DNA from: Kofleriaceae bacterium
GTDB taxonomy: Bacteria > Myxococcota_A > Polyangia > Haliangiales > Haliangiaceae
Length of the DNA stretch: 64,000 nucleotides
Reading direction: 5' to 3'
Assembly (NCBI GenBank): GCA_046597055.1
Contig: JBKJLC010000293.1
Coordinates: forward strand, 43,974 to 107,973
In this document: piece after piece, positions 1 through 64,000 of the stretch
Numbering within the stretch: the stretch's first letter is position 1
Layout of the letters: the number at the start of each line of letters is the position of its first letter
The notes under the pieces: generated by a model
Databases searched by the model: none
What the model saw: the letters and a program-made list of their open reading frames with translations, nothing else
What the model was told of the DNA's origin: nothing
Made by a program: the position numbers and the translations under genes

Positions 1-332
1 CTGCACGAGGTCATCGGCGTCGAACCCGGACCGGCACAGCTTGCGGGCCAGGCCGGTGAGAAAGGCGCGGTGGGCCCGGGCGAGCTCCTCGAGGCGTCGG
101 CGATCGCGGGCGGCATCCAGCGACGTAACGGACGCGCGGTCGGTTTCTTCCTGGGGCGCCTCGGAATTCCGCATCAAATCGTCTGGATCCTGACCGCCCC
201 AGCATAGACGGCCCGGGCGGGAACCGCCGCATCCGAACGCCACGTGCCCGGGTCTCCCGAGGAGAGCACGGACTTACCATCCCGTGCCGGGACCTCGGGA
301 CCGCGCCCGGCAGGTAAGGGCCCGACTTCGCC

Positions 333-965
333 TTACCGGGCGGGGGCCGCGACCGCGTCTGCCGCGGGCGCCGCCGGCCGGCTGGCCAGGGTGTCGGCGA
401 TCGCCGGCCCGGCCTGGGCAGCGATGCGTCCCATCGCCACGCTCAGCGCGCGGGCCAGGCCCTCGGGGGTCTGCACGGTGAGCGGCTCGACCTCCTCGTA
501 CTGCTCGGTCCACAGGTTGTCGCCGCTGATCACGTCGGTCAGGCGCAGCTCGACCACCACGCGACCGAGCCAGCGCCCCTTCGCCTCGTCGACCTCCTCG
601 ATCGCCGCGACCCGGCCGGTCAGCACCGCCGAGGCCTGCGGCGACGCCTCGCGCACGACCGAGCGGAAGCGGCCGCTGCGCTCGAGCGCGACCTCGAGGT
701 AGTTCGAGATCATGACGCCGGGCGCCGCGCTCCACCGGTGATAGTCGTAATAGTCGAACCGGTACGGGTTGGTCCGATACACGATGCGCTCGTCGTCGTA
801 GGCGGCATCGGTCGCCAGCGCCTCGAGCACCAGCACGGCCTCGCCGCCGGCGGTGCGCCCGGTGGGCGGCGACAGGTGGTAGTAGCGGGTGGTCGGCATC
901 TTGCCGCCACAGGCCGACCCGGCGCACGCGAGCGCCAGCGTCAACACGAGTCCGGTCGCTCTCAT
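333..965 (-). CDS. ABC-type transport auxiliary lipoprotein (PqiC-like)
   Basis: Lipobox-like N-terminus (ACAGSAC), YYHL and YDYHRW motifs; last gene of the mlaE-mlaF-mlaD operon, overlapping the mlaD stop. Confidence 0.75.
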   Translation of the reverse strand: MRATGLVLTLALACAGSACGGKMPTTRYYHLSPPTGRTAGGEAVLVLEALATDAAYDDERIVYRTNPYRFDYYDYHRWSAAPGVMISNYLEVALERSGRFRSVVREASPQASAVLTGRVAAIEEVDEAKGRWLGRVVVELRLTDVISGDNLWTEQYEEVEPLTVQTPEGLARALSVAMGRIAAQAGPAIADTLASRPAAPAADAVAAPAR

Positions 966-1870
966 GGCAGCTTCCTCTCACCCGTCGGGGTCGACAGCAA
1001 CAGCCGCGACGGGCGCTGGCGCAGGTCGCGCGCCAGGTCCTTGAAGCTGCGGCTGGCCTGGCGCAGGTCGAACAGCGCCGAGCCCAGGTGGGTCTGGTTG
1101 GTGCGGACCACGCCGCGCAGGTCGTCGACGAACGCGTTGGCGTTGACGACCATCTTGGGCAGGTCGTTGGCGACCAGGCCGTTGGCGGTGACCAGCAGGG
1201 CGTTGGCGCTCTTGGTCGCCTGATCGACCGACGCCAGCGAGGCCCGGATCATCGTCCGGTTCTCGGACACCATGCCCTGCAGCTCGGCGCTGGTCAGGGC
1301 CATGTTGGCCGACACCGCCTTGGCGTTGGCGAACAGCTCCTCGATGCTGGCGTACTGCGACGGCTTGGTGATCGCCTCGAGGTTGGCCATGACCTGGTTG
1401 GCCCGGCCCATGATCTCGGTCGACTGGTCGACGATGCCCTTGGCCTGCTGCTCGAGCTTGTCGAGCATGGTCTGGCCAGTCGGGATCACCGAGCCGGCCG
1501 CCAGCCGCGGCGACGCCGCCGAGCCGCCCCGCAGGTCGATCACCTTGAGCCCGGTGATGCCGGCCAGCGACAGGACCGCGGTGGTGTCACCGCGGATCGG
1601 CTGGCCTTCCTTGACCTCGATCGCGACCCGCACCTTGGTGGCGTCGCCCGGCGCCAGCGTGATCGACTTGACCGAGCCGACCCGGATGCCGGCGAAGGTG
1701 ACCTCGGCGCCGTCGACCAGCCCGAGCACCGACTCGTCGAACACGATGTAGTAGCGGTCGCGGGTCTCCCACAGACGGAGGCCGCCGAACACCACCAGCA
1801 CCAGCGCCAGCAGGCTGGCGGTGGCGATCACGAACACCCCGAGCTTGATCTTCTGTGCTTTGGACGTCAT
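962..1870 (-). CDS. MCE/MlaD family lipid transport protein
   Basis: N-terminal TM helix, GLVDGAEVTFAGIRVGSV MCE motif, helical C-terminus ending LRQRPSRLL. Confidence 0.9.
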   Translation of the reverse strand: MTSKAQKIKLGVFVIATASLLALVLVVFGGLRLWETRDRYYIVFDESVLGLVDGAEVTFAGIRVGSVKSITLAPGDATKVRVAIEVKEGQPIRGDTTAVLSLAGITGLKVIDLRGGSAASPRLAAGSVIPTGQTMLDKLEQQAKGIVDQSTEIMGRANQVMANLEAITKPSQYASIEELFANAKAVSANMALTSAELQGMVSENRTMIRASLASVDQATKSANALLVTANGLVANDLPKMVVNANAFVDDLRGVVRTNQTHLGSALFDLRQASRSFKDLARDLRQRPSRLLLSTPTGERKLP

Positions 1871-1877
1871 GGGAACC

Positions 1878-2678
1878 TCACGCGGGCACGACGGAGCGCG
1901 CCGGCCGCCGGCGCTTCTTGTCGCCGCGGTCCACGGCGATACGGTGGAAGAAGTTGTAGACGGTCTCGTCGGTCGACGCCGACAGCTCGGGGATGGTGCC
2001 GGTGGCGCAGATCACACCGTCGGCCAGCATCACCGCGCGGTCGGCGATGGTCCGGATGCTCTCGAGCTCGTGGGTCACCGCGACGATCGAGATGCCGAAG
2101 ATCTTGCGGAACTGCAGGAGGGTCTCGTCGATGCCGGCCGCCACCACCGGGTCGAGCCCGGCCGAGGGCTCGTCGCAGAAGATGATCTCGGGGTCGAGGA
2201 TCGACGCCCGCGCCAGCGCCGCGCGCTTGCGCTGGCCGCCCGACATCTGCGACGGGTAGCGCTGCTCGAGCCCGCCCAGCCCGACCACCGCCAGCTTCAT
2301 CATCGCCATCTCCTTGATGATCGAGTCGGGTAACGAGGTGCACTCGCGCAGCGGCAGCGCCACGTTCTCGAGCACGGTGGTCGCACCGAACAGCGCGTCC
2401 TGCTGGAACAGCATGCCGGTGCGGCGCAGCAGCTGATCGCGCTGCTCGTCGGGGATGCCGTAGAGCGGCTGGCCGAGCAGGAACACCTCGCCCGACAGCG
2501 GCGGCAACAGGCCGGTGATCGTGCGCAGCAGGGTCGACTTGCCGCAGCCCGACGAGCCGAGCAGGGTGACGATCTCGCCCTGCTCGATCCGCAGGTCGAC
2601 GCCCTCGAGCACCGGCGACCCCGGGTCGTAGCCGACCACGACGTCCTTGCAGTGGACCAGCGGGTAGTCGGTGGTCAC
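1878..2678 (-). CDS. ABC transporter ATP-binding protein (MlaF/Mkl family)
   Basis: Walker A GSSGCGKS, signature MSGGQRKR, DEPSAGLDP; GTG start at 2678 overlaps the mlaE stop (ORF-track N-terminal extension is spurious). Confidence 0.9.
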   Translation of the reverse strand: MTTDYPLVHCKDVVVGYDPGSPVLEGVDLRIEQGEIVTLLGSSGCGKSTLLRTITGLLPPLSGEVFLLGQPLYGIPDEQRDQLLRRTGMLFQQDALFGATTVLENVALPLRECTSLPDSIIKEMAMMKLAVVGLGGLEQRYPSQMSGGQRKRAALARASILDPEIIFCDEPSAGLDPVVAAGIDETLLQFRKIFGISIVAVTHELESIRTIADRAVMLADGVICATGTIPELSASTDETVYNFFHRIAVDRGDKKRRRPARSVVPA

Positions 2679-3829
2679 GCGCCCCCCGAGGCGGTCAGCG
2701 TGGTGATGGTGGCGAACGCGGCGTCGACCACGATGACGAGGAAGATGCACACCACCACGGTCTTGGTGGTCGAGGTGCCGACGCTGCTGGCGTCGCCGCC
2801 GGCGCCCAGGCCCATGTAGCTGCCGGTGAAGCCGATGATCCAGGCGAACACCAGGCTCTTGCCGACGCCGTGGACGAAGTCGCCGAGCACGACCGCGTCG
2901 GTGGTGCGGCCCCAGAAGGTGAGGATCGACATGTCCATCGACATCGCGGTGACCAGCATGCCGCCGCCGATGCCGATGAACATCGCGATCAGCGCCAGCG
3001 CCGGCTGCATGATCGAGAGCGCCAGGATCCGCGGCAGCACCAGGAACCGGACCGGGCTCACGCCCATCGCCCGCAGCGCGTCGACCTCGGCGCGCACCCG
3101 CATGGTGCCGAGCTCGGCCGCGATCGCGGCGCCGGTCCGGCCGGTCAGGATGATCGCGGTCATCATGGGGCCGAACTCGCGGACCATGGAGACGCTGACC
3201 AGGTCGGCCACGAACACGCCGGCGCCGAACTGGCGCAGCTGGACCGAGCCCTGGAACGCCATCGTCATGCCCAGCAGGAAGCTGAGCAGGCCGACGATGA
3301 AGATGCCGTCGACGCCGATCGTGACGGCCTGGTGGAACAGCGCGCCCTCGGGCAAGCGCTTGCGCCGGGTCAGCACCGCCCACGCCTCGCGGCCGGTGTC
3401 GGCGACCAGGCCCCAGAAGTCGCGGGCCTTGCCGGCGGCCATGACCATGCGGTCACCGGCGCGCTCGAAGATGCCGACGTGCTCGGGCGCCGGGGCCCGC
3501 TCGTCGCGACCGCGGCGCAGCAGCTCGAGCGCCGCCTGGTGGCGGTCGCTGAGCGCGCGAGTGTCGAAGCGCTTGCCCCGCCGCGCCATCATGCGGGTAG
3601 CGAGCGACATGACCGCGACTCCCGAGGAGTCGAGCCGGCCGGTCTCGGAGAAGTCGACGATGACCGCCTTCACCTCGCGCCGCGCGGCCACCGCCTTGAG
3701 GCGCCGGTAGAAGGACCGGGCGGTCGGGATCGTGAGATCCCCCTTCACCCGCAGGACGACGGTCGTACCGATGCCCGGGGCGTGCGACGTCTCGCCGTCG
3801 TCGCGCGATTTTCTGAGCTGGGGCATCAC
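2675..3829 (-). CDS. MlaE family ABC permease with N-terminal STAS domain
   Basis: DFSETGRLDSSG STAS motif; REFGP and GAAIAAELGTMRV permease motifs. Confidence 0.9.
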   Translation of the reverse strand: MMPQLRKSRDDGETSHAPGIGTTVVLRVKGDLTIPTARSFYRRLKAVAARREVKAVIVDFSETGRLDSSGVAVMSLATRMMARRGKRFDTRALSDRHQAALELLRRGRDERAPAPEHVGIFERAGDRMVMAAGKARDFWGLVADTGREAWAVLTRRKRLPEGALFHQAVTIGVDGIFIVGLLSFLLGMTMAFQGSVQLRQFGAGVFVADLVSVSMVREFGPMMTAIILTGRTGAAIAAELGTMRVRAEVDALRAMGVSPVRFLVLPRILALSIMQPALALIAMFIGIGGGMLVTAMSMDMSILTFWGRTTDAVVLGDFVHGVGKSLVFAWIIGFTGSYMGLGAGGDASSVGTSTTKTVVVCIFLVIVVDAAFATITTLTASGGA

Positions 3830-3977
3830 CGTCCGCTTCGTTCTGCAAGAAGCGATGCAGTAGGTTTTCCGTCGTAATCTCGAGGTGCTACGTGCGCGGT
3901 ACGAGCGCCCATGTCACACCGGGCGGTTGAGACACAGCGCACCTGGACCTGAGACGTCGCCGCTCGGTCGTCCCGGA

Positions 3978-7145
<3,168 letters not shown>

Positions 7146-7171
7146 GGAGATCTCCTGCCAACCAGCCGCGG

Positions 7172-8269
7172 TTACTGGACCTTGACGCCGTCGACGACCA
7201 GCTCGTCGACGGTGGCCGCGACCCGGTCACCGACCGCCACGCCGCGCACGATCGAGAGCTTGTCGCCGGGCAGCTCGGGGCCGATCTGGACCACGCGCTC
7301 CTCGAGCCGATCCTTCACCACCACGAACAGCCGCCAGGTCTTGCCGCGCCGGACCACCGCGGTCTTCGGCACCGCCGGCAGCGGCTTCTGGCCCAGCGTG
7401 AGGGTCGCCTCGGCGAACATGCCGGGCGTCAGCGGCGAGCCCGGGGCCAGCTGGGCCTCGGCGACCAGCGCGCGGGTGCGACCGATCTCGGTGCCGATCT
7501 TGGTGACCTTGCCAGGGTAGCTCTTGCCGGGATACGCGATCGCGGTGACCTCGACCGGCTGGCCCTGCTGGATCCGCGGCACCGACGCCTCGGGCACGCT
7601 CAGATCGACCCGCAGCGGGTCGTCGTCGACCAGCGTCACCAGCGGCACGCCGGGGCCGACCCACTCGCCGGGCGCGACGTAGCGCTCGCTGATCACGCCG
7701 GCGAACGGCGCCCGCACGATGCCGTCGTTGATCGACTTCGATGCCAGCTGGAGCTGGGCGCGGGTGGCGGCCACGGTCTGGGCCGCGGCGGTGCAGCTGG
7801 TGGTGTCGCGATCGAACTGCGAGCGGGTGATCGCGCCCTTCTCGAACAGCTGCTGCGAGCGCTTGCACTCGCCGTCGGCCAGCCGCTCCTGGGCCTGGGC
7901 CGCCGCCAGCTGGGCGCGGATCGACTGCGCCGACAGCGCCGCGTTCGAGGCGTCGAGCCGGACCAGCGGATCGCCCAGCTTCACGCGATCGCCGCGGTTG
8001 ACCAGCACGGTGAGGACCTTGCCGGGCACCGACGACGTCACCTCCGACGACTCGTCGGGCTTGACCATGCCGGTCAGGGTGAGGCGGTCGGGCGCGGGCA
8101 GGCTCTCCACGGTGGCGAGCGCGATCTTGGCGGTCGCGGCGGCCGCATCGACCTTGCCCGACCGGGCCTCCGAGCGCGTACCGCACGCGGCGGCGGTGGT
8201 GGCGAGCGCGAGGGCGAGGGTGGTGCGCAGCAACATGAGACCTCGGGAAGGCAGGCGGGCGGGGATCAT
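7172..8269 (-). CDS. RND periplasmic adaptor (membrane fusion protein)
   Basis: Lipoyl-like GDRVKLGDPLVRL and VRAPFAGVI motifs; ATG at 8269 overlaps the TolC stop (ATGA); ATG at 8236 is an alternative start. Confidence 0.9.
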   Translation of the reverse strand: MIPARLPSRGLMLLRTTLALALATTAAACGTRSEARSGKVDAAAATAKIALATVESLPAPDRLTLTGMVKPDESSEVTSSVPGKVLTVLVNRGDRVKLGDPLVRLDASNAALSAQSIRAQLAAAQAQERLADGECKRSQQLFEKGAITRSQFDRDTTSCTAAAQTVAATRAQLQLASKSINDGIVRAPFAGVISERYVAPGEWVGPGVPLVTLVDDDPLRVDLSVPEASVPRIQQGQPVEVTAIAYPGKSYPGKVTKIGTEIGRTRALVAEAQLAPGSPLTPGMFAEATLTLGQKPLPAVPKTAVVRRGKTWRLFVVVKDRLEERVVQIGPELPGDKLSIVRGVAVGDRVAATVDELVVDGVKVQ

Positions 8270-9684
8270 CGGACGTCGTTGCCGGTAACGTGGTGAAGGC
8301 GGGTCCGGGCGATCCGACGATCGATCAACGCGTCGATCGATGCGATGCGGGCGCGGGTCAGCTCGGTTTCGGCGTCGACCAGCTCGAGCGCGGTGGCGCG
8401 CTCGGCCGCGAGCAGCTCCTGGCGAACCCGGTAGCTCTCCTCGGCCGCGACCAGGCCCTGCTCGGTCGCGGCCAGCGCGGCGTCGGCGAGCAACACGGCC
8501 TGGCGGGCCGCGGTGATCTCGCCGCGGATGCCGAGCTCGAGCCCGGCGCGATCGGCGGCCAGCGCGCGCTCCTGGGCGGCGAGCTTGGCGTCGTTCGGTC
8601 CGACGTGCAGGAAGTCGTTGAGCGACCACGACAGCTTCGCGCCGGCCGCCCAGGTGAAGGTGAACTTGTCCTCGGCCGGGAACACCCGCTGGTTGGGGTT
8701 GTCGTAGACGCCCTGGGCGAACACGTCGAGCTGGGGGAGCCGATCGGCCCGCTCCGCCTTGCGCTGCTGGCCGAGGGCGGCCGCGGCCGCGTCGAGCGCA
8801 CCCAGCTCGAGTCGCTGCTGGAGCGCGGTCCGCAGGAGCACGGCGTTCGCCGCCACCGCCTCGTCGGTCCCGGCCACGCGGACATCTTCGCCGATCACCA
8901 GCGGCTCGTCGGGGCCGGCGCCGATCGCGATCCGCAGCTGCTCGCCGCGCAGCGCGACCAGCTGGCCGACCTGCGCCACCGCCAGCTCGGCCTGCGCGCG
9001 CAGGGCCTCGAGCCGGAGCACGTCCGCCTTCGACACCCGCTGCGCCTCGGCGAGCGCGCGCACCCGATCGAGGTTGCCGGTCACCTGCACCAGCAGCCGG
9101 CCGGCGACGATCACCTGCAGCTCGGCGCGGACCCACTCGTAGTAGGCGACCCGGGCCCCGGCCGCCGCGGACAGCTCGCTGGCGTGGCGGGAGATGGTGG
9201 CGGCGGTGACCCCAAGCTCGGTCGCACGCTTGAGCGTCGGCAAGTAGATGAACAGCTTGGTCAGCGGCATCGCGACCTGGGCGCCCAGGTGATACGAATT
9301 CTGGAAGATCGGAAACGGGATGCCCCCGCCCAGGGTGGGTGGGTCGAGGTACGACAGTCGGGTGTAGCCCGCGCTGACGGTGGTGAGCGGCACCAGGGCC
9401 ACCGTGATCGACGACAGCCCGGTGCGGAGCTCCTCGACCTCGGCGGTCTTGCGGCGAACGGTCGGGCTGGCCTTCTTCGCCCGCGCGGCGGCCTGGTCGG
9501 CGGTGAGCCCGCCCGCCTGGCCGAGCAGCTTGCCAACCTCGTCGTCGAAGGAGGCGGTCGTGGTCGGTGGCGTCGGTGCCGCCGGAGCCGTGGGTGCCTG
9601 CGGCCGCGGGGCCGGGGAGCGCTGAGCGGCCGCCGGACCGGCGAACGCGGCGAGCGCGAGCGCCGCGGGGAGGAGACGTCGCAT
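8266..9684 (-). CDS. TolC family outer membrane efflux protein
   Basis: Signal peptide, OEP helical repeats, first gene of the TolC-MFP-RND operon. Confidence 0.85.
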   Translation of the reverse strand: MRRLLPAALALAAFAGPAAAQRSPAPRPQAPTAPAAPTPPTTTASFDDEVGKLLGQAGGLTADQAAARAKKASPTVRRKTAEVEELRTGLSSITVALVPLTTVSAGYTRLSYLDPPTLGGGIPFPIFQNSYHLGAQVAMPLTKLFIYLPTLKRATELGVTAATISRHASELSAAAGARVAYYEWVRAELQVIVAGRLLVQVTGNLDRVRALAEAQRVSKADVLRLEALRAQAELAVAQVGQLVALRGEQLRIAIGAGPDEPLVIGEDVRVAGTDEAVAANAVLLRTALQQRLELGALDAAAAALGQQRKAERADRLPQLDVFAQGVYDNPNQRVFPAEDKFTFTWAAGAKLSWSLNDFLHVGPNDAKLAAQERALAADRAGLELGIRGEITAARQAVLLADAALAATEQGLVAAEESYRVRQELLAAERATALELVDAETELTRARIASIDALIDRRIARTRLHHVTGNDVR

Positions 9685-9698
9685 GTCATGTCGGGCAA

Positions 9699-9714
9699 AG
9701 CACCGCTCGTGCCA
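9699..9714 (-). promoter_or_regulatory. Putative sigma54 (-24/-12) promoter of the efflux operon
   Basis: Minus strand TGGCACGAGCGGTGCT versus consensus TGGCAC-N5-TTGCW; adjacent divergent sigma54 activator. Confidence 0.6.
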
Positions 9715-9857
9715 TCGCGCACCCTGGAGGTTGCGAGCGGTTATGTGCGGGCGAGCCGGGGCTGTCGGGTTCCGCTGTCGGATCGCCTTACAGCGAGTGA
9801 CGGTTCAGCGTACGCCGCGACCTCGGCTGGCGCCGCCAGCTCGGCTAGCATGCCGCC

Positions 9858-11252
9858 ATGTCGTCGCAGGCCGCGCTGTCGGACCCGTTCCCGCCGGTTG
9901 GCCCGCGGCTCGCAGGGACCGCGGCCGTGTGGCGAGGTACCCGCAACGATCTGCTCATCGCCACCGGTCACCGGAACATGCGCTTCACCGCCACGGTGGG
10001 GCTCATCTCGAACGGGCTCCTGGCCGGCATCTTCGTCCACGCCGGGTATCCCACCTGGCGCGTCATCGCGCAGCTCACGGTGTTCGCGCTCATGGTGTCG
10101 GCGCAGTTCTTCACCGTGAGGCGGGTCCGCCGCACCGCGACCTGCATCGATCAGGCGGTGGTCGGCCTCCACAGCATGGCGCAGGTCTACCTGGTCGGCG
10201 TGGTCGCGCTCACCGGCGGTCTGCACAGCCCGCTGATCGCGTCGATCGGCTCCGCGACTGCGTTGCCCATCATCTTCTTCGGCGCGCAGGCGGTGTCGCG
10301 GCGGCTGACGGCGTCGCTGGTGGTCCTGTTCGTCGCGATGGCGATGCTGCCAGGCGCCTGGTTGGGCCCAGCCCTGCCACCCGATCACTACATCGCGGCC
10401 GCGATCATCTCGTTCGTGTGGACGGTCCTGATCGTCACCACCTTCGTGACGCGCATCCACCACGCGACCGTGGCGGCGTCGTGCACGGTCGACCGGCTCA
10501 GCGAGGAGCAGGTCGCGGCCAGCGCCGAGCAGCTGCTGCGCCTGCAGTCGGTGGGCTCGAAGGTCGCCCACGAGCTCAAGAACCCGCTAGCGTCGATCAA
10601 GGGGCTGGTCCAGCTGGTCGCGCGCTCGACCGAATCGGCCAAGAACCAGGAGCGGCTCGAGGTGGTGCGCAGCGAGATCGTTCGCATGGAGACGATCCTC
10701 GCCGAGTATCTGTCGTTCTCGCGTCCGCTCGACGAGCTGCGACCGCAGCCGGTCGACGTCGCCGCGCTGGTCGCCGACGTGATCACGGTGATCGCGGGCC
10801 GCGCCGAGCAGGCAACCATCGCCGTCGCGGTCGACACCCGGCCGGCAAAGATCGCGGCCGATCCGCGCCGGCTCAAGGAGGCGCTGCTCAACCTGCTGGC
10901 CAACGCGATCGAGGCGACCCCGGCCGGCGGCCGCATCGCGGTGATCGCCCGACCCGCCGACGGCGCCGACGGCGGCGCGATGATCGAGGTCCGCGACACC
11001 GGCCGCGGCATCAAGCCCGACGACCTCGCGCGGCTCGGCACCTCGTTCTTCACCACCCGCGACGGCGGCACCGGGCTCGGCGTGGTGCTGGCCCACAACG
11101 TCGTCGCCCAGCACGGCGGCACCATGCACTACGCGAGCGCGCCCGGCCGCGGCACCAGCGTGACCATCCGGCTGCCCCCGGCGCCGACCCCGGCGGCCCA
11201 GGGCCTGGCGCTGACGACCTCGCCGGCCCGGTCGCTCGAGCCGGCCGCCTGA
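9858..11252 (+). CDS. Membrane sensor histidine kinase
   Basis: Several TM segments, H-box AHELKNPL, N-box NLLANA, DTGRG and GTGLG. Confidence 0.92.
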   Translation: MSSQAALSDPFPPVGPRLAGTAAVWRGTRNDLLIATGHRNMRFTATVGLISNGLLAGIFVHAGYPTWRVIAQLTVFALMVSAQFFTVRRVRRTATCIDQAVVGLHSMAQVYLVGVVALTGGLHSPLIASIGSATALPIIFFGAQAVSRRLTASLVVLFVAMAMLPGAWLGPALPPDHYIAAAIISFVWTVLIVTTFVTRIHHATVAASCTVDRLSEEQVAASAEQLLRLQSVGSKVAHELKNPLASIKGLVQLVARSTESAKNQERLEVVRSEIVRMETILAEYLSFSRPLDELRPQPVDVAALVADVITVIAGRAEQATIAVAVDTRPAKIAADPRRLKEALLNLLANAIEATPAGGRIAVIARPADGADGGAMIEVRDTGRGIKPDDLARLGTSFFTTRDGGTGLGVVLAHNVVAQHGGTMHYASAPGRGTSVTIRLPPAPTPAAQGLALTTSPARSLEPAA

Positions 11253-11331
11253 GCGGAGCGGGCTCCGGCCAGCGACGACCGACGAAAGGGCGGGTGGAAG
11301 CCCATGCGTCCCCCCCGCGCGGCCGCGTACG

Positions 11332-12732
<1,401 letters not shown>

Positions 12733-12812
12733 CCGGCACCGCGCTGCGGTGCGCGCCGCCCCGCGCGTGAAGGACGCGTGAAGCCGGCTGGACCGCCCCT
12801 GCCGCCTGGCTG

Positions 12813-13631
12813 ATGATGGCCGCCGTGAAGCACCTCGCCGCGCTCATCGTCCTGGCCGGCCTCGTCACCGCGCCTTGCCCCGCCCGCGCCGACGACGAGG
12901 TGGCGCCGGTGGACCGCGGGCTCCACGGGCCGATCGTCCTGACCGGCGTGACCCTCTATATCCTCGGCGAGAGCGTGCTGAAGGGGCCGATCTCGCCCGA
13001 CACCTGCCGCTGGTGTGGACCGGTCCTGTTCGATGGCGCCGTGCGCGACGCGCTGGTGTGGCCGCGCCGCGACATCGCGCACCAGCTCAGCAACGCCACC
13101 GGGTTCGTCGGCGCGCCGCTGGCCGCGTTCGGCGGGCTCGCCCTCGCCGCCCGTCTCGACGATCGCAGCGGCACGTTCGTCGACGACGCGCTGATCGTCG
13201 CCGAGTCCGCGGTGCTCTCCGGCACCGTCAACTACCTGATCAAGGCGGCGGTCGGCCGCGAGCGCCCGTTCGTGCACGCGCTCGCCGACGAAGACAAGCC
13301 GCTGACCCGACGCCCCCAGGACAACAACCTGTCGTTCTACTCGGGCCACTCGGCGTACAGCATGAGCCTGGCCGTCTCGGCCGGCACGGTCGCGTCGATG
13401 CGCGGCTACCGGTGGGCGCCCGCGATCTGGGGCACCGGCGTCGGCCTGTCGCTCACGACCGGCTACCTGCGCATCGCCGCCGACAAGCACTGGACCACCG
13501 ACGTCGTGGTCGGCTGGGTCGCCGGCGCCGCCATCGGCTACCTGGTCCCCCAGTTCCATCGCAAGTCCAGCCGCACCGGCGTGGTCCCCTCGGCCACCGG
13601 CCAGACCGTCGGCATGTCCTTCCGCTGGTAG
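12813..13631 (+). CDS. PAP2 family phosphatase
   Basis: KAAVGRERP, SFYSGH, RIAADKHWTTD motifs; start uncertain by a few codons. Confidence 0.85.
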   Translation: MMAAVKHLAALIVLAGLVTAPCPARADDEVAPVDRGLHGPIVLTGVTLYILGESVLKGPISPDTCRWCGPVLFDGAVRDALVWPRRDIAHQLSNATGFVGAPLAAFGGLALAARLDDRSGTFVDDALIVAESAVLSGTVNYLIKAAVGRERPFVHALADEDKPLTRRPQDNNLSFYSGHSAYSMSLAVSAGTVASMRGYRWAPAIWGTGVGLSLTTGYLRIAADKHWTTDVVVGWVAGAAIGYLVPQFHRKSSRTGVVPSATGQTVGMSFRW

Positions 13632-13659
13632 CCCTTCGCCCCCGGACCCCGGCGCCGGG

Positions 13660-15501
13660 CTACAGCCGCTGGCCCCAGGGATGGCGCGCGATCAGCGCCA
13701 CCGCCCGGGTCCGCGCCCGATCATCGAGCCGGTCGTCGGCGGCCTCCGCCAGCGCGGCCGCCAGCTCGGTCGCCGAGGCGAACCGGTCTATGCGATCCTT
13801 GGCCAGCCCGATCGCGAGCACCCGGTCGACATCGGCGGGCAGCTCGATCAGCGCCGACGGGCGGGTCGGCATCTTGAAGACGACGTCGTAGAGCGTCGAC
13901 GGCACGTCCTTGCCGGTGAACGCCGGGTGGCCGGTGAGACAGCGGTAGACGATCGCCGCCAGCGCGTAGACGTCGGCGCGCAGGTCGACCTCCTCGCCGC
14001 GGGCTTGCTCGGGCGCCATGTAGCCCGGGGTGCCGACCACGTGCCCGGCGGTGAGGGTACCGCCGTGGTCGGCGACCTTCGACACGCCGAAGTCGAGCAG
14101 CTTCCAGGTGAAGCGGCCGGTCTCCTCGGCGAGGAACAGGTTGTGGGGCTTGATGTCGCGGTGCACGACGCCGGTCCGGTGCGCGACCTCGAGGCCGGTC
14201 GCGAGCTGCCGGACCAGGATCACCACCTGGGCGAGCGGGAGCCGACGGGCCCGGCGCAGGTGGTGGGCGAGATCGAAGCCGCGCAGCCGCTCCATCGCGA
14301 TGAACGGAATCTCGCCGGCGGTCATGCCGACCTCGTGGACCGCCACCAGGTACGGGCTGTCGAGCCGCGCCGCCACCTCGGCCTCGCGCAAGAAGCGCGC
14401 GACCGCCTGCGGATCCGCCAGCGTGCTGGGGTGCAGCAGCTTGACCGCCGCGTCGCGCTGGTCGTGGACGCTGGTCGCGTCATAGACCTCGCCCATGCCC
14501 CCGCGCCCGATCAGGTTGCCCAGCCGGTACGAGCCGATCTCCTGGCCGGTGTAGCGGCCGGGACCGCCGACCTTGAGCGCGCGATCGAGCTCCTGGCGGA
14601 CCTCGGCGAGCAGCGCCTCGCGCATCGAGATCGCGCGCACCGCGCGGTCGAGCCGCTCGACCGCCTCCAGCGTGGCCCGCCGGCTGCGCCGCCCGAAGTA
14701 CAGCGCCGACAGGTACAGCATCTGGATGGTGACGTGCGAGATCACCTGGTCCGGGATCGGCAGCGCGGTCGACCGCATCACGCTGATCTCGGTCACCGCC
14801 CCGGTCGCGAACAGCGCGGCCATGGTCAGGTGTCCGATCGCCCCGAACCCGTACAGGAGCAGCGCGTCGCGCAGGCTGTGGCCGAGGCTGAAAAAATAGA
14901 CCCCGAACAGCATCATCGAGCAGGCCGGTGACACCACGCCCCAGTAGAGGGTGCCGCCCAGCATCGCGAGGATGCCGAACACGCCGGCGACCAGCACCCG
15001 GCTGCTGGTGAACCGCGCCGGATCGCGCATCTGCACCAGGAGCCAGCTGGTGGCGGCCACCACCGCGGCCAGGGTGACGCCGAAGATCGCCTTGGCCACC
15101 GGGTTGCCGCCAGCCGGCAGCACCGCGACCGACGCGCCCAGCGCGAGCATGATCGCGAGTCGCGAGAACGCGCGGGTGCGCTCGATCTCCTCGACCCGCA
15201 TCGCGTCGATCGGCGTGGCGGCGGTCGACTGCCGGGTGTCGCCCTCGGCGCTCGGCAGCAGGCCGTGGGTCGACGGCAGTTGCTGGGTCGGCTGGCCGTG
15301 GACGACGTCGACCGGCCCGGTCGACGCGGTCGCGCTCGGTCCCGGCCGGCGGCGCGCCGCCGGGGCCGCCGCCTGGGTCGCCGACTCGCGGATCAGATCG
15401 AAGGTCGCACCGTCGAGAACGTCGCGATCGTCGCCGTGCGGGTCGGGCGTCGCCGGATCAGCGCCGACGGCGTCCCCCTTGCTGCGCTCGCGCCCCGTCA
15501 C
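13660..15501 (-). CDS. Membrane-anchored Ser/Thr protein kinase
   Basis: N-terminal TM region; GRGGMGEVY, HRDIKPHN, DFG, GTPGYMAPE. Confidence 0.93.
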   Translation of the reverse strand: MTGRERSKGDAVGADPATPDPHGDDRDVLDGATFDLIRESATQAAAPAARRRPGPSATASTGPVDVVHGQPTQQLPSTHGLLPSAEGDTRQSTAATPIDAMRVEEIERTRAFSRLAIMLALGASVAVLPAGGNPVAKAIFGVTLAAVVAATSWLLVQMRDPARFTSSRVLVAGVFGILAMLGGTLYWGVVSPACSMMLFGVYFFSLGHSLRDALLLYGFGAIGHLTMAALFATGAVTEISVMRSTALPIPDQVISHVTIQMLYLSALYFGRRSRRATLEAVERLDRAVRAISMREALLAEVRQELDRALKVGGPGRYTGQEIGSYRLGNLIGRGGMGEVYDATSVHDQRDAAVKLLHPSTLADPQAVARFLREAEVAARLDSPYLVAVHEVGMTAGEIPFIAMERLRGFDLAHHLRRARRLPLAQVVILVRQLATGLEVAHRTGVVHRDIKPHNLFLAEETGRFTWKLLDFGVSKVADHGGTLTAGHVVGTPGYMAPEQARGEEVDLRADVYALAAIVYRCLTGHPAFTGKDVPSTLYDVVFKMPTRPSALIELPADVDRVLAIGLAKDRIDRFASATELAAALAEAADDRLDDRARTRAVALIARHPWGQRL

Positions 15502-15555
15502 GTGATCCCGAGTCTAGCATCGGGGTCGCCTGCGCTCCGCCCGATGCGGACCCGC

Positions 15556-16476
15556 TCAGACGGGCGTGCACGCCGTCAGCGGGACGCAGCTGCCGGTCCA
15601 GCATCCGCCTTGCACCCCGGCGACGGTGCCGTCGGGGCAGACCGGTGGCGGCATCGCACACGCCGCGTCGCCGTAGCAGTCGCCCGGCTCGTCGCCGGGC
15701 ACGCAGGTCCCCTCGCAGATCGGCGTGGGCGGGCACTCGAACCCGGGCGCCGAGTCGCAGGGATAACAGCGTGGCTCGCAGTGCGCCTCCGGGCCGCAGT
15801 CGATCCCGGCGCACACGTCGCCCGGCGGCACGCAGCGGCCGTAGCACACCGGCGGACACGCCTCGCCGGGTTCGCAGCCGGGCGGCGGCAGGCACTCGGT
15901 CTCGCTGGTGCAGTCCCAACCGCTCGGACACTCGCTGTCCCCGTAGCAGCCGGGCACCGGCGTCTCCGACGCGCACTCGAAGAACCGCAGCGCGAGCGCC
16001 GGCGGCGTGAAGTACGCCAGCGGGCGGTAGTGCGCCTCGCAGTCGTTACGGCGCGAGCACGCGTGCGCGTCGAGCGCGCTGCACGCGACCCGCGAGTCGT
16101 CGGGGCCCGACGGCGCCAGGCCCCAGCACTCGTGGAAGTTCCATGGCGCCTCGCAGCGGGCATTCGGCGGGCACTCGGTGTAGGCGGCCCGGCACGCGAC
16201 GTCGGCGAGACAGCTCGCCTCGTCCAGGCCCTCGCAGGGTCCGGGACAGGTCGCCCAGTCGCGTGCCTCGGCCGGCTCGGGCGCGCCGACCCGGGGATCG
16301 TCGCAGCTGCTCCCGAACCCCTCGCAGACGCCGCTCTGCGGGTCGCGAAGCCCGAGCCGTGCGATCTCGGCACAGTCGTCATCATCATCGTCCTCGCCCC
16401 AGTACACCGTGCAGCCGGCGGGGAGCGCGAGCAGCGCGGCGAGCACGACGAGACCCGTAGCAAGACGCTGGATCAT
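15556..16476 (-). CDS. Cysteine-rich putative lipoprotein
   Basis: Lipobox LPAGC followed by many Cys-rich modules, as is common in myxobacteria. Confidence 0.65.
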   Translation of the reverse strand: MIQRLATGLVVLAALLALPAGCTVYWGEDDDDDDCAEIARLGLRDPQSGVCEGFGSSCDDPRVGAPEPAEARDWATCPGPCEGLDEASCLADVACRAAYTECPPNARCEAPWNFHECWGLAPSGPDDSRVACSALDAHACSRRNDCEAHYRPLAYFTPPALALRFFECASETPVPGCYGDSECPSGWDCTSETECLPPPGCEPGEACPPVCYGRCVPPGDVCAGIDCGPEAHCEPRCYPCDSAPGFECPPTPICEGTCVPGDEPGDCYGDAACAMPPPVCPDGTVAGVQGGCWTGSCVPLTACTPV

Positions 16477-16516
16477 GGACACGGCTCCTGTTAGGCGAGA
16501 CAAGGCTCCCGCTCTC

Positions 16517-16532
16517 AGCAAGGCCCACGCCA
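16517..16532 (-). promoter_or_regulatory. Putative sigma54 promoter
   Basis: Minus strand TGGCGTGGGCCTTGCT about 40 nt upstream of the Cys-rich lipoprotein ATG. Confidence 0.5.
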
Positions 16533-16658
16533 GCGCGGCGCGCGAAACAACTGCGCGATCTCATGGACGCCGCGGCGACCGCGACTCAGTTTTGTGAGGC
16601 TTGACCGCGGGTACCATCGCGGTTTACCCACGACGCGGGTCCGACCCGACCACCCCCC

Positions 16659-17390
<732 letters not shown>

Positions 17391-17437
17391 CCGAGCGGGG
17401 CCCCTGGGTGCCCCGCGACGCGTGCTAAAGACTGGCG

Positions 17438-19204
<1,767 letters not shown>

Positions 19205-19237
19205 TGCGCCGCGCGCGACCTCGGCTATAGTCGAGGC

Positions 19238-19456
19238 ATGCGCTTCGAGATCCGTTACTGCGTGATGTGAGGCTACCGGGCCGAGGCTGCCCGGGTGGCG
19301 GCCGCATTGCGGAAGGCGCTGGGCGCCGAGGTCACGCTGGCCTCGGGCGGTCGCGGTGAGTTCACGGTCTGGCGCGACGGCGTGAAGATCGTGGATACGT
19401 CGAAGACCGGCGAGTTCCCGACCGACGACGAGGTCGTGGCCGCGGCTCGCGCCTGA
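19238..19456 (+). CDS. Rdx family (SelW/SelT/SelH-like) selenoprotein, 72 aa, in-frame TGA read as Sec
   Basis: Manual translation MRFEIRYCVM-U-GYRAEAARVAAALRKALGAEVTLASGGRGEFTVWRDG...GEFPTDDEVVAAARA; CxxU with TGA at 19268-19270; GEF and FP motifs; GAGG upstream. Confidence 0.88.
19272..19299 (+). promoter_or_regulatory. Candidate bacterial SECIS hairpin
   Basis: GCTAC-CGGGC-CGAGGCT-GCCCG-G-GTGGC hairpin immediately 3' of the in-frame TGA. Confidence 0.55.
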
Positions 19457-19467
19457 CCCGCGCGAGG

Positions 19468-20679
19468 TCAGCGCGCGCTACCCGGCGTCAGCTCGAACAC
19501 CTCGACCGACGCTGCGCTGGCGGCCCGGTACATGCTCGGGTCGATCAGGTACAGCACCGCGTCGTCGTCGCCGTCGGGCGCGTGCGCGCCCAGCTCGTAC
19601 CGGACCTGATCGCTGCGGACCCACAGCGTGCGCAGCCCGGCCGGCACCTCGCTCAGGTCGGGGTCGCGCCATCGAACCAGGTCGGCGACGCACTTGGGGT
19701 GCCCGGTATGCCCGGCCACCTGGCGAACCCCGGCCGGCAGCGAGCGCGGGTGATACCGGCGGGGCCGGACCTGTTCCTGCTCCCACGACCGATCGGCGCC
19801 CGGTCGATCGGGATCCGCCGGCCGGTGATAGAGCAGGCCACCGCCCTCGGCGAGCCCGCCATCGCGGCCGATCGCGCCCGGCACATGGAGCGGCGCCAGC
19901 GACAGCGGCACCCAGTCGCCAGCGGTCCAGGACGGCCGCACCACCTCGACCGCGGCGTCGAGGTGCCGCTCGAGCGCGTCGGCGATCACCTCGGCCGACC
20001 GCGCTCCGTCGAGGCCGAGCAGCCCGAGCTCGCGCGCGGTCACGCCGGCGTGGGTGAGCAGCAGGCGGCGGTCGCCCAGCGCCGCGGTCGCGGCGAGGCG
20101 GAGCCGGCCGGCGAGGAGCAGCCCCCCGACCAGCTCCCGCTGGCCCTCGGTGTACGCCGAGAAGTCGCGGTGCACGACGCCCGGCGTCGGCAGCTCGGGA
20201 AACGCTGCGGTGTAGGCCGCGAGCCGGGCCGCATGTCCGGCCGGGTCATGGCTCTTGCGCGCGAGCACCTCGCCGGCCAGCTCGGCGCCCGCGGCGAACC
20301 GGGCATCGGTCGCGCCCGCCAGCTCCATCACCCGCGCCATGTCGTGGTTGCCGGCCAGGATCACGACCTGCTCGGGCGGATGTGCGGCCAGCCAGGTCAG
20401 CACCCGACGCCCGTCCACCTGCGCCTCGGCGGTGGTCCCCTGGGCGCGCGTGCCGTAGTCGAAGTGATCTCCGATGCTGATCAGCTGCACCTCGTCACGG
20501 AGCTGGCCGTCATCGTCGAGCAGCCGGTGATGGTCGAGCACCTCGAACACCCGCTGCGCGCTGGCCTGGGGGTCGCCGAGCGCCACGGTCCGGCCGATCG
20601 CGACCGGCGCGCGCGGCACGATGGCATCACCGTCGACCAGGCGGTCGGCCAGGGCGATCGCCCGCGCCACGCGATCCAT
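19468..20679 (-). CDS. Calcineurin-like metallophosphoesterase
   Basis: GDPQ, GDHFD, GNHD, THAG and GHT motifs. Confidence 0.75.
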   Translation of the reverse strand: MDRVARAIALADRLVDGDAIVPRAPVAIGRTVALGDPQASAQRVFEVLDHHRLLDDDGQLRDEVQLISIGDHFDYGTRAQGTTAEAQVDGRRVLTWLAAHPPEQVVILAGNHDMARVMELAGATDARFAAGAELAGEVLARKSHDPAGHAARLAAYTAAFPELPTPGVVHRDFSAYTEGQRELVGGLLLAGRLRLAATAALGDRRLLLTHAGVTARELGLLGLDGARSAEVIADALERHLDAAVEVVRPSWTAGDWVPLSLAPLHVPGAIGRDGGLAEGGGLLYHRPADPDRPGADRSWEQEQVRPRRYHPRSLPAGVRQVAGHTGHPKCVADLVRWRDPDLSEVPAGLRTLWVRSDQVRYELGAHAPDGDDDAVLYLIDPSMYRAASAASVEVFELTPGSAR

Positions 20680-20762
20680 CCCTTCAGTCTGGCATGGCGC
20701 CCGCTGCGGGACACCGCCCACCCCGGCTTACTTGCGCGGATCCCATCGAGTAACGTCGCTCG

Positions 20763-21818
20763 GTGCGCACCATCGCGATCCTGGTTGGCGTCGTCATCCT
20801 CCTCGCCGCCCTCAAGGCGGCCTCGGCGATCGTGGTCCCGCTCCTGCTCGCGACCATGATCGCGCTGGCCTTCCAGCCCATCTCCGAGCGCCTGGCCCGG
20901 CGCGGCGTGCCGCCGATCGTCGCGGCGATCCTCACCATCCTGTGCGTGCTCGGCGCGATCGCCGGGGTCGCGTTCCTGATCGGGCTCGCCGCGCGCGACT
21001 TCGCCGCCGACGCGCCGCGCTACGGCGCCGAGCTCGGCGCGATGCGCGATCAGCTCAAGGGATGGCTCTCGGCGCGAGGCATGGGCGCGATGGCCGGCGA
21101 CCTCGACTCGGCGGCGCCCCAGGTCGGCATCAGCGACCTCCTCAGCCAGGCCGCGTTCATGCTGTCGGGCGTGCTCGGCACCCTGTTCAACGTCCTGCTC
21201 CTCACGGCCTTTATGCAGGTCGAGGCCACCATGCTGCGCGACAAGCTCGAGCTCGTCCTGGCCGACTCCAAGTCATCGGAGCACGTCAGCAAGGCCATGG
21301 ACGAGACCCAGCGCTACTTCCGGGTCAAGGCGATGCTGTCGCTCGCCAACGGCGTGCTGCTCGGCACCTGGTGTGCGATCTGGGGCGTCTCGAACCCGGT
21401 CCTGTGGGGCGTGCTGGCGTTCGCCCTCAACTTCGTCCCTATCATCGGAAGCCTGCTCGCGGCGATTCCGCCGGTCGTGCTGGGCCTGGTCGAGCTCGGG
21501 TTGGGGGGCGCGCTCGGCGTCGCCGCCGGCTTTGCCGCGGTCAACGTCGTGGTCGACAACATGCTCGAGCCGCGCCTGATGGGCCGGGCCCTGGGCGTCT
21601 CGCCGCTGGTCCTGATGATCTCGCTCCTGGTCTGGGGCTTCGTGCTCGGCCCGGTCGGCGCGCTGCTGTCGGTGCCGCTGACGGTCGCGGTCCGGATCTT
21701 CTTCGACAATCACCCCCAGCTGCGCTGGGTCGGCCTCCTGATGGCGTCGAGCACCCGCGACTACAAGGACGTGATCCGGCAGGGGCGCACCCCGCACATG
21801 ATCCGCCCGCCCGAGTAG
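20763..21818 (+). CDS. AI-2E family transporter
   Basis: Multi-TM protein, LNFVPIIGS, EPRLMGRALGVSP. Confidence 0.88.
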   Translation: MRTIAILVGVVILLAALKAASAIVVPLLLATMIALAFQPISERLARRGVPPIVAAILTILCVLGAIAGVAFLIGLAARDFAADAPRYGAELGAMRDQLKGWLSARGMGAMAGDLDSAAPQVGISDLLSQAAFMLSGVLGTLFNVLLLTAFMQVEATMLRDKLELVLADSKSSEHVSKAMDETQRYFRVKAMLSLANGVLLGTWCAIWGVSNPVLWGVLAFALNFVPIIGSLLAAIPPVVLGLVELGLGGALGVAAGFAAVNVVVDNMLEPRLMGRALGVSPLVLMISLLVWGFVLGPVGALLSVPLTVAVRIFFDNHPQLRWVGLLMASSTRDYKDVIRQGRTPHMIRPPE

Positions 21819-21854
21819 CATCGCCGGCTTGCCCGGTCGTCGGCGGCATGGGAC

Positions 21855-22589
21855 ATGGGCAGCATGTCCTCGCTTCGCACGCTGACCTTCACGGTGAAGA
21901 CGGTGGCCGCGGCCTGCGGCGGCTCCACCGGTGCTCCCGCCGCCAGCCAGCCCGCCCCCGCGCACACGCCAGCCGACGTCGGCGACCACCGCCACCACCA
22001 CGGCGACGGCATGCCCCATCGGTTCGACGGCGCCGAGGCGTGGGCCAAGGTGTTCGATGATCCGGCGCGCGACGCCTGGCAGCAACCCGACCAGGTGGTC
22101 GGCCTGCTCGACCTGGCGCCGGGCATGGTGGTCGCCGACGTCGGCGCCGGCACCGGCTACTTCGTCGGTCGGCTGGCCGGCGCGGTCGGTCCCTCCGGCC
22201 AGGTGATCGCCACCGACGTCGAGGCCGACATGGTGCGCTACCTCGGCGAGCGCGGCGCCCGTGACGGCTGGACCAACGTGCGCGCGGTCCAGGTAGCCGG
22301 CGACGATCCCGGCCTCACCGCCGCCTCGGTCGACCGCATCCTGATCGTCGACGTCTGGCACCACCTCGGCGATCGGCCGCGCTACGCGGCCCGGCTGGCC
22401 GCCGCGCTGCGCCCGGGCGCGCGCCTGATGGTCGTCGACTTCACGCTCGACGCCGAGCGCGGGCCCCCCCGCGCCCTGCGGCTGGCGCCCGAGGCGATCA
22501 TCGCCGACCTCACCGCCGCCGGGCTCACCGCCGAGGTGGTGGCCGAGACGCTCCCCGATCAGTACGTCGTGGTCGCGCGCGCCCGCTGA
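21855..22589 (+). CDS. Class I SAM-dependent methyltransferase
   Basis: RDAWQQPD, ADVGAGTGYF; start uncertain. Confidence 0.8.
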   Translation: MGSMSSLRTLTFTVKTVAAACGGSTGAPAASQPAPAHTPADVGDHRHHHGDGMPHRFDGAEAWAKVFDDPARDAWQQPDQVVGLLDLAPGMVVADVGAGTGYFVGRLAGAVGPSGQVIATDVEADMVRYLGERGARDGWTNVRAVQVAGDDPGLTAASVDRILIVDVWHHLGDRPRYAARLAAALRPGARLMVVDFTLDAERGPPRALRLAPEAIIADLTAAGLTAEVVAETLPDQYVVVARAR

Positions 22590-22722
22590 CGCCGAACCGC
22601 GCCGAGTGCGGCGCCATGCGGCGGCGCGAGCGACCTGCGGTGAGGCTTCCACGCCTCGGGTTGTGATGGAGTGGAATGACCCCCACACATGGCTTGCCAG
22701 TAGCACCCCTACAGTCACTCCC

Positions 22723-23769
22723 ATGAAGCCCAGCGTGTTCGTCCTGATCGTGCTGGCGGCCGGCTGCGGCCGGGACGAGCTCCGGGTGTCCGGCTCCACG
22801 TACGCTTACACTCCCGGCGCGCCGGACTGGATCTCTCAGCGGACGCATCTCCTTGCACCGCGCGCTGCACATGGGCTGGTCGCACTACCCGGCCGCGCGT
22901 TCCTCGTGATCGGCGGCGACCGCGGCAAGCTCGACTCGTCGCCCACGGTCGAGCCCGCGCTCGACATCGAGCGCTGCGTGCTCGGCGAACCCGCGTGTGT
23001 CGTTGTCGGCCGGCTCGCGCGTCCGACCGAACAACCGACGGTCGCGCGCGCGCCCGACGGGACGATCGTGGTCGCCGATTGGCGCGGACTTCAGATCTTC
23101 GATCCCGCCACCGGGACGACCGCGGAGGTCCCGGTGGCGCCACACACGATCGTCGCGACGGCCGCTGGCGTCGTCCTGCTCGGGATCGAGGGTGCGCGGG
23201 ATCGGACCACGAACCTCCCCGGGCCGTACCAGTTCGGCCTGTTCCGCGGCCAGGCCACGGGTCTCGAGCCGCTCGCGGCCGCCCCCAACGCGGCGTGGGC
23301 AGGCGGGGTGGATGTGCTCGACGGAGATCGCATCGTCACGGCATCGCGCACGAGCTCGGCGCTGCTCGACGTCGCGACCGAGACGTGGACGGTGCTACCG
23401 AGCCTGCCGACGGAGACGTTCACGACGCACGTGGTGCAGGTCGGGGACGGCCTCGTGCTCGCGATTCCCGACGGCGCTCCGAAGGCGTATTTGCTCTCGG
23501 CGGCCACGCTGCGTTGGACGGCCGTCGCCGTGCCCACGACCACGGACCATGTGCAGCACGCGCTCACGGTCCCGGGCGGGGCCGTGGTGGTCACCAGTGA
23601 CGGCGTCGGCGGCGCGACCCGTACGTTCCGCGTCAGCGATGGGTCCTGGCTCGCGGGCCCGCCCCCGCCGCCGTGGTCGATCCTGAACGCCGCGGTCGTG
23701 CTCGACGACGGCACGGTGATCTCGGTGGGAGGGTGCGACTCCAACTTCATCGACGCGCGCGCGTCGTGA
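22723..23769 (+). CDS. Kelch/beta-propeller-like lipoprotein
   Basis: Lipobox LAAGC; LVIGG, ETWTVLP, VISVGG Kelch-like blades. Confidence 0.55.
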   Translation: MKPSVFVLIVLAAGCGRDELRVSGSTYAYTPGAPDWISQRTHLLAPRAAHGLVALPGRAFLVIGGDRGKLDSSPTVEPALDIERCVLGEPACVVVGRLARPTEQPTVARAPDGTIVVADWRGLQIFDPATGTTAEVPVAPHTIVATAAGVVLLGIEGARDRTTNLPGPYQFGLFRGQATGLEPLAAAPNAAWAGGVDVLDGDRIVTASRTSSALLDVATETWTVLPSLPTETFTTHVVQVGDGLVLAIPDGAPKAYLLSAATLRWTAVAVPTTTDHVQHALTVPGGAVVVTSDGVGGATRTFRVSDGSWLAGPPPPPWSILNAAVVLDDGTVISVGGCDSNFIDARAS

Positions 23770-23837
23770 CCTGCGCTGGTCGCCTGCACGTGACCGGTGG
23801 CGGTCGGCCGGGCGTCGGCGACCGCGGCGGTGATGCG

Positions 23838-23909
23838 TACCCACGAAGGGAATCGAACCCTCTCCATCGGTTTGAAAGGCCGAGGTCCTGACCACTGGAC
23901 GACGCGGGC
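23838..23909 (-). tRNA. tRNA-Glu(TTC)
   Basis: Cloverleaf GCCCGCG/CGTGGGT, loop CT-TTC-AA, T-loop TTCGATT; no encoded CCA. Confidence 0.85.
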
Positions 23910-23923
23910 GGTGACAGACGGGG

Positions 23924-23991
23924 TGCCTCTGGCAGGAATCGAACCTGCTCACCAGGTGTCGGAGACCCGGGTCGGATCCGTCCACAGAGGC
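23924..23991 (-). tRNA. tRNA-Arg(CCG), reduced D-arm
   Basis: GCCTCTG/CAGAGGC-A, loop CT-CCG-AC, T-loop TTCGATT. Confidence 0.7.
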
Positions 23992-24002
23992 GAGAAACGC
24001 GG

Positions 24003-24076
24003 AGCCCACCGACGGATTCGAACCGTCCTCTCTCCCGTACCAGGGGGGTGTGTCCGACCAGGATCACCAGATGGGC
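24003..24076 (-). tRNA. tRNA-Thr(GGT)
   Basis: GCCCATC/GGTGGGC-T, loop CT-GGT-AC. Confidence 0.8.
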
Positions 24077-24089
24077 GTGAGCGTTGCGG

Positions 24090-24162
24090 TCGGGATCGAG
24101 AGGATCGAACTCTCCCATTTCGCCGTGTGAGAGCGACCTCACCCCCAGGTGAGCTGATCCCG
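24090..24162 (-). tRNA. tRNA with Val(CAC) anticodon and Pro-like acceptor stem
   Basis: CGGGATC/GATCCCG-A, loop CT-CAC-AC. Confidence 0.75.
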
Positions 24163-24169
24163 ATTTCAA

Positions 24170-24243
24170 TGGAGCACTCGCCCGGATTTGCACCGGGATG
24201 ACACGGTTTGCAGCCATGCGCCTGACTCTTCGGCCACGAGTGC
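24170..24243 (-). tRNA. tRNA-Cys(GCA)
   Basis: GCACTCG/CGAGTGC-U73-CCA, loop CT-GCA-AA, T-loop TGCAAAT. Confidence 0.88.
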
Positions 24244-24247
24244 GTGG

Positions 24248-24321
24248 TGGTGGACCCGGGGGGATTCGAACCCCCGTCTCTGCTGTGCGAGAGCAGGATC
24301 TTGCCGCTGGACGACAGGCCC
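24248..24321 (-). tRNA. tRNA-Ala(CGC)
   Basis: G3:U70, loop CT-CGC-AC, encoded CCA. Confidence 0.9.
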
Positions 24322-24335
24322 GGAAGGAACACGAG

Positions 24336-24408
24336 CGGCCCTGACGGGAATCGAACCCGCCTGGATCTCATAGACAGTGAGAGAACGTCACCAGACGTAT
24401 CCAGGGCC
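24336..24408 (-). tRNA. tRNA-Asp(GTC)
   Basis: GGCCCTG/CAGGGCC-G73, loop CT-GTC-TA, unusual long D-stem ACGTC/GACGT. Confidence 0.8.
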
Positions 24409-24430
24409 GTGAACGAGAGACGAATGATGT

Positions 24431-24504
24431 TGGTGGAGTCGGACGGATTCGCACCGTCGTCACTGACATGCCGAGCCAGTGTTCTGCTGTTGAACTACGA
24501 CCCC
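24431..24504 (-). tRNA. tRNA-Ala(GGC)
   Basis: G3:U70, loop TC-GGC-AT (C33), T-loop TGCGAAT, encoded CCA. Confidence 0.85.
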
Positions 24505-24508
24505 GGGG

Positions 24509-24581
24509 TCCCGTCGATGGGAATCGAACCCACCTGGTACTGGGAGACAGCCAGCTGACGTCACCAGACGTCTCCGACGAG
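24509..24581 (-). tRNA. tRNA with Asp(GTC) anticodon and atypical C1:G72/A73 acceptor
   Basis: CTCGTCG/CGACGGG-A, D-arm GACGTC-TGGT-GACGTC, loop CT-GTC-TC. Confidence 0.7.
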
Positions 24582-24591
24582 CAGACAGACG

Positions 24592-24662
24592 TGGAGCTGG
24601 AGGGAATCGCACCCCCGTCGCTGGCATGTCGGACCAGCATTCTGCTGTTGAACTACAGCTCC
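24592..24662 (-). tRNA. tRNA-Val(GAC)
   Basis: GGAGCTG/CAGCTCC-A, loop CC-GAC-AT (C33), T-loop TGCGATT. Confidence 0.8.
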
Positions 24663-24666
24663 TCAG

Positions 24667-24738
24667 TCGGAATGACAGGACTTGCACCTGCAGCCTCACC
24701 GTCCCGAACGGCGCGTTCTTCTATTGAACTACATCCCG
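24667..24738 (-). tRNA. tRNA-Pro(CGG)
   Basis: C1:G72, A73, loop TT-CGG-GA, T-loop TGCAAGT. Confidence 0.88.
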
Positions 24739-24841
24739 AGGCGGACGAGGGCCCGACCCGGGGGGGCCGGTCGGACAGGTCCTCGTCCTGTGGAAACATG
24801 AGAGCTCGGCCGCAGGCGCCGCCTGACGCGAACGTAGTGAG

Positions 24842-24927
24842 CGGAAGGAAAGGGAATCGAACCCTCGACACATGGATCCTGTGCGCGCGATTAGCAGTCG
24901 CGGTCCTCGACCAGCCGGACTCCTTCC
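24842..24927 (-). tRNA. tRNA-Ser(GCT)
   Basis: GGAAGGA/TCCTTCC-G73, loop CT-GCT-AA, long variable arm. Confidence 0.85.
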
Positions 24928-24999
24928 CGAACCGACCCACGACGGACGCTGACTGTCGACCGAGATCGGCAGCCGGGCTCCGGGGTGGGTATCGGTTTG

Positions 25000-25091
25000 C
25001 GGAGGGAGAGGGAGTCGAACCCCCAAGGCATCTCGAAGATGCTCGCGCGGCTTTCGAAACCGGCACCGTCGCCACATCGGCTTGCCCCTCC
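25000..25091 (-). tRNA. tRNA-Ser(CGA)
   Basis: GGAGGGG/TCCCTCC-G73, loop TT-CGA-AA, long variable arm. Confidence 0.85.
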
Positions 25092-25205
25092 AGATCGATG
25101 CCTCACGCGCCACCCTGCTGGCGCCACGACCGGGGCCATCACTCCCTGGTCGCGGCGCTCCGCCGCCGCCGCCCACCCGCCGCCACGTGTGTCAACGCGA
25201 GAGAG

Positions 25206-25754
25206 TCACGAGGCCAGCTCCCCGTCGCTCTCGATCTCGCCGGTCCAGTACAAGTAGTCACGCCACGCGTCAGGCATCGACCGCGTGCTGACCCTGATCG
25301 TCACCGCCGGCACCCAGGTCGGGCGCGCCGGCTCCATCCGCAGCTTCATCCCGGCCTCGGCCGGCGTCCGGTTGCCCTTCGATCCGTTGCACGGATAGCA
25401 GCAGGTCACGATGTTCTCCCAGGTGGTCTTGCCGCCGCGGGCACGGGGAACCACGTGGTCGTAGGTCAGCTCCGCCAGCGTGCACTTGGTCGCGCAGTAC
25501 TGGCACTTGTAGCCGTCACGCGCGTAGATGTTCACGCGCGAGAACTTGACGGGCTTGCGGTATCGCCGGAACGCACGGATCAACCGCACGACCGCCGGCA
25601 CCTTGATGATGAGCGTCACCGCTCGGATCTCGGCGTCGTACTCCTCGACCACCTCCACCTTGCCGAGGGTCAGGAGGGTGATCGCCCGCTGCCACGGGAT
25701 GACCTTGATGGGCTCGTACCCCTGCGACAGGAGCAGCGTCGTCGCGTGACTCAT
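25206..25754 (-). CDS. HNH endonuclease (McrA-like) embedded in the tRNA array
   Basis: RDGYKCQYC, TYDHVVPRARGG, WENIVTCCYPCNGSKG; AGGA upstream. Confidence 0.92.
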   Translation of the reverse strand: MSHATTLLLSQGYEPIKVIPWQRAITLLTLGKVEVVEEYDAEIRAVTLIIKVPAVVRLIRAFRRYRKPVKFSRVNIYARDGYKCQYCATKCTLAELTYDHVVPRARGGKTTWENIVTCCYPCNGSKGNRTPAEAGMKLRMEPARPTWVPAVTIRVSTRSMPDAWRDYLYWTGEIESDGELAS

Positions 25755-25816
25755 GACGGTCCGTGTTCCTTTCCCCGGTCACTGTCTTTCAGGCGCGCCC
25801 CGGTGCCAGCGCGCCA

Positions 25817-25838
25817 TCGGCCCACGACGTGTGGGCAA
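25817..25838 (-). promoter_or_regulatory. Putative Ro-binding bulged-C hairpin in the HNH leader
   Basis: TTGCCCAC-ACGTC-GTGGGC-C-GA, the same motif as in the Y-like RNAs. Confidence 0.5.
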
Positions 25839-25851
25839 AAACTGCGTGTCG

Positions 25852-25926
25852 TGCCCTCCGTCGGATTCGAACCGACACTGCCCAGATTCTGAGACTGGTG
25901 ACTCCTTCCAGTTGGTCTAGGAGGGC
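25852..25926 (-). tRNA. tRNA-Leu(CAG), short variable loop
   Basis: GCCCTCC/GGAGGGC-A, loop CT-CAG-AA, 5-nt variable region. Confidence 0.82.
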
Positions 25927-25927
25927 G

Positions 25928-26004
25928 TGGAGTGATCGACGGGACTCGCACCCGCTAGGACGAGGTTCACGGCCTCGCGCCTGGACGACTTTGGCTTCGA
26001 TCAC
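25928..26004 (-). tRNA. tRNA-His(GTG), lacking G-1:C73
   Basis: GTGATCG/CGATCAC-U73-CCA, loop CC-GTG-AA (C33), T-loop TGCGAGT. Confidence 0.78.
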
Positions 26005-26006
26005 GG

Positions 26007-26077
26007 TCCGCCCGGGAGGAATCGCACCTCCGTCGTCCGGTTATCGGCCGGGTGCTCTGCTGTTGAGCTACGGGTGG
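26007..26077 (-). tRNA. tRNA-Ile(GAT)
   Basis: CCACCCG/CGGGCGG-A, loop CC-GAT-AA (C33), T-loop TGCGATT. Confidence 0.75.
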
Positions 26078-26084
26078 GAAAGAC

Positions 26085-26212
26085 TGGGGTGGGTGGCCTG
26101 GATTCGAACCTGGCATCTGCGGCTCCCTGAGAACCCTCTTCTGACGGCCCGGTGACGGGCAAGCTGACGAGGAGGGGCCATAACCGCCGTCCTGCCACTG
26201 GACGACACCCAC
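26085..26212 (-). ncRNA. tRNA-Y RNA chimera 1 (permuted Ro-binding module in the anticodon loop)
   Basis: Acceptor GTGGGTG/CACCCAC-C-CCA, D and T arms intact, ~55-nt insert containing CTTGCCCG-TCAC-CGGGCCGT...GGGTTCTC. Confidence 0.75.
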
Positions 26213-26226
26213 GTACGAAGTAGCAG

Positions 26227-26353
26227 TGCAGGCAGCTGGACTCGAACCAGCGTCACACGCGTTAACACGATAACCATCCAGCGTCGGCCCGCGACCGGGC
26301 GAGGTGAGTACAGGACGGATCCACGTTGCGCTACCGGGCTGAGCTACACCTGC
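26227..26353 (-). ncRNA. tRNA-Y RNA chimera 2
   Basis: GCAGGTG/TGCCTGC-A; insert CCGTCC...CTCGCCCG-GTCG-CGGGCCGA...GGATGGTTATCG. Confidence 0.8.
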
Positions 26354-26374
26354 GAAGAAACACAACACGAGTCG

Positions 26375-26499
26375 TGTGGACGGCCGGAGTCGAACCGGCG
26401 CGTGCGGTTTGCGACGATAACCGACTTCGACGGCCCGTGACCGGGCGAGGGTTGTGAAGACGAGATCTTTCCGCCGTCCTACCGTTAGACGACGTCCAC
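26375..26499 (-). ncRNA. tRNA-Y RNA chimera 3
   Basis: GTGGACG/CGTCCAC-A; insert CTCGCCCG-GTCA-CGGGCCGT...CGGTTATCG. Confidence 0.8.
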
Positions 26500-26504
26500 G
26501 TGCG

Positions 26505-26632
26505 TGCAGGTGGCTGGATTCGAACCAGCGGCCAACGGATTGATAATCGATGACCATCCGACATCGGCCCGTCGCCGGGCGAGGTTGTGAAGGACGGGTT
26601 TACGTTGCTCTACCGGACTGAGCTACACCTGC
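26505..26632 (-). ncRNA. tRNA-Y RNA chimera 4
   Basis: GCAGGTG/CACCTGC-A; insert CCGTCC...CTCGCCCG-GCGA-CGGGCCGA...GGATGGTCATCG. Confidence 0.8.
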
Positions 26633-26647
26633 AAAGAAAAACATGCG

Positions 26648-26719
26648 TCTGGATGACTGGAATCGCACCAGCGGCCTCGTGATCCCCGAACACGCGCCCT
26701 GCTCCTGAGCTACACCCAG
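26648..26719 (-). tRNA. tRNA-Pro(GGG)
   Basis: C1:G72, A73, loop TC-GGG-GA (C33), T-loop TGCGATT. Confidence 0.82.
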
Positions 26720-26720
26720 A

Positions 26721-26819
26721 TGGGGCGGGACTTTGGATTCGAACCATGTAGACCGATAACCATCCATCGTTCGGCCCGTTTCCGGGCAAGGGCACTTTGA
26801 TAGACGGACTCGTCCCGCC
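26721..26819 (-). ncRNA. D-armless tRNA-Y RNA chimera 5 (acceptor, Ro module and T-loop)
   Basis: GGCGGGAC/GTCCCGCC-CCA; CCGTCT...CTTGCCCG-GAAA-CGGGCCGA...GGATGGTTATCG; TGG-TTCGAAT-CCA. Confidence 0.75.
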
Positions 26820-26824
26820 AGAAG

Positions 26825-26894
26825 TCGCAACGGAAGGACTCGAACCTTCACCGGCGCGGATATGAGCCGCGCGTCCTCGCCCGAGGTCGCTGCG
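26825..26894 (-). tRNA. tRNA-CAT (Met or Ile2), reduced D-loop
   Basis: CGCAGCG/CGTTGCG-A, loop CT-CAT-AT. Confidence 0.72.
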
Positions 26895-26895
26895 A

Positions 26896-26966
26896 TGGGG
26901 CAACGGCGGGAGTCGCACCCACTGACCGGCGGGAACCCCGCCGGTCCTCCACGCGAACTCGTTGCC
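26896..26966 (-). tRNA. Degenerate tRNA-like gene (GTT at the tip of an over-paired arm)
   Basis: GGCAACG/CGTTGCC acceptor and TGCGACT T-loop, but the anticodon arm is a perfect 10-bp hairpin. Confidence 0.45.
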
Positions 26967-26971
26967 ACGAG

Positions 26972-27038
26972 CACGCCGCCAGAGAATCGAACTCTGCAGT
27001 CCGGGGTTGGAATCCAGACTCTTCCCAGAAGGCGACGC
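26972..27038 (-). tRNA. tRNA-Trp(CCA), minimal D-arm
   Basis: GCGTCGC/GCGGCGT-G73, loop TT-CCA-AC. Confidence 0.7.
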
Positions 27039-27107
27039 AAGTTGCAAGCATCAACATGTCACTTCCACTCCCCTCCAGTTACAGCTCGAGAATAGAAGTG
27101 GCGATCG

Positions 27108-27177
27108 TGCCACCGACAGGATTCGAACCCGTACCGACGACGTTCGTAGCGTCGCGTCCCATCCTCGGGACGGTGGC
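27108..27177 (-). tRNA. tRNA-Arg(ACG)
   Basis: GCCACCG/CGGTGGC-A, loop CT-ACG-AA. Confidence 0.82.
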
Positions 27178-27179
27178 AG

Positions 27180-27372
27180 ACAGGCAAGTGGCTGTGTTGG
27201 AGTGCGCCTTGTTCAGGGGCGCGGCGTCCAGAGCGCGCGGTTGCCCGTTTACGCTCGTCGACACGCACGCGGCGATCTACGAGAGACCGCCTCGCGCTGG
27301 CTCGCATCGGTCGCCCGATGGTCGCTACCTTGGGCCCGTTATAGTTACGGTAACCAACACATTCCGGCCCGT
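27180..27372 (-). ncRNA. Y-like RNA carrying a 23S rRNA helix-69 mimic
   Basis: 5' ACGGGC-C-GG-AA-TGTGTTGG pairs with 3' CCAACACA-GCCAC-TT-GCCTGT; interior starts with CCGTAACTATAACGGGCCCAAGGTAGCGA (27322-27350); bounded by tRNAs on both sides. Confidence 0.75.
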
Positions 27373-27376
27373 GACG

Positions 27377-27449
27377 TATCCCTGGGGGGAATCGAACCCG
27401 CCATACCTGGTTTGAGAGACCAGTAGACTGACCACTGTCTGACAGGGAC
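27377..27449 (-). tRNA. tRNA-Glu(CTC)
   Basis: GTCCCTG/CAGGGAT-A, loop CT-CTC-AA. Confidence 0.85.
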
Positions 27450-27499
27450 ATCTTCGCGTGGCGCTTGCGCCCAAGGCGCCTCACGCCACGCGATCTTCG

Positions 27500-27572
27500 A
27501 GGGCCCGGCGGGAATCGAACCCGCACCTCGCAGTTTAACAGACTGCCGCTCAGCCAGTTGAGCTTCGGACCC
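27500..27572 (-). tRNA. tRNA-Asn(GTT)
   Basis: GGGTCCG/CGGGCCC-U73, loop CT-GTT-AA. Confidence 0.85.
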
Positions 27573-27644
27573 AGACACGCCACGGTCGTGAGACCGCGGC
27601 GCGTGCGTGTTGAGGGCGACTCTCGTCGTGGCCTGGGCCGAAGC

Positions 27645-29282
27645 CTAGGCGCGGGCGAAGTCGCTGATCACCGGCGGCGTCGCCGTGTCGAAACCGACCA
27701 CGTCGAGCATGCCGGCGTCGTTCGGGTCCGCGATCGTGAACCCGTTCGAGGTCATCCCGACCACCACCAGCTTGGCCGGGATGCCGCGCGCCTGTCGATA
27801 GGCGCGCAGGGCCTGGGCCGGGTGCACGCTCCCGGCCCAGGTCTCGCTGTCCGTGTACACCACGAAGGTGTCCACATCCACCTTGTGCCGCTGCGCCCAG
27901 ATCATCGGGAGCGCGCAGTCGGTTCCACCCATCGGCAGCTTGGCGACCGCCGCGACCACGTCGTCGAGCCGCTGGCGCGGCGAGATCGACAGGGTCGTGA
28001 TGCCCGACTCGCCACCGCCGTGCATGCCGCCGTAGCCACCGCTCGCCGCGGTGAAGCCCACGAACGTGTGGTCACGCTCGGTCGCCGCGGTGATCAGCGC
28101 CATCGCCGCGCTGCCGACCCGCGGCGTCAGGCCGGGCACCCCGGCGATGGTGCCGCACGCCATCGAGCCCGACACGTCGAGCGCGAGCAGCATGCGCTTG
28201 CCGGCCGGCTCGACCGCCTTGAACGAGGCGTAGAACGCACCGTCCAGGGCGTCGATGATCGGCGTCACCGGCGTCCAGGTGCCGCTGCCACGGACGCTCT
28301 TGCCACCCTGGTAGGTCAGGAGCGCCGCCAGGACCGCGACCGGGTGGACGCGGGCCTTGGCGATCCGGTTCGCATCACCCAGCCGCGCGACCACGGTGTT
28401 GGTCGCGTTGGCACCCGGCGCGAGCAAGCCCGCACGGGTCATCGTGGCCAGGTTCCGGATCATCGCCGTCATGGGCATGTCGACCAGCAGCGCGTCCCAC
28501 ACGCCGGCGTCGTTCAGCCAGCGCGTCGGCAGCGTCTCGCGCGGCAGCCGGAACTCGCGCACCAGCGCCGCCACCTCGGCCGCAGTACCGGCCGCCTTCA
28601 CCGCCTCCATGCCGATCAGCAACCGCAGCGCCGGGTCGGCGCTCGCGCCATCCGGCACGGTTCCCTTGGTCACCCACGAGAACAGCCGATCGTGCGATGG
28701 CGACGCGGCGCGCGGGTGCGCGAGCCGCAGCAGGTCTCGGTTCGACCAGCCGTCCCGCTGCTGGTACTTCACCAGCTGCAGCGCGAGGTCGGCCGCCGGC
28801 TTGTCGTTGAACCAGCCGGCCACCGCCTTGCGCATGCCACGGCCCCAGCCGCCGAAGCCCTGCGCGTACTCCGCGAAGTGCATGAGGTGAGTGCCGATGC
28901 GGCAGACCGTCGGCAGGGCAGCGTAGGCGCTCTTGCGAGTCGCCTCGTCGCCGAGCTTGGCGGCCAGCGCCAGGGCGAAGATCGCCGGGTCGTTCTTGGG
29001 CGCCCGACCCGCCTGCGAGATCTCGGCGATCCGCGCGACCGTGCGCGGACCGTCGGCTGCCACGCAGCGGACCACCGTCTGGGCAGTCTCGAGCGTCAGC
29101 TTCTGCTCGGAGATGTAGTAGGTGCCGCCCTCGCTACCCAGGATGAGGAAGCGATCGAGCCGCGCCCAGTCGTCGACCGGCCAGGCGAAGCCCCCGGCCA
29201 GGTTCGGCACCTGCGCCGTACCCGGGATCGGCTGCGACTGCGGCGTCGCCTGCGTCGAGAAGAACTTGGTGAACTTGAACAC
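27645..29282 (-). CDS. rsr: Ro60/Rsr (TROVE + vWA) RNA-binding protein, 545 aa
   Basis: NLAGGFAW, RFLILGSEGGTYY, GGWGRGMRKAV, KYQQRDGWSNRDLLRLAHP, AMIRNL, MIDAS LDVSGSM, GGTDCALP, YTDSETW, GMLDVVGFD; GGAGG 6 nt before GTG at 29282. Confidence 0.96.
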   Translation of the reverse strand: MFKFTKFFSTQATPQSQPIPGTAQVPNLAGGFAWPVDDWARLDRFLILGSEGGTYYISEQKLTLETAQTVVRCVAADGPRTVARIAEISQAGRAPKNDPAIFALALAAKLGDEATRKSAYAALPTVCRIGTHLMHFAEYAQGFGGWGRGMRKAVAGWFNDKPAADLALQLVKYQQRDGWSNRDLLRLAHPRAASPSHDRLFSWVTKGTVPDGASADPALRLLIGMEAVKAAGTAAEVAALVREFRLPRETLPTRWLNDAGVWDALLVDMPMTAMIRNLATMTRAGLLAPGANATNTVVARLGDANRIAKARVHPVAVLAALLTYQGGKSVRGSGTWTPVTPIIDALDGAFYASFKAVEPAGKRMLLALDVSGSMACGTIAGVPGLTPRVGSAAMALITAATERDHTFVGFTAASGGYGGMHGGGESGITTLSISPRQRLDDVVAAVAKLPMGGTDCALPMIWAQRHKVDVDTFVVYTDSETWAGSVHPAQALRAYRQARGIPAKLVVVGMTSNGFTIADPNDAGMLDVVGFDTATPPVISDFARA

Positions 29283-29288
29283 GGCACG

Positions 29289-29348
29289 CCTCCGGCCCAC
29301 GCGGTGGGCACTGCTGGTTGGGCTCGGCCACGCACCATGCGCGGCGAG
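29289..29348 (-). promoter_or_regulatory. Two bulged-C Ro-type hairpins in the rsr leader, one overlapping the SD
   Basis: CTCGCCGCGCA-TGG-TGCGTGGC-C-GAG (29323-29348) and TGCCCAC-CGC-GTGGGC-C-GGAGG (29289-29310). Confidence 0.5.
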
Positions 29349-29444
29349 CGAGATCTGTAATGAGGAATCGCTTCGCGAAGCGCTCGATGCCTCCCGGCGG
29401 CATCGCCGCCGCACCACCGGAGGTGGCGGACTGGCGAGTCTTCG

Positions 29445-29516
29445 AGCCGGTCGGAGGAATCGAACCTCGTTGGGTCGCTTACGGAACGACTGCTCGCCCA
29501 GCGAGCTACGACCGGC
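29445..29516 (-). tRNA. tRNA-Thr(CGT), 8/4-type fold
   Basis: 8-bp acceptor GCCGGTCG/CGACCGGC-U, 4-bp T-stem GAGG/CCTC, loop TC-CGT-AA (C33). Confidence 0.75.
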
Positions 29517-29521
29517 GGAAA

Positions 29522-29587
29522 CTGGCGGACAAGTGGCACTCGTGGGGGTCTGTTATCAGGAGAACCCACGAGCATCGGCCCGCGCAG
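29522..29587 (-). ncRNA. Minimal Y RNA (canonical orientation)
   Basis: GCGGGC-C-GA-TG-CTCGTGGG-TTCTCC...CCCACGAG-TGCCAC-TT-GTCCGC; lies between two tRNAs just upstream of rsr. Confidence 0.8.
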
Positions 29588-29658
29588 AGCGGCGCGCGGG
29601 AGTTGCACCCGCACGGTCAGGGTGGAGGCCTGGCATGCTGCTGTTACATCAGCGCCGC
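29588..29658 (-). tRNA. tRNA-Gly(TCC)
   Basis: GCGGCGC/GCGCCGC-U73, loop CC-TCC-AC (C33), T-loop TGCAACT. Confidence 0.82.
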
Positions 29659-29668
29659 GACACGAAAG

Positions 29669-29739
29669 AGCAGGTGGTGGGAATCGAACCCGCGATCCCG
29701 GCATGGCGTACCGGTGTGTCACCACAACACTTCACCTGC
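29669..29739 (-). tRNA. tRNA-Gly(GCC)
   Basis: GCAGGTG/CACCTGC-U73, loop AC-GCC-AT (C33). Confidence 0.82.
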
Positions 29740-29822
29740 GGCGGTGTGCCTCGAGTGTCCTCGGGGCCACCTGACGGTCGTCGGCGCGCTCGGCAGGGCT
29801 TCGCGCGTCGACGAACGCATCG

Positions 29823-29897
29823 TGGGTCGGGCGGGAATCGAACCCGCGTCGGGGCAGATTAAGAATCTGCTGCAAAGCCAGCGTTTGCTACCGACCC
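29823..29897 (-). tRNA. tRNA-Lys(CTT)
   Basis: GGGTCGG/CCGACCC-A, loop TT-CTT-AA. Confidence 0.88.
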
Positions 29898-29926
29898 AGT
29901 TGCCGCGCCAGGCGCGGCGAGTCTCG

Positions 29927-29999
29927 TCCCACCCCCTGGAATCGAACCAGGACCTCTCGGGCTTCAGCCAAGCGCGCAGACCACATGCGCCAGGGTGGG
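29927..29999 (-). tRNA. tRNA-Phe(GAA)
   Basis: CCCACCC/GGGTGGG-A, loop CT-GAA-GC. Confidence 0.82.
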
Positions 30000-30088
30000 G
30001 TTGTGCGGTCGCCGCCGACCGCTGGGGAGCGGGTGACGACGACCTTCCGAAATGGGCGCCCGCGCTACCGGGCGCCCCATCATTCGTC

Positions 30089-30107
30089 TCTTCGGTTGTC
30101 AGAGATC
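30089..30107 (-). promoter_or_regulatory. boxA-like antitermination element
   Basis: GATCTCTGACAACCGAAGA resembles rrn leader/spacer boxA sequences; located near the 5' end of the array. Confidence 0.5.
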
Positions 30108-30177
30108 CACCCCGCGCGTCCGTCGGCCCGTGCGGGCAGACCTCGAGCGGGGCCGCGCCGTTTCATGGGCGCAGCAG

Positions 30178-30251
30178 TACCGGGCCCAGGATTCGAACCT
30201 GGATCTGTACGGTTCAGAGCCGTCCGTCGTGCCGAGTTGGACCAGCCCGGT
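30178..30251 (-). tRNA. tRNA-Gln(CTG)
   Basis: ACCGGGC/GCCCGGT-A, loop CT-CTG-AA. Confidence 0.85.
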
Positions 30252-30303
30252 GCGTGTCAGTAAGTGCGTCGATCGCCAGTCCCATGACTGACAACGATCG
30301 CAG

Positions 30304-30388
30304 TGGGGCGCCCAGGTTTTGAACCTGGCGGGTCGCGTGCGACGGCGGCTTTACAGGCCGCCCCGTCTCCATAGCGGTCTATCGCCCC
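30304..30388 (-). tRNA. tRNA-Tyr(GTA), first gene of the array
   Basis: GGGGCGA/GCGCCCC-A, loop CT-GTA-AA, long variable arm. Confidence 0.85.
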
Positions 30389-30408
30389 GAGGGTGCTGCC
30401 GGAACGGC

Positions 30409-30447
30409 AACGAGAAAGGGCCACCTGGGTTCGTCCCGGGTGGCCCT
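30409..30447 (-). terminator. Putative intrinsic terminator (attenuator) upstream of the array
   Basis: AGGGCCACCCGGG-ACGAA-CCCAGGTGGCCCT followed by TTCTCGTT. Confidence 0.65.
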
Positions 30448-30477
30448 GTTCACGGAGCTTGAGAGAGTGCTCTCGAG

Positions 30478-30672
30478 CTAGGTGGGAGGGGCCCCCCTGG
30501 GATCCTGACCGCCGCGGACGGCGCGATTCGCGAGACCGAAGATCTCTTCGATCTTCAGGCACTTGGCGGCGAAGCTGGACGTCAGACACCAGCTCAACTG
30601 CGCGGAAACGCGCCCTTGCGGCGAGCCAGATGGCATCGCATAGGCAAGGTGATGGAGCGAGGTGGTGTTCAT
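30478..30672 (-). CDS. Putative leader peptide (64 aa, ends DPRGAPPT)
   Basis: ORF stops about 30 nt before the terminator; its last codons are complementary to the terminator 5' arm; no strong SD, start uncertain. Confidence 0.45.
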   Translation of the reverse strand: MNTTSLHHLAYAMPSGSPQGRVSAQLSWCLTSSFAAKCLKIEEIFGLANRAVRGGQDPRGAPPT

Positions 30673-30805
30673 GGCGGGTGCTTCGACGTCCGAGGTTTCG
30701 TTTGGTTCTGCTTTTTTCCGTCCCGAACCGGTGCCAGCCTGTGCCGCCCTTCCGTCCGGGTCCCCTGCGATCCGCTCAGTGCAGCAGTCGCGGGTTGATG
30801 ATCTG

Positions 30806-30834
30806 TGCTTAAAGGGTCTGGCCTCCGAAGTCAA
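30806..30834 (-). promoter_or_regulatory. Candidate sigma70-type promoter of the RNA operon
   Basis: TTGACT-17 nt-TAAGCA with an AT-rich upstream tract; the -10 is imperfect. Confidence 0.35.
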
Positions 30835-30932
30835 ACTCCAATCGAAATTATCTCAGAACTAACAGTCACCATTCGAGTTTCGTCGTCGAGGTCGTCGTCG
30901 CAACCGTCGGTGTGCGGCCGTGTCCACCGGAC

Positions 30933-31745
30933 ATGAGCGTGAGCGGCACGAATGGCACGAACGGTTCGATGGTAGCCACGGAGAGCTCGGTTCTGGTGTC
31001 GTTGCGGGAGCTTCGAGAGATCGAGGACCGCCGGCTGGTCGAGCGGAAGGAGGCGGCAACCGCCCGCGAGGTGGCCCAGACCCGGGCCTGGGAGGAGGCG
31101 GTGGCGCGGCGCGCGCGCGAGCGGACCGAGCGCGAGGCGGCCGAGGCGGCCGAGGCAGCGCGGTGCGCGGCCGCGCAGGAGCACGCGGCGCGCGCCGACG
31201 CCCTCCGGCTCGCGGCGGTCGAGGCGCAGGCGCGGGCCGAGGCCATGGTCCGGATCGAGGTCGAGCGCGCCAGCCTGGAAGTGGCGCTGCGCCGCGCGGA
31301 GCTCGAGCGGCGGCGTCCCCGCTGGCTCATGACGATCACCGCGGGCATGGCCGCGGTGGCGCTCGCGGTGGGATGGCTGGCGGTCGAGGCGCAGGACGCC
31401 GCCCGCGCGCAGCAGCGCGCCGCCGCCCGCGCGCAGGCCGAAGCCGCGAGCTCGCGGCAGGAGCTCGCGCGCCGGGTCGCGCAGGCCGACGTGCTGGGGC
31501 GCAAGATCGCGGACGCGCGGGCCGCGCTCGAGGCAGAGCGGCGGCGGGTCGAGCGCGCGAAGTCGCAGGCGCAGGCCGAGTGGAACCGTGTCCATGGCGG
31601 CAGTCGCCCCAAGCCCGGCAGTGGCAAGGGTGGCGCCGGCACTGGCAAGGGCGGTCGCGGGAAAGGCAATGGCAGTGGTGGCGGCGTGACTGACAGTCCC
31701 CCGGCCGGCGCGGTCAAGGTCTGTACGGACGGTGTCTTCTGCTGA
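30933..31745 (+). CDS. Hypothetical coiled-coil membrane protein
   Basis: ESSVLVSLRELREIE N-terminal motif, coiled coil, one TM, Gly-rich tail ending in a Cys pair. Confidence 0.6.
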   Translation: MSVSGTNGTNGSMVATESSVLVSLRELREIEDRRLVERKEAATAREVAQTRAWEEAVARRARERTEREAAEAAEAARCAAAQEHAARADALRLAAVEAQARAEAMVRIEVERASLEVALRRAELERRRPRWLMTITAGMAAVALAVGWLAVEAQDAARAQQRAAARAQAEAASSRQELARRVAQADVLGRKIADARAALEAERRRVERAKSQAQAEWNRVHGGSRPKPGSGKGGAGTGKGGRGKGNGSGGGVTDSPPAGAVKVCTDGVFC

Positions 31746-31864
31746 GCGATGACTGACCGGCGCGGAGCCGCGGCTGACCGGGGGCCCACCGGCAGGGCGG
31801 GCCCGCGCCGGGCCGCGGACGCCGGGGGGTAGCGAAGGGGTCGGGAGTCGAGTAAGTCTGGCCG

Positions 31865-34669
31865 GTGCCCGCGCGCTACCTGATCGGCGTCGATCTCGGG
31901 ACGACCAACACCGCGGTCGCCTACGTGGACACGCGCGCGACCGACCCACGCGTGAAGGTGTTCGAGGTCGTGCAGCTGGTTGCCCCCGGTGAGGTCGCCC
32001 CTCGCCGGCAGCTGCCATCGTTCCTGTACCTGCCGGGCGAGCACGATCTGGCGCCTGCCGAGACCGCGCTGCCGTGGCGACCGGTCGGCGCCGCCGGCGA
32101 CAACCGCATCGTGGTCGGCGAGCTCGCCCGTCACCAGGGCGCGCGCAACCCGTCGCGGATGATCGCCTCGGCCAAGTCCTGGCTGTGCCACCCGGGCGTC
32201 GACCGCAAGGCCGCCATCTTGCCGTGGGGCGAGGGCAGCGGACCGCGGCTGTCGCCGGTGGCCGCCCAGGCAGCGATCCTCGCGCACGTGCGGGCGGCCT
32301 GGGACGACCTGATGTCCGGGGAACCGGACAGCCAGTTCGTGGCCCAGGACGTCGTGGTCACCTGCCCCGCCTCGTTCGACGAGGCCGCCCGCGAGCTGAC
32401 CCAGGAGGCGGCCGCGCTGGCCGGCCTCGAGCGGGTGGTGCTGCTCGAGGAGCCCCAGGCGGCGTTCTATGCCTGGATCGATCGCCACCACAGCCGGGCC
32501 CGCACGCTCGCGCCCGGCGAGCGCGTGCTGGTGTTCGACGTCGGCGGCGGGACGTCGGACTTCACGCTGATCACGGTCGACGCCGACGGCGGCTTCGAGC
32601 GCACCGCGGTCGGCGATCATCTGCTCCTCGGTGGCGACAACGTCGACCTGACCCTGGCCAAGCTGGTCGAGCAGCGGCTCACCGCCGATGGCGGCAAGAA
32701 GCTCGATGCCCTCCAGTGGCACGGTCTGGTCCACGCCTGCCGGCTGGCCAAGGAGACGCTGCTGGGCGACGCCGCCCCGGCCGAGGTGCCGATCACCGTC
32801 GCCAGCCGCGGCTCGCGCTTGATCGGCGGCACGCTGCGCGACCAGATCACGCGCGCGGAGCTCGAGCGGGTGCTGTTCGACGGCTTCTTCCCGGTCGCGA
32901 CCGCCGACGCCACCCCGGTCCGCGGCCGCGGCGGCCTGCAGGAGATGGGGCTGCCGTACGCGAGCGACCCGGCGGTGACGCGGCACCTGGCGTCGTTCCT
33001 GGCCCGCCACGGCGCGGCCCGGGTCGACGCGGTGCTGTTCAATGGTGGCGCCATGACTCCAGTCGCGCTGCGCGCGCGCGTGCTCGGGCAGCTGGCGGCG
33101 TGGCAGCCCGATGCGCCACCCCCGCGCGAGCTCGAGGCGATCGCACCCGAGCTGGCGGTCGCCGTGGGCGCCGCCTATTACGGGCTGGTCCGGCGCGGCC
33201 TGGCGACCCGCATCCGCGGTGGTACTCCGCGCGCGTTCTACATCGGCGTGGCGCGCGTGGCGGCGTCGGGCGGCGTCGCCGCGGCGCGGGTCGAGACCCA
33301 CACCGCGGTGTGCCTGGCCGGCAAGGGTCTCGACGAGGGCACCACGGTCGAGCTCGACCGCGACTTCGAGCTGGTGACCAACCGTCCGGTGCGGTTCCGG
33401 TTGTACTCGTCGAGCACGCGGACTGACCCGCCCGGCACGCTGGTGCCGATCGGCGATGGCCGCGCCGACACGATCGACGACGGCTCCGATCTGCTCGAGC
33501 TGCCGCCGATCGTCACGGTGCTGCGCGCGCGCGGCAAGAGCGCGGTCACGGTCCGGGTCCAGGCGACCGTCACCGAGCTGGGCGCGGTCGAGATCTGGTG
33601 CCACGACGTCGCCGATCCGACCGCGCGCTGGCGGCTATCGTTCGACGTACGCTCGGGTGGCTCGCCGGCGGCCGACGACGACACCGCGGCCAGCGCGGCG
33701 CCGCACCCGCGCATCGACGAGGCCAAGGCGCGCGTGACCGACGGGTTCCGCGGCGACCCCGGGCTGCTGGCGCCGCTCACGCGCGAGCTCGAGGAGATGC
33801 TCGAGGCGCGGCGCGACGAGTGGTCGATGCACGCGACCCGCGCGCTGTTCGACGCCCTGGCCGACGTGGTCGAGACCCGGCGTCGGTCGGCCGATCACGA
33901 GCAGCGCTGGCTCGGCCTGGCCGGGTTCTGCCTCCGGCCCGGCACCGGCGCCCCGCTCGACGCCTGGCGGGCGCGCCAGATGTGGGGCGTGTTCAACGAG
34001 GGGCTGGTCCACGGCAAGACCGAGGCGTCGCGGCTGGCCTGGTGGATCGTGTGGCGGCGGATCGCCGGCGGCCTCATCCCGGGCCAGCAGGAGCAGATCT
34101 ACGACCGGCTGGCGACGCTGCTGTTGCCGAGCGCGCGCCAGCAGAAGAAGCTGAGCGAGATCAAGCCGTCGAAGCAGGAGCTCGGTGAGATGTGGCGCGC
34201 GGTCGCCAGCCTCGAGCGCATCCCGGTCGCGCACAAGCTGAAGCTCGGCGACGAGCTGATGCGGCGGATGGAGACCCGCAAGGGTCGCGAGGACGCTGTC
34301 CACCTGTGGGCGCTCGGCCGGATCGCCGCGCGGGTACCGCTGTACGGGCCGCTCAACACGGTCGTGCCGGCGTCGAAGGCGGCGGCGTGGCTCGACCAGC
34401 TGCTGGTGTGGGACTGGCCGGAGCCCGACAAGGTCGCCTTCTCGCTGGCGCAGCTCGGCCGGCGCACCGACGACCGCACCCGCGAGCTCTCGGAGCCGCT
34501 GCGCGCGCGCCTGGCCGCCTACCTGCGCGGGCAACCCGGCGGCGACCGCGCCGCGATCCTGGTCGAGCAGGTGGTCGCGCTCGAGGCCCGCGAGGAGCGG
34601 GTCGCGCTCGGCGACACGCTGCCGGCCGGCTTGCGGCTGATGGTCGACGACCCGCCGCCCCCGGCGTGA
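31865..34669 (+). CDS. Large Hsp70-like protein with C-terminal extension (DUF3731-like)
   Basis: GVDLGTTN, EEPQAAF, DVGGGTSD; C-terminal GFCLRPG, WRRIAGGL, WALGRIAARVPLYG. Confidence 0.88.
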   Translation: MPARYLIGVDLGTTNTAVAYVDTRATDPRVKVFEVVQLVAPGEVAPRRQLPSFLYLPGEHDLAPAETALPWRPVGAAGDNRIVVGELARHQGARNPSRMIASAKSWLCHPGVDRKAAILPWGEGSGPRLSPVAAQAAILAHVRAAWDDLMSGEPDSQFVAQDVVVTCPASFDEAARELTQEAAALAGLERVVLLEEPQAAFYAWIDRHHSRARTLAPGERVLVFDVGGGTSDFTLITVDADGGFERTAVGDHLLLGGDNVDLTLAKLVEQRLTADGGKKLDALQWHGLVHACRLAKETLLGDAAPAEVPITVASRGSRLIGGTLRDQITRAELERVLFDGFFPVATADATPVRGRGGLQEMGLPYASDPAVTRHLASFLARHGAARVDAVLFNGGAMTPVALRARVLGQLAAWQPDAPPPRELEAIAPELAVAVGAAYYGLVRRGLATRIRGGTPRAFYIGVARVAASGGVAAARVETHTAVCLAGKGLDEGTTVELDRDFELVTNRPVRFRLYSSSTRTDPPGTLVPIGDGRADTIDDGSDLLELPPIVTVLRARGKSAVTVRVQATVTELGAVEIWCHDVADPTARWRLSFDVRSGGSPAADDDTAASAAPHPRIDEAKARVTDGFRGDPGLLAPLTRELEEMLEARRDEWSMHATRALFDALADVVETRRRSADHEQRWLGLAGFCLRPGTGAPLDAWRARQMWGVFNEGLVHGKTEASRLAWWIVWRRIAGGLIPGQQEQIYDRLATLLLPSARQQKKLSEIKPSKQELGEMWRAVASLERIPVAHKLKLGDELMRRMETRKGREDAVHLWALGRIAARVPLYGPLNTVVPASKAAAWLDQLLVWDWPEPDKVAFSLAQLGRRTDDRTRELSEPLRARLAAYLRGQPGGDRAAILVEQVVALEAREERVALGDTLPAGLRLMVDDPPPPA

Positions 34670-34864
34670 TCGTGAGCGAGGTGCCCGGGATGGATCGCGT
34701 GGTGGTGTGGTCGATCACCTGGTCGAAGACTCAGGGGCGCCACCCGCACGCGCGCAACCAGGCGAGCATCTCGGTCTGACGGGCGTGCCAGTCGGCCGGG
34801 CGATGGCGATGGCGCCACTGCCGGTCACATGAGCTCTCGCACTCACAAGTTCGATCACTTGCTC

Positions 34865-34983
34865 TTCCGTTCGTCCTGAGCGCAGCCCGGCGCGAAGCGG
34901 CGGGCGAAGTCGAAGGACGACCAGTGCGCGGCCGGCGTCCTTCGACCTCGAGCTCGCTCGCTCTGCGCTCAGGACGAACGGAA
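34865..34983. repeat. Palindromic REP/MITE-like element between convergent genes
   Basis: Inverted arms TTCCGTTCGTCCTGAGCGCAG / CTGCGCTCAGGACGAACGGAA and inner GTCGAAGGACG / CGTCCTTCGAC. Confidence 0.7.
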
Positions 34984-35031
34984 AAAACTGCTCGACCCCG
35001 ATCGCTTGCGCCTATCCGATCGGCATTGGCG

Positions 35032-37119
35032 CTAGCGCGCCGGCTCGCCGACGACGACGAACAGCATGTCGTCGTCGTGGGGCGCGTCGCCGACGTGGAC
35101 CCGGACCGCATCGAGCAGCGCCTGGGCCAGGTTGTCGCCGGCGTGGGCACCGAGGCTGCGCAGGGTGCGCTGGAGCCGACGCTCGCCGAACGCGCTATCG
35201 GCAATGTTGCGAGCCTCGACCACGCCGTCGCTGGTGAGCACGATGATGTCACCCGGCGCGAGCGCGCGCTCGCCCAGACCGATCACGCGCTCGGGCTCGC
35301 CCAGCGCGGTGCCGCGCGCGATCAGCGCGTGGAGCTCGACCGTGTCGCCGGTCGGGTGCAGCAGGTAACCGCCGCGGTGGCCCGCGCTCGCCCACTCGAC
35401 CCGACCGCCGGCGCGATCGACCAGCGCCGCCATGGCGGTGACCCGGTGCCGCCCGCCGTCGACGGTCGCGACGGTGTCGTGCAGCATGCCGATCACCGCC
35501 GCCGGGGTCGCGCGCACGCCGAGCAGCCCGGCCGCGGTCTGGCCGGCACCGTGGACCGCCGCCGACACCAGCGCGGCCGGGAGCCCGCGGCCGGCGACGT
35601 CGCCGACCAGGACCAGCAGGCGGTCGTCGGGCAACGCGACGCAGCTCCACAGGTCGCCGGCGACCCGCGCGGCGGGCTGGTAGATCACGGCGACCCGGTT
35701 GCCGCCCATGTCGCGCACGTCGCCGACGGCGCGCGCCTGGCGCACCGCCTCGGCCAGCTCGAGCTCGCGCGCGAGATCGGCCCGGCGCTCGACCTCGCGG
35801 GTCAGCGCGAGCACGGTCAGCGCCCGCGCCGTGGCCCGGGCCGCTTCGTCGAGGACGACCCGGTCGGAGTCGCGCAGCGGGGCGGCGCGGGTGCCGACGC
35901 ACAGGCCAACCAGCACGTCGCGGTCGGCCAGCGGCACCACCACGTCGGCGCCCAGCCCGCGCACCCAGGCCTCGATCTCCTCGCGGCGGTGATCGAGCCG
36001 CTCGGTCGCCAGCTCGGCGACCGCGAACGTGCCGTGCTGCTGCAGCCAGGCCTCGATCGCATCGCCGAACGGACGGGTTGGCCCGGTCGCGGCCCCGCGG
36101 ACCAGCCACCAGCCACCCTCGAGCCGCGCCCACACCCGCACGTCCGCGGCGAGGGCGCGGTCCTCGAGCAGCTCGGCCAGGCCGCGCGCCGCCTCGTCAG
36201 CGGTGGCCGCGGCGCCGACCCGGTCGACGAAGCGGTCGAGCGCGAGCTGCGCCGCCTCGGCCGGGGTCACCACGTCGTGCGCGACGGTGCGACCGATCAC
36301 GACGATCACGCCGGCGGCGAGCGCGCTGGCGAGCACCAGCACGGTGCTCTGCCCCGGCGCCGACACCGTCAGGGCCAGGATCAGCAGCACCACGCCGGTG
36401 ATCACGGTCGCGATCAGCTCGCGCGCGATCGCACGATCGATCCCGTGCGAGCGCAGGACGTCGCTGCGCAGGATCGCGTAGATCGCCATCGCGGTCGCGG
36501 CCAGGGCCGGCACCCACGTCAGCGGGTAGGTCCGGACCACCTGCAGCGCGAGCAGGATGTCGTTGCCGGCCAGGAGCGCGAGCACGCCGAGCGCGATCAC
36601 CAGGCGCGGCTGGCGGCGACGATCGCGGTGCCAGTTCCGGGTGCGGCGGCTGAGGCCGACCGCGTAGCCGACCCAGGCCGCGAACATGCCGACGTGGATC
36701 GGGAACAGTGGCCCGGCGACCGGGAACGACGCGCCGGTCGCCACGATCTGGACGTCGCGCACCACCAGATCGGTGGCGAGCGCGACGATCATCTGGCCGA
36801 GCCCGACCACCACCGCGGTCACCAGGATCGGTCGGTGCGAGTCGAGCTTGCCGACCAGCGCGAGGATCACCATCAGCAGCCCAGCGCCGATCACCGGCAC
36901 CGGCGCGTAGCCGAGCCGGTAGATGTGCAGCGTCACGTCGAGGTCCGTCGCGCACGCGCCGAGCGTCATGCCGACCGCCCACGGCAGCGCGGCGACCGCG
37001 ATCAGGACGAACGCGAGGCGGACCACCAGGTCGCCGCGCAGGATCGCGGCCAGCACGGCGAGCACGACCAAGGCTGCGCTGACCACCGCGAACGGCATGG
37101 CCTGGACGGTGAAGCTCAC
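35032..37119 (-). CDS. Membrane-bound SpoIIE/RsbU-type PP2C phosphatase
   Basis: Multi-TM N-terminus, GAF-like region, VAGDLW, GDVAGRG, SAGH, SDGVVEA, DDM. Confidence 0.85.
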   Translation of the reverse strand: MSFTVQAMPFAVVSAALVVLAVLAAILRGDLVVRLAFVLIAVAALPWAVGMTLGACATDLDVTLHIYRLGYAPVPVIGAGLLMVILALVGKLDSHRPILVTAVVVGLGQMIVALATDLVVRDVQIVATGASFPVAGPLFPIHVGMFAAWVGYAVGLSRRTRNWHRDRRRQPRLVIALGVLALLAGNDILLALQVVRTYPLTWVPALAATAMAIYAILRSDVLRSHGIDRAIARELIATVITGVVLLILALTVSAPGQSTVLVLASALAAGVIVVIGRTVAHDVVTPAEAAQLALDRFVDRVGAAATADEAARGLAELLEDRALAADVRVWARLEGGWWLVRGAATGPTRPFGDAIEAWLQQHGTFAVAELATERLDHRREEIEAWVRGLGADVVVPLADRDVLVGLCVGTRAAPLRDSDRVVLDEAARATARALTVLALTREVERRADLARELELAEAVRQARAVGDVRDMGGNRVAVIYQPAARVAGDLWSCVALPDDRLLVLVGDVAGRGLPAALVSAAVHGAGQTAAGLLGVRATPAAVIGMLHDTVATVDGGRHRVTAMAALVDRAGGRVEWASAGHRGGYLLHPTGDTVELHALIARGTALGEPERVIGLGERALAPGDIIVLTSDGVVEARNIADSAFGERRLQRTLRSLGAHAGDNLAQALLDAVRVHVGDAPHDDDMLFVVVGEPAR

Positions 37120-37273
37120 CCCGCGACCAGGCTACACCCGGCGCTGCGAGTGAAGCGAGCGGTCCGCGTGCCTGCGGGCGCTGTGGGCATCGGCGGCGGT
37201 GCGATCACCGAGACCCGCCCACACCGGGGGGCTTGCGCCTACCGACTCCGAGGGTGTGTTATGAGGAAGCTTC

Positions 37274-37975
37274 GTGTCTCGCCGCGCGAACCGGATCCGA
37301 GCTCGTCTCGCTGCCACGATCACGCCGATCGCGCCATCGGGTGACATGTTCGTGTGCCAGACCCGGGACATCTCGCAGGTCGGCTGCTTTCTCGAAACGG
37401 CGACCCCGCTGCTCGCCGGCACCCGGATCGAGATCGCGATCTTCGATCGGGCCCGCGGCGCGCCGGTCGAGGTCCTCGGCGAGATCTCGCGCGTGCTGCG
37501 CGGCGGCAACCCCGGCCTCGGGGTCCGGCTGCTCGAGCCCAACGAGGACTGGAAGGTGCTGTGTCAGTCCCTGGCGCGCGACGCCGGTCCCTACGACAAG
37601 AAGGTGCGGCGCCTGCGCATCCTGGTGGTCGGCGACGAGCGCCGCCAGCGCGGCGCCCTCGCGCTCTACGTCACCAGCGGCTGGGACGTCCAGTTCGCGA
37701 CCGACCTCGACGGCACCGTGGAGGCCCTGCGCGAGGTGGCCAGCCTCGATGCGATCATCGCCGAGCACGACGCAGCCGACGAGCGCTGGCAGCCGGTGCT
37801 CACCGAGGCCAAGCGCATCCAACCGGGCGCCCGCCGCATCGTCCGCGGCGCCCGCAACGGGCCGCTGGCGGAGGGCGCGCTGGTCCACCGGTTCGTCGAG
37901 CGCGACGCCGGGCTCGACGCCCTGCTCGACGCGCTGACCGCCGACATGACCGTCACGGAACCGCCCCCGCGCTGA
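37274..37975 (+). CDS. PilZ-like domain plus degenerate receiver domain protein
   Basis: RRANR...DISQVG PilZ motifs followed by RILVVGD. Confidence 0.65.
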   Translation: MSRRANRIRARLAATITPIAPSGDMFVCQTRDISQVGCFLETATPLLAGTRIEIAIFDRARGAPVEVLGEISRVLRGGNPGLGVRLLEPNEDWKVLCQSLARDAGPYDKKVRRLRILVVGDERRQRGALALYVTSGWDVQFATDLDGTVEALREVASLDAIIAEHDAADERWQPVLTEAKRIQPGARRIVRGARNGPLAEGALVHRFVERDAGLDALLDALTADMTVTEPPPR

Positions 37976-37996
37976 CCCGACGAGTCGATCGCTCGG

Positions 37997-38467
37997 CTAG
38001 CGGGCTTGCTCGAGCCGGGCCAGGGTGTGCTGCTGCTCGGCGAGCGCCTCCTTCAGGCGTCGCTGGGCCAGATCCTCGCGCATGGCGGCGGCGCGATCGC
38101 GCGAGGCCCGCGACACCGCCGCCAGGGCGATGATGCGCGAGGCGCTGCCAACGACCTCGGCGGCGGTCTCGAGCACCAGCATCTCGTCGTCGGGGTCACG
38201 CAGCCCGCGCTGGATCGCGCGGGCCAGTCGCGCGAACACCAGGTCGGCCCCGGACAGGAGGGTCTCCTCGGTGTCGCCCCACGCGAGCCGGCGCGAGATG
38301 CCGTCGTGCAGGGCCAGATCGAGCCCGTTCGAGGTGTCGTGGCCGGCGGTCAGCGCCCGCACGATCGCGTCGAAGATCGCGACCGCGGGTGCGTCTTCGT
38401 CGCCGCCGCCGACGATGTCGAGGACCTCGTCGCGCAGCACCTGGACCCGCTCGCCGACGTCGATCAC
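37997..38467 (-). CDS. Hypothetical helical protein
   Basis: Coupled to the upstream PP2C gene (4-nt overlap); GC3-rich codons. Confidence 0.6.
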   Translation of the reverse strand: MIDVGERVQVLRDEVLDIVGGGDEDAPAVAIFDAIVRALTAGHDTSNGLDLALHDGISRRLAWGDTEETLLSGADLVFARLARAIQRGLRDPDDEMLVLETAAEVVGSASRIIALAAVSRASRDRAAAMREDLAQRRLKEALAEQQHTLARLEQAR

Positions 38468-40341
38468 GAGCGCTGGGTCTCCTTGGTGACCCGGCGGCGC
38501 GGCGGCGGCCGGTCGCCGTCGGGACGCCGGTCGGGACCGCCGGCGTCGACCACGGTCGCGAGCTTCTGCTCGAGCTCGGAGATCCGCGCCTCGTTCTGGC
38601 TGACCTGGCCGCGCAGCCGCGCGGTCTCGCGCACGACCCCGCGCAGGTGCTCACCGGCCGGCGCGACCGAGCCGACCACCAGCGTCGCGATGCCCGAGCT
38701 CAGGCGCTGATAGGCAGCGGTGATCCGGCGCATCGCCGCCGCCTTGGCCGCGGGCGGCGCGGTCGCGGTGCGCACCGCCTCGACGTGCGCGCGCCGGGCA
38801 TAGTCGAGCGCGTCGAACAGCGGGCTGACCCCGGCCTCATCGAGCGTGCGCACGTCCCACAGCTCGCGGGCGGCCAGCACGACGTCCCCCGCGTCGCCGG
38901 CGGCCGCGGTCGCGACCCGGTGCGCGTGATCGACCGCGCGGGTGTAGAGCGCGCGATCGCCGGCGCCGCGCCCCGCCGTGGGCTGGGCCAGGGCCCGGCG
39001 GCGGGCCGCGTCGAGCAGGCCGCCGACCTCGGGCGCCGGCACCTCGCCCGCGACGGCGGTCCCGCGCACGTACGGGATGGTCGCCGAGTCGTGGAACTTG
39101 CCGGTCTCGACCCGGCCGCTTGGATGACGCTGCGACTGCTCGGCGTCGGCGCGGACCAGCTCGCCCTCGATGGTCCGCAGCCACTCGGCGAGCACGCCGC
39201 CGACCGCGGTCTCGGCGGTCACCAGCGCGCGCGCGACCGCGACCTCGACCAGCCCGGCCACGCCGCTGTCCTCGGCGCGCAGCTCGCCGATGACCTGATC
39301 GACCGCGCGCGCGAGGCCGTCGAGCAGATCGCGCAGCGGCGGCCAGCCGCCGCCCTGCCCCAGCCAGCCGTGGGCGAGGTTCTCGGCGAAGGTCCACACG
39401 TTCACGCCGGTGACCTTCTCGAGGTCGTGGTAGACGGCGTCGGCGAAGTTGCCGGCGACGATCGCGATCGCCTCGTCGGGCGCGAGCACCGCGCACAGCG
39501 GCGACCGGTGGATGCCGGCGACCCGGCACGCGGCGAGGAAACGATCGCGCCGCGCCCACCACGAGCCGGCGCCGGTGGTGCGCAGGACCATGGTCGCGCG
39601 TGGCACCGCGGCGACCCCGGCCTCGATGACGATCGCGGTGACATTGTCGCCACCGCCGCCGCGCAGCCCCGCCTCGATCAGGTCGCGGACGACGTCCGCC
39701 GGCGGATCGGTCGACGCGACCAGGTGGTGCACCGAGTCGGCCGACGCATACCCGTAGAGGCCGTCGGAGCAAAGCATCAGGCGGTCGCCCGGTTGCAGCT
39801 CGACCTCGCTGACGTCGGGCTGCGCGGCCGGGCGAGCGCCGAGGTTGCGCGACAGCACGTTCTTGTAGGCGTGATGGTCGGCCTCGTGGGGCGCGATCGC
39901 GCCGCGCGCGACCAGCTCGGCGACGATCGTGTGATCGTTGGTCAGGCGGTGCAGCCGGCCGTCGCGCAGCAGGTAGGCGCGGCTGTCGCCGACGTGCGCG
40001 ATGGTCGCCCGCCGGCCGTCGAGCAGGCAGACCACCACGGTCGTGCCCATGCCCTTGCGCTCGCGCCGCTGCTGCGACTCGCCGTGGACCGCGGCCGACG
40101 CCGCGTTGATCGCCGCCTCGAGCAGCTGGCGCGCCGGCAGCGCGGTGCGGCGGGCCCGCACGTACTCGTGGATCACGTCGCGCGCCTTGTTGGACGCGAC
40201 GTCGCCCGAGGCGGCTCCGCCCATGCCGTCGAGCACCGCGTAGAGGCCCCACTTCGGATCGACGATCAGCGCGTCTTCGTTGTTGTCGCGGACCGAGCCC
40301 TTGTGGCTGTCCCCGAACGACCGGACCGTGAGCGCGGTCAT
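38464..40341 (-). CDS. PP2C (Stp1/PrpC-type) Ser/Thr phosphatase with long C-terminal extension
   Basis: RDNNED, DGMGG, GMGTT, HVGDSRAY, CSDGL, GGDNVT. Confidence 0.88.
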   Translation of the reverse strand: MTALTVRSFGDSHKGSVRDNNEDALIVDPKWGLYAVLDGMGGAASGDVASNKARDVIHEYVRARRTALPARQLLEAAINAASAAVHGESQQRRERKGMGTTVVVCLLDGRRATIAHVGDSRAYLLRDGRLHRLTNDHTIVAELVARGAIAPHEADHHAYKNVLSRNLGARPAAQPDVSEVELQPGDRLMLCSDGLYGYASADSVHHLVASTDPPADVVRDLIEAGLRGGGGDNVTAIVIEAGVAAVPRATMVLRTTGAGSWWARRDRFLAACRVAGIHRSPLCAVLAPDEAIAIVAGNFADAVYHDLEKVTGVNVWTFAENLAHGWLGQGGGWPPLRDLLDGLARAVDQVIGELRAEDSGVAGLVEVAVARALVTAETAVGGVLAEWLRTIEGELVRADAEQSQRHPSGRVETGKFHDSATIPYVRGTAVAGEVPAPEVGGLLDAARRRALAQPTAGRGAGDRALYTRAVDHAHRVATAAAGDAGDVVLAARELWDVRTLDEAGVSPLFDALDYARRAHVEAVRTATAPPAAKAAAMRRITAAYQRLSSGIATLVVGSVAPAGEHLRGVVRETARLRGQVSQNEARISELEQKLATVVDAGGPDRRPDGDRPPPRRRVTKETQRS

Positions 40342-40348
40342 CGGATCC

Positions 40349-40792
40349 TCACCGCCACGCCTCGGTCGCGCGCCGCTGCGCCGAGCGCTTGGCGACCTCG
40401 TCGGCGATCATCTCGTTGACCATGCGCGCGGTCACCCGGATCGCGCTCGTGATCGCGAGCACGACCGTCGGGTCGTCGGGGCGGTCGCGGCGGGCGACCT
40501 GGATGGCGACGTCCCCGATCGCGACCAGCACGCGCAGGGCATGGTCGGGCGCCAGCCCGTCGGCGCCGCGCAGCGCGATGAACGTCTGGACGAAGCCACG
40601 GTGCAGCGCGTGGTCCCCGGTGAGCAGCAGGGTACGAAGACCGAGGAGGACACCGTCGAACAGCGAGCGCGCCTCCTCGGCCGTGAGCCGCGCAAACGCG
40701 TGATCGAGGCTCGGACGTACCTCGAGAAGACGGCTCAGCACCGCTTGTCGCAGCCCCTCGAACGCGGCGACGTACGCGGGCACACCCGTCAT
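40349..40792 (-). CDS. Hypothetical helical protein
   Basis: Same strand and 8 nt upstream of the PP2C gene; plausible codon usage. Confidence 0.55.
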   Translation of the reverse strand: MTGVPAYVAAFEGLRQAVLSRLLEVRPSLDHAFARLTAEEARSLFDGVLLGLRTLLLTGDHALHRGFVQTFIALRGADGLAPDHALRVLVAIGDVAIQVARRDRPDDPTVVLAITSAIRVTARMVNEMIADEVAKRSAQRRATEAWR

Positions 40793-40858
40793 GGGGAACG
40801 ATGCTACCAAGCCCCGCCGTCGCGTGATAGCGTCGGCGAGGTCACAAGGGAGACGCCA

Positions 40859-41677
40859 GTGAAGGGGGGGAAGATCCTAGTCATCGACGATGAGCCCATG
40901 GTCCGCGAGGCCGTGGGTCGGGTCCTTGTCGGCGAGGGTTACGCGGTGGCGTTTGCCCACGACGGTAATGACGCCATCGGCAAGCTACGCGCCGACCGGC
41001 CCGACGCGATCCTCCTCGACCTCATGATGCCGGGGATGAACGGGCGGCAGTTTCTGTCCGCCCTGCGCTCGGACCTCGGCCTGGATCTGCCGGTGGTCGT
41101 GATGACCGCCGTCCACGGCCTCGGCCAGCGCGCCATCACGCTGGGCGCGACCGACGTGGTCGAGAAGCCGTTCGACGTCGACGAGCTGCTCAACAAGGTC
41201 GCCCTCGCGGTGTTCCGGAGCCGCCAGTCCGAGCCACCAGCGACGCCCACCGACGCCTCGCTGGGCATCAGCGAGACTCCGGTCGGCGAGATCCGCATCA
41301 TCGTCGTGATCGATCACGACCTGGGCGCGCTCGGCCGGCTCGACGCGCTGCTGAGCGGGGCCGGCTACACGGTGGTCGCCGTGCCGCGCATCACGGATCA
41401 GCTGCCCCGGCTGCTGCGCGCGCTGGCGCCCACCGCGATCCTCCTCGGGGTCGACGCCACCAACGACGGCGGCGCCGCGCTGACCGCGACCATCCGGGCC
41501 ACCTCCGGGCTGCACGACGTCCCGCTGCTCGCCTTCACCCGGGCCGGCGACGCTCGCGCCGCGGTGGCCACGCACGTGGTCTCGACCGCGGCGGTCACGC
41601 TGGCGCGGCCCGGCGACGACGATCTGCTCCGGACCGTCGACCTGATGAGCAACCGGCGTCCGCGTCCGAAGGCGTGA
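40859..41677 (+). CDS. Response regulator with tandem receiver domains
   Basis: ILVIDDE, LLDLMMP, KPF; second degenerate receiver; GTG at 40859 after GGGAG. Confidence 0.82.
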   Translation: MKGGKILVIDDEPMVREAVGRVLVGEGYAVAFAHDGNDAIGKLRADRPDAILLDLMMPGMNGRQFLSALRSDLGLDLPVVVMTAVHGLGQRAITLGATDVVEKPFDVDELLNKVALAVFRSRQSEPPATPTDASLGISETPVGEIRIIVVIDHDLGALGRLDALLSGAGYTVVAVPRITDQLPRLLRALAPTAILLGVDATNDGGAALTATIRATSGLHDVPLLAFTRAGDARAAVATHVVSTAAVTLARPGDDDLLRTVDLMSNRRPRPKA

Positions 41678-41758
41678 CGCCGATCGACGCGCCCGCGCCC
41701 GGCGCGAAGACGAGCGCGGCGGGCACCGGCGGCACCGCGGGGTGGTAAAATCAGCGGG

Positions 41759-43066
41759 ATGTTCGATCCCGCCGTGTTCGCTGCGCGACGCAAGGCTTAC
41801 ATGGAGGCGCTCGGCCCCGACGCCGTCGCGATCGTCTCCTCGCTGCCGGAGCGGCTGCGCAACGGCGACGCGCACTATCCGTTCCGGCAGCACTCCGACG
41901 TGCTGTACCTGACCGGGTTCGCCGAGCCCGACGCCACCGTGGTGTTGCGCCCCGGCGCCGAGACCGACCGCGTGACCATGTTCGTGCGGCCGCGCGATCC
42001 GGAGATGGAGACGTGGGATGGCCGCCGGGCCGGGCTCGAGGGTGCCCGCGAGCGCTACGGGGCCGATGCCGCCTATCCCGCGGCCGAGCTGGCCCAGCGC
42101 CTGCCTGACCTGATCGCCAACTGCGAGGAGCTCCACTACCCGCTCGGGCTGCGCGAGGATCTCGACTTGCTGGTCGCAGCCATTCTGGGTCGCCTGCGTC
42201 GGAGCGAGAAGCGCGGCAAGCGGCCGCCGCGCGCGGTGGTCGATCCGCGGGCGGCGCTGCACGAGCTGCGCCTGCACAAGGGCCCCGAGGAGGTCGTCGC
42301 GCTGCGCAAGGCGTCCGCGATCACCAGCGACGCGCACATCGCCGCCATGCGCGCGGGCCGGCCCGGGACCTTCGAGTACGAGCTCGAGGCGTCGATCGAC
42401 TTCACGTTCCGCAGCCGCGGCGGCAAGGGTCCCGGCTACACGACGATCGTCGGCGCCGGCGAGAACGCGACCATCCTCCACTACGTCGAGAACAGCTGCG
42501 CCATCGCCGACGGCGACCTGGTGCTGGTCGATGCCGGCTGCGAGTACGGCTGGTACACCGCCGACATCACGCGGACGTGGCCGGCCTCGGGCCGCTTCAC
42601 CGCCGCGCAGCGCCGGATCTACGACCTCGTCCTCACCGTGCAGAAGGCGGCGATCGCGATGATCCGGCCGGGCGTGACGCTCGACGACCTCCACCAGCAC
42701 TGCGTCAAGCGGCTGACCGCCGGCATGGTCGAGCTCGGCCTCCTGACCGGTCCGGCCGAGGCGCGGGTCGAGGACCTCTCGTACAAGAAGTTCTACATGC
42801 ACGGCACGTCGCACTGGCTCGGCCTCGACGTCCACGACGTGGGGGCGTACACGCGGGGCGGCAAGGCGCGCCCGCTCGCGCCCGGCATGGTGATCACGAT
42901 CGAGCCGGGGCTCTACATCGCCGCCGACGCGCCCGACGTGCCGGCCGAGCTACGCGGCATCGGGGTGCGCATCGAGGATGACGTGCTGGTGACCAGCGAC
43001 GGGCACGAGGTGCTCACCGCCGCGTGCCCGAAAGAGATCGCCGACGTCGAAGCGCTGTGCCGGTAG
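41759..43066 (+). CDS. pepP: Xaa-Pro aminopeptidase
   Basis: FRQHSDVLYLTG, LVDAG, DITRTWP, HWLGLDVHD, EPGLY, GVRIEDD. Confidence 0.93.
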   Translation: MFDPAVFAARRKAYMEALGPDAVAIVSSLPERLRNGDAHYPFRQHSDVLYLTGFAEPDATVVLRPGAETDRVTMFVRPRDPEMETWDGRRAGLEGARERYGADAAYPAAELAQRLPDLIANCEELHYPLGLREDLDLLVAAILGRLRRSEKRGKRPPRAVVDPRAALHELRLHKGPEEVVALRKASAITSDAHIAAMRAGRPGTFEYELEASIDFTFRSRGGKGPGYTTIVGAGENATILHYVENSCAIADGDLVLVDAGCEYGWYTADITRTWPASGRFTAAQRRIYDLVLTVQKAAIAMIRPGVTLDDLHQHCVKRLTAGMVELGLLTGPAEARVEDLSYKKFYMHGTSHWLGLDVHDVGAYTRGGKARPLAPGMVITIEPGLYIAADAPDVPAELRGIGVRIEDDVLVTSDGHEVLTAACPKEIADVEALCR

Positions 43067-43207
43067 CCGTCACTCGTCGCGCAGCCAGTGGCCGTTCTGG
43101 TCGTACCCGCGGTAGCGCGGGTTCCGGCCGGTCGGCCACTTCCGCATGAGTGAGACGCCCGGTCACCAGCCTGCATCCTGGCACGACCGCGGGTATCGTG
43201 GCGGCAC

Positions 43208-43960
43208 ATGCCCGCGCGCCTGGTCACGATCCCGTTCTCCCACTATTGCGAGAAGGCCCGGTGGGCGCTCGAACGCGCCGGCGTCGAGTTCATCGAGGAC
43301 GCGCACCTGCCGATCTTCTCGTACCTGCCGCTGATCCGCCGGCGCGCGCGGCGCACGGTGCCGGCGCTGATCACCGCCGACGGCGCGGTGCTACCCGACT
43401 CGACCGACATCCTGCGCTGGTGCGATCAGCACGGGACCGGGCCCGCGCTCTATCCGCCCGAGCACCCGGACGCGGCGTCGCTCGAGGACGACTTCGATCG
43501 CAAGCTCGGTCCGGCGACCCGGCGCGTCGCCTACTTTCACCTGCTCGCCAGCAAGGCGGCCCTGACCGAGGTCATGAGCAAGAACGTCCCGTCCTGGGAG
43601 CGCAAGGTCGGGCCGATGGTGCGGCCGCTCGCGGCCTCGATGATCCGCCGCGGGCTCAAGATCGACGCCGCCGGGGCCGAGCGGTCGCGCGCGACGATCG
43701 ACGACCTGTTCGCGCGGGTCGCCGAACGGCTCGCCGACGGCCGCCGCTACCTGTGTGGCGATCGCTTCACCGCCGCCGACCTCACCTTCGCCGCGCTGGC
43801 GACCCCGTTGATCGCGCCCGACGCCTTCGCGGCTCGCTACCTGCCGTCCATCGAGCACACCCCGCCGGCGTTCATCGCCGTACGCGATCACTATCGCGCC
43901 ACGCCGGCCGGCCAGCTGGTCGAGCGCCTCTACCAGCACGACCGCACCGCCCGCGCCTGA
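43208..43960 (+). CDS. Glutathione S-transferase family protein
   Basis: SHYCEKARWAL, TVP, DSTDI, GDRFTAADL. Confidence 0.88.
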   Translation: MPARLVTIPFSHYCEKARWALERAGVEFIEDAHLPIFSYLPLIRRRARRTVPALITADGAVLPDSTDILRWCDQHGTGPALYPPEHPDAASLEDDFDRKLGPATRRVAYFHLLASKAALTEVMSKNVPSWERKVGPMVRPLAASMIRRGLKIDAAGAERSRATIDDLFARVAERLADGRRYLCGDRFTAADLTFAALATPLIAPDAFAARYLPSIEHTPPAFIAVRDHYRATPAGQLVERLYQHDRTARA

Positions 43961-44036
43961 CGCCCCGAGCCGAGCGACGCGAGGCGGCTCTGGGGGCCGG
44001 ACTCGCCACGCGCAACCCGCGCCGAGCACTCGGGTT

Positions 44037-44198
44037 CACCCCCGCCGGTCGCTGGGGGCAGAGTCTCCAGACACCCGGTCGCGCTACCCAGCTACGGGTC
44101 GGAATTACCTGATCGAACTGAGGTTTTCCCCAGGTAACCAGACGCAATCGCTCGCAAGAAGTGACCCTGAGGTGCCGAGCCCCCACCGGCAGCGGGTG
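44037..44198. ncRNA. Candidate structured intergenic RNA (6S-like rod with central bubble)
   Basis: Nested stems GCCGGT/ACCGGC, GGGGGC/GCCCCC, GACACC/GGTGCC, GGTCGC/GTGACC, an unpaired centre and apical TTACCTG/CAGGTAA. Confidence 0.35.
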
Positions 44199-44224
44199 GC
44201 ACGAGTCGTGATGTATGTCCCGAC

Positions 44225-45517
44225 ATGCGCACCCTCCGCTCCTGGATCGCCGGCCTGTTCCTCGCCGTCCCCGCGGCCGCCGGCGCCGCTCCCCTGAGTC
44301 AGCTGCCGGCCGCCCAGCCCGCGCCGGCGACCCTGGGCTGGATCGGTGATCCCGGAGCCCTGGGCCCGCGCACGCTGATGCAGGTCATCCCGCCGGTCGA
44401 GCAGATCCCGGCGGTCGGCACCACCACCGTCGTCTACATGAACCGCCGCGGCGCGACCCTGTCGCCGGGCACCAACGACTCGCGCATCAACCGCTCGACG
44501 ATCGTCCAGACCGCCGCGCAGATCCCCGCCTTCGAGGGTACCGACGCGGAGTGGGCGAAGATCATGTCGTGCACGCGGACGATCTTCGCGCCGTTCGACA
44601 TTCGGATCACCGACGTCGATCCCGGCAACGTGCCCCACGTCGAGTCGATCATGGGCGGCACCGCCCAGCAGGCCGGCATGCAGCAGGGCGTGCTCGGCGT
44701 GTCGCCGTTCACGGTCGACTGCCAGGTGATCCCCAACGCCATCGTCTACACGTTCACCCAGTCGACCCGCGCCGCGTACGGCACCACGGCTGGCCTGCCC
44801 GAGGAGATGTGCGAGATCGCCGCCCAGGAGATCGCCCACGCGTTCGGCCTCGATCACCAGCTGCTCGCGTCGGACCCGATGACGTACCTGCAGTACAACG
44901 GCCTCAAGACGTTCCAGAACGTCGAGGCCTCGTGCGGCGAGTCGGTCGCGCGCACGTGCGGGCTGCCCGGCACCGGCGTGGTGTGCGCGCAGAAGCAGAA
45001 CTCGGTCGCGCTGTTGACCCAGCGCATCGGGCTCGGCGACGCGATCGCCCCGACCGTCGCGATCAGCTCGCCCGAGGACGGCGCGACCGTGCCGCTGGCG
45101 TTCACGCTGAACGCCAACGCGACCGACAACGCCGCCATCAGCAAGGTCGAGCTGTACGTCGACGGCCAGCTCGCCGACACCAAGACCGCGGCGCCCTACA
45201 CCTTCGCGGTCGCCAACCTGATCGCCGGGGGCCACGTCCTCGAGGTGAAGGCGTACGACGCCAGGAACGTGGCGCAGACGACCATCAGCGTCACCGCCCG
45301 CAGCGGCGCGCCCCAGCCGACCCCCGACCCGGCGCCCGGCACCGGCCCGGGCAATGGCACCGGTCCCGGCAATGGCACCGGCGAGGACGCCGACGGCGAC
45401 GGCACCGCCGACACCGTCACCGGCGGCTGCTCGACCGGCAACAGCGCCCCCGGCGGCGCCCTGCTGGTGCTCGGCCTCGGCGCCGCGGTGGCCCTCCGCC
45501 GCCGCCGTCGGGCCTGA
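44225..45517 (+). CDS. Secreted metzincin-like protein with Ig-like domain and MYXO-CTERM anchor
   Basis: QEIAHAFGLDH plus Met-turn DPM, PTVAISSP Ig-like domain, GGCS...TM...RRRRR tail. Confidence 0.75.
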   Translation: MRTLRSWIAGLFLAVPAAAGAAPLSQLPAAQPAPATLGWIGDPGALGPRTLMQVIPPVEQIPAVGTTTVVYMNRRGATLSPGTNDSRINRSTIVQTAAQIPAFEGTDAEWAKIMSCTRTIFAPFDIRITDVDPGNVPHVESIMGGTAQQAGMQQGVLGVSPFTVDCQVIPNAIVYTFTQSTRAAYGTTAGLPEEMCEIAAQEIAHAFGLDHQLLASDPMTYLQYNGLKTFQNVEASCGESVARTCGLPGTGVVCAQKQNSVALLTQRIGLGDAIAPTVAISSPEDGATVPLAFTLNANATDNAAISKVELYVDGQLADTKTAAPYTFAVANLIAGGHVLEVKAYDARNVAQTTISVTARSGAPQPTPDPAPGTGPGNGTGPGNGTGEDADGDGTADTVTGGCSTGNSAPGGALLVLGLGAAVALRRRRRA

Positions 45518-45608
45518 CACCAGGCCCGGGCTTGGCGGCCTCGGCCGCCTGCGCCGCGCAGCATGACCAGGGACACCGGGATCCGCCCCGTGCTAAGCCC
45601 AGGACCCG

Positions 45609-45905
45609 ATGCCTCTCACCGGCAAACAACGCCGCCACCTCCGCGCCCTCGGCCACGCGCTCACGCCGCTCGTCCACCTCGGCAAGGGCGGCCTGTCGCC
45701 GGCGCTGGTCGCTCAGGTCGACCAGGCGCTGACCGACCACGAGCTCATCAAGATCAAGATGCTCGACGCCGCCGATGTCGACCGCCACGTCGCCGCCGAC
45801 GAGCTGGCGAGCCAGACCCACAGTCAGGTCGCCCAGGTGCTGGGCTTCACGATCTTGCTGTACCGGCCCGATCCCGACGAGCCGCGCATCACGCTGCCCC
45901 GCTGA
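45609..45905 (+). CDS. yhbY: Ribosome assembly RNA-binding protein YhbY (CRM domain)
   Basis: LTGKQRRHLRALGH, GKGG, HELIKIK, QVLG, LYRP. Confidence 0.92.
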   Translation: MPLTGKQRRHLRALGHALTPLVHLGKGGLSPALVAQVDQALTDHELIKIKMLDAADVDRHVAADELASQTHSQVAQVLGFTILLYRPDPDEPRITLPR

Positions 45906-45980
45906 GCCGAGCGAAGCGCTGGGTCCGTACCGGTCGGGCGCGACGCCCAGCCGCGGCCGAAGGACCAGCCCCGCGTGACC

Positions 45981-46009
45981 CGTCACGACGTCGTCACGAC
46001 CCCGTCACC
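45981..46009 (+). promoter_or_regulatory. Pho box (three 11-bp-spaced GTCAC repeats) upstream of phoB
   Basis: GTCAC at 45982, 45993 and 46004. Confidence 0.7.
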
Positions 46010-46031
46010 GTTCGCATGGTACCCAGATCCC

Positions 46032-46736
46032 ATGCCTGGGTTGTGCCTCATCATCGAGGACGAGGTCGACCTCGCCGCCACGCTCGAGTACAACCTCGTC
46101 CGCGAGGGTTACCAGGTCCGGGTGGCCCACACGGGCACCGCCGGACTCGACGCCGCCCAGACCGAGCCGATCCCCGACGTGGTGATCCTCGATCTGATGT
46201 TGCCCGACCTGTCGGGCACCGAGGTCTGCCGCCGGCTACGGGAGCACGAGCGCACCCGGGACGTCCCGGTCGTGATGTGCACCGCCAAGGGCAGCGAGAT
46301 CGATCGGGTGGTCGGGTTCGAGGTCGGCGCCGACGATTACGTGGTGAAGCCGTACAGCCCGCGCGAGGTGGTGCTCCGCATCCGCGCCATCCTGCGCCGC
46401 GCCCACAAGAGCGAGGCCGAGCCCGAGACGCTGCGGTTCGGCCGGCTCCGGGTCGATCGCGAGGCGCACCGGGCCTGGGTCGACGAGGACGAGATCGTCC
46501 TGACCGCGCTCGAGTTCCGGCTGCTCCACGCGTTCCTGTCGCGCAAGGGCCGGGTCCAGACCCGCGACGCGCTGCTCAGCGACGTCTGGGGCATCGACGC
46601 CGAGGTCACCACCCGGACCGTCGACACCCACGTCAAGCGGCTGCGCGAGAAGCTCGGCGACGCCGGCCAGTACATCGAGACGCTGCGCGGAGTCGGCTAC
46701 CGCTTCCGCGACCAGCCCGATGACGACGAGGGCTGA
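46032..46736 (+). CDS. phoB: OmpR-family response regulator, PhoB-like
   Basis: Receiver plus winged helix (EFRLL, RTVDTHVKRLR, LRGVGY); pst cluster context. Confidence 0.82.
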   Translation: MPGLCLIIEDEVDLAATLEYNLVREGYQVRVAHTGTAGLDAAQTEPIPDVVILDLMLPDLSGTEVCRRLREHERTRDVPVVMCTAKGSEIDRVVGFEVGADDYVVKPYSPREVVLRIRAILRRAHKSEAEPETLRFGRLRVDREAHRAWVDEDEIVLTALEFRLLHAFLSRKGRVQTRDALLSDVWGIDAEVTTRTVDTHVKRLREKLGDAGQYIETLRGVGYRFRDQPDDDEG

Positions 46737-46778
46737 CCGGCGGGCGCCGGTCCGCTGGCGTATGGTCCGGGCCCGCGC

Positions 46779-48494
46779 ATGAACCTCGGGATCGGCTCCA
46801 AGCTCTTCCTGGCCTCGGTCGGGATCATCGTCGTCGTCGAGGCCAGCGCCGCGGTGGTGCTGCGCGCCGAGGTGCGGTCGACGCTCGAGGATCGGGCCGA
46901 GGCCGAGCTGGTGATCATCGCCGACACCGCCCGGATCGTCCTCGAGTCGGTGCCCGACTTCGCCGGGCCCGGCGGCCACGAGCTGGCCCGCAACATCGGC
47001 GCCACCACCCACACCGACGTCGACGTGTTCGACGCGAACGGCGAGGTGCTCGCCAGCTCGAGCCCCGGCGAGTCGGGCGACGTGCTCGGGTTGCCCGAGA
47101 TCCGCGACGCGCTCGATCCGACCCGGGCCCACGGCGTCGCCCGCCGGGGCGAACGCATCCTGGTCGCGCGGCCGTTCCGGCGCGGCGACGGGCTGGGGGT
47201 GGTCCGGGTGGCGTCGACCACCGTCGAGCTCTCGCGCGCGTACCGGCGGCTGTGGGGCGCGCTGTCGCTCGGCGCCGCCGTCGGCCTCCTGGTCGCGGTC
47301 GGCATGACCCTGACCGCGACCACGCTGATCCGGCGGTCGCTGCAGCGCCTGGCCGGCTCGGCGGCCGAGGTCGCGGCCGGCGGCTCCGGGCGGATCCTGG
47401 TCGAGGCCAACCACGAGATCGGCCAGGTCGGCGACTTCATCAACCGCATGGCCGACGACGCCCGCCGCACGGTGTCGGCGCTGCAGCTGGAGCGCGGGCT
47501 CCTCGGCTCGGTGCTGGACGCGATGACCCAGGGCGTGATCGCCGTCGACGGCGAGCGGCGGATGACCCTCATCAACCCGTCGGCGCGCACGATCCTCGAC
47601 CTGCCCGGGGTCCCGCTCGGCGAGGCCTTCATCGATCAGGTCCGGATCCCGGGCGCGGTCGCGCTGGTCGAGCGGGCGCTGGCCGGCGACGGCCCCGACA
47701 GCGCCGAGTTCACCACCCCGGCCGGGGTCCGGGTGCTGGCCCGGGTCTCGCCGCAGCGCTCGGGCTCGGGCTGCATCCTGGTCCTCGACGACGTCACCGC
47801 GATCCGGCGGCTCGAGACGATCCGGCGCGACTTCGTCGCCAACGTCTCGCACGAGCTGCGCACGCCGGTCAGCGTGATCCGCGCCAACGCCGAGACGCTG
47901 ATGTCGGGCGCGAAGGACGATCCCCGGTTCGCCGACCGCCTGATGGAGGGCCTGCACCGCAACTCCGAGCGGCTGGCCCGCATCATCACCGACCTGCTGG
48001 ACCTGTCGCGGATCGAGGCCGGCCAGGTCGCGGTCGAGGCCGAGCCGGTCGGGGTCGCGGCGGCCGCCCAGCAGGCGCGCACCGCGATCGAAGCGCAGGC
48101 CGCCGCGCGTCCGGTGGTGGTCGCGATCGAGGTCGACGACGCCATGGTGGTACGCGCCGATGCCAAGGCGCTCGATCAGGTGCTGGTCAACCTGCTCGAG
48201 AACGCGGTGAAGTACACCGGCGCCGGTGGCCACGTGTGGGTGCGCGCCCGCCGCCGCGGTGAGCTGGTCCGCATCGAGGTCGCCGACGACGGCCCCGGGA
48301 TCGCGGCCCACCACCGCGAGCGCGTGTTCGAGCGGTTCTATCGGGTCGACGCCGGCCGCTCGCGCGAGCTGGGCGGCACCGGCCTCGGGCTGTCGATCGT
48401 CAAGCACCTGGTCGAGACGCTCGGCGGCCAGGTCGGCGTCGACGGCAACGAGCCATCGGGCTCGGTGTTCTGGGTCGAGCTGCCCGCGGCCTGA
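46779..48494 (+). CDS. phoR: Sensor kinase PhoR-like (HAMP-PAS-HisKA-HATPase)
   Basis: RRDFVANVSHELRTP, FERFYRVD, GGTGLGLSIVKH. Confidence 0.85.
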   Translation: MNLGIGSKLFLASVGIIVVVEASAAVVLRAEVRSTLEDRAEAELVIIADTARIVLESVPDFAGPGGHELARNIGATTHTDVDVFDANGEVLASSSPGESGDVLGLPEIRDALDPTRAHGVARRGERILVARPFRRGDGLGVVRVASTTVELSRAYRRLWGALSLGAAVGLLVAVGMTLTATTLIRRSLQRLAGSAAEVAAGGSGRILVEANHEIGQVGDFINRMADDARRTVSALQLERGLLGSVLDAMTQGVIAVDGERRMTLINPSARTILDLPGVPLGEAFIDQVRIPGAVALVERALAGDGPDSAEFTTPAGVRVLARVSPQRSGSGCILVLDDVTAIRRLETIRRDFVANVSHELRTPVSVIRANAETLMSGAKDDPRFADRLMEGLHRNSERLARIITDLLDLSRIEAGQVAVEAEPVGVAAAAQQARTAIEAQAAARPVVVAIEVDDAMVVRADAKALDQVLVNLLENAVKYTGAGGHVWVRARRRGELVRIEVADDGPGIAAHHRERVFERFYRVDAGRSRELGGTGLGLSIVKHLVETLGGQVGVDGNEPSGSVFWVELPAA

Positions 48495-48563
48495 GGTTCG
48501 ATCGCGCGCGCGGGCCGCCACCCGCTCGGTCGCCAGCACTGCTACGGTCGCCGCGGAGGCACC

Positions 48564-49673
48564 ATGAAGACGCGCGCCGCGATCGCATTCGAAGTCGGGA
48601 AGCCGCTGGTGATCGAGGAGGTCGATCTCGAGGGCCCCAAGGTCGGCGAGGTCCTGGTCGAGCTCAAGGCCACCGGGGTCTGTCACACCGACGAGTTCAC
48701 CCGCTCGGGTGCCGATCCCGAGGGGCTGTTCCCGGTGATCTTCGGCCACGAGGGCGCCGGCATCGTGCGCGAGGTCGGGCCCGGCGTCACCAGCCTGGCC
48801 CCCGGCGATCACGTCATCCCGCTCTACACGCCCGAGTGTCGCCAGTGCAAGTCGTGCCTCTCGCGCAAGACCAACCTGTGCACCGCGATCCGCGCGACCC
48901 AGGGCAAGGGGCTGATGCCCGACGGCACCAGCCGCTTCTCGCGCAAGGGCCAGCCCATCCATCACTACATGGGCTGCTCGACGTTCGCCAACCACACGGT
49001 GCTGCCCGAGATCGCGCTGGCCAAGGTGCGCAAGGACGCGCCGTTCACGTCGATCTGCTACCTCGGCTGCGGCGTGACCACCGGGATCGGCGCGGTGATC
49101 TTCACCGCCGGGGTCGAGCCCGGCGCCAGCGTGGTCGTGTTCGGGCTGGGCGGCATCGGGCTCAACGTCGTGCAGGGCGCGCGGCTGGCCGGCGCCGACA
49201 AGATCATCGGCGTCGACGTGAACCCGGCGCGCGAGGCGCTCGGGCGCAGCTTCGGCATGACCCACTTCGTCAACCCGCGCCAGGTGACCGGCGACCTGGT
49301 CGGGCACCTGGTCGAGCTCACCGGCGGCGGCGCCGACTACAGCTTCGAGTGCGTCGGTGACGTGAAGCTCATGCGCCAGGCGCTCGAGTGCTGTCATCGC
49401 GGCTGGGGCGTCAGCGTCATCATCGGCGTCGCCGGCGCGGGCCAGGAGATCGCGACCCGACCGTTCCAGCTGGTCACCGGCCGGGTCTGGAAGGGCACCG
49501 CGTTCGGCGGCGCGCGCGGCCGCACCGACGTCCCGCGGCTGGTCGACTGGTACATGGACAAGAAGATCGAGATCGACCGCCTGATCACGCACAAGCTTCC
49601 GCTCGAGCGGATCAACGAGGCGTTCGACCTCATGCACGCCGGGACGTCGATCCGGACCGTCGTCGAGTTCTGA
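48564..49673 (+). CDS. frmA: S-(hydroxymethyl)glutathione dehydrogenase / class III ADH
   Basis: [40 protein letters not shown]. Confidence 0.95.
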
Positions 49674-49811
49674 CCGGCGCCGGCTGGCCAGGCGTGGCGG
49701 GTGGTCCGATCACGCCCGCGCGCGAGCGGCCATCCGGACGTGTCAGCGTTCGGTGACACTGGTTCGTTCCGGAATCCCGAGTCGAACAGGCCACTTGCAC
49801 GGCCGTTGACG

Positions 49812-49841
49812 TGTCGCATGGCTGTTGCCGGGCCGTCACAT
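49812..49841 (+). promoter_or_regulatory. Degenerate Pho box upstream of pstS
   Basis: GTCGC, GTTGC, GTCAC at 49813, 49824 and 49835 (11-bp period). Confidence 0.55.
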
Positions 49842-49863
49842 GGGTTTCCTAAGGTCGAGAACG

Positions 49864-50868
49864 ATGCGACGCACAGCGCTTCTCCTCTCGGCCCTGGTCA
49901 TCTTCCCCCTCACCGCGAGCTGCTCGAGCCGCAAGGCGAAGGGCGGCTCGGTGAAGGTCGATGGCTCCTCGACCGTGTTCCTCATCAGCGCCGCGGTCGC
50001 CGAACAGTTCCGGAAGACCGGTGGCGGCGACGCCTCGGTCGGCGCGTCGGGCACCGGCGGTGGCTTCAAGAAGTTCTGCGCCGGCGAGATCGACGTGGCC
50101 GGCGCCTCGCGGCCGATCAAGCCCGCCGAGATCGACGCGTGCAAGCAGGGCGGCGTCGAGTGGATCGAGCTGCCGGTCGCGTACGACGGCATCGCGGTGG
50201 TGGTCTCGCTCAAGAACACCTGGGTCGACCACCTGACCGTCGAGGAGCTCAAGAAGATGTGGGTGCCCGAGGCCCAGGAGAAGATCACGAACTGGTCGCA
50301 GATCCGCGACGGCTTCCCCGACCGGCCGCTGCGCCTGTTCGGCGCCGGCGTCGACTCTGGCACCTACGACTACTTCACCGCGGCGATCGTCGGCAAGGAG
50401 CACTCGAGCCGCGGTGACTACACGCAGAGCGAGGACGACAACACGCTGGTCCAGGGGGTCGGCGCCGACGACAACGCGATCGCGTTCTTCGGCTTTGCCT
50501 ACTACACGGAGAACAAGGACAAGCTGAAGATCGTCCCGATCGAGGACGGCAAGGCCGAGAACGGCGCGGGCCCGATCACGCCGAGCCCCGAGACGATCAT
50601 CAAGGGCACCTACCAGCCGCTGGCCCGGCCGGTCTTCATCTACGTGTCGGTCAAGGCCGCGGCCAAGCCACACGTCGAGAAGTACGTGACCTTCTATCTC
50701 GACCAGGCGGCGGCGCTGTCGGCCCGGGTTGGCTACGTGGCGCTGCCCGCGCCGGTGTACGACCTCGCCAAGAAGCGGTGGACCGAGCGCAAGACCGGCT
50801 CGGTGTTCGCCGGCGGCTCCAAGGTCGGCGTGACGCTCGAGTCGTTGCTCGCCAGCGAAGGCGGCTGA
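49864..50868 (+). CDS. pstS: Phosphate ABC transporter substrate-binding lipoprotein
   Basis: [31 protein letters not shown]. Confidence 0.93.
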
Positions 50869-50869
50869 C

Positions 50870-51820
<951 letters not shown>

Positions 51821-51838
51821 CCGGACCCCTCGAGCGAG

Positions 51839-52723
51839 ATGACCATGGCCCGCCCACCGATCGACATCGCCGCCCGCCGCGAAGGCATCCTCGCCGAGCG
51901 CGGGTTCGTCTGGGTGTGCCGGATCGCCGTGTTCCTGCCGCTGCTGATCCTGACCTGGATGCTCGGCAAGATCATCCTGCTGGGCATCGGCCGGGTCGAC
52001 CTCGCGTTCATCACCGATCCGCCGTCGCAGCTCGAGGCAGCGGCGTCAGGCATCTGGCCGGCGCTGATCGGCTCGCTGTGGCTGATCGTGCTGACCGCGC
52101 TGTTCAGCCTGCCGATCGGGGTCGGCGCCGCGGTCTACCTCGAGGAGTACGGCAAGCGGTCGCGGCTCGCGAACGTCGTCGAGATCGCGATCGCCAACCT
52201 GGCCGGGGTGCCGTCGATCATCTACGGCATGCTCGGGCTGGGTCTGTTCGTGCGCGCGCTCGCCCTCGGCGAGACCGTGCTGGCCGGCGCGCTGACCCTG
52301 GCGATCCTGGTGCTCCCGGTCGTGATCATGTCGTCACGCGAGGCGCTGCGCACGGTCAAGGACGCGCTGCGCGAGGCCGCGCTCGGCCTCGGCGCCACCC
52401 GCTGGCAGACCACCCGCCACGTGGTGCTGCCGATGGCGATCCCCGGCATCCTGACCGGCGCGATCCTCGCGCTGTCGCGGGCGATCGGCGAGACCGCGCC
52501 GCTGGTCGTGGTGGGCGCGGTCGCGTTCGTCATGTACGCGCCCGATGGCCTCGACGCCGAGTACACCGCCCTCCCGATGCAGATCTTCCAGTGGACCTCG
52601 AGCCCACAGCGCGCGTTCTTGCTGAACGCGGCGGCCGGCATCGTGGTCCTGATGTTCACGCTGTTCGCGCTCAACTCCATCGCGATCTTGCTGCGCAACC
52701 GGTACCAGAAGCGCATGTACTGA
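51839..52723 (+). CDS. pstA: Phosphate ABC transporter permease
   Basis: [21 protein letters not shown]. Confidence 0.93.
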
Positions 52724-52761
52724 CCGGGCCCGCGCCGCATCTGTGCTAAACCGAACGCGCC

Positions 52762-53538
<777 letters not shown>

Positions 53539-53570
53539 GCCGGCCGGCCGTCGCGGAGTTTCTGCGGAGG

Positions 53571-53599
53571 CGTCACGACCGCGTCACGCACGCGTCACC
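53571..53599 (+). promoter_or_regulatory. Pho box upstream of the porin gene
   Basis: GTCAC at 53572, 53583 and 53594. Confidence 0.7.
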
Positions 53600-53617
53600 G
53601 GCTGCGGCGAAGCTGTC

Positions 53618-54958
53618 ATGGCTATGAAGCTTGCCCGAGCTGGTCTCGCCCTCCTCCTGACACAGGCCCTCACCGCGGCGATCGCCGTGGCCCAAACGGC
53701 TCCGGCTCCGGTCGACGACGACGACCCGACGCCGGGGGATCCGACGCCGGCCGACCCGACGCCGGCCGACCCGTTCGCGCCTGAAGCGGGCACGGAGGTC
53801 CCGACCGCGGTGACCCCGGACGCCGCGACCGCCGCCGCCGAGGCCGAGGCTGCCGCCGCCGCTGCCGCCAAGGCTGCCAAGGACGCCAAGGACGCGCCTG
53901 GCACCGCTGGCTACGACAAGGGCTTCTACGTGAAGTCGAACGACGGAACTTTCGGCCTGAAGATCACCGGCCGGCTGCACCCGTACTACACGTTCACGCG
54001 CATCGGCGAGCCCGCCAGCAACCGCGGGGGCTTCGAGCTGCGCCGCGCCCGCCTGGTGCTCGAGGGCAACCTGCACGGCAAGCACCTGACCTACAAGCTG
54101 CAGACCGAGTTCGGCCGCGGCGTGGTCGGGCTGCGCGACTTCCACTTCGATCTCGAGGTCGGCTCCGGCGTCTGGCTGCGGGTCGGTCAGTGGAAGCGGC
54201 CGTTCTCGCGCCAGCAGATCGTCTCGAGCGGCCGCCAGGAGCTGAGCGACCGCGCCATCACCGACCGCGTGTTCGGCGCCGGCCGCGACATCGGCCTCGC
54301 GATCCGCAACGACTACGAGAAGTCGCCTGACCTCGAGTGGACGGTCGGCGTCTTCAACGGCACCGGCATCGACCCGACCCAGGCCGCGACCGTCAACCCG
54401 GACACCGGCGCGGTCACGATCGGCAACCCGAGCAACGTGCCGCAGAAGTTCCGGCCGGCGCTGGTTGGCCGGGTCGGCATCAACCGCGGCGGGCTCAAGG
54501 GCTACAGCGAGGCCGATCTCGAGGGCGGGCCGCTGCGCTGGGGTGTCGGCGCGAGCGTGTGGGTCGAGGGCGACTTCGACGAGAACGATACCGCCAACGA
54601 CAAGGCCCAGCTCGACTACATGGTCAAGGTGAACGGCCTGTCGTCGACCGGCGGCGTGTACGCGATGACCGAGCAGCGCGGCCTGAAGCCGTTCAGCGAT
54701 CAGGAGCTCGAGTTCGTCGGCTTCCACCTGCAGGGCGGCTACATGGTGACGCCCACCGCGCAGGTCGCGGCTCGCTACGCGATGATCAGCCACGACAGCG
54801 ACGCGGCGCGCGACCAGCAGGAGATCACGATCGGCGGCAGCTACTACGGCTACGGCCACGATGGGAAGCTGCAGGGAGCGGTCCGGCTGATCAAGACCGG
54901 CGCGCAGGCCTTCGGCGACACGATCTTGTTCGAGCTCACCAGCAACATCGGCTTCTGA
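53618..54958 (+). CDS. Phosphate-selective porin (OprO/OprP-like)
   Basis: Signal peptide, FELRRARL, GQWKRPFS, GRDIG, C-terminal Phe; follows pstB. Confidence 0.78.
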   Translation: MAMKLARAGLALLLTQALTAAIAVAQTAPAPVDDDDPTPGDPTPADPTPADPFAPEAGTEVPTAVTPDAATAAAEAEAAAAAAAKAAKDAKDAPGTAGYDKGFYVKSNDGTFGLKITGRLHPYYTFTRIGEPASNRGGFELRRARLVLEGNLHGKHLTYKLQTEFGRGVVGLRDFHFDLEVGSGVWLRVGQWKRPFSRQQIVSSGRQELSDRAITDRVFGAGRDIGLAIRNDYEKSPDLEWTVGVFNGTGIDPTQAATVNPDTGAVTIGNPSNVPQKFRPALVGRVGINRGGLKGYSEADLEGGPLRWGVGASVWVEGDFDENDTANDKAQLDYMVKVNGLSSTGGVYAMTEQRGLKPFSDQELEFVGFHLQGGYMVTPTAQVAARYAMISHDSDAARDQQEITIGGSYYGYGHDGKLQGAVRLIKTGAQAFGDTILFELTSNIGF

Positions 54959-55149
54959 CCGGGCGGACCGGCGGGGCAGCGGGCACGGGCCGGCATCGCC
55001 CGGCAGCGCCTGGCGATCAGCCCCGGCGGCGGGTGGGGTCGGCGGAACGCGACCGAGATGTCATGAGGTCGCGACGATCGGCGACAGCGTTTTGCACACC
55101 TTCTCGGATCATGGCGCGTCTTGGTAGGGCCATCGCCCAGGAGGCCCCC

Positions 55150-56889
55150 ATGCTGCGCCGCTCCGTCTCGCGTACCCTCGCCCGCACCCTCTTCGTCCTC
55201 GCCCTCGCCCAGACCGGCCTCACCGGCTGCGGCACCCGGCGCGAGCCCCCGACCGCCGCCGACCACAAGACCGCTGGCGCCGATCTCGCCTACGAGGTGG
55301 ACGGCACCGCCGCTGGCAGCGGGCGCGCCGGCGCCAGCGCCGGGCCGGTGGCGACCGGGACGGTCACCACCGCGGTCCCGGCCACACCGACAACGTCGGG
55401 CACGGCCGCGCTGCGAAAGCACGGTCCGCCCCCGCCCGATGGCCGCTTCGTCGGCGCGTACGCCACCCCCGACATGGCGCACCCGGCCGACCCGCAGAGC
55501 GGTGAATCATTCAAGAACTACCGCCAGCACGCCTGGACCGCCTGGACCGACACCGCGACCGACCGGCTGTCGACCTTCGCCGCCGACGTCGACACCGCGA
55601 GCTACACGATCGTGCGCCGCAAGCTGACCGAGGGCGGGCTGCCGCCGGCGGCCGCGGTCCGGGTCGAGGAGCTGGTCAACTACTTCACCTACGCGTACCC
55701 GGCGGCGAGCGACCCGGCCCGGCCGTTCGCGGTCCACATGGACGCCGCACCGTCGCCGTTCAACCCGGGACGGCAGATCGTGCGGGTCGGCGTGACCACC
55801 CGGGCCAAGAGCGCGCGCGAGCGCAAGCAGGCCAACCTGGTCTTCCTGGTCGACGTGTCGGGCTCGATGCAGTCCGCCGACAAGCTCGCGCTGGCCAAGC
55901 GCTCGCTGCGCATCCTGGTCGACAACCTCAAGGACGGCGACACGGTCGCGCTGGTCACCTACGCCGGGTCGACCCGGGTGGTGCTGCCGGCGACCGGGCT
56001 CGAGCACAAGGCGCAGATCCTGGCCGCGCTCGAGGACCTCGACGCCGGCGGCTCGACCGCGATGGCATCGGGCATCGACCTCGCGTATCAGGAGGCGATG
56101 AAGGGGCTCACCCGCGGCGCGGAGAGCCGCGTCATCATCCTGTCCGACGGCGACGCCAACGTCGGGCCGACCTCGCAGGCCGAGATCCTCGCGACGATCT
56201 CCAGCAAGGTGAAGGAGGGCGTGACCCTGTCCACCATCGGCTTCGGCCAGGGCAACCTGAAGGACGAGACGATGGAGCAGCTGGCCAACAAGGGCAACGG
56301 CAACTACTTCTACATCGATGGCGTGTCGCAGGCGAAGCGCGTGTTCGGCGAGCAGCTCGGGGCCACCCTCGAGGTCGTCGCCCAGGACGTCAAGCTGCAG
56401 GTCGACTTCGATCCTCGCGCGGTCGCGCGCTACCGCCTGATCGGCTACGAGAACCGCGACCTCGCCGACGACGACTTCCGGGACGACCAGGTCGACGCTG
56501 GCGAGATCGGCGCCGGCCACCAGGTCACCGCGCTGTACGAGGTCGAGCTCGGCGCGGCGACCCACCGCAAGCTGCCGCTCGCCACCGTCCGCGTGCGCCA
56601 CAAGGCGCCGCGCGGCACCAAGGCCTCCGAGGCGGCCTTCACGTTCGACCCGGCCCGTCACGCCAGCACCTTCGCCGCGGCCTCGTCGGACTTCCGCTTC
56701 GCGTTTGCGGTCGCCGCGTTTGCCGACGTGCTGCGCGGCGCCGAGGATGCCGAGCACTGGAACCTCGCCGAGGTCGAGAAGCTTGCCGCCGCCGCCGCCG
56801 GCGCCGACCGCGACCGCCAGGAGCTGGTCGGCCTGATCGCCAGGGCCCGCGCCCTCCGGGGCGAGCCGACCGCCGCGCTCGCCCGCTGA
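55150..56889 (+). CDS. vWA-domain lipoprotein (YfbK-like)
   Basis: STFAADVDTASY, VRVEELVNYF, DVSGSM, SDGDANVG, YRLIGYENR. Confidence 0.88.
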   Translation: MLRRSVSRTLARTLFVLALAQTGLTGCGTRREPPTAADHKTAGADLAYEVDGTAAGSGRAGASAGPVATGTVTTAVPATPTTSGTAALRKHGPPPPDGRFVGAYATPDMAHPADPQSGESFKNYRQHAWTAWTDTATDRLSTFAADVDTASYTIVRRKLTEGGLPPAAAVRVEELVNYFTYAYPAASDPARPFAVHMDAAPSPFNPGRQIVRVGVTTRAKSARERKQANLVFLVDVSGSMQSADKLALAKRSLRILVDNLKDGDTVALVTYAGSTRVVLPATGLEHKAQILAALEDLDAGGSTAMASGIDLAYQEAMKGLTRGAESRVIILSDGDANVGPTSQAEILATISSKVKEGVTLSTIGFGQGNLKDETMEQLANKGNGNYFYIDGVSQAKRVFGEQLGATLEVVAQDVKLQVDFDPRAVARYRLIGYENRDLADDDFRDDQVDAGEIGAGHQVTALYEVELGAATHRKLPLATVRVRHKAPRGTKASEAAFTFDPARHASTFAAASSDFRFAFAVAAFADVLRGAEDAEHWNLAEVEKLAAAAAGADRDRQELVGLIARARALRGEPTAALAR

Positions 56890-57235
56890 CGCGGAGACGC
56901 GAGCCGGAGCGCCCGTCGATCGGACCGGTCAGGGCGCGAGATCGGCGAGACGCGGCCAGCCGCTTGCGCCTGGTGCCGGCGCGACCAGACCGTGCCCTCG
57001 GGGAGGGCCGAGCATGTCGGCGGATCTTCGAGTGGCCTGTTCGTTGGGCTCAGGAGCCAGAGGCGACTGCAGATCGCTGCACGCGCCAGCGAGCAGGGCC
57101 AGGGTGGCGGCCGAGGCCGGCACGATCAGCACCGCGTCGCACCAGAACCGGCGCGGTGTCGGTCGCCCCGGAAGAAGCCAGTGGTCCGACCTTTTTGCTT
57201 GACCGGGCCTCGCACCTCCGCTTGAATTCGTGTCC

Positions 57236-58249
57236 ATGCGAACGCTCCTGGGGACCGTTGCAGTGCTCGCGCTCGCCTTCGCTGCGGGCTGCGAGGGCGA
57301 GATCATCCTCTCGGTCGGGGGCGACGACGACGGCGAGCCGGTGACGCTCGCGTTCACCAGCCCCGACCCGGGCGCCCGCGCGGTGCGCGACACGGTCGAG
57401 CCGACCCTGGGCTGGCGGGCGGCGGTGATCGACGTGACGGTCGCGGTCACGGGCACGCCCGCGACGATCGAGCTGGCCGCCGGGGACCTCGCGCTCGGCA
57501 CGCTCGACGTCGTGACCGGTACCGGTCAGGTCCTGCTGGTCGAGCCGGGCCCGGCCACGCTCACCGCGACCGCCCGCAACGCCGCCGGCGAGGTGGTCGC
57601 GACCGCGACCGTCGAGCTCGAGGTGGCCGAGCCGGAGCCGGCCAGCTGCAAGGCCTGGCTCGATCTGTACGGCGCCGTGTACACGGTCGGGCCGACCCGC
57701 GTCGGCGTGTCCGATCCGGTGACGATCACCACGCCGATCAACGGCGTGCGGTATCGCGCGTCCGGTGCCGCCAGCCCGCGCGCCACCTTCTTCATGGACT
57801 GCACGCTGGCGCGCTCGCTGCTCGAGGCGGCCCCGCACCTGCGTGCGCGTGGCATCGTCGAGGTCACCGACATCGGGGTCTACAACTACCGCTGCATCGG
57901 CGGTGGCACCCCGCCCGACTGTCCCAACGGGCTGTCACAGCACGCGTACGCCAAGGGCATCGACATCGCGGCGCTGACCGCAGCCGACGGCACGACCTAC
58001 TCGGTCAACGACGACTGGGTGATCGATCCGAGCACCGAGCGAACCTGTGCGGCGGCGACCTCGGACGCCAAGGACGCGCTCCTGCACGACGCGATCTGCG
58101 CGCTCAAGGCCGACCAGGTCTGGAACATCGTGCTCACGCCCAACTACAACGCCGACCACCGCAACCACTTCCACGTCGATCTGACCACCGGCTCCGACTT
58201 CATCCGGAAGCAGGGCGATCACACCGACGTCGGCCCCGACGACTACTGA
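57236..58249 (+). CDS. Lipoprotein with extensin-like C-terminal (peptidase M15-like) domain
   Basis: YNYR, SQHAYAKGIDI, HRNHFHVD. Confidence 0.78.
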   Translation: MRTLLGTVAVLALAFAAGCEGEIILSVGGDDDGEPVTLAFTSPDPGARAVRDTVEPTLGWRAAVIDVTVAVTGTPATIELAAGDLALGTLDVVTGTGQVLLVEPGPATLTATARNAAGEVVATATVELEVAEPEPASCKAWLDLYGAVYTVGPTRVGVSDPVTITTPINGVRYRASGAASPRATFFMDCTLARSLLEAAPHLRARGIVEVTDIGVYNYRCIGGGTPPDCPNGLSQHAYAKGIDIAALTAADGTTYSVNDDWVIDPSTERTCAAATSDAKDALLHDAICALKADQVWNIVLTPNYNADHRNHFHVDLTTGSDFIRKQGDHTDVGPDDY

Positions 58250-58252
58250 GAC

Positions 58253-58896
<644 letters not shown>

Positions 58897-58897
<1 letters not shown>

Positions 58898-59718
58898 CAG
58901 GAGTGCCGCGTGAGCTTGCGATACTCGTTGATGTGACGGATCGCGGCGCGCGAGTCGCCGTTCTGATCGAACAGGGTCGCGAGGTTGTAGTGGGCCTCGG
59001 CCAGGCCGGCGTCGAGCTCGAGCGCGCGCGTGTAGAGGAAGATCGCGTCCTGCTCGCGGCCGCCATCCTGGGCGACCACCCCGAGGTTGTAGACCGCGGT
59101 GGCGTCGGCGGGGTCCAGCTTCAGCGCGCTCGAGAAGCACTCGGTGGCGGCCTCGGCGGCGCCGTTCTCGGCGTGGAGCCGGCCGAGGTTGATCCAGGCC
59201 TCGATGCAGTCGGGGCGCAAGCGCAGGCTGCGCTGGTAGGCGTCGACCGCGGCGGTCGGATCGGCCTCCTCGAGGGCGAGCGCGCGCTCGAACCAGTCAT
59301 CGGCGGTGAGCGCGGGTGCCGGCTCGGGCGCCTCGACCGGGCGCGCCGGCAGGTCGCGCAGCTCGCCGGGCGGGGCCGGCGTGGTCGGCGTGAACGGCAG
59401 CGGCAGCTGGCCGACCAGCGGCGCCGACTCGCCCCGGATGAAGACGTGGCCGTCGCGGGCCTCGATCGCGAGCTCGGCGAGCGACGCGCCGATCGGTAGC
59501 CGCTGCGCGATGTTGGTCAGCTCGCGGCGGGCGCGGGCGAGCGGGATCCCGGCGCCGATCAGCTCCTTCACGGTGCGCAGCGCGGACAGGTCGCGAAACG
59601 ACAGCCGCACCGGCAGCTCCATGGTCCCACACAGGCCCGCGCGCACGCAGCTGCGAACCGCCGATTCCGGCAGACCGATCAGCTGCGCCGCATGCCGCGC
59701 CGAGTAGCTCGACCACAT
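58897..59718 (-). CDS. MerR-like HTH plus TPR repeat protein
   Basis: [12 protein letters not shown]...FRDL N-terminus; AWINLG, AVYNLG, AHYNLA TPRs. Confidence 0.78.
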
Positions 59719-59762
59719 CGTGTTCAGCCCATGATTTCCAGACGGGATCCCCATGTCAAGAA

Positions 59763-60461
59763 TCAGCGGGCACGACGAGCGCTCCCGCGGGCCGCGCGCG
59801 GTCGCGGCACGCGGGCCAGGAACCCACCGATCGCGTCGGCGGCCAGCGCGATCGGGTCGATCCCGGCGCGCTTGCCGACCTCGAGCCCGTGATCGGCGCC
59901 CTCGATCTCGACCAGGCTCGCGGCCGCGAGGCCAGCGACGATCGGCCGCAGCAGGCCTGGCTCGGCGAGCGCATCGCGGGTGCCCTGCACGAACAGCAGC
60001 GGGAGCGCCACCGAGGCCAGGTGGTCGGCGCGTTCGACCGCGGGTGCGCCGGCCGGGTGGAGCGGGAAGCCGACGAAGACCACCGCCTCGATGCCCGGGA
60101 TCGGCGCCCGCGCGATCGCCTGCGAGGTCATGCGGCCACCGAACGACTTGCCGCCGGCGCAGCGCCGGAGCCCGGGATGAGCGGCGACCGCGGCCTCGCA
60201 CGCGGCCCGGGCCAGCACCTCGACCACCGCCGGCGGATCGGGGCGGCGCCGGCCGGCGGTCATCGCCGGCATCTCCCAGCGCAGGGTCGCGATGCGACGC
60301 GCGGCCAGCGCGGCCGCCAGCGTCGTCATGAACGGATGGCGCATGCCGGCGCCGGCGCCGTGGCCGAGCACGTACAACCAGGTCGGATCGGGCGGCGCCA
60401 GCCAGAGGCCGGCGATCGGCCCGCGCGGGGTGGCGATCGCGAGCTCGACCGGCTCGGTCAA
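59763..60461 (-). CDS. Alpha/beta hydrolase
   Basis: HGAGAGM, GGKSFGGR, GFPLHP, QGTRD, GADH; TTG start overlapping the upstream stop. Confidence 0.82.
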   Translation of the reverse strand: MTEPVELAIATPRGPIAGLWLAPPDPTWLYVLGHGAGAGMRHPFMTTLAAALAARRIATLRWEMPAMTAGRRRPDPPAVVEVLARAACEAAVAAHPGLRRCAGGKSFGGRMTSQAIARAPIPGIEAVVFVGFPLHPAGAPAVERADHLASVALPLLFVQGTRDALAEPGLLRPIVAGLAAASLVEIEGADHGLEVGKRAGIDPIALAADAIGGFLARVPRPRAARGSARRAR

Positions 60462-62413
60462 TCGGCGCCGACCAGCGGACCGCACGCGCCCGCTGCGCAA
60501 TCGCACGCGGCGGGCGCGGCGGCGCCGCAGCCGTTGACGATCGTCCCGTCCCTGAGAAACCGCTCGATCTGGTCCATGATCCGCTCGCGGCGGCGCGGGT
60601 TGTCGTGCGCGATGTTGCCGCGCTCGTGCTGAAGGTTGGTCTCGGGCGGCAGCGGGGTCGGGTGCTCGTCGACGATCACCAGCGCCGACGTCGGCGCGCC
60701 GGTCGCAGCCGACAGCCCGTACGGCAGCTCGATCGACGGCGTCAGCACCGGCAGCTGCATCGTGCGCGCCTGCAGGTAGGTGGCGAGGTTGGTGACCTGG
60801 GCGTCGCCCTTGCTCGCGTGCAGGAGGTACTGCTTGCCGGTCGTGCCGGGCTCGGCCGCGAGCGACGCCCAGTGGGCCGGGTCGATGACGTCGAGCGCCA
60901 TCTGCAGGATCTGCTCGACCATGAGCACCGACAGCGGGTCCGAGTACGAGCCCTTGAGCGGCAGGCCGAGCACGGCCCAGTTGGTCGAGCGCTCGAACAG
61001 GAGGCTCCACGCGGCGCCACCGACGTGCAGGGCGGCCCGACGCAGGGTGGGATCGATCGCGAAGAAGGTGCTGCCGAGGATCGAGCCCTGCGAGATGCCA
61101 TAGAAGGTGACGTCGTCGGGCTCGACCACGCTGGCGCCGTCGGCGTCGACCAGCAGGTCGGTGGCCAGCTTGCCGCGGGCGAGCTGGGTCAGCGCGAGCA
61201 TGTCGACCACGCCCTGGACGATCCGCTCGCCGACCGGGAACGCGCGGTTCATGTCACCCATCGCGAGCAGGACGTCGCTGGTGTCGAACTGCGACATCCC
61301 GCGCCAGTCGGTGCCGATCACGACCCGGCAGCCCCGGGCCGCGAAGCGCTGCAGATAGCGGCCGCCGCTCTCCTCGATACCGCCGAGGAAGCCGTGGCCG
61401 AACACCGTGATGCCGACCCGGGCCGCGCTGGTGGCGCAGGTCGGGATGAGGGCGACGCCGCGGGTCACGGTGGTGCCGACCGCGATCGGGACCCCAGCGC
61501 CATCGCGGAGGAGGCCGCTGTCGTCGCGCACGTTGGGCGCATCGAACATGAAGGTGACCTTCTTGGCGATGCCCGCGCTGGGGTTGGCCTCGACCGCCAC
61601 GTCGTGGAGCTGGAGGTTGGCGCCATTGGCGCCGGCGACCACGAGCGCGGCGTCGCGCGCGGCCAGCAGGTCGCGACGCAGCTCGTCGTCGGGCGCGGTC
61701 ACGAAGTCCCAGGCGACCAGCAGGTCGGCGGCGGCCAGGCCGCGCGCCGCCAGGATCGCGAGCACCTCGGTCTGGCGGGTGCGCATGCCCTCGAGCAGCG
61801 GGTGGTCGGTCACCGTGCCGGACACCAGGGCCGCGAAGCCGGGCGGCACCGGCACCGCGCCGCCGCCGGCCTCGGCGAGCGTCTTCTTGATCGCGACGAT
61901 GTAGCGACGGCCGGCGCCGAGCCGCGCCGCCGGCCGCAGGTACAGGCCCTGGGCGGTCAGCTGGGTCGGGTTGACGTTGACGTCGAGCTCCGCGAAGTGC
62001 GGCACCAGTGCGTCGGCGGTGACGTCGAGGATCACGGTCGGGCTGTCGCCGGTGAGGCTGCGGGCGATGTCGCCGGCCGGGACCAGGTTGGCGCCGGCGA
62101 GCGGCACCCCGAAGTGAGCGACGATCTGGGTCGCCGGCGAGAAGCCGCTGCGCCCGTTGATCAGGTCGGGCTGGAAGGCCGCGCCGCCGCCGCTCGGGGG
62201 CACCGCGCCGACCGGAAACGCCAGCCGGTAGCCGGTGGTCGAGGTGGCGTCGGCCGCGAGGTACGCCGACGGCGGCCACGGCGCCATGCACGAGCCGCCG
62301 CCGAGCGGATTGCACTCGGCGGGGACGTCGAGGTGGAGCTCGTCATCGCCCCCGCAGGCGGCGAGTCCGATCGGGAGGAGAGCGGCGAGCAGGATCGCGA
62401 GGCGCGGAGACAT
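60458..62413 (-). CDS. Secreted lipoprotein with alpha/beta-hydrolase-like C-terminal domain
   Basis: Lipobox LAAC, FGHGFLG, GISQG nucleophile elbow. Confidence 0.7.
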   Translation of the reverse strand: MSPRLAILLAALLPIGLAACGGDDELHLDVPAECNPLGGGSCMAPWPPSAYLAADATSTTGYRLAFPVGAVPPSGGGAAFQPDLINGRSGFSPATQIVAHFGVPLAGANLVPAGDIARSLTGDSPTVILDVTADALVPHFAELDVNVNPTQLTAQGLYLRPAARLGAGRRYIVAIKKTLAEAGGGAVPVPPGFAALVSGTVTDHPLLEGMRTRQTEVLAILAARGLAAADLLVAWDFVTAPDDELRRDLLAARDAALVVAGANGANLQLHDVAVEANPSAGIAKKVTFMFDAPNVRDDSGLLRDGAGVPIAVGTTVTRGVALIPTCATSAARVGITVFGHGFLGGIEESGGRYLQRFAARGCRVVIGTDWRGMSQFDTSDVLLAMGDMNRAFPVGERIVQGVVDMLALTQLARGKLATDLLVDADGASVVEPDDVTFYGISQGSILGSTFFAIDPTLRRAALHVGGAAWSLLFERSTNWAVLGLPLKGSYSDPLSVLMVEQILQMALDVIDPAHWASLAAEPGTTGKQYLLHASKGDAQVTNLATYLQARTMQLPVLTPSIELPYGLSAATGAPTSALVIVDEHPTPLPPETNLQHERGNIAHDNPRRRERIMDQIERFLRDGTIVNGCGAAAPAACDCAAGACGPLVGAD

Positions 62414-62692
62414 CGCGCGGAGGCTACCTCGCCCGTGGTCGCGCGGATACGGCTTCCTCCGGGTCAGGATCCGGGTTCGACCTGAGACGAGCGAAGCGAG
62501 GCGGCTCAGGTTCCGTACAGATCGGGCGCGGCCTCCGGGCCGCGGCCGACCGGTCGAAAGGGAGGGTGGGATTCGAAAGAATCACAGCCCCTGTGGCGGG
62601 ATCACGGCCCCGGACTCGTCGCGGCACGGCCCGCCCACGCCCGTCGCGGACTTGCAGGCGGTGGTGTGAGATTCGCGTCAAGCGCGGCTACC

Positions 62693-63805
62693 ATGCGCGG
62701 GTTGCGTAGCCCGACCTGCCTCGTCGCCCTCGCCGTCGTCACCGCCGGCTGTCACGTCACGGTCCAGTTCGAGGACACGCGCCGCGGCGAGACCCGGCGC
62801 GAGCGCGCCGACACCCCGCGGCCGATCGCGCCGTCGCTGACGGTGACCACCGACGGTCGGTTCCGGCTGATCGAGCCGCTGGTGTGCCCGGTCGAGAGCG
62901 TGACCGAGATGGACACGGTCGCGGTGACCCGGATCGGGCCCAACCTCGCGACGGTGGTGGTCGGCGTCATCGCGGTCGCCGCCGGGGCGGTCGCCAGCGC
63001 CAGCGGCTGGGCCAGCGACGACCCGGCGAGCGCGCCCCTGAGCTACCTGGGCCCGGCCGCCGTGGCCGGTGGCGCCACCTTCGCGATCGGCGCGCTGATC
63101 GGCAACGGCGTCGAGGAGCGGCCGAGCGGCACCCGGCTGGTGCGCGCCCGCGCCGGCGACGAGCGGTGCGGGGAGCGTGGCCTGGCCGCGACCCGGGCGA
63201 CCCTCACGTGGCGCGGCCTGCGCGCGCGGTCGGCGGTCGACGCCGACGGCTACCTGGCGCTGTCGCCGTTCAGCCTGGTCGACGCGTTCGACGTCGGCGC
63301 CCTGCCCGCGCTCGCGCTGGCGGTCGAGATCGAGCGCGCCGGCGGACCGCTGGCGGTGGAGGTCGTGATCGATGCGTCCGAGCTGGCGCGCGGGCGCGAC
63401 GGCTTCCTCGCCGGCGCCGGGATCGACGCGGCGGTCGTGGCGCTGCGCAAGGTGCCGCGGCTCGAGCCGGGCGAGCTGCGGGTGGCGCGGGTCGGGCGCG
63501 ATGGCCAGCGCGCGCTCCGCCTCGTGCTGCCGGTCGTCAACACCGGCCCCGGCGATGCCTACGGCGTCCGGCTGGCGATCGGCGCCAGCAGCCCGGAGCT
63601 CGACGGCCGCGTCATCTACGTCGGGCGGGTCGCGGCCAAGGCGTCGATCGAGGTGGTCGGCGAGATCGCGATCTCTGACGAGGCCGATCGTGCGCTCGCC
63701 GGCGCCGTGCTCGCGGTGACCGCGCTGATCAAGGATGCGCACGACACCGCGCCCGACGCGCCGGTGCGGTTCCGCGGCGCGGTGCAGGCCGCGCCGGGGC
63801 GGTGA
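62693..63805 (+). CDS. Hypothetical lipoprotein
   Basis: Lipobox TAGC, GC3-rich codons. Confidence 0.55.
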   Translation: MRGLRSPTCLVALAVVTAGCHVTVQFEDTRRGETRRERADTPRPIAPSLTVTTDGRFRLIEPLVCPVESVTEMDTVAVTRIGPNLATVVVGVIAVAAGAVASASGWASDDPASAPLSYLGPAAVAGGATFAIGALIGNGVEERPSGTRLVRARAGDERCGERGLAATRATLTWRGLRARSAVDADGYLALSPFSLVDAFDVGALPALALAVEIERAGGPLAVEVVIDASELARGRDGFLAGAGIDAAVVALRKVPRLEPGELRVARVGRDGQRALRLVLPVVNTGPGDAYGVRLAIGASSPELDGRVIYVGRVAAKASIEVVGEIAISDEADRALAGAVLAVTALIKDAHDTAPDAPVRFRGAVQAAPGR

Positions 63806-63825
63806 GCGGGCCGGGGGTGGCGCGG

Positions 63826-64000
63826 GGCAGCCGCAGCGGCAGCGGCACCGGCAGCGGCAGCGGCACCGGCAGCGGCAGCGGCACCGGCAGCGGCAGCGGC
63901 AGCGGCAACGGCAGCGGCACCAGCACCAGCACCAGCACCAGCACCAGCACCAGCACCAGCACCAGCACCAGCACCAGCACCAGCACCAGCACCAGCACCA
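63826..64000. repeat. Hexameric tandem repeat (GGCAGC/GGCACC units switching to CAGCAC), running off the window
   Basis: Directly visible after the lipoprotein stop codon. Confidence 0.9.

What the first reader, a model, noticed from the sequence alone, without database searches (positions are those of the whole stretch)
23838..30834. Integrated Ro60 / multi-Y-RNA / complete tRNA set / HNH operon
Seen in sequence: one strand carries 30 tRNA genes with anticodons for all 20 amino acids (most without encoded CCA), seven Y-like RNAs, rsr and an HNH nuclease behind a single leader. Established knowledge: cryptic tRNA arrays, HNH genes in arrays and rsr-Y RNA linkage are each known separately, usually tied to RNA damage or translational stress. 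Inference: this is an inducible translation-rescue module in which one Ro60 is programmed by a panel of different tether RNAs (tRNA-like, rRNA-like, minimal).
Basis: partly seen in the sequence, partly recalled or inferred. Interest (0 to 1): 0.88.

Follow-up and report, generated by a model that had tools for sequence, protein, structure and literature searches.

The report
Ro60 operon with spare tRNAs
A soil myxobacterium keeps, behind one ribosome-sensing switch, a full spare set of tRNA genes together with the RNA-quality-control protein Ro60, a nuclease and small partner RNAs shaped like tRNAs or like a piece of the ribosome.

Summary
On the minus strand, 30834 to 23837, lie 25 firm tRNA genes, 4 more that relatives support, rsr (Ro60) and an HNH gene of the kind found in long tRNA arrays.

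Between them are five tRNA-shaped RNAs that carry an extra arm with an invariant CGGGCCG bulged helix. A 191-nt linear RNA closes with the same handle and contains a 34-nt copy of the 23S rRNA stretch that I take, from memory, to be helix 69.

The leader is a ribosome-dependent attenuator: a 64-codon uORF, an antiterminator that overlaps the uORF end, and a terminator. I found it in 20 related loci.

The module is chromosomal and present in 45 of 81 genomes of the family. Ro60, array and HNH recur in Chloroflexota, a cyanobacterium and others. The tRNA-shaped partner RNA lies beside Ro60 in at least 57 of 80 loci and is missed by Rfam's YrlA model.

Induction, Ro60 binding and the 'rescue' function are inferred, not shown. 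This scan had already met Ro60-linked arrays and a leader switch on other DNA. I found neither the linkage nor these RNA forms in my four searches of the held papers.

Verdict: a new variant of known kinds (L-arrays, Y RNAs).

The parts
30806..30834 (-). Promoter-like site: TTGACT, 17 nt, TAAGCA
   Evidence: A TTGAC(A/T) box followed by a TA-rich hexamer lies 255-450 nt before the hairpin in 12 of the 19 leaders examined. The tool's stricter sigma-70 scan found none in 23500-31200. Inferred, not mapped.
30478..30672 (-). Leader uORF, 64 codons plus TAG
   Evidence: Read from the sequence. An ORF of at least 20 codons (41-99 aa) ending 24-32 nt before the hairpin is listed for 19 of the 22 loci scanned (21 relatives and the window); in L017 and L037 a second ORF ends 10-21 nt before it, so the frame there is ambiguous. 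The peptides are poorly conserved except at the ends.
30434..30502 (-). Antiterminator: 30502-30489 pairs with 30446-34, the 5' half of the terminator, around a small hairpin just after the stop codon
   Evidence: Fold without the terminator's 3' half: -45.9 kcal/mol. In 20 of 20 leader loci, 8-11 of the 11-12 bases of the terminator's 5' half pair with a stretch 33-76 nt upstream, against about 7 with shuffled upstream sequence. L017 and L037 show compensating changes.
30409..30446 (-). Terminator hairpin GGGCCACCCGGG/CCCAGGTGGCCC followed by TTTCTCGTT
   Evidence: -31.5 kcal/mol, z -3.8. 88-91% conserved in 13 loci. The only copy in the genome.
29444..30388 (-). tRNA block 1: Tyr-GTA, Gln-CTG, Phe-GAA, Lys-CTT, Gly-GCC, Gly-TCC, Thr-CGT
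   Evidence: ARAGORN default. Orthologues keep the cloverleaf.
30054..30176 (-). Conserved structured RNA of unresolved class, between tRNA-Gln and tRNA-Phe
   Evidence: Homologues in 15 loci. The first hairpin covaries and the rest is unclear. The CGGGCCG seen in the window is not kept in relatives.
27645..29282 (-). rsr (Ro60), 545 aa from GTG 29282 behind GGAGG; the open frame runs up to 29417
   Evidence: Pfam TROVE plus vWA_Ro60. NCBIfam Rsr 595 bits, below the 900 cut-off. Relatives align from residue 1 of the 545-aa form. It is the only TROVE gene in the genome.
27376..27572 (-). tRNA-Asn-GTT and tRNA-Glu-CTC
27181..27371 (-). Linear Y-like RNA, 191 nt. Its ends pair (CGGGC/GCCTG and TGTTG/CAACA). 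The core holds a copy of 23S rRNA followed by a GNRA-capped hairpin.
   Evidence: 34 nt are 91% identical to E. coli 23S rRNA, in 5,426 of 5,426 genomes. The 15-mer is found in the window and 19 of the 80 loci, always on rsr's strand. The end helices covary.
26824..27177 (-). tRNA-Arg-ACG, Trp-CCA (relaxed call), a tRNA-like remnant at 26966-26899, and tRNA-Met-CAT
26724..26818 (-). Unit U0: tRNA-shaped Y-like RNA without a D arm
   Evidence: Carries the handle GCCCG-GAAA-CGGGCCGAACG. Model R1 scores it 38.8 bits.
26647..26719 (-). tRNA-Pro-GGG (C33, G55)
26088..26632 (-). Units U1-U4 (26632-26505, 26499-26375, 26353-26227, 26212-26088): tRNA bodies with open 7-bp acceptor stems and a roughly 55-nt extra arm
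   Evidence: R1 scores 84-113 bits. The five-helix structure has 98.5% of cells paired and 0 of 500 shuffles reach it. Rfam YrlA scores only 17-31 bits, and only across unit junctions.
25851..26077 (-). tRNA-Ile-GAT, the His-GTG-like tRNA (26004-25927) and tRNA-Leu-CAG
25206..25754 (-). HNH nuclease, 182 aa
   Evidence: HNH_5. CxxC, DH, N and CxxCN are invariant in 17 sequences from several phyla. Homologues lie on Nostoc, Acaryochloris and Mycobacterium plasmids. On a mycobacterial plasmid the gene sits inside a 28-tRNA array.
23837..25091 (-). tRNA block 3: Ser-CGA, Ser-GCT, Pro-CGG, Val-GAC, Asp-GTC, Ala-GGC, Asp-GTC, Ala-CGC, Cys-GCA, Val-CAC-like (24163-24088), Thr-GGT, Arg-CCG, Glu-TTC

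Best explanation
This is one chromosomal operon that joins a long 'spare' tRNA array (L-array type, with its usual HNH gene) to the Ro60/Y-RNA quality-control system. A ribosome-sensing attenuator controls both.

Proposed working, with each step marked:
1. Transcription starts at a promoter-like site near 30834-30806 (inferred).
2. A ribosome that translates the 64-codon uORF to its stop covers the 5' strand of the antiterminator. The terminator at 30446-30418 then forms and transcription stops. The anatomy is shown; the regulation is inferred.
3. When ribosomes are slowed or scarce, for example through antibiotics, tRNA damage or starvation, the antiterminator forms and the polymerase reads through (inferred).
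4. RNase P and 3' processing cut the long transcript into tRNAs. They also release the tRNA-shaped Y RNAs, whose ends are an ordinary 7-bp acceptor stem. This is inferred from the shape and from the 5-21 nt spacing.
5. Ro60 binds the shared handle, an invariant CGGGCCG with a bulged C in a two-helix arm. This is inferred from likeness to the GGUCCGA and GNCGAA sites.
6. The variable modules, a tRNA body or a 23S rRNA look-alike, bring Ro60 to partners that normally bind tRNA or that part of the ribosome (speculative).
7. The array meanwhile supplies a second set of tRNAs, only 53-73% identical to the housekeeping ones (sequence shown, use inferred).
8. The HNH protein is an intact nuclease whose substrate is unknown.
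For: Anatomy.

Attenuator:
- The alternative folds are mutually exclusive.
- A uORF ends 24-32 nt before the hairpin in 19 of the 22 loci scanned.
- The antiterminator forms in 20 of 20 leader loci, with compensating changes.
- The hairpin is unique in the genome.

Array:
- All 25 anticodons are also present in the housekeeping set. Median identity to the same-anticodon housekeeping tRNA is 0.65.
- Orthologues have 98.2% of stem cells paired, and 272 of 520 pairs show double changes.
- The HNH gene belongs to the family found in cyanobacterial and mycobacterial arrays.
- In Anabaena such an array and its HNH gene are induced by translation inhibitors (PMC8421152: abstract and section 22).

Partner RNAs:
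- The five-helix structure holds in 36 seed units (98.5% of cells paired, 15 of 27 pairs with double changes, 0 of 500 shuffles).
- It also holds in 46 units from 26 loci that gave no sequence to the model: 98.3% paired, 19 of 27 pairs with double changes.
- Long units lie beside Ro60 in at least 57 of 80 loci, including loci without arrays.
- There are none in the one Ro60-less array tested.
- The linear RNA shares the handle, and its end helices covary.

Linkage:
- In the 80 loci, 869 tRNA genes lie on the Ro60 strand and 1 on the other.
- 37 of 80 loci have 10 or more same-strand tRNAs, 42 of 80 have HNH on the same strand, and 31 have both.
- A pattern scan that did not use Ro60 found the rRNA-like RNA 40-927 nt behind a same-strand Ro60 in 30 of the 43 loci that hold 400 nt or more upstream.
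Against: - No expression data for this organism. Only contigs could be laid, and those from RNA libraries come from 90-99% relatives and may hold DNA.
- The strict published Ro-site motif GNCGAAN0-1G is present in only 6 of 36 units and 6 of 20 linear RNAs. Ro60 binding therefore rests on an invariant GGGCCG and on position.
- Ten rRNA-like RNAs in metagenome contigs have no Ro60 within 2.5 kb.
- Shuffled upstream sequence also pairs with about 7 of the terminator's 12 bases, so the pairing count alone is a modest signal.
- The seed units were chosen by rules that demand the cap hairpin, the T loop and a paired acceptor. Only the D helix and the lower arm helix are free tests. The alignment is fitted to the model.
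- C33 in 161 of 869 array tRNAs and G55 in 153 of 869 cast doubt on normal decoding by that subset.
- The tool's promoter scan found none.
Confidence: 0.6

Rival explanations
1. The main role is protection against RNA-cutting toxins. On this reading the array is a second tRNA set whose altered anticodon loops and T loops escape anticodon nucleases of competitors, phages or the cell's own toxin systems. Ro60 with its Y RNAs, and perhaps HNH, would clear the cut RNAs.
For: - Only 5 of 25 array tRNAs share their 7-nt anticodon loop with a housekeeping tRNA of the same anticodon.
- C33 occurs in 6 of 25 window tRNAs and in 161 of 869 in relatives. G55 occurs in 153 of 869, in none of the 45 housekeeping tRNAs with a readable T loop, and in none of the 27 such tRNAs of a mycobacterial array.
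- A recent paper's abstract calls mycobacterial arrays a putative anti-defence system (PMC12803027, search listing only).
- That phage tRNAs escape nucleases through loop changes is my recollection and comes from no call.
Against: No tRNase or toxin gene is linked to the locus. The switch senses translation in general. This rival overlaps the main explanation and does not replace it.
Confidence: 0.25
2. The tRNA-shaped units are not Ro60 partners. They would be tRNA genes with an intron-like insert, or tRNA pseudogenes.
For: Rfam's tRNA model matches relatives end to end around the insert at 44-49 bits.
Against: - The insert is the most conserved part (invariant CGGGCCG and GGTTATCG), and its helices covary.
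- The anticodon region is not conserved.
- Units lie next to Ro60 in loci that have no array. None is found in the one Ro60-less array tested.
- I know of no bacterial splicing route for a 55-nt insert of this kind (recalled).
Confidence: 0.05
3. The locus is a decaying remnant of a phage or mobile element and has no present function.
For: - Distribution is patchy: 5 of 17 genera.
- Ro60 homologues occur in 355 phage records.
- The array holds one tRNA-like remnant and one truncated unit.
Against: - No phage or integrase genes are nearby.
- The same flanking Hsp70-like gene is present in 7 relatives.
- Stems are kept by double changes.
- HNH catalytic residues are invariant.
- The leader is conserved.
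- The rRNA-like RNA has no match in viral contigs.
Confidence: 0.03

Closest known systems
[quoted passage not shown] PCC 7120 (Santamaria-Gomez et al. 2021, PMC8421152), and the tRNA array units of mycobacteria (PMC5966550, listing only)
   Same: Dozens of same-strand, closely spaced, redundant tRNA genes. Patchy distribution. A linked HNH gene of the same family. In Anabaena the array is induced by impaired translation (abstract and section 22).
   Different: - Here rsr and six partner-like RNAs are embedded in the array.
- Control appears to be by a leader-peptide attenuator, whereas in Anabaena it is by repeats over the -10 box (section 22).
- The words Ro60, TROVE, Y RNA and leader do not occur in that paper's main text. 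Ro60, TROVE and Y RNA do not occur in its held supplement, which was cut when stored.
- In that supplement the rows shown for cultured myxobacteria list clusters of at most 6 genes.
YrlA-type bacterial Y RNAs beside rsr (Chen et al. 2014, PMC4201824; Rfam RF02553)
   Same: Encoded within 4 kb of rsr on the same strand. tRNA-like D arm, T arm and acceptor stem. A G-rich CCG site on the strand that leads into the T arm. Several different RNAs per locus. M. smegmatis YrlA is cut by RNase P and gains CCA (passages).
   Different: - The topology is the reverse. The acceptor stem is open and the presumed Ro arm is closed by a 3-6-nt loop.
- Rfam YrlA reaches only 17-31 bits against a threshold of 69, and only by bridging two neighbouring genes. 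It finds nothing at threshold in 9 further loci.
- Chen et al. discarded hits that overlapped tandem tRNA genes (passage), so arrays like this one were filtered out.
Ribosome-dependent transcription attenuators (trp-type leaders; the whiB7 uORF attenuator, recalled)
   Same: A uORF, a terminator, and an antiterminator whose 5' strand lies inside the footprint of a ribosome at the stop codon.
   Different: It controls tRNA genes and Ro60, not a biosynthetic or resistance gene. The uORF is long (41-99 codons across relatives) and shows no evident run of regulatory codons. My search of the held papers gave no article that links tRNA arrays with attenuation or a leader peptide.
Salmonella rsr-yrlBA-rtcBA RNA repair operon (recalled; listed)
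   Same: Ro60 with several Y RNAs in one stress-linked operon tied to tRNA damage.
   Different: No rtcB, rtcA or rtcR at this locus. Four RtcB paralogues lie on other contigs. There is a tRNA array and an HNH gene instead.

Membership tests
L-array (long tRNA gene array) | Twenty or more same-direction tRNA genes at short spacing | tested here: met
   25 default ARAGORN calls in 6.55 kb, all on one strand, interrupted only by rsr, HNH and small RNAs.
L-array (long tRNA gene array) | Supernumerary: it duplicates anticodons of a dispersed housekeeping set | tested here: met
   All 25 anticodons are also found elsewhere in the genome. Identity to those copies is 0.53-0.73.
L-array (long tRNA gene array) | Linked HNH gene of the array-associated family | tested here: met
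   tblastn at 39-43% identity to HNH genes on Acaryochloris, Nostoc and Mycobacterium plasmids. On the mycobacterial plasmid the gene sits inside a 28-tRNA array.
L-array (long tRNA gene array) | Silent normally and induced by impaired translation | not testable with these tools
   Only the attenuator anatomy speaks for it. The RNA-library contigs are no measure of expression.
Ro60 / Rsr | TROVE ring domain plus C-terminal vWA domain | tested here: met
   PF05731 E 5e-45 and PF25045 E 8e-64.
Ro60 / Rsr | NCBIfam equivalog score for Rsr | tested here: not met
   595 bits against a cut-off of 900. A clear family member, but not within the curated equivalog.
YrlA (RF02553) | Reaches Rfam's gathering score | tested here: not met
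   Best score 31 bits against 69, and that match spans the T arm of tRNA-Pro and the D arm of unit U1. No match at threshold in the window or in 9 related loci.
YrlA (RF02553) | The 5' and 3' ends pair to form the Ro-binding stem, and the tRNA-like domain is internal with a closed acceptor-like hairpin | tested here: not met
   In units U0-U4 the ends form the acceptor stem and the handle is an internal, capped arm. The 191-nt RNA has the end-paired handle but no tRNA-like domain.
YrlA (RF02553) | GNCGAAN0-1G motif near the Ro site | tested here: inconclusive
   The strict motif is in 6 of 36 units and 6 of 20 linear RNAs. GNCG (as GGGCCG) is invariant.
YrlA (RF02553) | Within 4 kb of rsr on the same strand | tested here: met
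   The units begin about 1.0 kb, and the linear RNA 0.27 kb, after the rsr stop, on the same strand.
Y RNA in general | Bound by Ro60 | not testable with these tools
   No binding data. Inferred from the handle and the linkage.
Ribosome-dependent transcription attenuator | A uORF whose end overlaps one strand of an antiterminator that competes with a terminator | tested here: met
Ribosome-dependent transcription attenuator | Read-through depends on uORF translation | not testable with these tools
   Needs reporter assays.
Canonical elongator tRNA | U33 and the T54-Psi55-C56 T loop (rule recalled) | tested here: not met
   This applies to a subset. In the window, 6 of 25 have C33 and 6 of 25 have G at position 55; in relatives 161 and 153 of 869. 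The other window tRNAs meet the rule.

The most novel reading that the evidence does not exclude
Ro60 in these bacteria is steered by Y RNAs that imitate the ribosome's own ligands. One class is a complete tRNA body with free acceptor ends, which could be CCA-tailed or even charged. The other is a copy of the 23S rRNA stretch that I take to be helix 69 with its 3' flank and a helix-71-like hairpin. From memory, that is the part of the large subunit that touches the decoding centre of the small subunit and is bound by recycling and splitting factors. Together with a spare, rule-breaking tRNA set and an HNH nuclease, all released by a ribosome-stalling switch, this would be a ribosome-surveillance machine that docks on stalled or damaged small subunits.
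Probability: 0.15. Interest if true: 0.92.

Novelty: new variant of a known kind. Interest (0 to 1): 0.78.

Why it matters
- It ties together two systems studied apart, stress-induced spare tRNA arrays and the Ro60/Y-RNA quality-control particle. It also gives a concrete, testable switch for both.
- It points to a widespread tRNA-topology form of Y RNA that the current Rfam model and the original survey's filters miss. Many Ro60 genes now thought to lack a Y RNA may therefore have one.
- It offers what may be the first Y RNA with a ribosomal-RNA look-alike module, which suggests where bacterial Ro60 acts.
- The recurrent C33 and G55 tRNAs raise the question of what tRNAs that break universal rules are for.

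Tried and rejected
- Complex prediction of Ro60 with HNH (alignments A8 and A7): no verdict, score 0.00. It says nothing either way.
- 23S rRNA of the window's own genome: not assembled (0 matches; the genome is 94% complete). The same search in relatives got no answer from the machine. I used E. coli 23S instead.
- Sequencing runs: only contigs were served. Three soil DNA runs hold the stretch, and two of them may be its source. Two RNA-library runs of another habitat hold 6-7% of the sampled words. Their contigs, from 90-99% relatives, cover parts of rsr, the start of HNH, and one 243-nt piece across the uORF end and terminator. DNA carry-over cannot be excluded, so I do not count this as expression.
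- The conserved RNA at 30176-30054 as a seventh Y RNA: the handle-like CGGGCCG of the window is not conserved in 10 relatives and only one hairpin covaries. Class left open.
- Spacers at 29821-29740, 29586-29517, 27644-27573 and 27498-27450: hairpins conserved in at most three relatives, none of the 80 loci for 29586-29517. Treated as processing spacers.
- PADLOC and NCBIfam for HNH: only generic HNH-domain matches (Cas9, IscB, PtuB, restriction enzymes), all far below the family cut-offs. Ro60 matched no defence model.
- Other copies of the attenuator hairpin in the genome (a shared regulon): none.
- Mycobacteriophage HyRo: its Ro60 (49.5% identical) has no tRNA feature annotated within 7 kb, so it is not the same layout.
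- Earlier notes of this scan, by sequence and by place: no look-alike. By words: nothing on a 23S look-alike inside a Y RNA.

Full report
**1. What is there**

The window has 72% G+C and comes from a 94%-complete, 8.4-Mb genome in 303 contigs. By the titles of its nearest public relatives it belongs with Kofleriaceae/Haliangiales in the Myxococcota.

On the minus strand between 30834 and 23837:
- ARAGORN tRNA genes and none elsewhere in the window.
- Rfam's tRNA model passes threshold for 16 of them, plus one more in a closer scan.
- Two proteins are embedded. One is Ro60/Rsr, with TROVE and vWA_Ro60 domains. Its most likely form is 545 aa from GTG 29282 behind a GGAGG. The other is a 182-aa HNH nuclease.
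- The flanks are ordinary chromosomal genes: Hsp70-like proteins, Ser/Thr kinases and phosphatases. No phage or integrase gene is present.

**2. The tRNA set**

The genome holds a separate housekeeping set on other contigs (66 further ARAGORN calls). All 25 array anticodons duplicate it. The array tRNAs are only 53-73% identical (median 65%) to the housekeeping tRNA with the same anticodon. Three of 25 encode CCA, against 9 of 59 housekeeping calls.

Reaching 20 amino acids needs weaker calls:
- Ile-GAT is sound: Rfam 52 bits, and 17 of 29 homologues are called Ile.
- Trp-CCA and Val-CAC appear only at a relaxed threshold. That threshold gives 2,202 calls elsewhere in the genome. Both have homologues that default ARAGORN calls: 5 of 13 and 2 of 10.
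- A His-GTG-like cloverleaf with an 8-bp acceptor stem is called by no program. It is the most conserved small RNA of the locus, at 74-95% identity in 22 homologues.

Across relatives the array tRNAs are maintained. For the 24 tRNAs with five or more orthologues, 98.2% of stem cells pair and 272 of 520 pairs show changes on both sides. One caveat applies: the orthologues were taken from ARAGORN calls, which favours sequences that fold.

A subset breaks universal tRNA rules (the rules are recalled):
- C33 instead of U33 occurs in 6 of 25 here and in 161 of 869 in 80 related loci. It is concentrated in Pro-GGG (19 of 21), Gly-GCC (23 of 35), Val-GAC (10 of 14) and Leu-GAG (15 of 23).
- G at position 55 occurs in 6 of 25 here and in 153 of 869.
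- G55 occurs in none of the 45 housekeeping tRNAs with a readable T loop, and in none of the 27 such tRNAs of a mycobacterial plasmid array.

**3. tRNA-shaped partner RNAs**

Four tandem units of 125-128 nt lie at 26632-26088, and a fifth without a D arm at 26818-26724. Each has an open 7-bp acceptor stem, a D arm and a T arm. Each also has a roughly 55-nt arm between the D arm and the T arm, at or just 5' of the anticodon arm.

The extra arm has this form:
- a lower helix (CCGUC/GAUGG type);
- an asymmetric internal loop;
- an upper helix GYCCG/CGGGC with a bulged C (invariant CGGGCCG);
- a 3-6-nt cap.

On 36 such units from the window and 22 related loci, 98.5% of cells pair and 15 of 27 pairs change on both sides. 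No shuffle in 500 reaches these values, and sliding the partners drops pairing to 28-46%. The seed was picked by rules that demand the cap hairpin, the T loop and a paired acceptor stem. Only the D helix and the lower arm helix are therefore free tests. Both covary.

A covariance model (R1) then found full-length units in at least 57 of the 80 Ro60 loci. I counted rows of 52 bits or more and 95 nt or more in the listing. These loci include Thiotrichaceae, Actinomycetota, Armatimonadota, Abditibacteriaceae and many Chloroflexota loci that have no array.

On 46 units from 26 loci that gave no sequence to the model, the same structure holds. There, 98.3% of cells pair, 19 of 27 pairs show double changes, and all seven acceptor pairs covary. 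This alignment is fitted to the model.

Further points on these units:
- Rfam's tRNA model reads these RNAs end to end around the insert, at 44-49 bits.
- Rfam's YrlA model does not reach threshold in the window or in 9 further loci. In the window it scores 17-31 bits, and only by bridging the T arm of one gene and the D arm of the next.
- That bridging is informative. The published YrlA order is Ro strand, T arm, closed acceptor hairpin, D arm, Ro strand. It is a circular permutation of the units here.
- The one Ro60-less array that I tested, 28 tRNAs around the homologous HNH on a mycobacterial plasmid, has no long unit.

Chen et al. 2014 describe the presumed Ro site as GNCGAAN0-1G, resembling the vertebrate GGUCCGA. 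They report that M. smegmatis YrlA is cut by RNase P and gains CCA. They also discarded all hits that overlapped tandem tRNA genes (passages). Here GGGCCG is invariant, but the strict motif holds in only 6 of 36 units. Binding by Ro60 is therefore an inference.

**4. A linear partner RNA with a ribosomal look-alike**

The 191-nt RNA at 27371-27181 begins CGGGCCGGAAUGUGUUGG and ends CCAACACAGCCACUUGCCUG. Its ends thus form the same two helices and loop as the arm of the units. In relatives both helices change together, for example UGUUG/CAACA, CGUCG/CGACG, AGUUG/CAACU and AGUCG/CGACU. For about ten loci the 3' partner is clear. For the rest my simple search was ambiguous or found none (3 of 19).

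Inside lies GGUUACCGUAACUAUAACGGGCCCAAGGUAGCGA:
- A 66-nt query hit the 23S rRNA genes of 5,426 of 5,426 E. coli genomes, at a median of 7 places per genome.
- The 34-nt match is 91% identical. It lies at 1896-1929 of the annotated 2,900-nt gene.
- In five relatives 29-31 nt are 100% identical to E. coli.
- From memory, not from a tool, this is the loop and stem of helix 69 with its 3' flank.
- The 15-mer is found in the window and in 19 of the 80 loci, always on Ro60's strand. It is followed by a hairpin with a G(C/U)(G/A)A loop whose stem covaries.

A pattern scan that used no protein found 0 matches in viral contigs and 57 in metagenome contigs. Two of the 57 are true 23S genes and one is unrelated. 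Of the 43 loci with 400 nt or more upstream, 30 have a same-strand Ro60 that ends 40-927 nt before the RNA. Ten copies have no Ro60 within 2.5 kb; several sit among kinase genes. The link to Ro60 is therefore strong but not absolute.

**5. The leader**

After a promoter-like TTGACT-17-TAAGCA come these elements:
- a 64-codon uORF, 30672-30478;
- a small hairpin;
- a strong terminator hairpin, 30446-30418 (-31.5 kcal/mol, z -3.8), followed by UUUCUCGUU.

A similar promoter-like site occurs in 12 of 19 leaders. The tool's own sigma-70 scan found none.

If the terminator's 3' half is left out, its 5' half pairs with 30502-30489. That stretch holds codons about 57-61 of the uORF and ends some 8 nt before the stop codon. 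A ribosome at the stop codon would cover it.

Conservation of the leader:
- An ORF of 41-99 aa ends 24-32 nt before the hairpin in 19 of the 22 loci scanned. The peptides are little conserved.
- The antiterminator forms in 20 of 20 leader loci, with 8-11 of 11-12 bases paired against about 7 with shuffled upstream sequence.
- Loci with a changed terminator carry matching changes upstream.
- The hairpin occurs only here in the genome.

This is the anatomy of a switch that opens when uORF translation fails. It differs from the repeat-over-promoter control described for the Anabaena array (PMC8421152, section 22).

**6. Distribution**

- Among the 80 best Ro60 relatives, 869 tRNA genes lie on the Ro60 strand and 1 on the other.
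- 37 of 80 loci have 10 or more same-strand tRNAs, 42 of 80 have the HNH gene on the same strand, and 31 have both. Many of the contigs are short.
- In Chloroflexota the array lies upstream and HNH directly follows Ro60. In some Kofleriaceae the locus is just Ro60, one unit and HNH.
- HNH catalytic residues are invariant in 17 sequences.
- In seven close relatives the same Hsp70-like gene diverges from the leader.
- In the family, 45 of 81 genomes sampled have this Ro60: 15 of 16 others in the genus, and 5 of 17 genera. The tally includes the unpublished genome G076.

**7. Literature and earlier notes**

- PMC8421152: I saw the abstract, sections 18 and 22, term searches and a search of its held supplement.
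- PMC4201824: passages only.
- My four searches of the held papers gave no paper that links tRNA arrays with Ro60 or with a leader peptide, and none on a Y RNA with a helix-69 look-alike. Subscription journals are largely outside that library.
- This scan had already noted, on other DNA, spare arrays beside Ro60 in planctomycetes and a leader switch before phage tRNA arrays. It had nothing like the rRNA-like Y RNA.

**8. Reading**

The structures, their conservation and the linkage are shown. Regulation, processing, Ro60 binding and function are inferred. I put the stress-opened 'spare tRNAs plus Ro60 particle' operon at 0.6. A toxin-escape emphasis is the main rival, and it overlaps the main reading.

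Noticed in passing
window 26004-25927 (-): The His-GTG-like tRNA has an 8-bp acceptor stem, a 3-bp D stem with an 11-nt loop, C33 and a GCGAGUC T loop. It is the most conserved small RNA of the locus, up to 95% identical in relatives, yet neither ARAGORN nor Rfam calls it in the window, and ARAGORN calls none of its 22 homologues.
   Followed up: partly
window array and L001-L080: C33 (161 of 869) and G55 (153 of 869) recur in particular isoacceptors of Ro60-linked arrays. They occur together more often than expected (60 cases against about 28). G55 is absent from the housekeeping tRNAs and from a mycobacterial array.
   Followed up: partly
L092, L108, L121, L122, L128, L129, L133, L141, L144, L145: Copies of the 23S-look-alike RNA, with the CGGGCCG start, that have no Ro60 within 2.5 kb. 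Several lie among Ser/Thr kinase genes, one of them in a 3.4-Mb contig.
   Followed up: partly
window 16605-19204 and 31865-34669: A DUF2760 gene, an Hsp70-like gene and an Hsp70-like/DUF3731 gene flank the array region. In L006 the first two lie directly beyond the array, as if the module sat inside this three-gene cluster.
   Followed up: partly
window 30176-30054 (-): A conserved RNA between tRNA-Gln and tRNA-Phe (15 loci) with an invariant purine-rich stretch CUGACAACCGAAGAGACGAA. Its class is unknown.
   Followed up: partly
L055 9759-11781: In one Chloroflexia locus six units lie on the strand opposite to Ro60, downstream of it. In all other listed hits they share its strand.
   Followed up: no
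G000 contigs C264, C68, C181, C210: Four RtcB paralogues in one genome, none near the array.
   Followed up: no

Follow-up and report, generated by a model that had tools for sequence, protein, structure and literature searches.

What kind of RNA is encoded by tRNA-like elements that carry an additional hairpin and lie beside a gene for the Ro60 protein Rsr? The question is raised by five elements, E1–E5, in the window, a stretch of 64,000 nucleotides from a Kofleriaceae bacterium with an 8.4-Mb genome of 72% G+C. They belong to an array of tRNA genes on the minus strand (23837-30388), which contains 25 genes called by ARAGORN and several that ARAGORN missed, and which also hosts rsr, an HNH endonuclease gene and open-ended Y RNAs. 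E1–E5 share the strand of rsr and are located 0.8-1.6 kb downstream of it, upstream of the HNH gene. The rsr product matches human, Xenopus and Deinococcus radiodurans Ro60 with E values of 1e-128 to 1e-131. The features, with scores from covariance model R2, are:

26085-26212, minus strand: element E1, 76.4 bits with model R2; capped bulged-C helix (core match) at 26144-26163
26227-26353, minus strand: element E2, 92.1 bits with model R2; capped bulged-C helix (core match) at 26284-26303
26375-26499, minus strand: element E3, 86.8 bits with model R2; capped bulged-C helix (core match) at 26430-26449
26505-26632, minus strand: element E4, 112.9 bits with model R2; capped bulged-C helix (core match) at 26564-26583
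26540-26546, minus strand: retained anticodon-type loop of E4, TTATCAA (7 nt), after the insert, with ATC at the anticodon place
26721-26819, minus strand: element E5, 33.9 bits with model R2; capped bulged-C helix (core match) at 26771-26790
27645-29282, minus strand: rsr (Ro60), with TROVE and vWA_Ro60 domains
25206-25754, minus strand: HNH endonuclease gene in the array

All five elements were found on the minus strand at the places given by a preliminary description of the window, and its inventory of their parts held as well. Each of E1–E4 has an acceptor stem of 7 bp, a D arm and a T arm, and E5 carries the same insert with no D arm. The core CTYGCCCG-N4-CGGGCCGW is exact in all five, which are its only matches in the window (0.18 ± 0.41 expected from 100 shuffles), and the whole genome contains six matches, five of them in E1–E5. 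The helix is closed by a 4-nt loop in every element and the loop varies (TCAC, GTCG, GTCA, GCGA, GAAA). Past the bulged C one pair only is kept (Y-G), the next holding in 13 of 30 sequences. A second stem and a GGTTAT-like motif were also found. What did not hold was the placement of the insert, which had been taken to replace the anticodon loop: about 54 nt long, it lies within the anticodon stem, at 28/29-29/30, and in E4 (54 nt, ~26549-26602) within the 5' strand of that stem.

E4 has a complete tRNA body with discriminator A and no encoded CCA, and E2 is its paralogue (78% identical); with introns allowed, ARAGORN calls both as intron-bearing tRNAs. The strict loop test was passed by E4 only, the distal hairpin loops being ~6 nt in E2, ~5 nt in E3 and ~3 nt in E1. 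In E1 the T arm region contains a single mismatch and a single additional base, and the element ends in C73 followed by an encoded CCA. E5 has a T loop and an encoded CCA and is alone among the five in carrying an exact GNCGAANG motif. No coherent set of tRNA identity elements was seen in E2–E4. A G-1:C73 acceptor end is clear in none of E1–E5, and a His-type end considered for E5 was rejected because its orthologues do not keep G-1:C73. Minimum-energy folding by itself failed to give a cloverleaf, and an Rfam scan of E1–E5 assigned them to none of its families at the gathering cut-off.

We aligned and modelled thirty elements, some from the window and the rest from close relatives, and a wider set of 116 then gave model R2; L091 and L106 were left out of the element set as YrlA-order or mis-bounded. 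The fold begins with a 7-bp acceptor stem that holds both ends, a D arm and an anticodon stem of 2-3 bp, which opens into a side arm made of a 6-bp stem, a pyrimidine-rich internal loop and the bulged-C helix capped by its loop. After the side arm come a YUAY motif, a distal hairpin, a variable loop and the T arm. The distal hairpin 3' of YUAY is the anticodon hairpin, known in the YrlA literature as the 'V arm'. YUAY, which the collection pattern required, reads UUAU in E2, E3 and E5 and takes variant forms in E4 and E1. Across the 116 members, in an alignment fitted to the model and including kin that are not independent, 95.1% of cells are paired and 27 of 33 pairs show two-sided changes; none of 500 shuffles scored as high, and slid controls reached 31-47%. 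The bulged-C helix is paired in 98.6% of cells over the same 116 sequences, but it is almost invariant, with two-sided change in only 3 of 6 pairs, so that covariation says little on that helix.

Conservation of a tRNA body extends beyond the stems. Here and below, counts over 132 or 133 elements refer to members among the matches listed and include related genomes, so that their significance is overstated. The proximal anticodon stem has at least two pairs in 119 of 132 listed elements, compared to 44 ± 5 with mismatched partners. Tertiary contacts of tRNA are kept nearly throughout the 133 listed elements: U8-A14 in 133, a count affected by the favouring of T8 and A14 in boundary calling, the D-loop GG (G18G19) in 132 and R15-Y48 in 122. 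CCA is encoded in 14 of 132. G-1 is present in 40 of the 46 elements with C73 and in 5 of the 87 others, so that 40 of 133 listed elements, D. radiodurans RNA b among them, have an end like that of tRNA-His without having a His anticodon; among real tRNAs this end occurs in 27 of 882, 26 of which are tRNA-His. For E1–E5, the sequence shows a full tRNA fold with a three-way junction where the anticodon stem opens.

The same modules, at the same spacing, make up the bacterial Y RNA YrlA (RF02553): Ro motif, second stem, YUAY, hairpin, T arm and D arm. YrlA likewise lies beside rsr (within 4 kb) on the same strand and keeps the tRNA tertiary-contact bases. The order differs, however. In the elements the D arm precedes the T arm, whereas YrlA, as depicted in bioRxiv 10.1101/312249 and PMC4201824, ends in the Ro stem and has an acceptor stem closed by a loop. 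The elements are thus a circular permutation of YrlA, with the Ro helix capped and the acceptor stem holding the ends, as the preliminary description had recognised; its term 'circularly permuted' has to be reversed, since relative to tRNA the elements are unpermuted and YrlA is the permuted form. The GGTTAT motif to which it drew attention is the YUAY already described for YrlA (PMC4201824).

The permutation can be seen directly when elements are compared with RNAs of the other order. Lower-scoring pattern matches include YrlA-order RNAs with the same motif and spacing, and 28 of these among the matches listed were used to build a YrlA-order profile. When cut in the cap loop, 109 of 133 listed elements cover at least 80% of this profile, against 0 of 133 in native order and 1 of 133 cut at random; the median scores are 52.5, 26.6 and 31.2 bits, respectively. 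Ten of the 28 YrlA-order RNAs have an anticodon-type loop in the 'V arm', where such a loop is found also in seed sequences of PMC4201824. As members of Rfam YrlA these candidates were rejected, the best over 20 loci scoring 49.9 bits, below 69, and they are called YrlA-order by layout only.

RNase P cleavage leaves M. smegmatis YrlA with an acceptor end that is free and carries a CCA tail (PMC4201824); the processed RNA is in two pieces with an open Ro stem, while the elements are in one piece. They share with Y RNAs in general the bulged-C helix of the Ro60 site, and differ from them in that this stem does not arise from pairing of the 5' and 3' ends. Since their topology is neither that of YrlA nor that of Y RNAs in general, the elements are not filed as YrlA; they are best described as tRNA-ordered Y RNAs and would work as Y RNAs do. 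One further predicted tRNA-like RNA, b7a-tRNA, is found near RtcB and occasionally beside Rsr (Burroughs and Aravind 2016, via bioRxiv 10.1101/312249); the summary in that preprint does not mention a Ro-site insert.

Comparison with the Rfam model, which the preliminary description had suggested, did yield YrlA hits in the window, but they straddle neighbouring elements at 18-31 bits, the best (31 bits) running across two genes at less than half of the gathering score of 69. If taken at face value, the 3' half of one element and the 5' half of the next would form the functional unit. Readings of this type are given by Chen et al. for Plesiocystis, Sorangium So0157-2 and Crocosphaera; those for the first two appear in a table of PMC4201824, the Crocosphaera readings given there run into rsr, and its methods mention few, long-stemmed hits in cyanobacteria and deltaproteobacteria. 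We regard units of this kind as very unlikely. Over 16 neighbour pairs the acceptor stem has 6.5 Watson-Crick pairs within elements and 4.4 across them, and for E4/E3 the figures are 7 and 3. Many elements are solitary, with no D arm downstream (Crocosphaera), and in Sorangium the YrlA of the list extends into the tRNA gene that follows. The YrlA scores are far below 69. Some published YrlA predictions can be re-read as chimeras of two neighbours.

The identity of the hairpin can be judged from D. radiodurans. Genome G263 encodes the Rsr of PDB 2nvo, and its locus contains the Yrn1 and Yrn2 probe sequences of PMC4201824. Both RNAs have a two-stranded core, GGGC-C-G/YYGYCC, which is the core of the window elements, and Rsr protects G7, G8, C9, G11 and A12 of Yrn1 (PMC4201824). 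The proposal that the hairpin is the Ro60-site helix was borne out by this match to the Rsr-protected site. In Yrn1 the core is followed by GGTTAC; the ends of Yrn1 and Yrn2 form the Ro stem, which in Yrn1 replaces the acceptor stem.

Three further elements of G263, 146, 145 and 96 nt long, correspond to RNAs a, b and d as drawn in Fig. S3 of PMC4201824: length, ends and most numbered positions agree, with a few labels off by one. They score 67.9, 56.3 and 43.7 bits with model R2, and by sequence RNAs a, b and d are members of the family. Like E1–E5 they have an acceptor-like stem with the ends, a capped Ro hairpin and a T arm, next to rsr; their genes stand among tRNA genes on the upstream side of rsr. 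An Asp-type loop is retained in RNA a. RNA b lacks an anticodon loop and has a long variable arm, and RNA d, like E5, is without a D arm. The three RNAs are said to have been described first by Chen et al. in 2000. According to PMC4201824 they are expressed, UV-induced and bound by Rsr less strongly than Yrn1; they fall outside its definition of Y RNAs, its drawings show them without D arm or cloverleaf, and its accessible text reports no homologues. The preliminary description had known of no account of this arrangement, and here it has to yield, as RNAs a, b and d already have it, though not under the name of Y RNAs. They offer the strongest support that the family is expressed and bound, and they are also what chiefly limits its novelty and its binding strength.

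Their weak binding suggests that the capped helix may be a poorer site. In a phage system, CGAA changes weaken binding 3-4 fold (PMC12135203). The motif GNCGAAN0-1G is exact only in E5, E1–E4 carrying GCCG-NN-G, and the lack of it in four of five window elements, given that effect, argues against strong binding; in this region AAG is the commonest continuation, in 27 of 132 listed members. The elements might then be low-affinity or decaying copies, either spacer-like relics of tRNAs or substrates of Rsr, with open-ended Y RNAs doing the main work. Besides the weak binding of RNAs a, b and d, the copy number of 0 to 4 among close relatives and the divergence of E1 and E3 (11.7 and 18.5 bits) point in this direction. 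We nevertheless consider decay unlikely, because fold and motif are strictly conserved across many phyla and viruses and model R2 finds members in 43 of 111 Deinococcus genomes.

To what extent do the elements accompany rsr? A DNA pattern free of Ro60 information matched at least 120 genome loci and 14 viral loci, with full flanks for 80 of the at least 120 genome loci, so the prevalence is a lower bound. The matches listed come from Myxococcota, Chloroflexota, Gemmatimonadota, Armatimonadota, Deinococcus, cyanobacteria, Planctomycetota, Actinomycetota, Proteobacteria and viruses, and 116 of the 158 listed have tRNA order. Among the matches listed, rsr is present in 62 of 65 loci of at least 11 kb and missing from 3, and all 96 rsr hits are on the same strand as the elements. 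A survey of 151 genomes of the phylum found elements in 9 of 9 with strong Ro60, on the same contig, and in 1 of 142 others, where a truncated rsr adjoins the element; the training set of the model had included at least two of the nine. Another covariance model, R1, also matches ordinary tRNAs, and only its hits above 62 bits and longer than 110 nt were counted. Such hits occurred in 20 of the 24 genomes with rsr and in 1 of the 37 others, but R1 had been trained on 15 of those genomes, and we therefore rested the association on the Ro60-blind pattern and the phylum survey. The tie between homologues and Ro60 genes that had been anticipated is thus supported.

Other genes recur at the 77 listed loci, among them RtcB in 5 and another RNA ligase in 3, and it could be asked whether the hairpin is bound by a different protein encoded at the locus, such as HNH, rather than by Rsr. 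A copy of the hairpin precedes the HNH gene too. HNH, however, is found in 27 of the 77 and rsr in 62, and the core is the mapped Rsr site of Yrn1 as published; we give this idea hardly any credence.

Several loci depart from the common layout. At L170:9824-9946 (genome G035) and L041:7053-7216 the Ro core of the element is degenerate and the loop has ATC, and rsr was not detected in G035, a genome 82% complete. At L187:5865-5998 (minus strand), a second locus of Sorangium So0157-2, the same tRNA frame and loop are found, but the Ro core is replaced by another hairpin; this element precedes a divergent TROVE gene listed in a table of PMC4201824, with a related hairpin in its leader. An RNA ligase with an N-terminal OB domain is encoded in the array of L028, L030 (4699-5772, minus strand) and L063 and is absent from the array of the window.

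A canonical 7-nt anticodon-type loop was detected in 61 of 132 listed members, compared to 1.4 ± 1.2 in shuffles, and is absent in 71, E1–E3 among them. The loop-bearing members have 24 different anticodons, and the loop ends 9-11 nt before the T stem. When two bases upstream of the insert are combined with three before the loop, 48 of the 61 regain a 5-of-5 stem, and with a 3 + 2 split 37 do so, which places the insertion at 28/29-29/30. Loop nucleotides 37-38 are those of the modal real tRNA in 45 of 55 cases, against 29 ± 2.5, and G36 is accompanied by G37 in 11 of 11.

These loops, which copy natural tRNA loops, and the stem restored by removal of the insert, in E4 as well, would suit an intron that is excised at 28/29-29/30, with the halves ligated by RtcB or otherwise into ordinary tRNAs. 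The host genome contains four rtcB genes, and ligases are found at some listed loci, as stated above. Yet the 71 members named above have no usable loop, and the discriminator fits the anticodon, by a table of tRNA identity elements, in just 25 of 61 (19.8 expected, p ~0.055). Six loops, including that of E4 (ATC), have A34 anticodons, which occur in 0 of 1015 real tRNAs of these loci. Anticodons differ between orthologues that are 82-95% identical, and acceptor stems stay while anticodons change. The same module occurs in YrlA-order RNAs, where an intron is impossible. A group I core would not fit into 54 nt. Four of 24 listed RNA runs, mapped to the homologue at Sorangium locus L114, contained no spliced joint; two of them, from one study, give a contig over rsr and an unspliced element, and two are without coverage. 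Such contigs cannot show ends or exclude DNA, and the L114 member has a degenerate loop. The D. radiodurans members, for their part, were reported at full length (146, 145 and 96 nt) in the published figure. An intron is improbable to our minds.

Caged tRNAs are a variant of the same idea: Rsr would sit on the side arm, a nuclease would excise the insert at 28/29-29/30, a ligase would seal the halves, and stress would release fresh tRNAs, the loop-less members acting as non-spliceable competitors. Such protein-catalysed release of tRNAs is not known to us from bacteria, and this too we hold to be a long shot.

The reading that we prefer, with a probability of roughly three in four, is that these RNAs are processed as tRNAs are and, as predicted from the hairpin, bind Rsr. 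E1–E5 would be Y-type partners of Rsr built in tRNA order; by sequence, their extra arm is a loop-closed version of the Ro-binding module of YrlA and Yrn1. The tRNA machinery would cut the elements from a polycistronic transcript of the array through RNase P, 3' trimming and CCA addition; a sigma-70 promoter was looked for and none was found. With their bulged-C helix the elements would then bind Rsr, giving its ring a stable handle of tRNA shape, which would engage tRNA-recognising proteins during translation stress. The anticodon loops, natural-looking and often swapped, might serve as decoys or sensors for anticodon nucleases and not in decoding, a further step that we offer tentatively, with rather more doubt than confidence. 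Hughes et al. raise anticodon-nuclease inhibition for YrlA; Salmonella YrlA was uncut by an induced anticodon nuclease (PMC7790460), which counts against this step.

For the tRNA-like part of bacterial Y RNAs, the family gives a one-piece form with an acceptor end, in which about half of the members keep an intact anticodon loop. The 'V arm' of YrlA appears as a displaced anticodon arm, and permutation within tandem copies, as in this array, would be a simple origin of YrlA. With a structure assigned to RNAs a, b and d, processing, charging, decoy activity and Rsr binding become testable in a tractable organism. Our literature search turned up nothing on the family, on anticodon loops retained in it or on a Ro site in the rsr leader, which does not prove their absence from print.

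Copies of the Ro site outside the elements indicate that Rsr may have other partners at the locus:

25818-25837, minus strand: capped Ro-site hairpin in the HNH leader
27180-27372, minus strand: open-ended Y-type RNA whose cargo begins with a 23S rRNA-like stretch
29293-29310, minus strand: capped Ro-site hairpin running into the rsr Shine-Dalgarno sequence
29525-29583, minus strand: open-ended Y RNA of Yrn2/YrlB type (the ends form the Ro stem), before rsr

A hairpin abutting the rsr ribosome-binding site was found by pattern in 23 of 24 relatives and by eye in the 24th, and in 17 of 49 distant loci among the matches listed, compared to 53 of 2145 control starts; folded in isolation, the leader hairpins do not surpass shuffled sequences (z 0.68 and 0.27). 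Ribosomal-protein leaders are the model for autoregulation by free protein. By analogy, free Rsr would bind the hairpin at its own and at the HNH ribosome-binding site and repress translation, and Y RNAs would titrate Rsr, so that Rsr output would be matched to the Y RNA pool. We lean towards such autoregulation as the probable role of the leader hairpin, and the leader copy of the Ro site makes it testable.

Relatives have one to three short open-ended Y RNA genes before rsr. In the RNA at 27180-27372 the first 31 nt of the cargo are 93.5% identical to E. coli 23S rRNA, presumably the helix 69-71 region. This 23S-like Y RNA is also present in L026-L034, L046, L060, L092 and L124, which are relatives and an Armatimonadota locus, and the rRNA-like pattern gave 0 viral hits. 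The occurrence of leader copies, open-ended Y RNAs and elements at one locus suggests a set of Rsr partners with one handle and different cargo.

Some other features of the array were recorded. Another capped Ro-site hairpin lies within a longer stem at 30095-30160 (minus strand), with no tRNA arms. The tRNA-like RNA at 26895-26966 (minus strand) has an acceptor stem, a T-like arm and CCA; its D arm is not clear, and its anticodon arm is replaced by a 10-bp hairpin with a 3-nt loop (z -2.9). The tRNAs at 26003-26080, 25925-26000, 26966-27040 and 24085-24160 (minus strand) received no ARAGORN call and have Ile, His, Trp and Val anticodons by eye; many tRNAs of the array have non-standard T loops, and its His gene is without G-1:C73. 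On the opposite (plus) strand the array is flanked by a DUF2760 gene and by two Hsp70-like genes (17438-19204 and 31865-34669), one of which is a fusion to DUF3731, and similar genes flank the array in relatives.

Follow-up and report, generated by a model that had tools for sequence, protein, structure and literature searches.

A Y-like RNA with an element resembling helix 69 of 23S rRNA in tRNA arrays of Myxococcota

The tRNA array and its Glu-Arg spacer

The sequence analysed here, which we call the window, is a stretch of 64,000 nucleotides from a MAG of a Kofleriaceae bacterium (8.4 Mb, 303 contigs, 72% GC, 7.55% contamination). At ~23.8-30.4 kb of the window, a tRNA array of 6.8 kb with 25-26 tRNA genes is located on the minus strand, and rsr, the gene of a Ro60 orthologue, sits within this array. 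On the minus strand, rsr is followed by tRNA-Asn, tRNA-Glu(CTC), a spacer of 198 nt (27375-27178) and tRNA-Arg(ACG). The RNA of this spacer, called H69-type RNA below, starts 270 nt downstream of rsr. The features are listed in the minus-strand order, and members are the homologous RNAs described in the next section.

27645..29417, minus strand: rsr, Ro60 orthologue with TROVE and Ro60 vWA domains (E 5e-45 and 8e-64)
27376..27449, minus strand: tRNA-Glu(CTC), synteny kept in 12/12 same-genus loci; its 3' processing would set the 5' end of the RNA
27180..27372, minus strand: predicted mature H69-type Y-like RNA, 193 nt (complete inter-tRNA spacer, 27178-27375)
27364..27372, minus strand: 5' strand of P1, ACGGGCCGG, a Ro60-binding-type motif with C27366 unpaired (MFE fold; GGGCCG in 29/31 members)
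27354..27361, minus strand: 5' strand of P2, UGUGUUGG (MFE fold; covariation)
27336..27350, minus strand: H69-like hairpin CCGU-AACUAUA-ACGG, equivalents of 23S 1908-1922 (15-mer exact in 24/31 members, loop intact in 26/31)
27322..27335, minus strand: strand GCCCAAGGUAGCGA, equivalents of 23S 1923-1936, including a C1925-G1929-type pair (CG in 27 rows, AU in 3)
27305..27320, minus strand: GNRA-capped hairpin CAUCGG-GCGA-CCGAUG at the H70/H71 position (compensatory changes at 6/6 pairs)
27204..27297, minus strand: three more multiloop hairpins (27297-27265, 27264-27224 and 27222-27204), variable between lineages
27193..27200, minus strand: 3' strand of P2, CCAACACA (24 members with 19 different P2 helices, pairing kept at nearly every position)
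27180..27188, minus strand: 3' strand of P1, CUUGCCUGU (MFE fold; compensatory changes across members)
27107..27177, minus strand: tRNA-Arg(ACG); RNase P, cutting at its 5' end, would leave the RNA with a 3' terminus at 27178

Besides rsr, the sole protein gene in the array is an ORF for an HNH endonuclease of 182 aa (25206-25754, minus strand). The array is flanked by two Hsp70-like genes with DUF2760 and DUF3731 partners (16605-19204 and 31856-34669, plus strand), and the other neighbours are ordinary signalling genes (Ser/Thr kinase, PP2C, PilZ and SpoIIE-type phosphatase). No defence genes were seen in the neighbourhood of the array, the chromosomal genes there being of an ordinary kind.

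The MFE fold of the RNA (-92 kcal/mol; z = -3.33 against shuffles) consists of P1, P2, the H69 hairpin, the GNRA-capped hairpin and three more hairpins in one multiloop. P1 is a closing stem of the Y-RNA type (GGGC[C]G / UUGCC). Of 16 members folded, 15 have an MFE structure in which P1 and P2 enclose the rest of the RNA as a helix of paired ends with an unpaired C. The initial annotation had proposed a Y-like RNA from the pairing of the spacer ends, and this proposal has stood: the minus-strand ends pair as a Y-type stem (P1 and P2) and the RNA is linked to rsr. The stretch GCCACUUG, which it had reported as common to this RNA and the 70-nt Y-like spacer at 29517-29586, is also found in both. 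The 29-mer that resembles 23S rRNA, CCGUAACUAUAACGGGCCCAAGGUAGCGA (27350-27322), comes after a UUA linker that follows the 5' strand of P2. In the 3' multiloop hairpins, GCGUGUC...GGACGC has been kept within the genus.

According to the cited part of Chen et al. (2014; PMC4201824), bacterial Y RNAs have a 5' motif of either GNCGAAN0-1G or the vertebrate-like GGUCCGA. Besides the GGGCCG listed above, GGNCCGA is present in 17 and GNCGAAN0-1G in 14 (two in another register) of the 31 members, and the window copy reads GGGCCGG, which is one base off both published Ro motifs.

Likeness to 23S rRNA and occurrence among genomes

Because no 23S gene was found in the source assembly, either by pattern or by the Rfam LSU model, the 23S comparison was made with relatives. 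In the 23S genes of eight relatives within the family and class, the corresponding stretch is CCGTAACTATAACGGTCCTAAGGTAGCGA, which is identical to the window 29-mer at 27 of 29 positions, the same count as had been noted initially for E. coli with the H69 loop intact. The unmutated 29-mer is located at 1910-1938 of the PGAP-annotated 2906-nt E. coli 23S gene; this agrees with the earlier placing at 1908-1936, which we take to be the conventional numbering, if the annotation begins 2 nt before the conventional +1. When the 23S of a relative is aligned to Rfam LSU, the 29-mer is seen to span four of the six H69 pairs with the 7-nt loop, the C-UAA-G element and the strand into the H70/H71 hairpin. 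BLAST of the spacer against one relative's 23S gave an E-value of 1.2e-7. When the whole 6.8-kb array was compared with the 23S, 16S and 5S of this same relative, the 29-mer was matched (E 6.5e-6) and no further significant rRNA match was found on either strand, in agreement with the initial statement that no other rRNA sequence is recognisable nearby.

Similarity collinear with 23S was absent beyond this single element, and the Rfam LSU model found nothing in the genome. A second collinear likeness, AGCGAAGYAGCA, ~70 nt further in 23S, has 11/12 identities with an E-value of 9-24 and was treated as chance. No Rfam 15 family was found in 27178-27375 at the gathering score or E<=10; for YrlA (RF02553) and tRNA, no match was obtained there even at E<=10.

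Across the H69-type RNAs, 24-29 of 29 positions are identical to 23S H69 and 1923-1936 (the bridge B2a/B2b region), and C1925-G1929, a pair in the LSU structure of Rfam, is present too. Three parts of this 23S region have not been copied, namely the two basal H69 pairs, the 9-nt AAAUUCCUU bulge and the H71 sequence. In the 31-member alignment, positions equivalent to 1906/1907 read UA or AU, and 1923 varies. The initial annotation had described a hairpin roughly where H71 would lie, and here its reading needs to be narrowed: the hairpin is GNRA-capped with a freely varying stem and without significant H71 sequence likeness. The 48 nt after GGUAGCGA were above shuffles (p<=0.05) in only one of the 23 members tested, and because this sequence was no more 23S-like than shuffles in the other 22, the correspondence to H71 is positional only.

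The 31 members are identical to the 23S 29-mer at 29 positions in 7 cases, 28 in 11, 27 in 5 and 24-26 in 8, and the H69 loop is altered in five of them. The flanking helices turn over freely while the H69 part is almost invariant: the distinct versions of P2 listed above keep their pairing, the outer pair of P1 is A-U, G-C, G-U or U-A with an additional C-G to U-A change, and the GNRA hairpin has double changes at every pair. Pairs of the rRNA type covary as well, U1911-A1919 having become A-U in one member and C1925-G1929 A-U in three. In the covariation alignment of the 31 members, which was fitted to the model and therefore favours pairing, 96% of cells are paired and 8 of 11 pairs have compensatory changes, a level reached by 0/500 shuffles. 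RNAalifold on the raw MAFFT alignment gave local pairings (GGCCG/CGGUU and GCGA/UUGC) in place of P1 and P2; these were rejected in view of the covariation of P2 and a misalignment in the 3' half. These sequence patterns indicate that the rRNA copy is under selection; taken with the occurrence in other genomes given below, it is neither a chimera nor a relic.

By blastn, the spacer is present in 11 of the 16 other genomes of the genus, and the order Asn-Glu-RNA-Arg was detected by Aragorn in all 12 same-genus loci. The H69 segment thus occurs in homologous spacers of related genomes, a point on which the initial annotation had staked its claim. A covariance model was built on the 5' 75 nt of the RNA, with which family members score 71-99 bits and real 23S sequences 31-35 bits. 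In a search of 151 genomes sampled evenly across the phylum, high scores were obtained from the source genome and one congener alone. In the family, the RNA was found in 42 of 138 genomes, as a single copy in each, and the carriers belong to three genera (13/17 with the source genome counted, 27/91 and 2/4; 0/26 in fourteen other genera).

Orthologues of rsr are present in 83 of the 138 genomes; the unpublished genome G237 is counted for both the RNA and rsr, and G238 for rsr, no sequence of either being used. All but one of the 42 RNA carriers have rsr (41/42), the exception being a 73% complete genome, and in 40/42 a distance of 113-794 nt separates rsr from the RNA downstream of it, both being on one strand of one contig. 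Among the rsr-negative genomes of the family, one of 55 carries the RNA, and relatives in these counts are not independent. Since 42 rsr-positive genomes of the family are without the RNA at E<=1e-7, the H69 module is dispensable for Rsr; the eight of these genomes that were looked at have Y-like RNAs of other kinds in its stead.

When 185,579 species genomes were scanned with an exact pattern, 19 matches were obtained, i.e., 5 true 23S variants and 14 family members. These 14 are all in MAGs titled Kofleriaceae, Haliangiales, Myxococcales or Polyangiales and come from different projects, and rsr adjoins the RNA in 12 of them. Two Polyangiales members begin with GGGGGCGG in a gene-free spacer; no rsr or tRNA was found within 4 kb of them, and both genomes encode a divergent TROVE/vWA protein elsewhere. 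In one Polyangiales MAG (L043, G062), the TROVE/vWA gene, with 28% identity to the window Rsr, is located in an array of 16 tRNAs in 4.3 kb, and the H69-type RNA is on another contig. As for phages, blastn with 27100-27460 found no match among 50,697 phage records, and a phage origin was dropped; when IMG/VR was searched for the 29-mer, two positions being left free, the one match was a true 23S resembling that of E. coli at the end of a contig.

Metagenomes were scanned with the pattern GGGCCG, 8-22 nt, CGTAACTATAACGG, and 75 matches, two of them real 23S, were obtained in 74 contigs, with ~20 chance matches expected from a rough size estimate. Four of the matches (L134, L183, L135 and L165) are without the Y-type closure and may be chance. 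The sequence goes on with an AAGGUA-type strand, which is outside the search pattern, in 64 matches (50 distinct). A Rsr homologue (44-94% identity) is encoded on 37 of the 74 contigs, and in 32 of these 37 the RNA lies at most 500 nt downstream of it. The minimal member, L130, has 94 nt and consists of P1, P2, the H69 hairpin and the GNRA hairpin only. On contig L181 (695-967, minus strand), two diverged H69-type RNAs stand in tandem ~238 nt apart, the second one without the GGUAGCGA strand.

Sequencing runs have also provided information on the locus and its RNA. A contig of 5608 nt from a DNA run, made with another assembler, covers 26900-27700 with 0 differences, and this run may be the source sample. 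A metatranscriptome contig of 168 nt from a close relative reads 27301 to 27178, 5 nt, and then 27372 to 27333, with 0 differences from the window in 40 nt and 5 differences plus one gap in 124 nt; identical contigs are found in RNA runs X16 and X17, which are possibly one data set. In a size-fractionated library of a second study, 27192-27327 was found directly between adapters with the same variant letters. RNA-derived contigs of a close relative do cover the RNA, these contigs giving neither level nor strand. The 31 nt missing from the first contig correspond to one assembler word bordering the H69 segment, and in our reading the assembly graph would fork there on account of rRNA and of other members of the family. 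The RNA runs examined do not cover the flanking tRNAs and cover rsr only at 27645-27698 (X20), which is not evidence of absence. Of the 20 listed runs, 17 contain only small shares of the sequence words. These runs tell nothing on habitat.

Because the metatranscriptome contig joins the 3' end to the 5' end, the ends of the spacer are taken to be the ends of the molecule. This joint could derive from a circular RNA, from a ligase artefact in library making, or from a tandem gene in the relative. It is absent from the DNA run; concerning the tandem gene, L181 does have tandem copies, but the RNA is single in 42/42 genomes. RtcB was considered as a linked ligase and rejected, its four paralogs being on contigs C264, C68, C181 and C210 and none on the window's contig.

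Interpretation and alternative explanations

Our preferred reading, to which we give a probability of about 0.6, places the RNA in a new subclass of bacterial Y RNA, with an effector module that mimics H69 in the way the module of YrlA mimics tRNA and that is recognised by an H69 ligand. To judge from sequence and gene order, four features of Y RNAs described in the cited part of Chen et al. (2014; PMC4201824) appear to be combined here, i.e., linkage to rsr, a closing helix with an unpaired C, a 5' GGGCCG(A) and a modular build. That paper also reports that YrlA, a mimic of tRNA, undergoes modification by TruB and DusA, and that Rsr acts in 23S maturation, an action which Y RNA inhibits.

YrlA (RF02553), known from Salmonella and many bacteria, is the closest of the systems considered. 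As far as the published description cited goes, it is adjacent to rsr, has a 5' motif of the GNCGAA type and paired ends, and joins a Ro-binding stem to an effector module that copies an RNA of translation, as the H69-type RNA would do. The module of YrlA copies the T and D arms of tRNA, whereas that of the H69-type RNA copies 23S H69 and its 3' strand; unlike YrlA, the H69-type RNA is flanked by tRNAs and is probably freed by tRNA processing. In Yrn1 of Deinococcus radiodurans and metazoan Y RNAs, as far as their published outline goes, both ends form a helix with a bulged C (GGUCCGA/UUGAC), as in the H69-type RNA, and these RNAs have been proposed to be a gate and tether for Ro60; their effector loops differ in that they bind PNPase or other proteins. 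We know of no rRNA likeness in these loops. The principle of a short RNA copying a protein-binding site of rRNA is already in print for leaders of ribosomal-protein operons. These leaders are cis-acting and upstream of the regulated gene, whereas the H69-type RNA is stand-alone, between tRNAs or, in Polyangiales, in a gene-free spacer, and no ribosomal-protein gene was found near the H69-type RNA loci examined. In the open full-text literature searched, no paper joins Y RNA or Rsr with helix 69 and none deals with a stand-alone mimic of 23S or H69.

If the H69-type RNA is a Y RNA, it would be cut from the transcript of the tRNA array as the complete Glu-Arg spacer, its ends being made by the enzymes of tRNA 3' and 5' processing. 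The helix GGGCCG(A)/UUGCC with its unpaired C, of the kind to which Ro60/Rsr binds in other Y RNAs, would bind Rsr, as the motif and the gene linkage suggest, and the displayed module would be a miniature of the 23S subunit-interface element, with the H69 hairpin, the 7-nt loop, the strand 1923-1936 and a GNRA hairpin. The module most likely acts by molecular mimicry, a natural ligand of H69 recognising it, and it would then either tether Rsr, with any nuclease that works with it, to this ligand or keep the ligand from the 50S subunit by competition. Contacts of bridges B2a and B2b are borne by the H69 loop and the strand that follows. Because the copied loop and strand carry these contacts and Rsr is already tied to rRNA maturation and decay, we favour as ligand the 30S subunit at its decoding-site face (h44/h45, bridges B2a/B2b); docking there might give Rsr a route to free small subunits. 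Since the basal pairs of H69 and H71 are not copied, the full B2a/B2b/B3 surface is not reproduced, and an isolated H69 hairpin may be too weak a binder of 30S. A fuller scenario is doubtful in our estimation: the Ro60-bound RNA would dock on h44/h45 of free 30S where 50S would, and would either deliver a Ro60-exonuclease for quality control or starvation decay or block 50S, and it may also be circularised in vivo, at which the 3'-to-5' joint of the RNA contigs hints. The H69-specific enzymes (an RluD-type pseudouridine synthase, RlmH and TlyA) probably also act on the module, and modification of the RluD type would be a safe prediction by analogy with TruB and DusA on YrlA.

Among the alternatives, one in which the RNA works without Ro60 supposes that it imitates the substrate of a protein specific for H69 (RluD, RlmH, TlyA, RRF, a release factor or HflX) or titrates this protein, and so regulates how much of it is available, the adjacency to rsr reflecting only co-transcription. 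The conserved part is what such proteins meet on 50S, namely the loop and the base strand, the Polyangiales members stand away from rsr, and YrlA is itself a substrate of tRNA-modifying enzymes (cited part of PMC4201824). We nevertheless consider this explanation unlikely, since rsr accompanies the RNA in nearly all carriers and the RNA is found in hardly any rsr-negative genome, with the reservation that relatives are not independent, and since the GGGCCG closing helix is conserved and common to other Y-like RNAs of the same arrays. The RNA might instead be a decoy against a ribotoxin or antibiotic directed at H69, which would take up nucleases, modifying toxins or drugs that bind H69 (tuberactinomycin or aminoglycoside type) in place of the ribosomes. 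tRNA arrays can counter toxins that target tRNA, and a decoy would suit the array as a spare translation kit. The letter-exact loop in most members and the location in a tRNA array are consistent with this, and H69-cleaving nucleases do occur naturally, Ribocin being one according to the cited part of PMC13189344. A small RNA from one gene copy would, however, face thousands of ribosomes, the tight linkage to rsr and the Y-type stem would be left without account, and no defence genes were seen nearby; a decoy is therefore even less probable in our view.

Readings without function carry little weight. The matched stretch is universally conserved rRNA and is complete in seven members, as would be expected of a functionless piece of 23S that was captured in the array or is kept alike by gene conversion. 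But only 29 nt are involved and nothing else in the array is rRNA-like; the element has been kept in three genera, in Polyangiales MAGs and in ~50 distinct metagenome variants while adjacent helices turned over, compensatory changes keep two rRNA pairs, and gene conversion would hardly leave positions 1906/1907 and 1923 consistently different from 23S, so that we regard a relic as very improbable. The initial annotation had also thought of an assembly chimera, and contamination of the MAG contig by rRNA reads might be suspected in a genome so fragmented, so contaminated and with no assembled 23S. However, 41 further genomes have the same arrangement, as do 14 named MAG contigs of different projects, and the 5608-nt contig agrees without differences, its run being possibly the source sample; because independent genomes hold the locus, we regard a chimera as refuted, with next to no probability left. 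On the other side, several observations speak against our preferred reading, a Y RNA with an H69 mimic: the window motif GGGCCGG matches neither published Ro motif exactly, two Polyangiales members are away from rsr and tRNAs, the members with altered H69 loops make up 5/31, and 42 rsr-positive genomes lack the RNA.

The effector modules of bacterial Ro60-Y RNA particles known so far bind PNPase or mimic tRNA, and an H69-type Y RNA, with its copy of the hairpin that bears the heaviest functional load in the large subunit, would be a testable link of Ro60 to ribosome surveillance. It would also provide a natural minimal H69 construct that has evolved to fold on its own, and the tRNA arrays of Myxococcota would be seen to carry a panel of mimic RNAs besides tRNAs.

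Other Y-like RNAs in the arrays

Judging from the sequences of neighbouring spacers, the H69-type RNA appears to be one of a local panel of mimic RNAs in the array. A minimal Y-like RNA is encoded in the 70-nt spacer between tRNA-Gly and tRNA-Thr just upstream of rsr (29517-29586, minus strand), with a closing helix GCGGGCCGA / CUUGUCCGC, a second helix CUCGUGGG/CCCACGAG and a 17-nt loop. Another spacer RNA, of 104 nt (26720-26823, minus strand), is tRNA-shaped, with acceptor-like ends GGCGGGAC/GUCCCGCC and a T-arm GGUUCGAAUCC; it has a Ro-type helix closed by a tetraloop (CUUGCCCG-GAAA-CGGGCCGAA) and looks like a circularly permuted YrlA, and its Rfam matches are weak only (tRNA-Sec, 19.9 bits). 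Sub-threshold YrlA (RF02553) matches are found in 26078-26700 on the minus strand (26573-26700 with 31 bits and E 0.001, 26470-26537 and 26158-26280), within a 569-nt tRNA-free stretch of the array. The 177-nt spacer at 30000-30176 (minus strand) has ACGGGCCGACGG and is a candidate Y-like RNA. In the rsr-positive loci without the H69 RNA, L107 (G276; 379-798, minus strand) and L108-L114, up to three tandem Y-like RNAs are present downstream of rsr; they begin with CGGGCCGAAGAUGGAUGGUUA, and their interiors differ from the H69 type.

Follow-up and report, generated by a model that had tools for sequence, protein, structure and literature searches.

Just upstream of rsr, the gene of a Ro60 orthologue, a Kofleriaceae genome carries a short hairpin that an initial annotation took for a minimal bacterial Y RNA with animal-like sequence. 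The locus raises two questions: whether this hairpin is a Y RNA, and how far its likeness to animal Y RNAs extends. We addressed them in the window, by which we mean the whole stretch of 64,000 nucleotides analysed, and in related rsr loci and genomes.

Place and fold of the hairpin

The hairpin claimed by the initial annotation is present, the string quoted there being the reverse complement of positions 29525-29583. With three outer pairs (CUG/CAG) included it spans 66 nt, or about 71 nt, reaching 29517, if it is cut at the ends of the flanking tRNAs (Table 1). Folded alone, it has a minimum free energy of -28.2 kcal/mol, against a mean of -18.6 (sd 2.9) for 200 dinucleotide shuffles, of which 1 in 200 was as stable. 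A Y-RNA-style pairing, drawn after the Rfam Y_RNA consensus, fits the hairpin at -22.6 kcal/mol vs a minimum of -28.8 for the 71-nt form. The structure consists of two stems of 11 and 8 pairs with a small internal loop between them and an 18-nt apical region edged by UUCUCC and CCCC. Both stems are intact, all 19 modelled pairs are standard, and in the upper stem GUG (29568-29566) is paired with CAC (29545-29543). The hairpin was also said to lack a tRNA-like domain, and indeed neither ARAGORN nor Rfam finds a tRNA inside it, the loop being too short for such a domain; yet real tRNA genes, unremarked at the time, adjoin both ends.

Table 1. Coordinates of the hairpin, its parts and the neighbouring features in the window
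Feature	Positions	Strand	Description
Hairpin-type Y RNA candidate	29522..29587	minus	fold z -3.26; R1 71.2 bits, R2 52.6 bits
Lower (Ro60-docking) stem, 5' strand	29575..29583	minus	GCGGGCCGA = GCGGGC-C-GA, bulged C at 29577
Lower stem, 3' strand	29525..29532	minus	UUGUCCGC; columns 170-177 of alignment A2
Upper stem, 5' strand	29565..29572	minus	CUCGUGGG, contains GUG
Upper stem, 3' strand	29539..29546	minus	CCCACGAG, contains CAC
UUCUC, 5' edge of the loop	29560..29564	minus	family consensus there UUAUC
tRNA-Gly(UCC)	29587..29658	minus	ARAGORN; Rfam tRNA 42.4 bits; directly upstream of the hairpin, no encoded CCA
tRNA-Thr(CGU)	29444..29516	minus	ARAGORN; Rfam tRNA-Sec model 26.5 bits, below gathering
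rsr (Ro60 orthologue), 590-aa ORF	27645..29417	minus	Pfam vWA_Ro60 8.2e-64, TROVE 5.3e-45
Accessory tRNA array, 25 genes	23837..30388	minus	ARAGORN; encloses rsr and both Y-like RNAs
HNH endonuclease gene within the array	25206..25754	minus	Pfam HNH_5 4e-16; GC3 0.94
Y-like RNA, YrlA-type	26150..26295	minus	R1 27.3 bits, E 8e-4; Rfam YrlA 18.5 bits, E 0.13 (gathering 69)

The first base of the hairpin is the last ARAGORN base of tRNA-Gly(tcc) (0 nt), and tRNA-Thr(cgt) follows 5 nt past the stem; the ends of the covariance-model match lie 0 and 3 nt from the flanking tRNAs. The rsr ORF begins 26 bases beyond tRNA-Thr(cgt), about 105 nt downstream of the hairpin on the same strand, although the true start of rsr may lie further inside the 590-aa ORF. 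The encoded Rsr matches Ro60/Rsr entries of the PDB with E-values of 1e-128 to 1e-130, and rsr is the sole TROVE gene in its genome (8.4 Mb, 303 contigs).

As Chen 2014 asks of a bacterial Y RNA, the hairpin lies within 4 kb of a Ro60 orthologue on the same strand (hairpin end 29522, rsr ORF start 29417, both minus), and its ends form a stem with a Ro-docking motif near the 5' end. This motif is GCCGAUG in the window and GCCGAAG or GCCGAGG in relatives; the window copy deviates from the published GNCGAAN0-1G at one position, with U for the second A, and it carries UUCUC where the family has UUAUC. Its form is that of a hairpin-type second Y RNA (Yrn2/YrlB-like). According to the parts of Chen 2014 (PMC4201824) drawn on here, hairpin Y RNAs occur in all three bacteria studied, the GNCGAAN0-1G motif resembles vertebrate GGUCCGA, and Yrn2 shares the stretches that matter for Ro60 binding. 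The one-hairpin Yrl2 of phage phiLo binds the phage Ro60 in EMSA (PMC12135203, in the portion used). These examples make a minimal Y RNA that lacks such a domain, the tRNA-like one, a known kind.

With Deinococcus radiodurans Yrn2, S. Typhimurium and M. smegmatis YrlB and Thermus phage phiLo Yrl2, which were likened to it by their descriptions and not by sequence, the hairpin shares proximity to rsr on the same strand, a long end-formed stem with a Ro60-docking sequence, a small loop with pyrimidine-rich edges (UUCUCC...CCCC in the hairpin) and a tRNA-like Y RNA in the same locus. Unlike these RNAs, its gene is embedded in a tRNA array, the stem being separated from its two neighbouring tRNA genes by 0 and 5 nt. 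M. smegmatis YrlB, as described in the consulted part of Chen 2014 (PMC4201824), has a possible T arm, which the hairpin lacks. Judged by the docking stem, the linkage to rsr and the covariation presented below, the earlier identification of the hairpin as a Y RNA is very probable; that it belongs to the plain-hairpin class, like Yrn2, YrlB and phage Yrl2, we put at roughly three chances in four. A well-supported candidate would thereby be added to the Kofleriaceae/Haliangiales (Myxococcota), a lineage with few before. The accessible text of Chen 2014 (PMC4201824) mentions comparatively few YrlA RNAs in delta-proteobacteria and the discarding of candidates that overlapped tandem tRNA genes.

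A family of covarying hairpins beside rsr

Relatives of Rsr were confirmed in 251 stretches, from which 80 loci were kept; these are relatives of one Rsr and not independent samples. The nearest are encoded in MAGs labelled Kofleriaceae, Haliangiales and Myxococcales (66-86% identity), followed at 53-66% by Chloroflexota, Actinomycetota, Armatimonadota and others. A motif scan turned up short hairpins of like form in four loci and extended ones in two, and the covariance model R1 was built from the window hairpin together with the four locus hairpins (5 seeds). Over the window and the 80 rsr loci (599,799 bases), R1 gave 87 matches at E ≤ 1, with at least one match in 50 of the 80 loci; 82 of the 85 matches in the loci fall on the rsr strand. 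Most matches (64 of 87) are at most 90 nt long, and several of the 23 longer ones contain a T-loop motif.

The matches mostly lie about 50-300 nt upstream of rsr on its strand. This placement would also suit a cis-acting rsr leader, that is, an Rsr-binding or structure-dependent autoregulatory element and not a free RNA, and several relatives, L011, L034 and L035 among them, have no tRNA between the hairpin and rsr. In the window and in L003, L004, L005, L006, L010, L015 and L052, however, a tRNA-Thr gene intervenes, so that RNase P would part the hairpin from rsr. Many loci have two or three tandem copies, some copies are located downstream of rsr, and hairpin Y RNAs accumulate free in the excerpts of Chen 2014 (PMC4201824) used here, all of which makes a leader function unlikely.

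The reading as a Y RNA gains further from alignment A2, which comprises 87 sequences. Pairing holds in 89.7% of its cells, vs 68.8% after shuffling and 42-46% with slid partners; A2 was fitted to the structure of the model, which inflates pairing, and because the alignment leans towards that structure the slid-partner control is the fairer one. Changes on both sides were observed in 17 of the 19 pairs, including all 8 pairs of the upper stem across the 87 sequences, and none of 500 shuffles reached the observed values. Distal as well as proximal pairs covary freely, while the docking letters are near-invariant: GGGC is kept in 79-85 of the 87 sequences, the bulged C in 85 and the next G in all 87. 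At the loop edge, U is found in 85, U in 86, A in 76 (C in 10), U in 65 and C in 84 of the 87. The hairpin is thus shown to be a conserved, covarying stem-loop with a Ro60-docking helix (GGGC-C-GA / UUGYCC, bulged C), on the rsr strand beside rsr.

At two positions conserved in the family the window copy has a letter of its own (GAU where the consensus is GAA/GAG, UUCUC where it is UUAUC), and it scores below its relatives on the Rfam models of Y families, as might be expected if it were a decayed or silent Y RNA gene whose stem has been kept by recent descent. Other members of the family nevertheless carry the same variants (the A position is occupied by C in 10 of the 87 sequences, and column 14 by U in 22 of them), the stems show no sign of erosion, and the copy belongs to the top-scoring kind of R1 match, though it is one of the five seeds, and also scores well with the second model, R2 (Table 1). 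Decay is accordingly quite unlikely.

R1 has a single match in the 8.4-Mb genome of origin, the hairpin itself (150 of 3066 candidates scored). The model R2, derived from A2, was used at E ≤ 0.01 to search 121 genomes of the order, G000 among them, scoring 36 candidates in each, and matched 41 places in 33 genomes. All 41 are on the rsr-bearing contig, at most about 5.6 kb from the gene. The Pfam domain vWA_Ro60 is present in 67 of the 121 genomes, a tally that counts the unpublished genomes G059 and G067, and these 67 include all 33 with an R2 match; among the 54 genomes without the domain, none was matched. Under the strict filters and with 36 candidates scored each, 34 of the 67 rsr-positive genomes gave no R2 match. 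The training set of R2 was drawn from rsr loci of this very genome collection, so that its positives follow in part from how it was built and only the lack of off-target matches counts as independent. It is through related sequences, namely the single R1 match in the genome of origin and the family-wide results, that the hairpin stands out from chance.

This specificity also bears on whether the hairpin is a structural spacer of the array that has nothing to do with Rsr, such as a weak terminator or an RNase III/E processing site. Its GC-rich sequence, its seat among tRNA genes and the GUUUCC behind it would suit such an element. The models match none of the other spacers of the array, nor any other part of the genome, and in the 121 genomes they point to rsr contigs only; conservation falls precisely on the letters that make up the Ro-docking helix; and among the six terminator-like sites found in 23500-31000 (3.4 expected), none is at the hairpin. 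A mere spacer is therefore very unlikely. In the same interval no promoter-like site was found (0.4 expected). Among 20 sequencing runs, those labelled as RNA contained small shares only; contigs from four runs (X15, X17, X18, X20) align only over 29584-29755, which corresponds to two tRNA-Gly genes; they show many differences, represent RNA of other organisms and are silent on expression of the hairpin.

Likeness to animal Y RNAs and to YrlA

The initial annotation placed the hairpin nearer to metazoan Y and stem-bulge RNAs (sbRNAs) than to YrlA, and proposed a comparison with Rfam models. A scan of the whole window at gathering thresholds gave 16 matches, all tRNA, and a scan of 501 nt at E ≤ 10 gave 9 matches, none to a Y family. 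When 81 nt were scanned against 4227 families, the top match was the nematode sbRNA family RF01656 (ceN72-3_ceN74-2), with 22.2 bits and an E-value of 0.0062; Y_RNA (RF00019) scored 12.3 bits (E 2.7), which is not significant alone. Both alignments span the two stems end to end, and both scores are below the gathering value of 38. For YrlA (RF02553, gathering 69) there was no match to the hairpin at E ≤ 10 in either the 501-nt or the 81-nt scan. Since the region had been pre-selected, these E-values are weak alone. The similarity to sbRNA and Y_RNA models that had been anticipated is thus seen, at scores that on the window copy do not reach gathering, and the ordering relative to YrlA is borne out to that extent.

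The relatives give clearer results. In 7 of 9 loci scanned at E ≤ 1 (all except L020 and L051), the strongest short hairpin matched RF01656 at 46.9, 35.8, 34.9, 33.3, 31.1 or 29.7 bits or RF00019 at 34.4 bits. One of them, L054:2228-2302, passes the RF01656 gathering score of 38 with 46.9 bits; in a gathering scan of 20 loci, 149 of the best 150 of 166 rows were tRNA and the remaining one was RF01656 on this hairpin.

The signature of sbRNAs and vertebrate Y RNAs, in the parts of two articles drawn on here (PMC4450293, PMC4726728), comprises a lower stem with a bulged C, a UG/CA upper stem and UUAUC; CeN72 and CeN74-2 are sbRNAs (Kowalski 2015, PMC4450293, same limits). The window hairpin has the bulged-C lower stem and the (A/G)UG-CA(C/U) upper stem, and its bulged C, its stems and GUGGGUU.U/CCCAC line up with the Rfam Y_RNA consensus, at the low score given above. 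At the 5' end of the loop it has UUCUC instead of UUAUC. With metazoan Y RNAs (RF00019) and sbRNAs (RF01656) it therefore shares the single bulged C, the upper stem centred on UG/CA and a UUAUC-like motif, and it differs from them in UUCUC, in a much shorter loop and in being a gene of a bacterial tRNA operon. Metazoan Y RNAs are Pol III genes with a La-bound 3' oligo-U tail, whereas this hairpin is bacterial, with UUUCC and next a tRNA gene downstream of it. Its common ground with YrlA (RF02553) is the rsr partner gene and the kind of docking stem, and unlike YrlA it has no T, D or acceptor-like arms.

Across the family, the consensus runs from the upper stem into UGGGUUAUC. The tRNA-like Y RNAs in the phage and Chloroflexota loci examined share a stem of the form GGGCCG...GGUUAYC, and the tRNA-like L084:3820-3948 of a Gordonia phage scores 41.7 bits with R2, 42.2 with YrlA and 31.8 with RF01656. 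As tRNA-like forms in the wider group carry the same stem and GGUUAYC, the contrast between the hairpin and YrlA stems chiefly from the hairpin having no tRNA-like insert and from how the Rfam YrlA model is composed, and the idea that the hairpin is animal-like as opposed to YrlA-like is weakened to that degree. Judged from sequence comparison, the metazoan resemblance is real at the level of the family.

The motif TGGGTTATC occurs at 41 sites in 1.2 Mb (both strands counted). Of these, 31 are within R1 matches, and 14 of the 23 long R1 matches contain it. The remaining 10 sites share the strand of rsr without exception and are located at L041:1524, L051:2114, L053:2003 and 2460, L055:2774, L058:2054 and 2433, L060:2323, L064:2425 and L067:2745; they are probably further Y RNAs that R1 missed at E ≤ 1.

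The suggestion that the hairpin bears on the origin of the animal Ro-Y RNP finds no support in the protein. Rsr scores 439.9 bits against human Ro60, 437.6 bits against that of Xenopus and 432.5 bits against Deinococcus Rsr, and these near-equal PDB scores give no sign of a special closeness to animal Ro60. Its identity to actinophage Ro proteins is 38-51%.

It is possible, though doubtful, that the hairpin belongs to a wide family of Y RNAs of bacteria and phages not described before (in Myxococcota, Chloroflexota, Actinomycetota, phages and others) which keeps a three-part eukaryotic core of bulged-C stem, UG/CA stem and UGGGUUAUC. In animals this last motif is credited with activity in DNA replication and not with binding of Ro60. 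If the core was inherited or transferred together with Ro60, the ancestral partner of the core would be the Ro60 RNP itself. A review (PMC4726728, citing Perreault 2007) states, in the portion consulted, that bacterial Y RNAs are not homologous with the vertebrate clades. Literature naming UUAUC together with Y RNA was, by titles and abstracts, not bacterial, and reviews may already cover the point. On structural contact between Ro60 and the upper stem, the literature search yielded reviews only.

Published work already includes bacterial Y RNAs whose Ro site resembles that of vertebrates, as well as second Y RNAs of the hairpin type. What appears mildly new, from the sequences compared, is the seat of the hairpin between tRNA genes in an accessory array enclosing rsr, along with the family-wide animal-type UGGGUUAUC core. 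The arrangement of hairpin, tRNA and rsr is not described in the parts drawn on of Chen 2014 (PMC4201824) or of a Listeria phage study. The conservation of this animal Y RNA/sbRNA motif beside a bacterial docking stem may be of interest to the Ro60 field.

The tRNA array, proposed processing and a second Y-like RNA

The array qualifies as an accessory set, since all 24 anticodon species of its 25 genes have copies elsewhere in the genome, which has 91 tRNAs by ARAGORN. A CCA end is encoded in only 3 of the 25. Genes flanking the array stretch are ordinary chromosomal ones, and megablast of 27000-31000 against phage records gave no match. DUF2760, an Hsp70-like gene and an Hsp70+DUF3731 gene are found at 16659-19204 and 31865-34669, on either side of the array stretch.

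Of the 87 R1 matches, 25 are bordered, at a distance of no more than 12 nt, by a tRNA on their own strand; in five of these (window, L003, L015, L030, L052) this is so on both sides. The order Gly(tcc), hairpin, Thr(cgt), rsr is identical in the closest relatives; in others the hairpin comes after Thr(cgt), Gly(gcc), Asn(gtt), Arg(gcg) or no tRNA. As the preceding tRNA differs among relatives, the hairpin is a separate module and not part of one tRNA. We also considered that tRNA-Gly(UCC) and the hairpin form one split YrlA-like unit, which the varied or missing preceding tRNA refutes.

These tRNA-flanked slots suggest that the hairpin is freed on its upstream side by tRNA 3'-end processing and on its downstream side by RNase P. 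The hairpin would be transcribed within the precursor of the tRNA array; trimming at the 3' end of tRNA-Gly(UCC), a tRNA that encodes no CCA, would create the 5' end of the hairpin, and an RNase P cut at tRNA-Thr(CGU) its 3' end, yielding an RNA of about 66-71 nt. The locus is thus probably a clean case in which RNase P and tRNA 3' processing define both ends of a Y RNA. Enzymes of tRNA processing also free other small RNAs, among them those of plant tRNA-snoRNA units, MALAT1 mascRNA and herpesvirus tRNA-miRNA units. Their ends are likewise set by tRNA structures, an analogy of mechanism that implies no homology. In bacteria, one precursor gives rise to both YrlA and YrlB of M. smegmatis, and RNase P cuts YrlA in vitro (Chen 2014, PMC4201824, as far as drawn on here).

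Once released, the plain-hairpin Y RNA is expected to bind the outer surface of Rsr through its lower stem. Because it has no tRNA-like effector module, it would most likely gate the Rsr ring or compete for access to it, or else stabilise Rsr. The second Y-like RNA of the array (26150-26295) may serve differently. Its docking stem, GCGGGCCGA...CUUGCCCGU, is the same as in the hairpin and encloses, in the order of YrlA, a T arm (GCUGGUUCGAGUCCAGC) and a hairpin resembling a D arm; this T-arm-bearing RNA could act as a tether for a nuclease such as PNPase. Folded alone (146 nt), it is no better than shuffles (z -0.26), so that its support comes from the model match, the T arm and conservation, the 5' half of the element being kept downstream of rsr in 15 related loci. 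With one tRNA-like and one hairpin Y RNA, the locus fits the pattern of one of each per species in the sections consulted of Chen 2014 (PMC4201824).

Across the 80 related loci, rsr is commonly enclosed by accessory tRNA arrays, and this, with the Y RNAs built into them, is of possible interest to the Ro60 field. At least one ARAGORN tRNA was observed within 3 kb in 62 of the 80 loci, and five or more in 46, the labels of the MAGs concerned being Myxococcota, Chloroflexota, Actinomycetota, Cyanobacteria and others. The 53-66% identity of Rsr between phyla suggests that the cassette of rsr and tRNA array moves horizontally. On the doubtful reading of a Y RNA family with a eukaryotic core set out above, the rsr/Y-RNA/tRNA-array cassette (46 of 80 loci, several phyla) would be a mobile tRNA-surveillance module with Y RNAs matured by tRNA punctuation. 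No literature pairing a tRNA array with Ro60 was found, though reviews may already cover the point; phage records already place Ro genes among tRNA and HNH genes. In Streptomyces phage TunaTartare, for example, tRNAs, HNH endonucleases and a Ro-like gene form a trio as in the window.

Several minor observations concern the tRNAs themselves. The D loop of tRNA-Gly(UCC) (29587-29658, minus) lacks the usual GG, and its T loop, UGCAACU, has G where U55 is expected. The same odd D and T loops were observed in 7 of the 22 listed tRNA-Gly(tcc) genes (L003, L008, L011, L031, L037, L052 and the window), and the tRNA-Gly(UCC) adjoining the hairpin may be a non-standard or non-decoding tRNA. Rfam further detects a tRNA at 26007-26077 (minus; 52.1 bits), just downstream of the YrlA-like element, that is missing from the ARAGORN list. 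Finally, Rfam tRNA matches of 120-155 nt are present in related loci (L020:5541-5665, L006:5795-5921, L034:5818-5943, L057:6414-6567, L076:2528-2678 and others), some of them overlapping the region homologous to the YrlA-like element of the window; these may be either tRNAs that contain large inserts or Y RNAs of tRNA-like form that the tRNA model spans.
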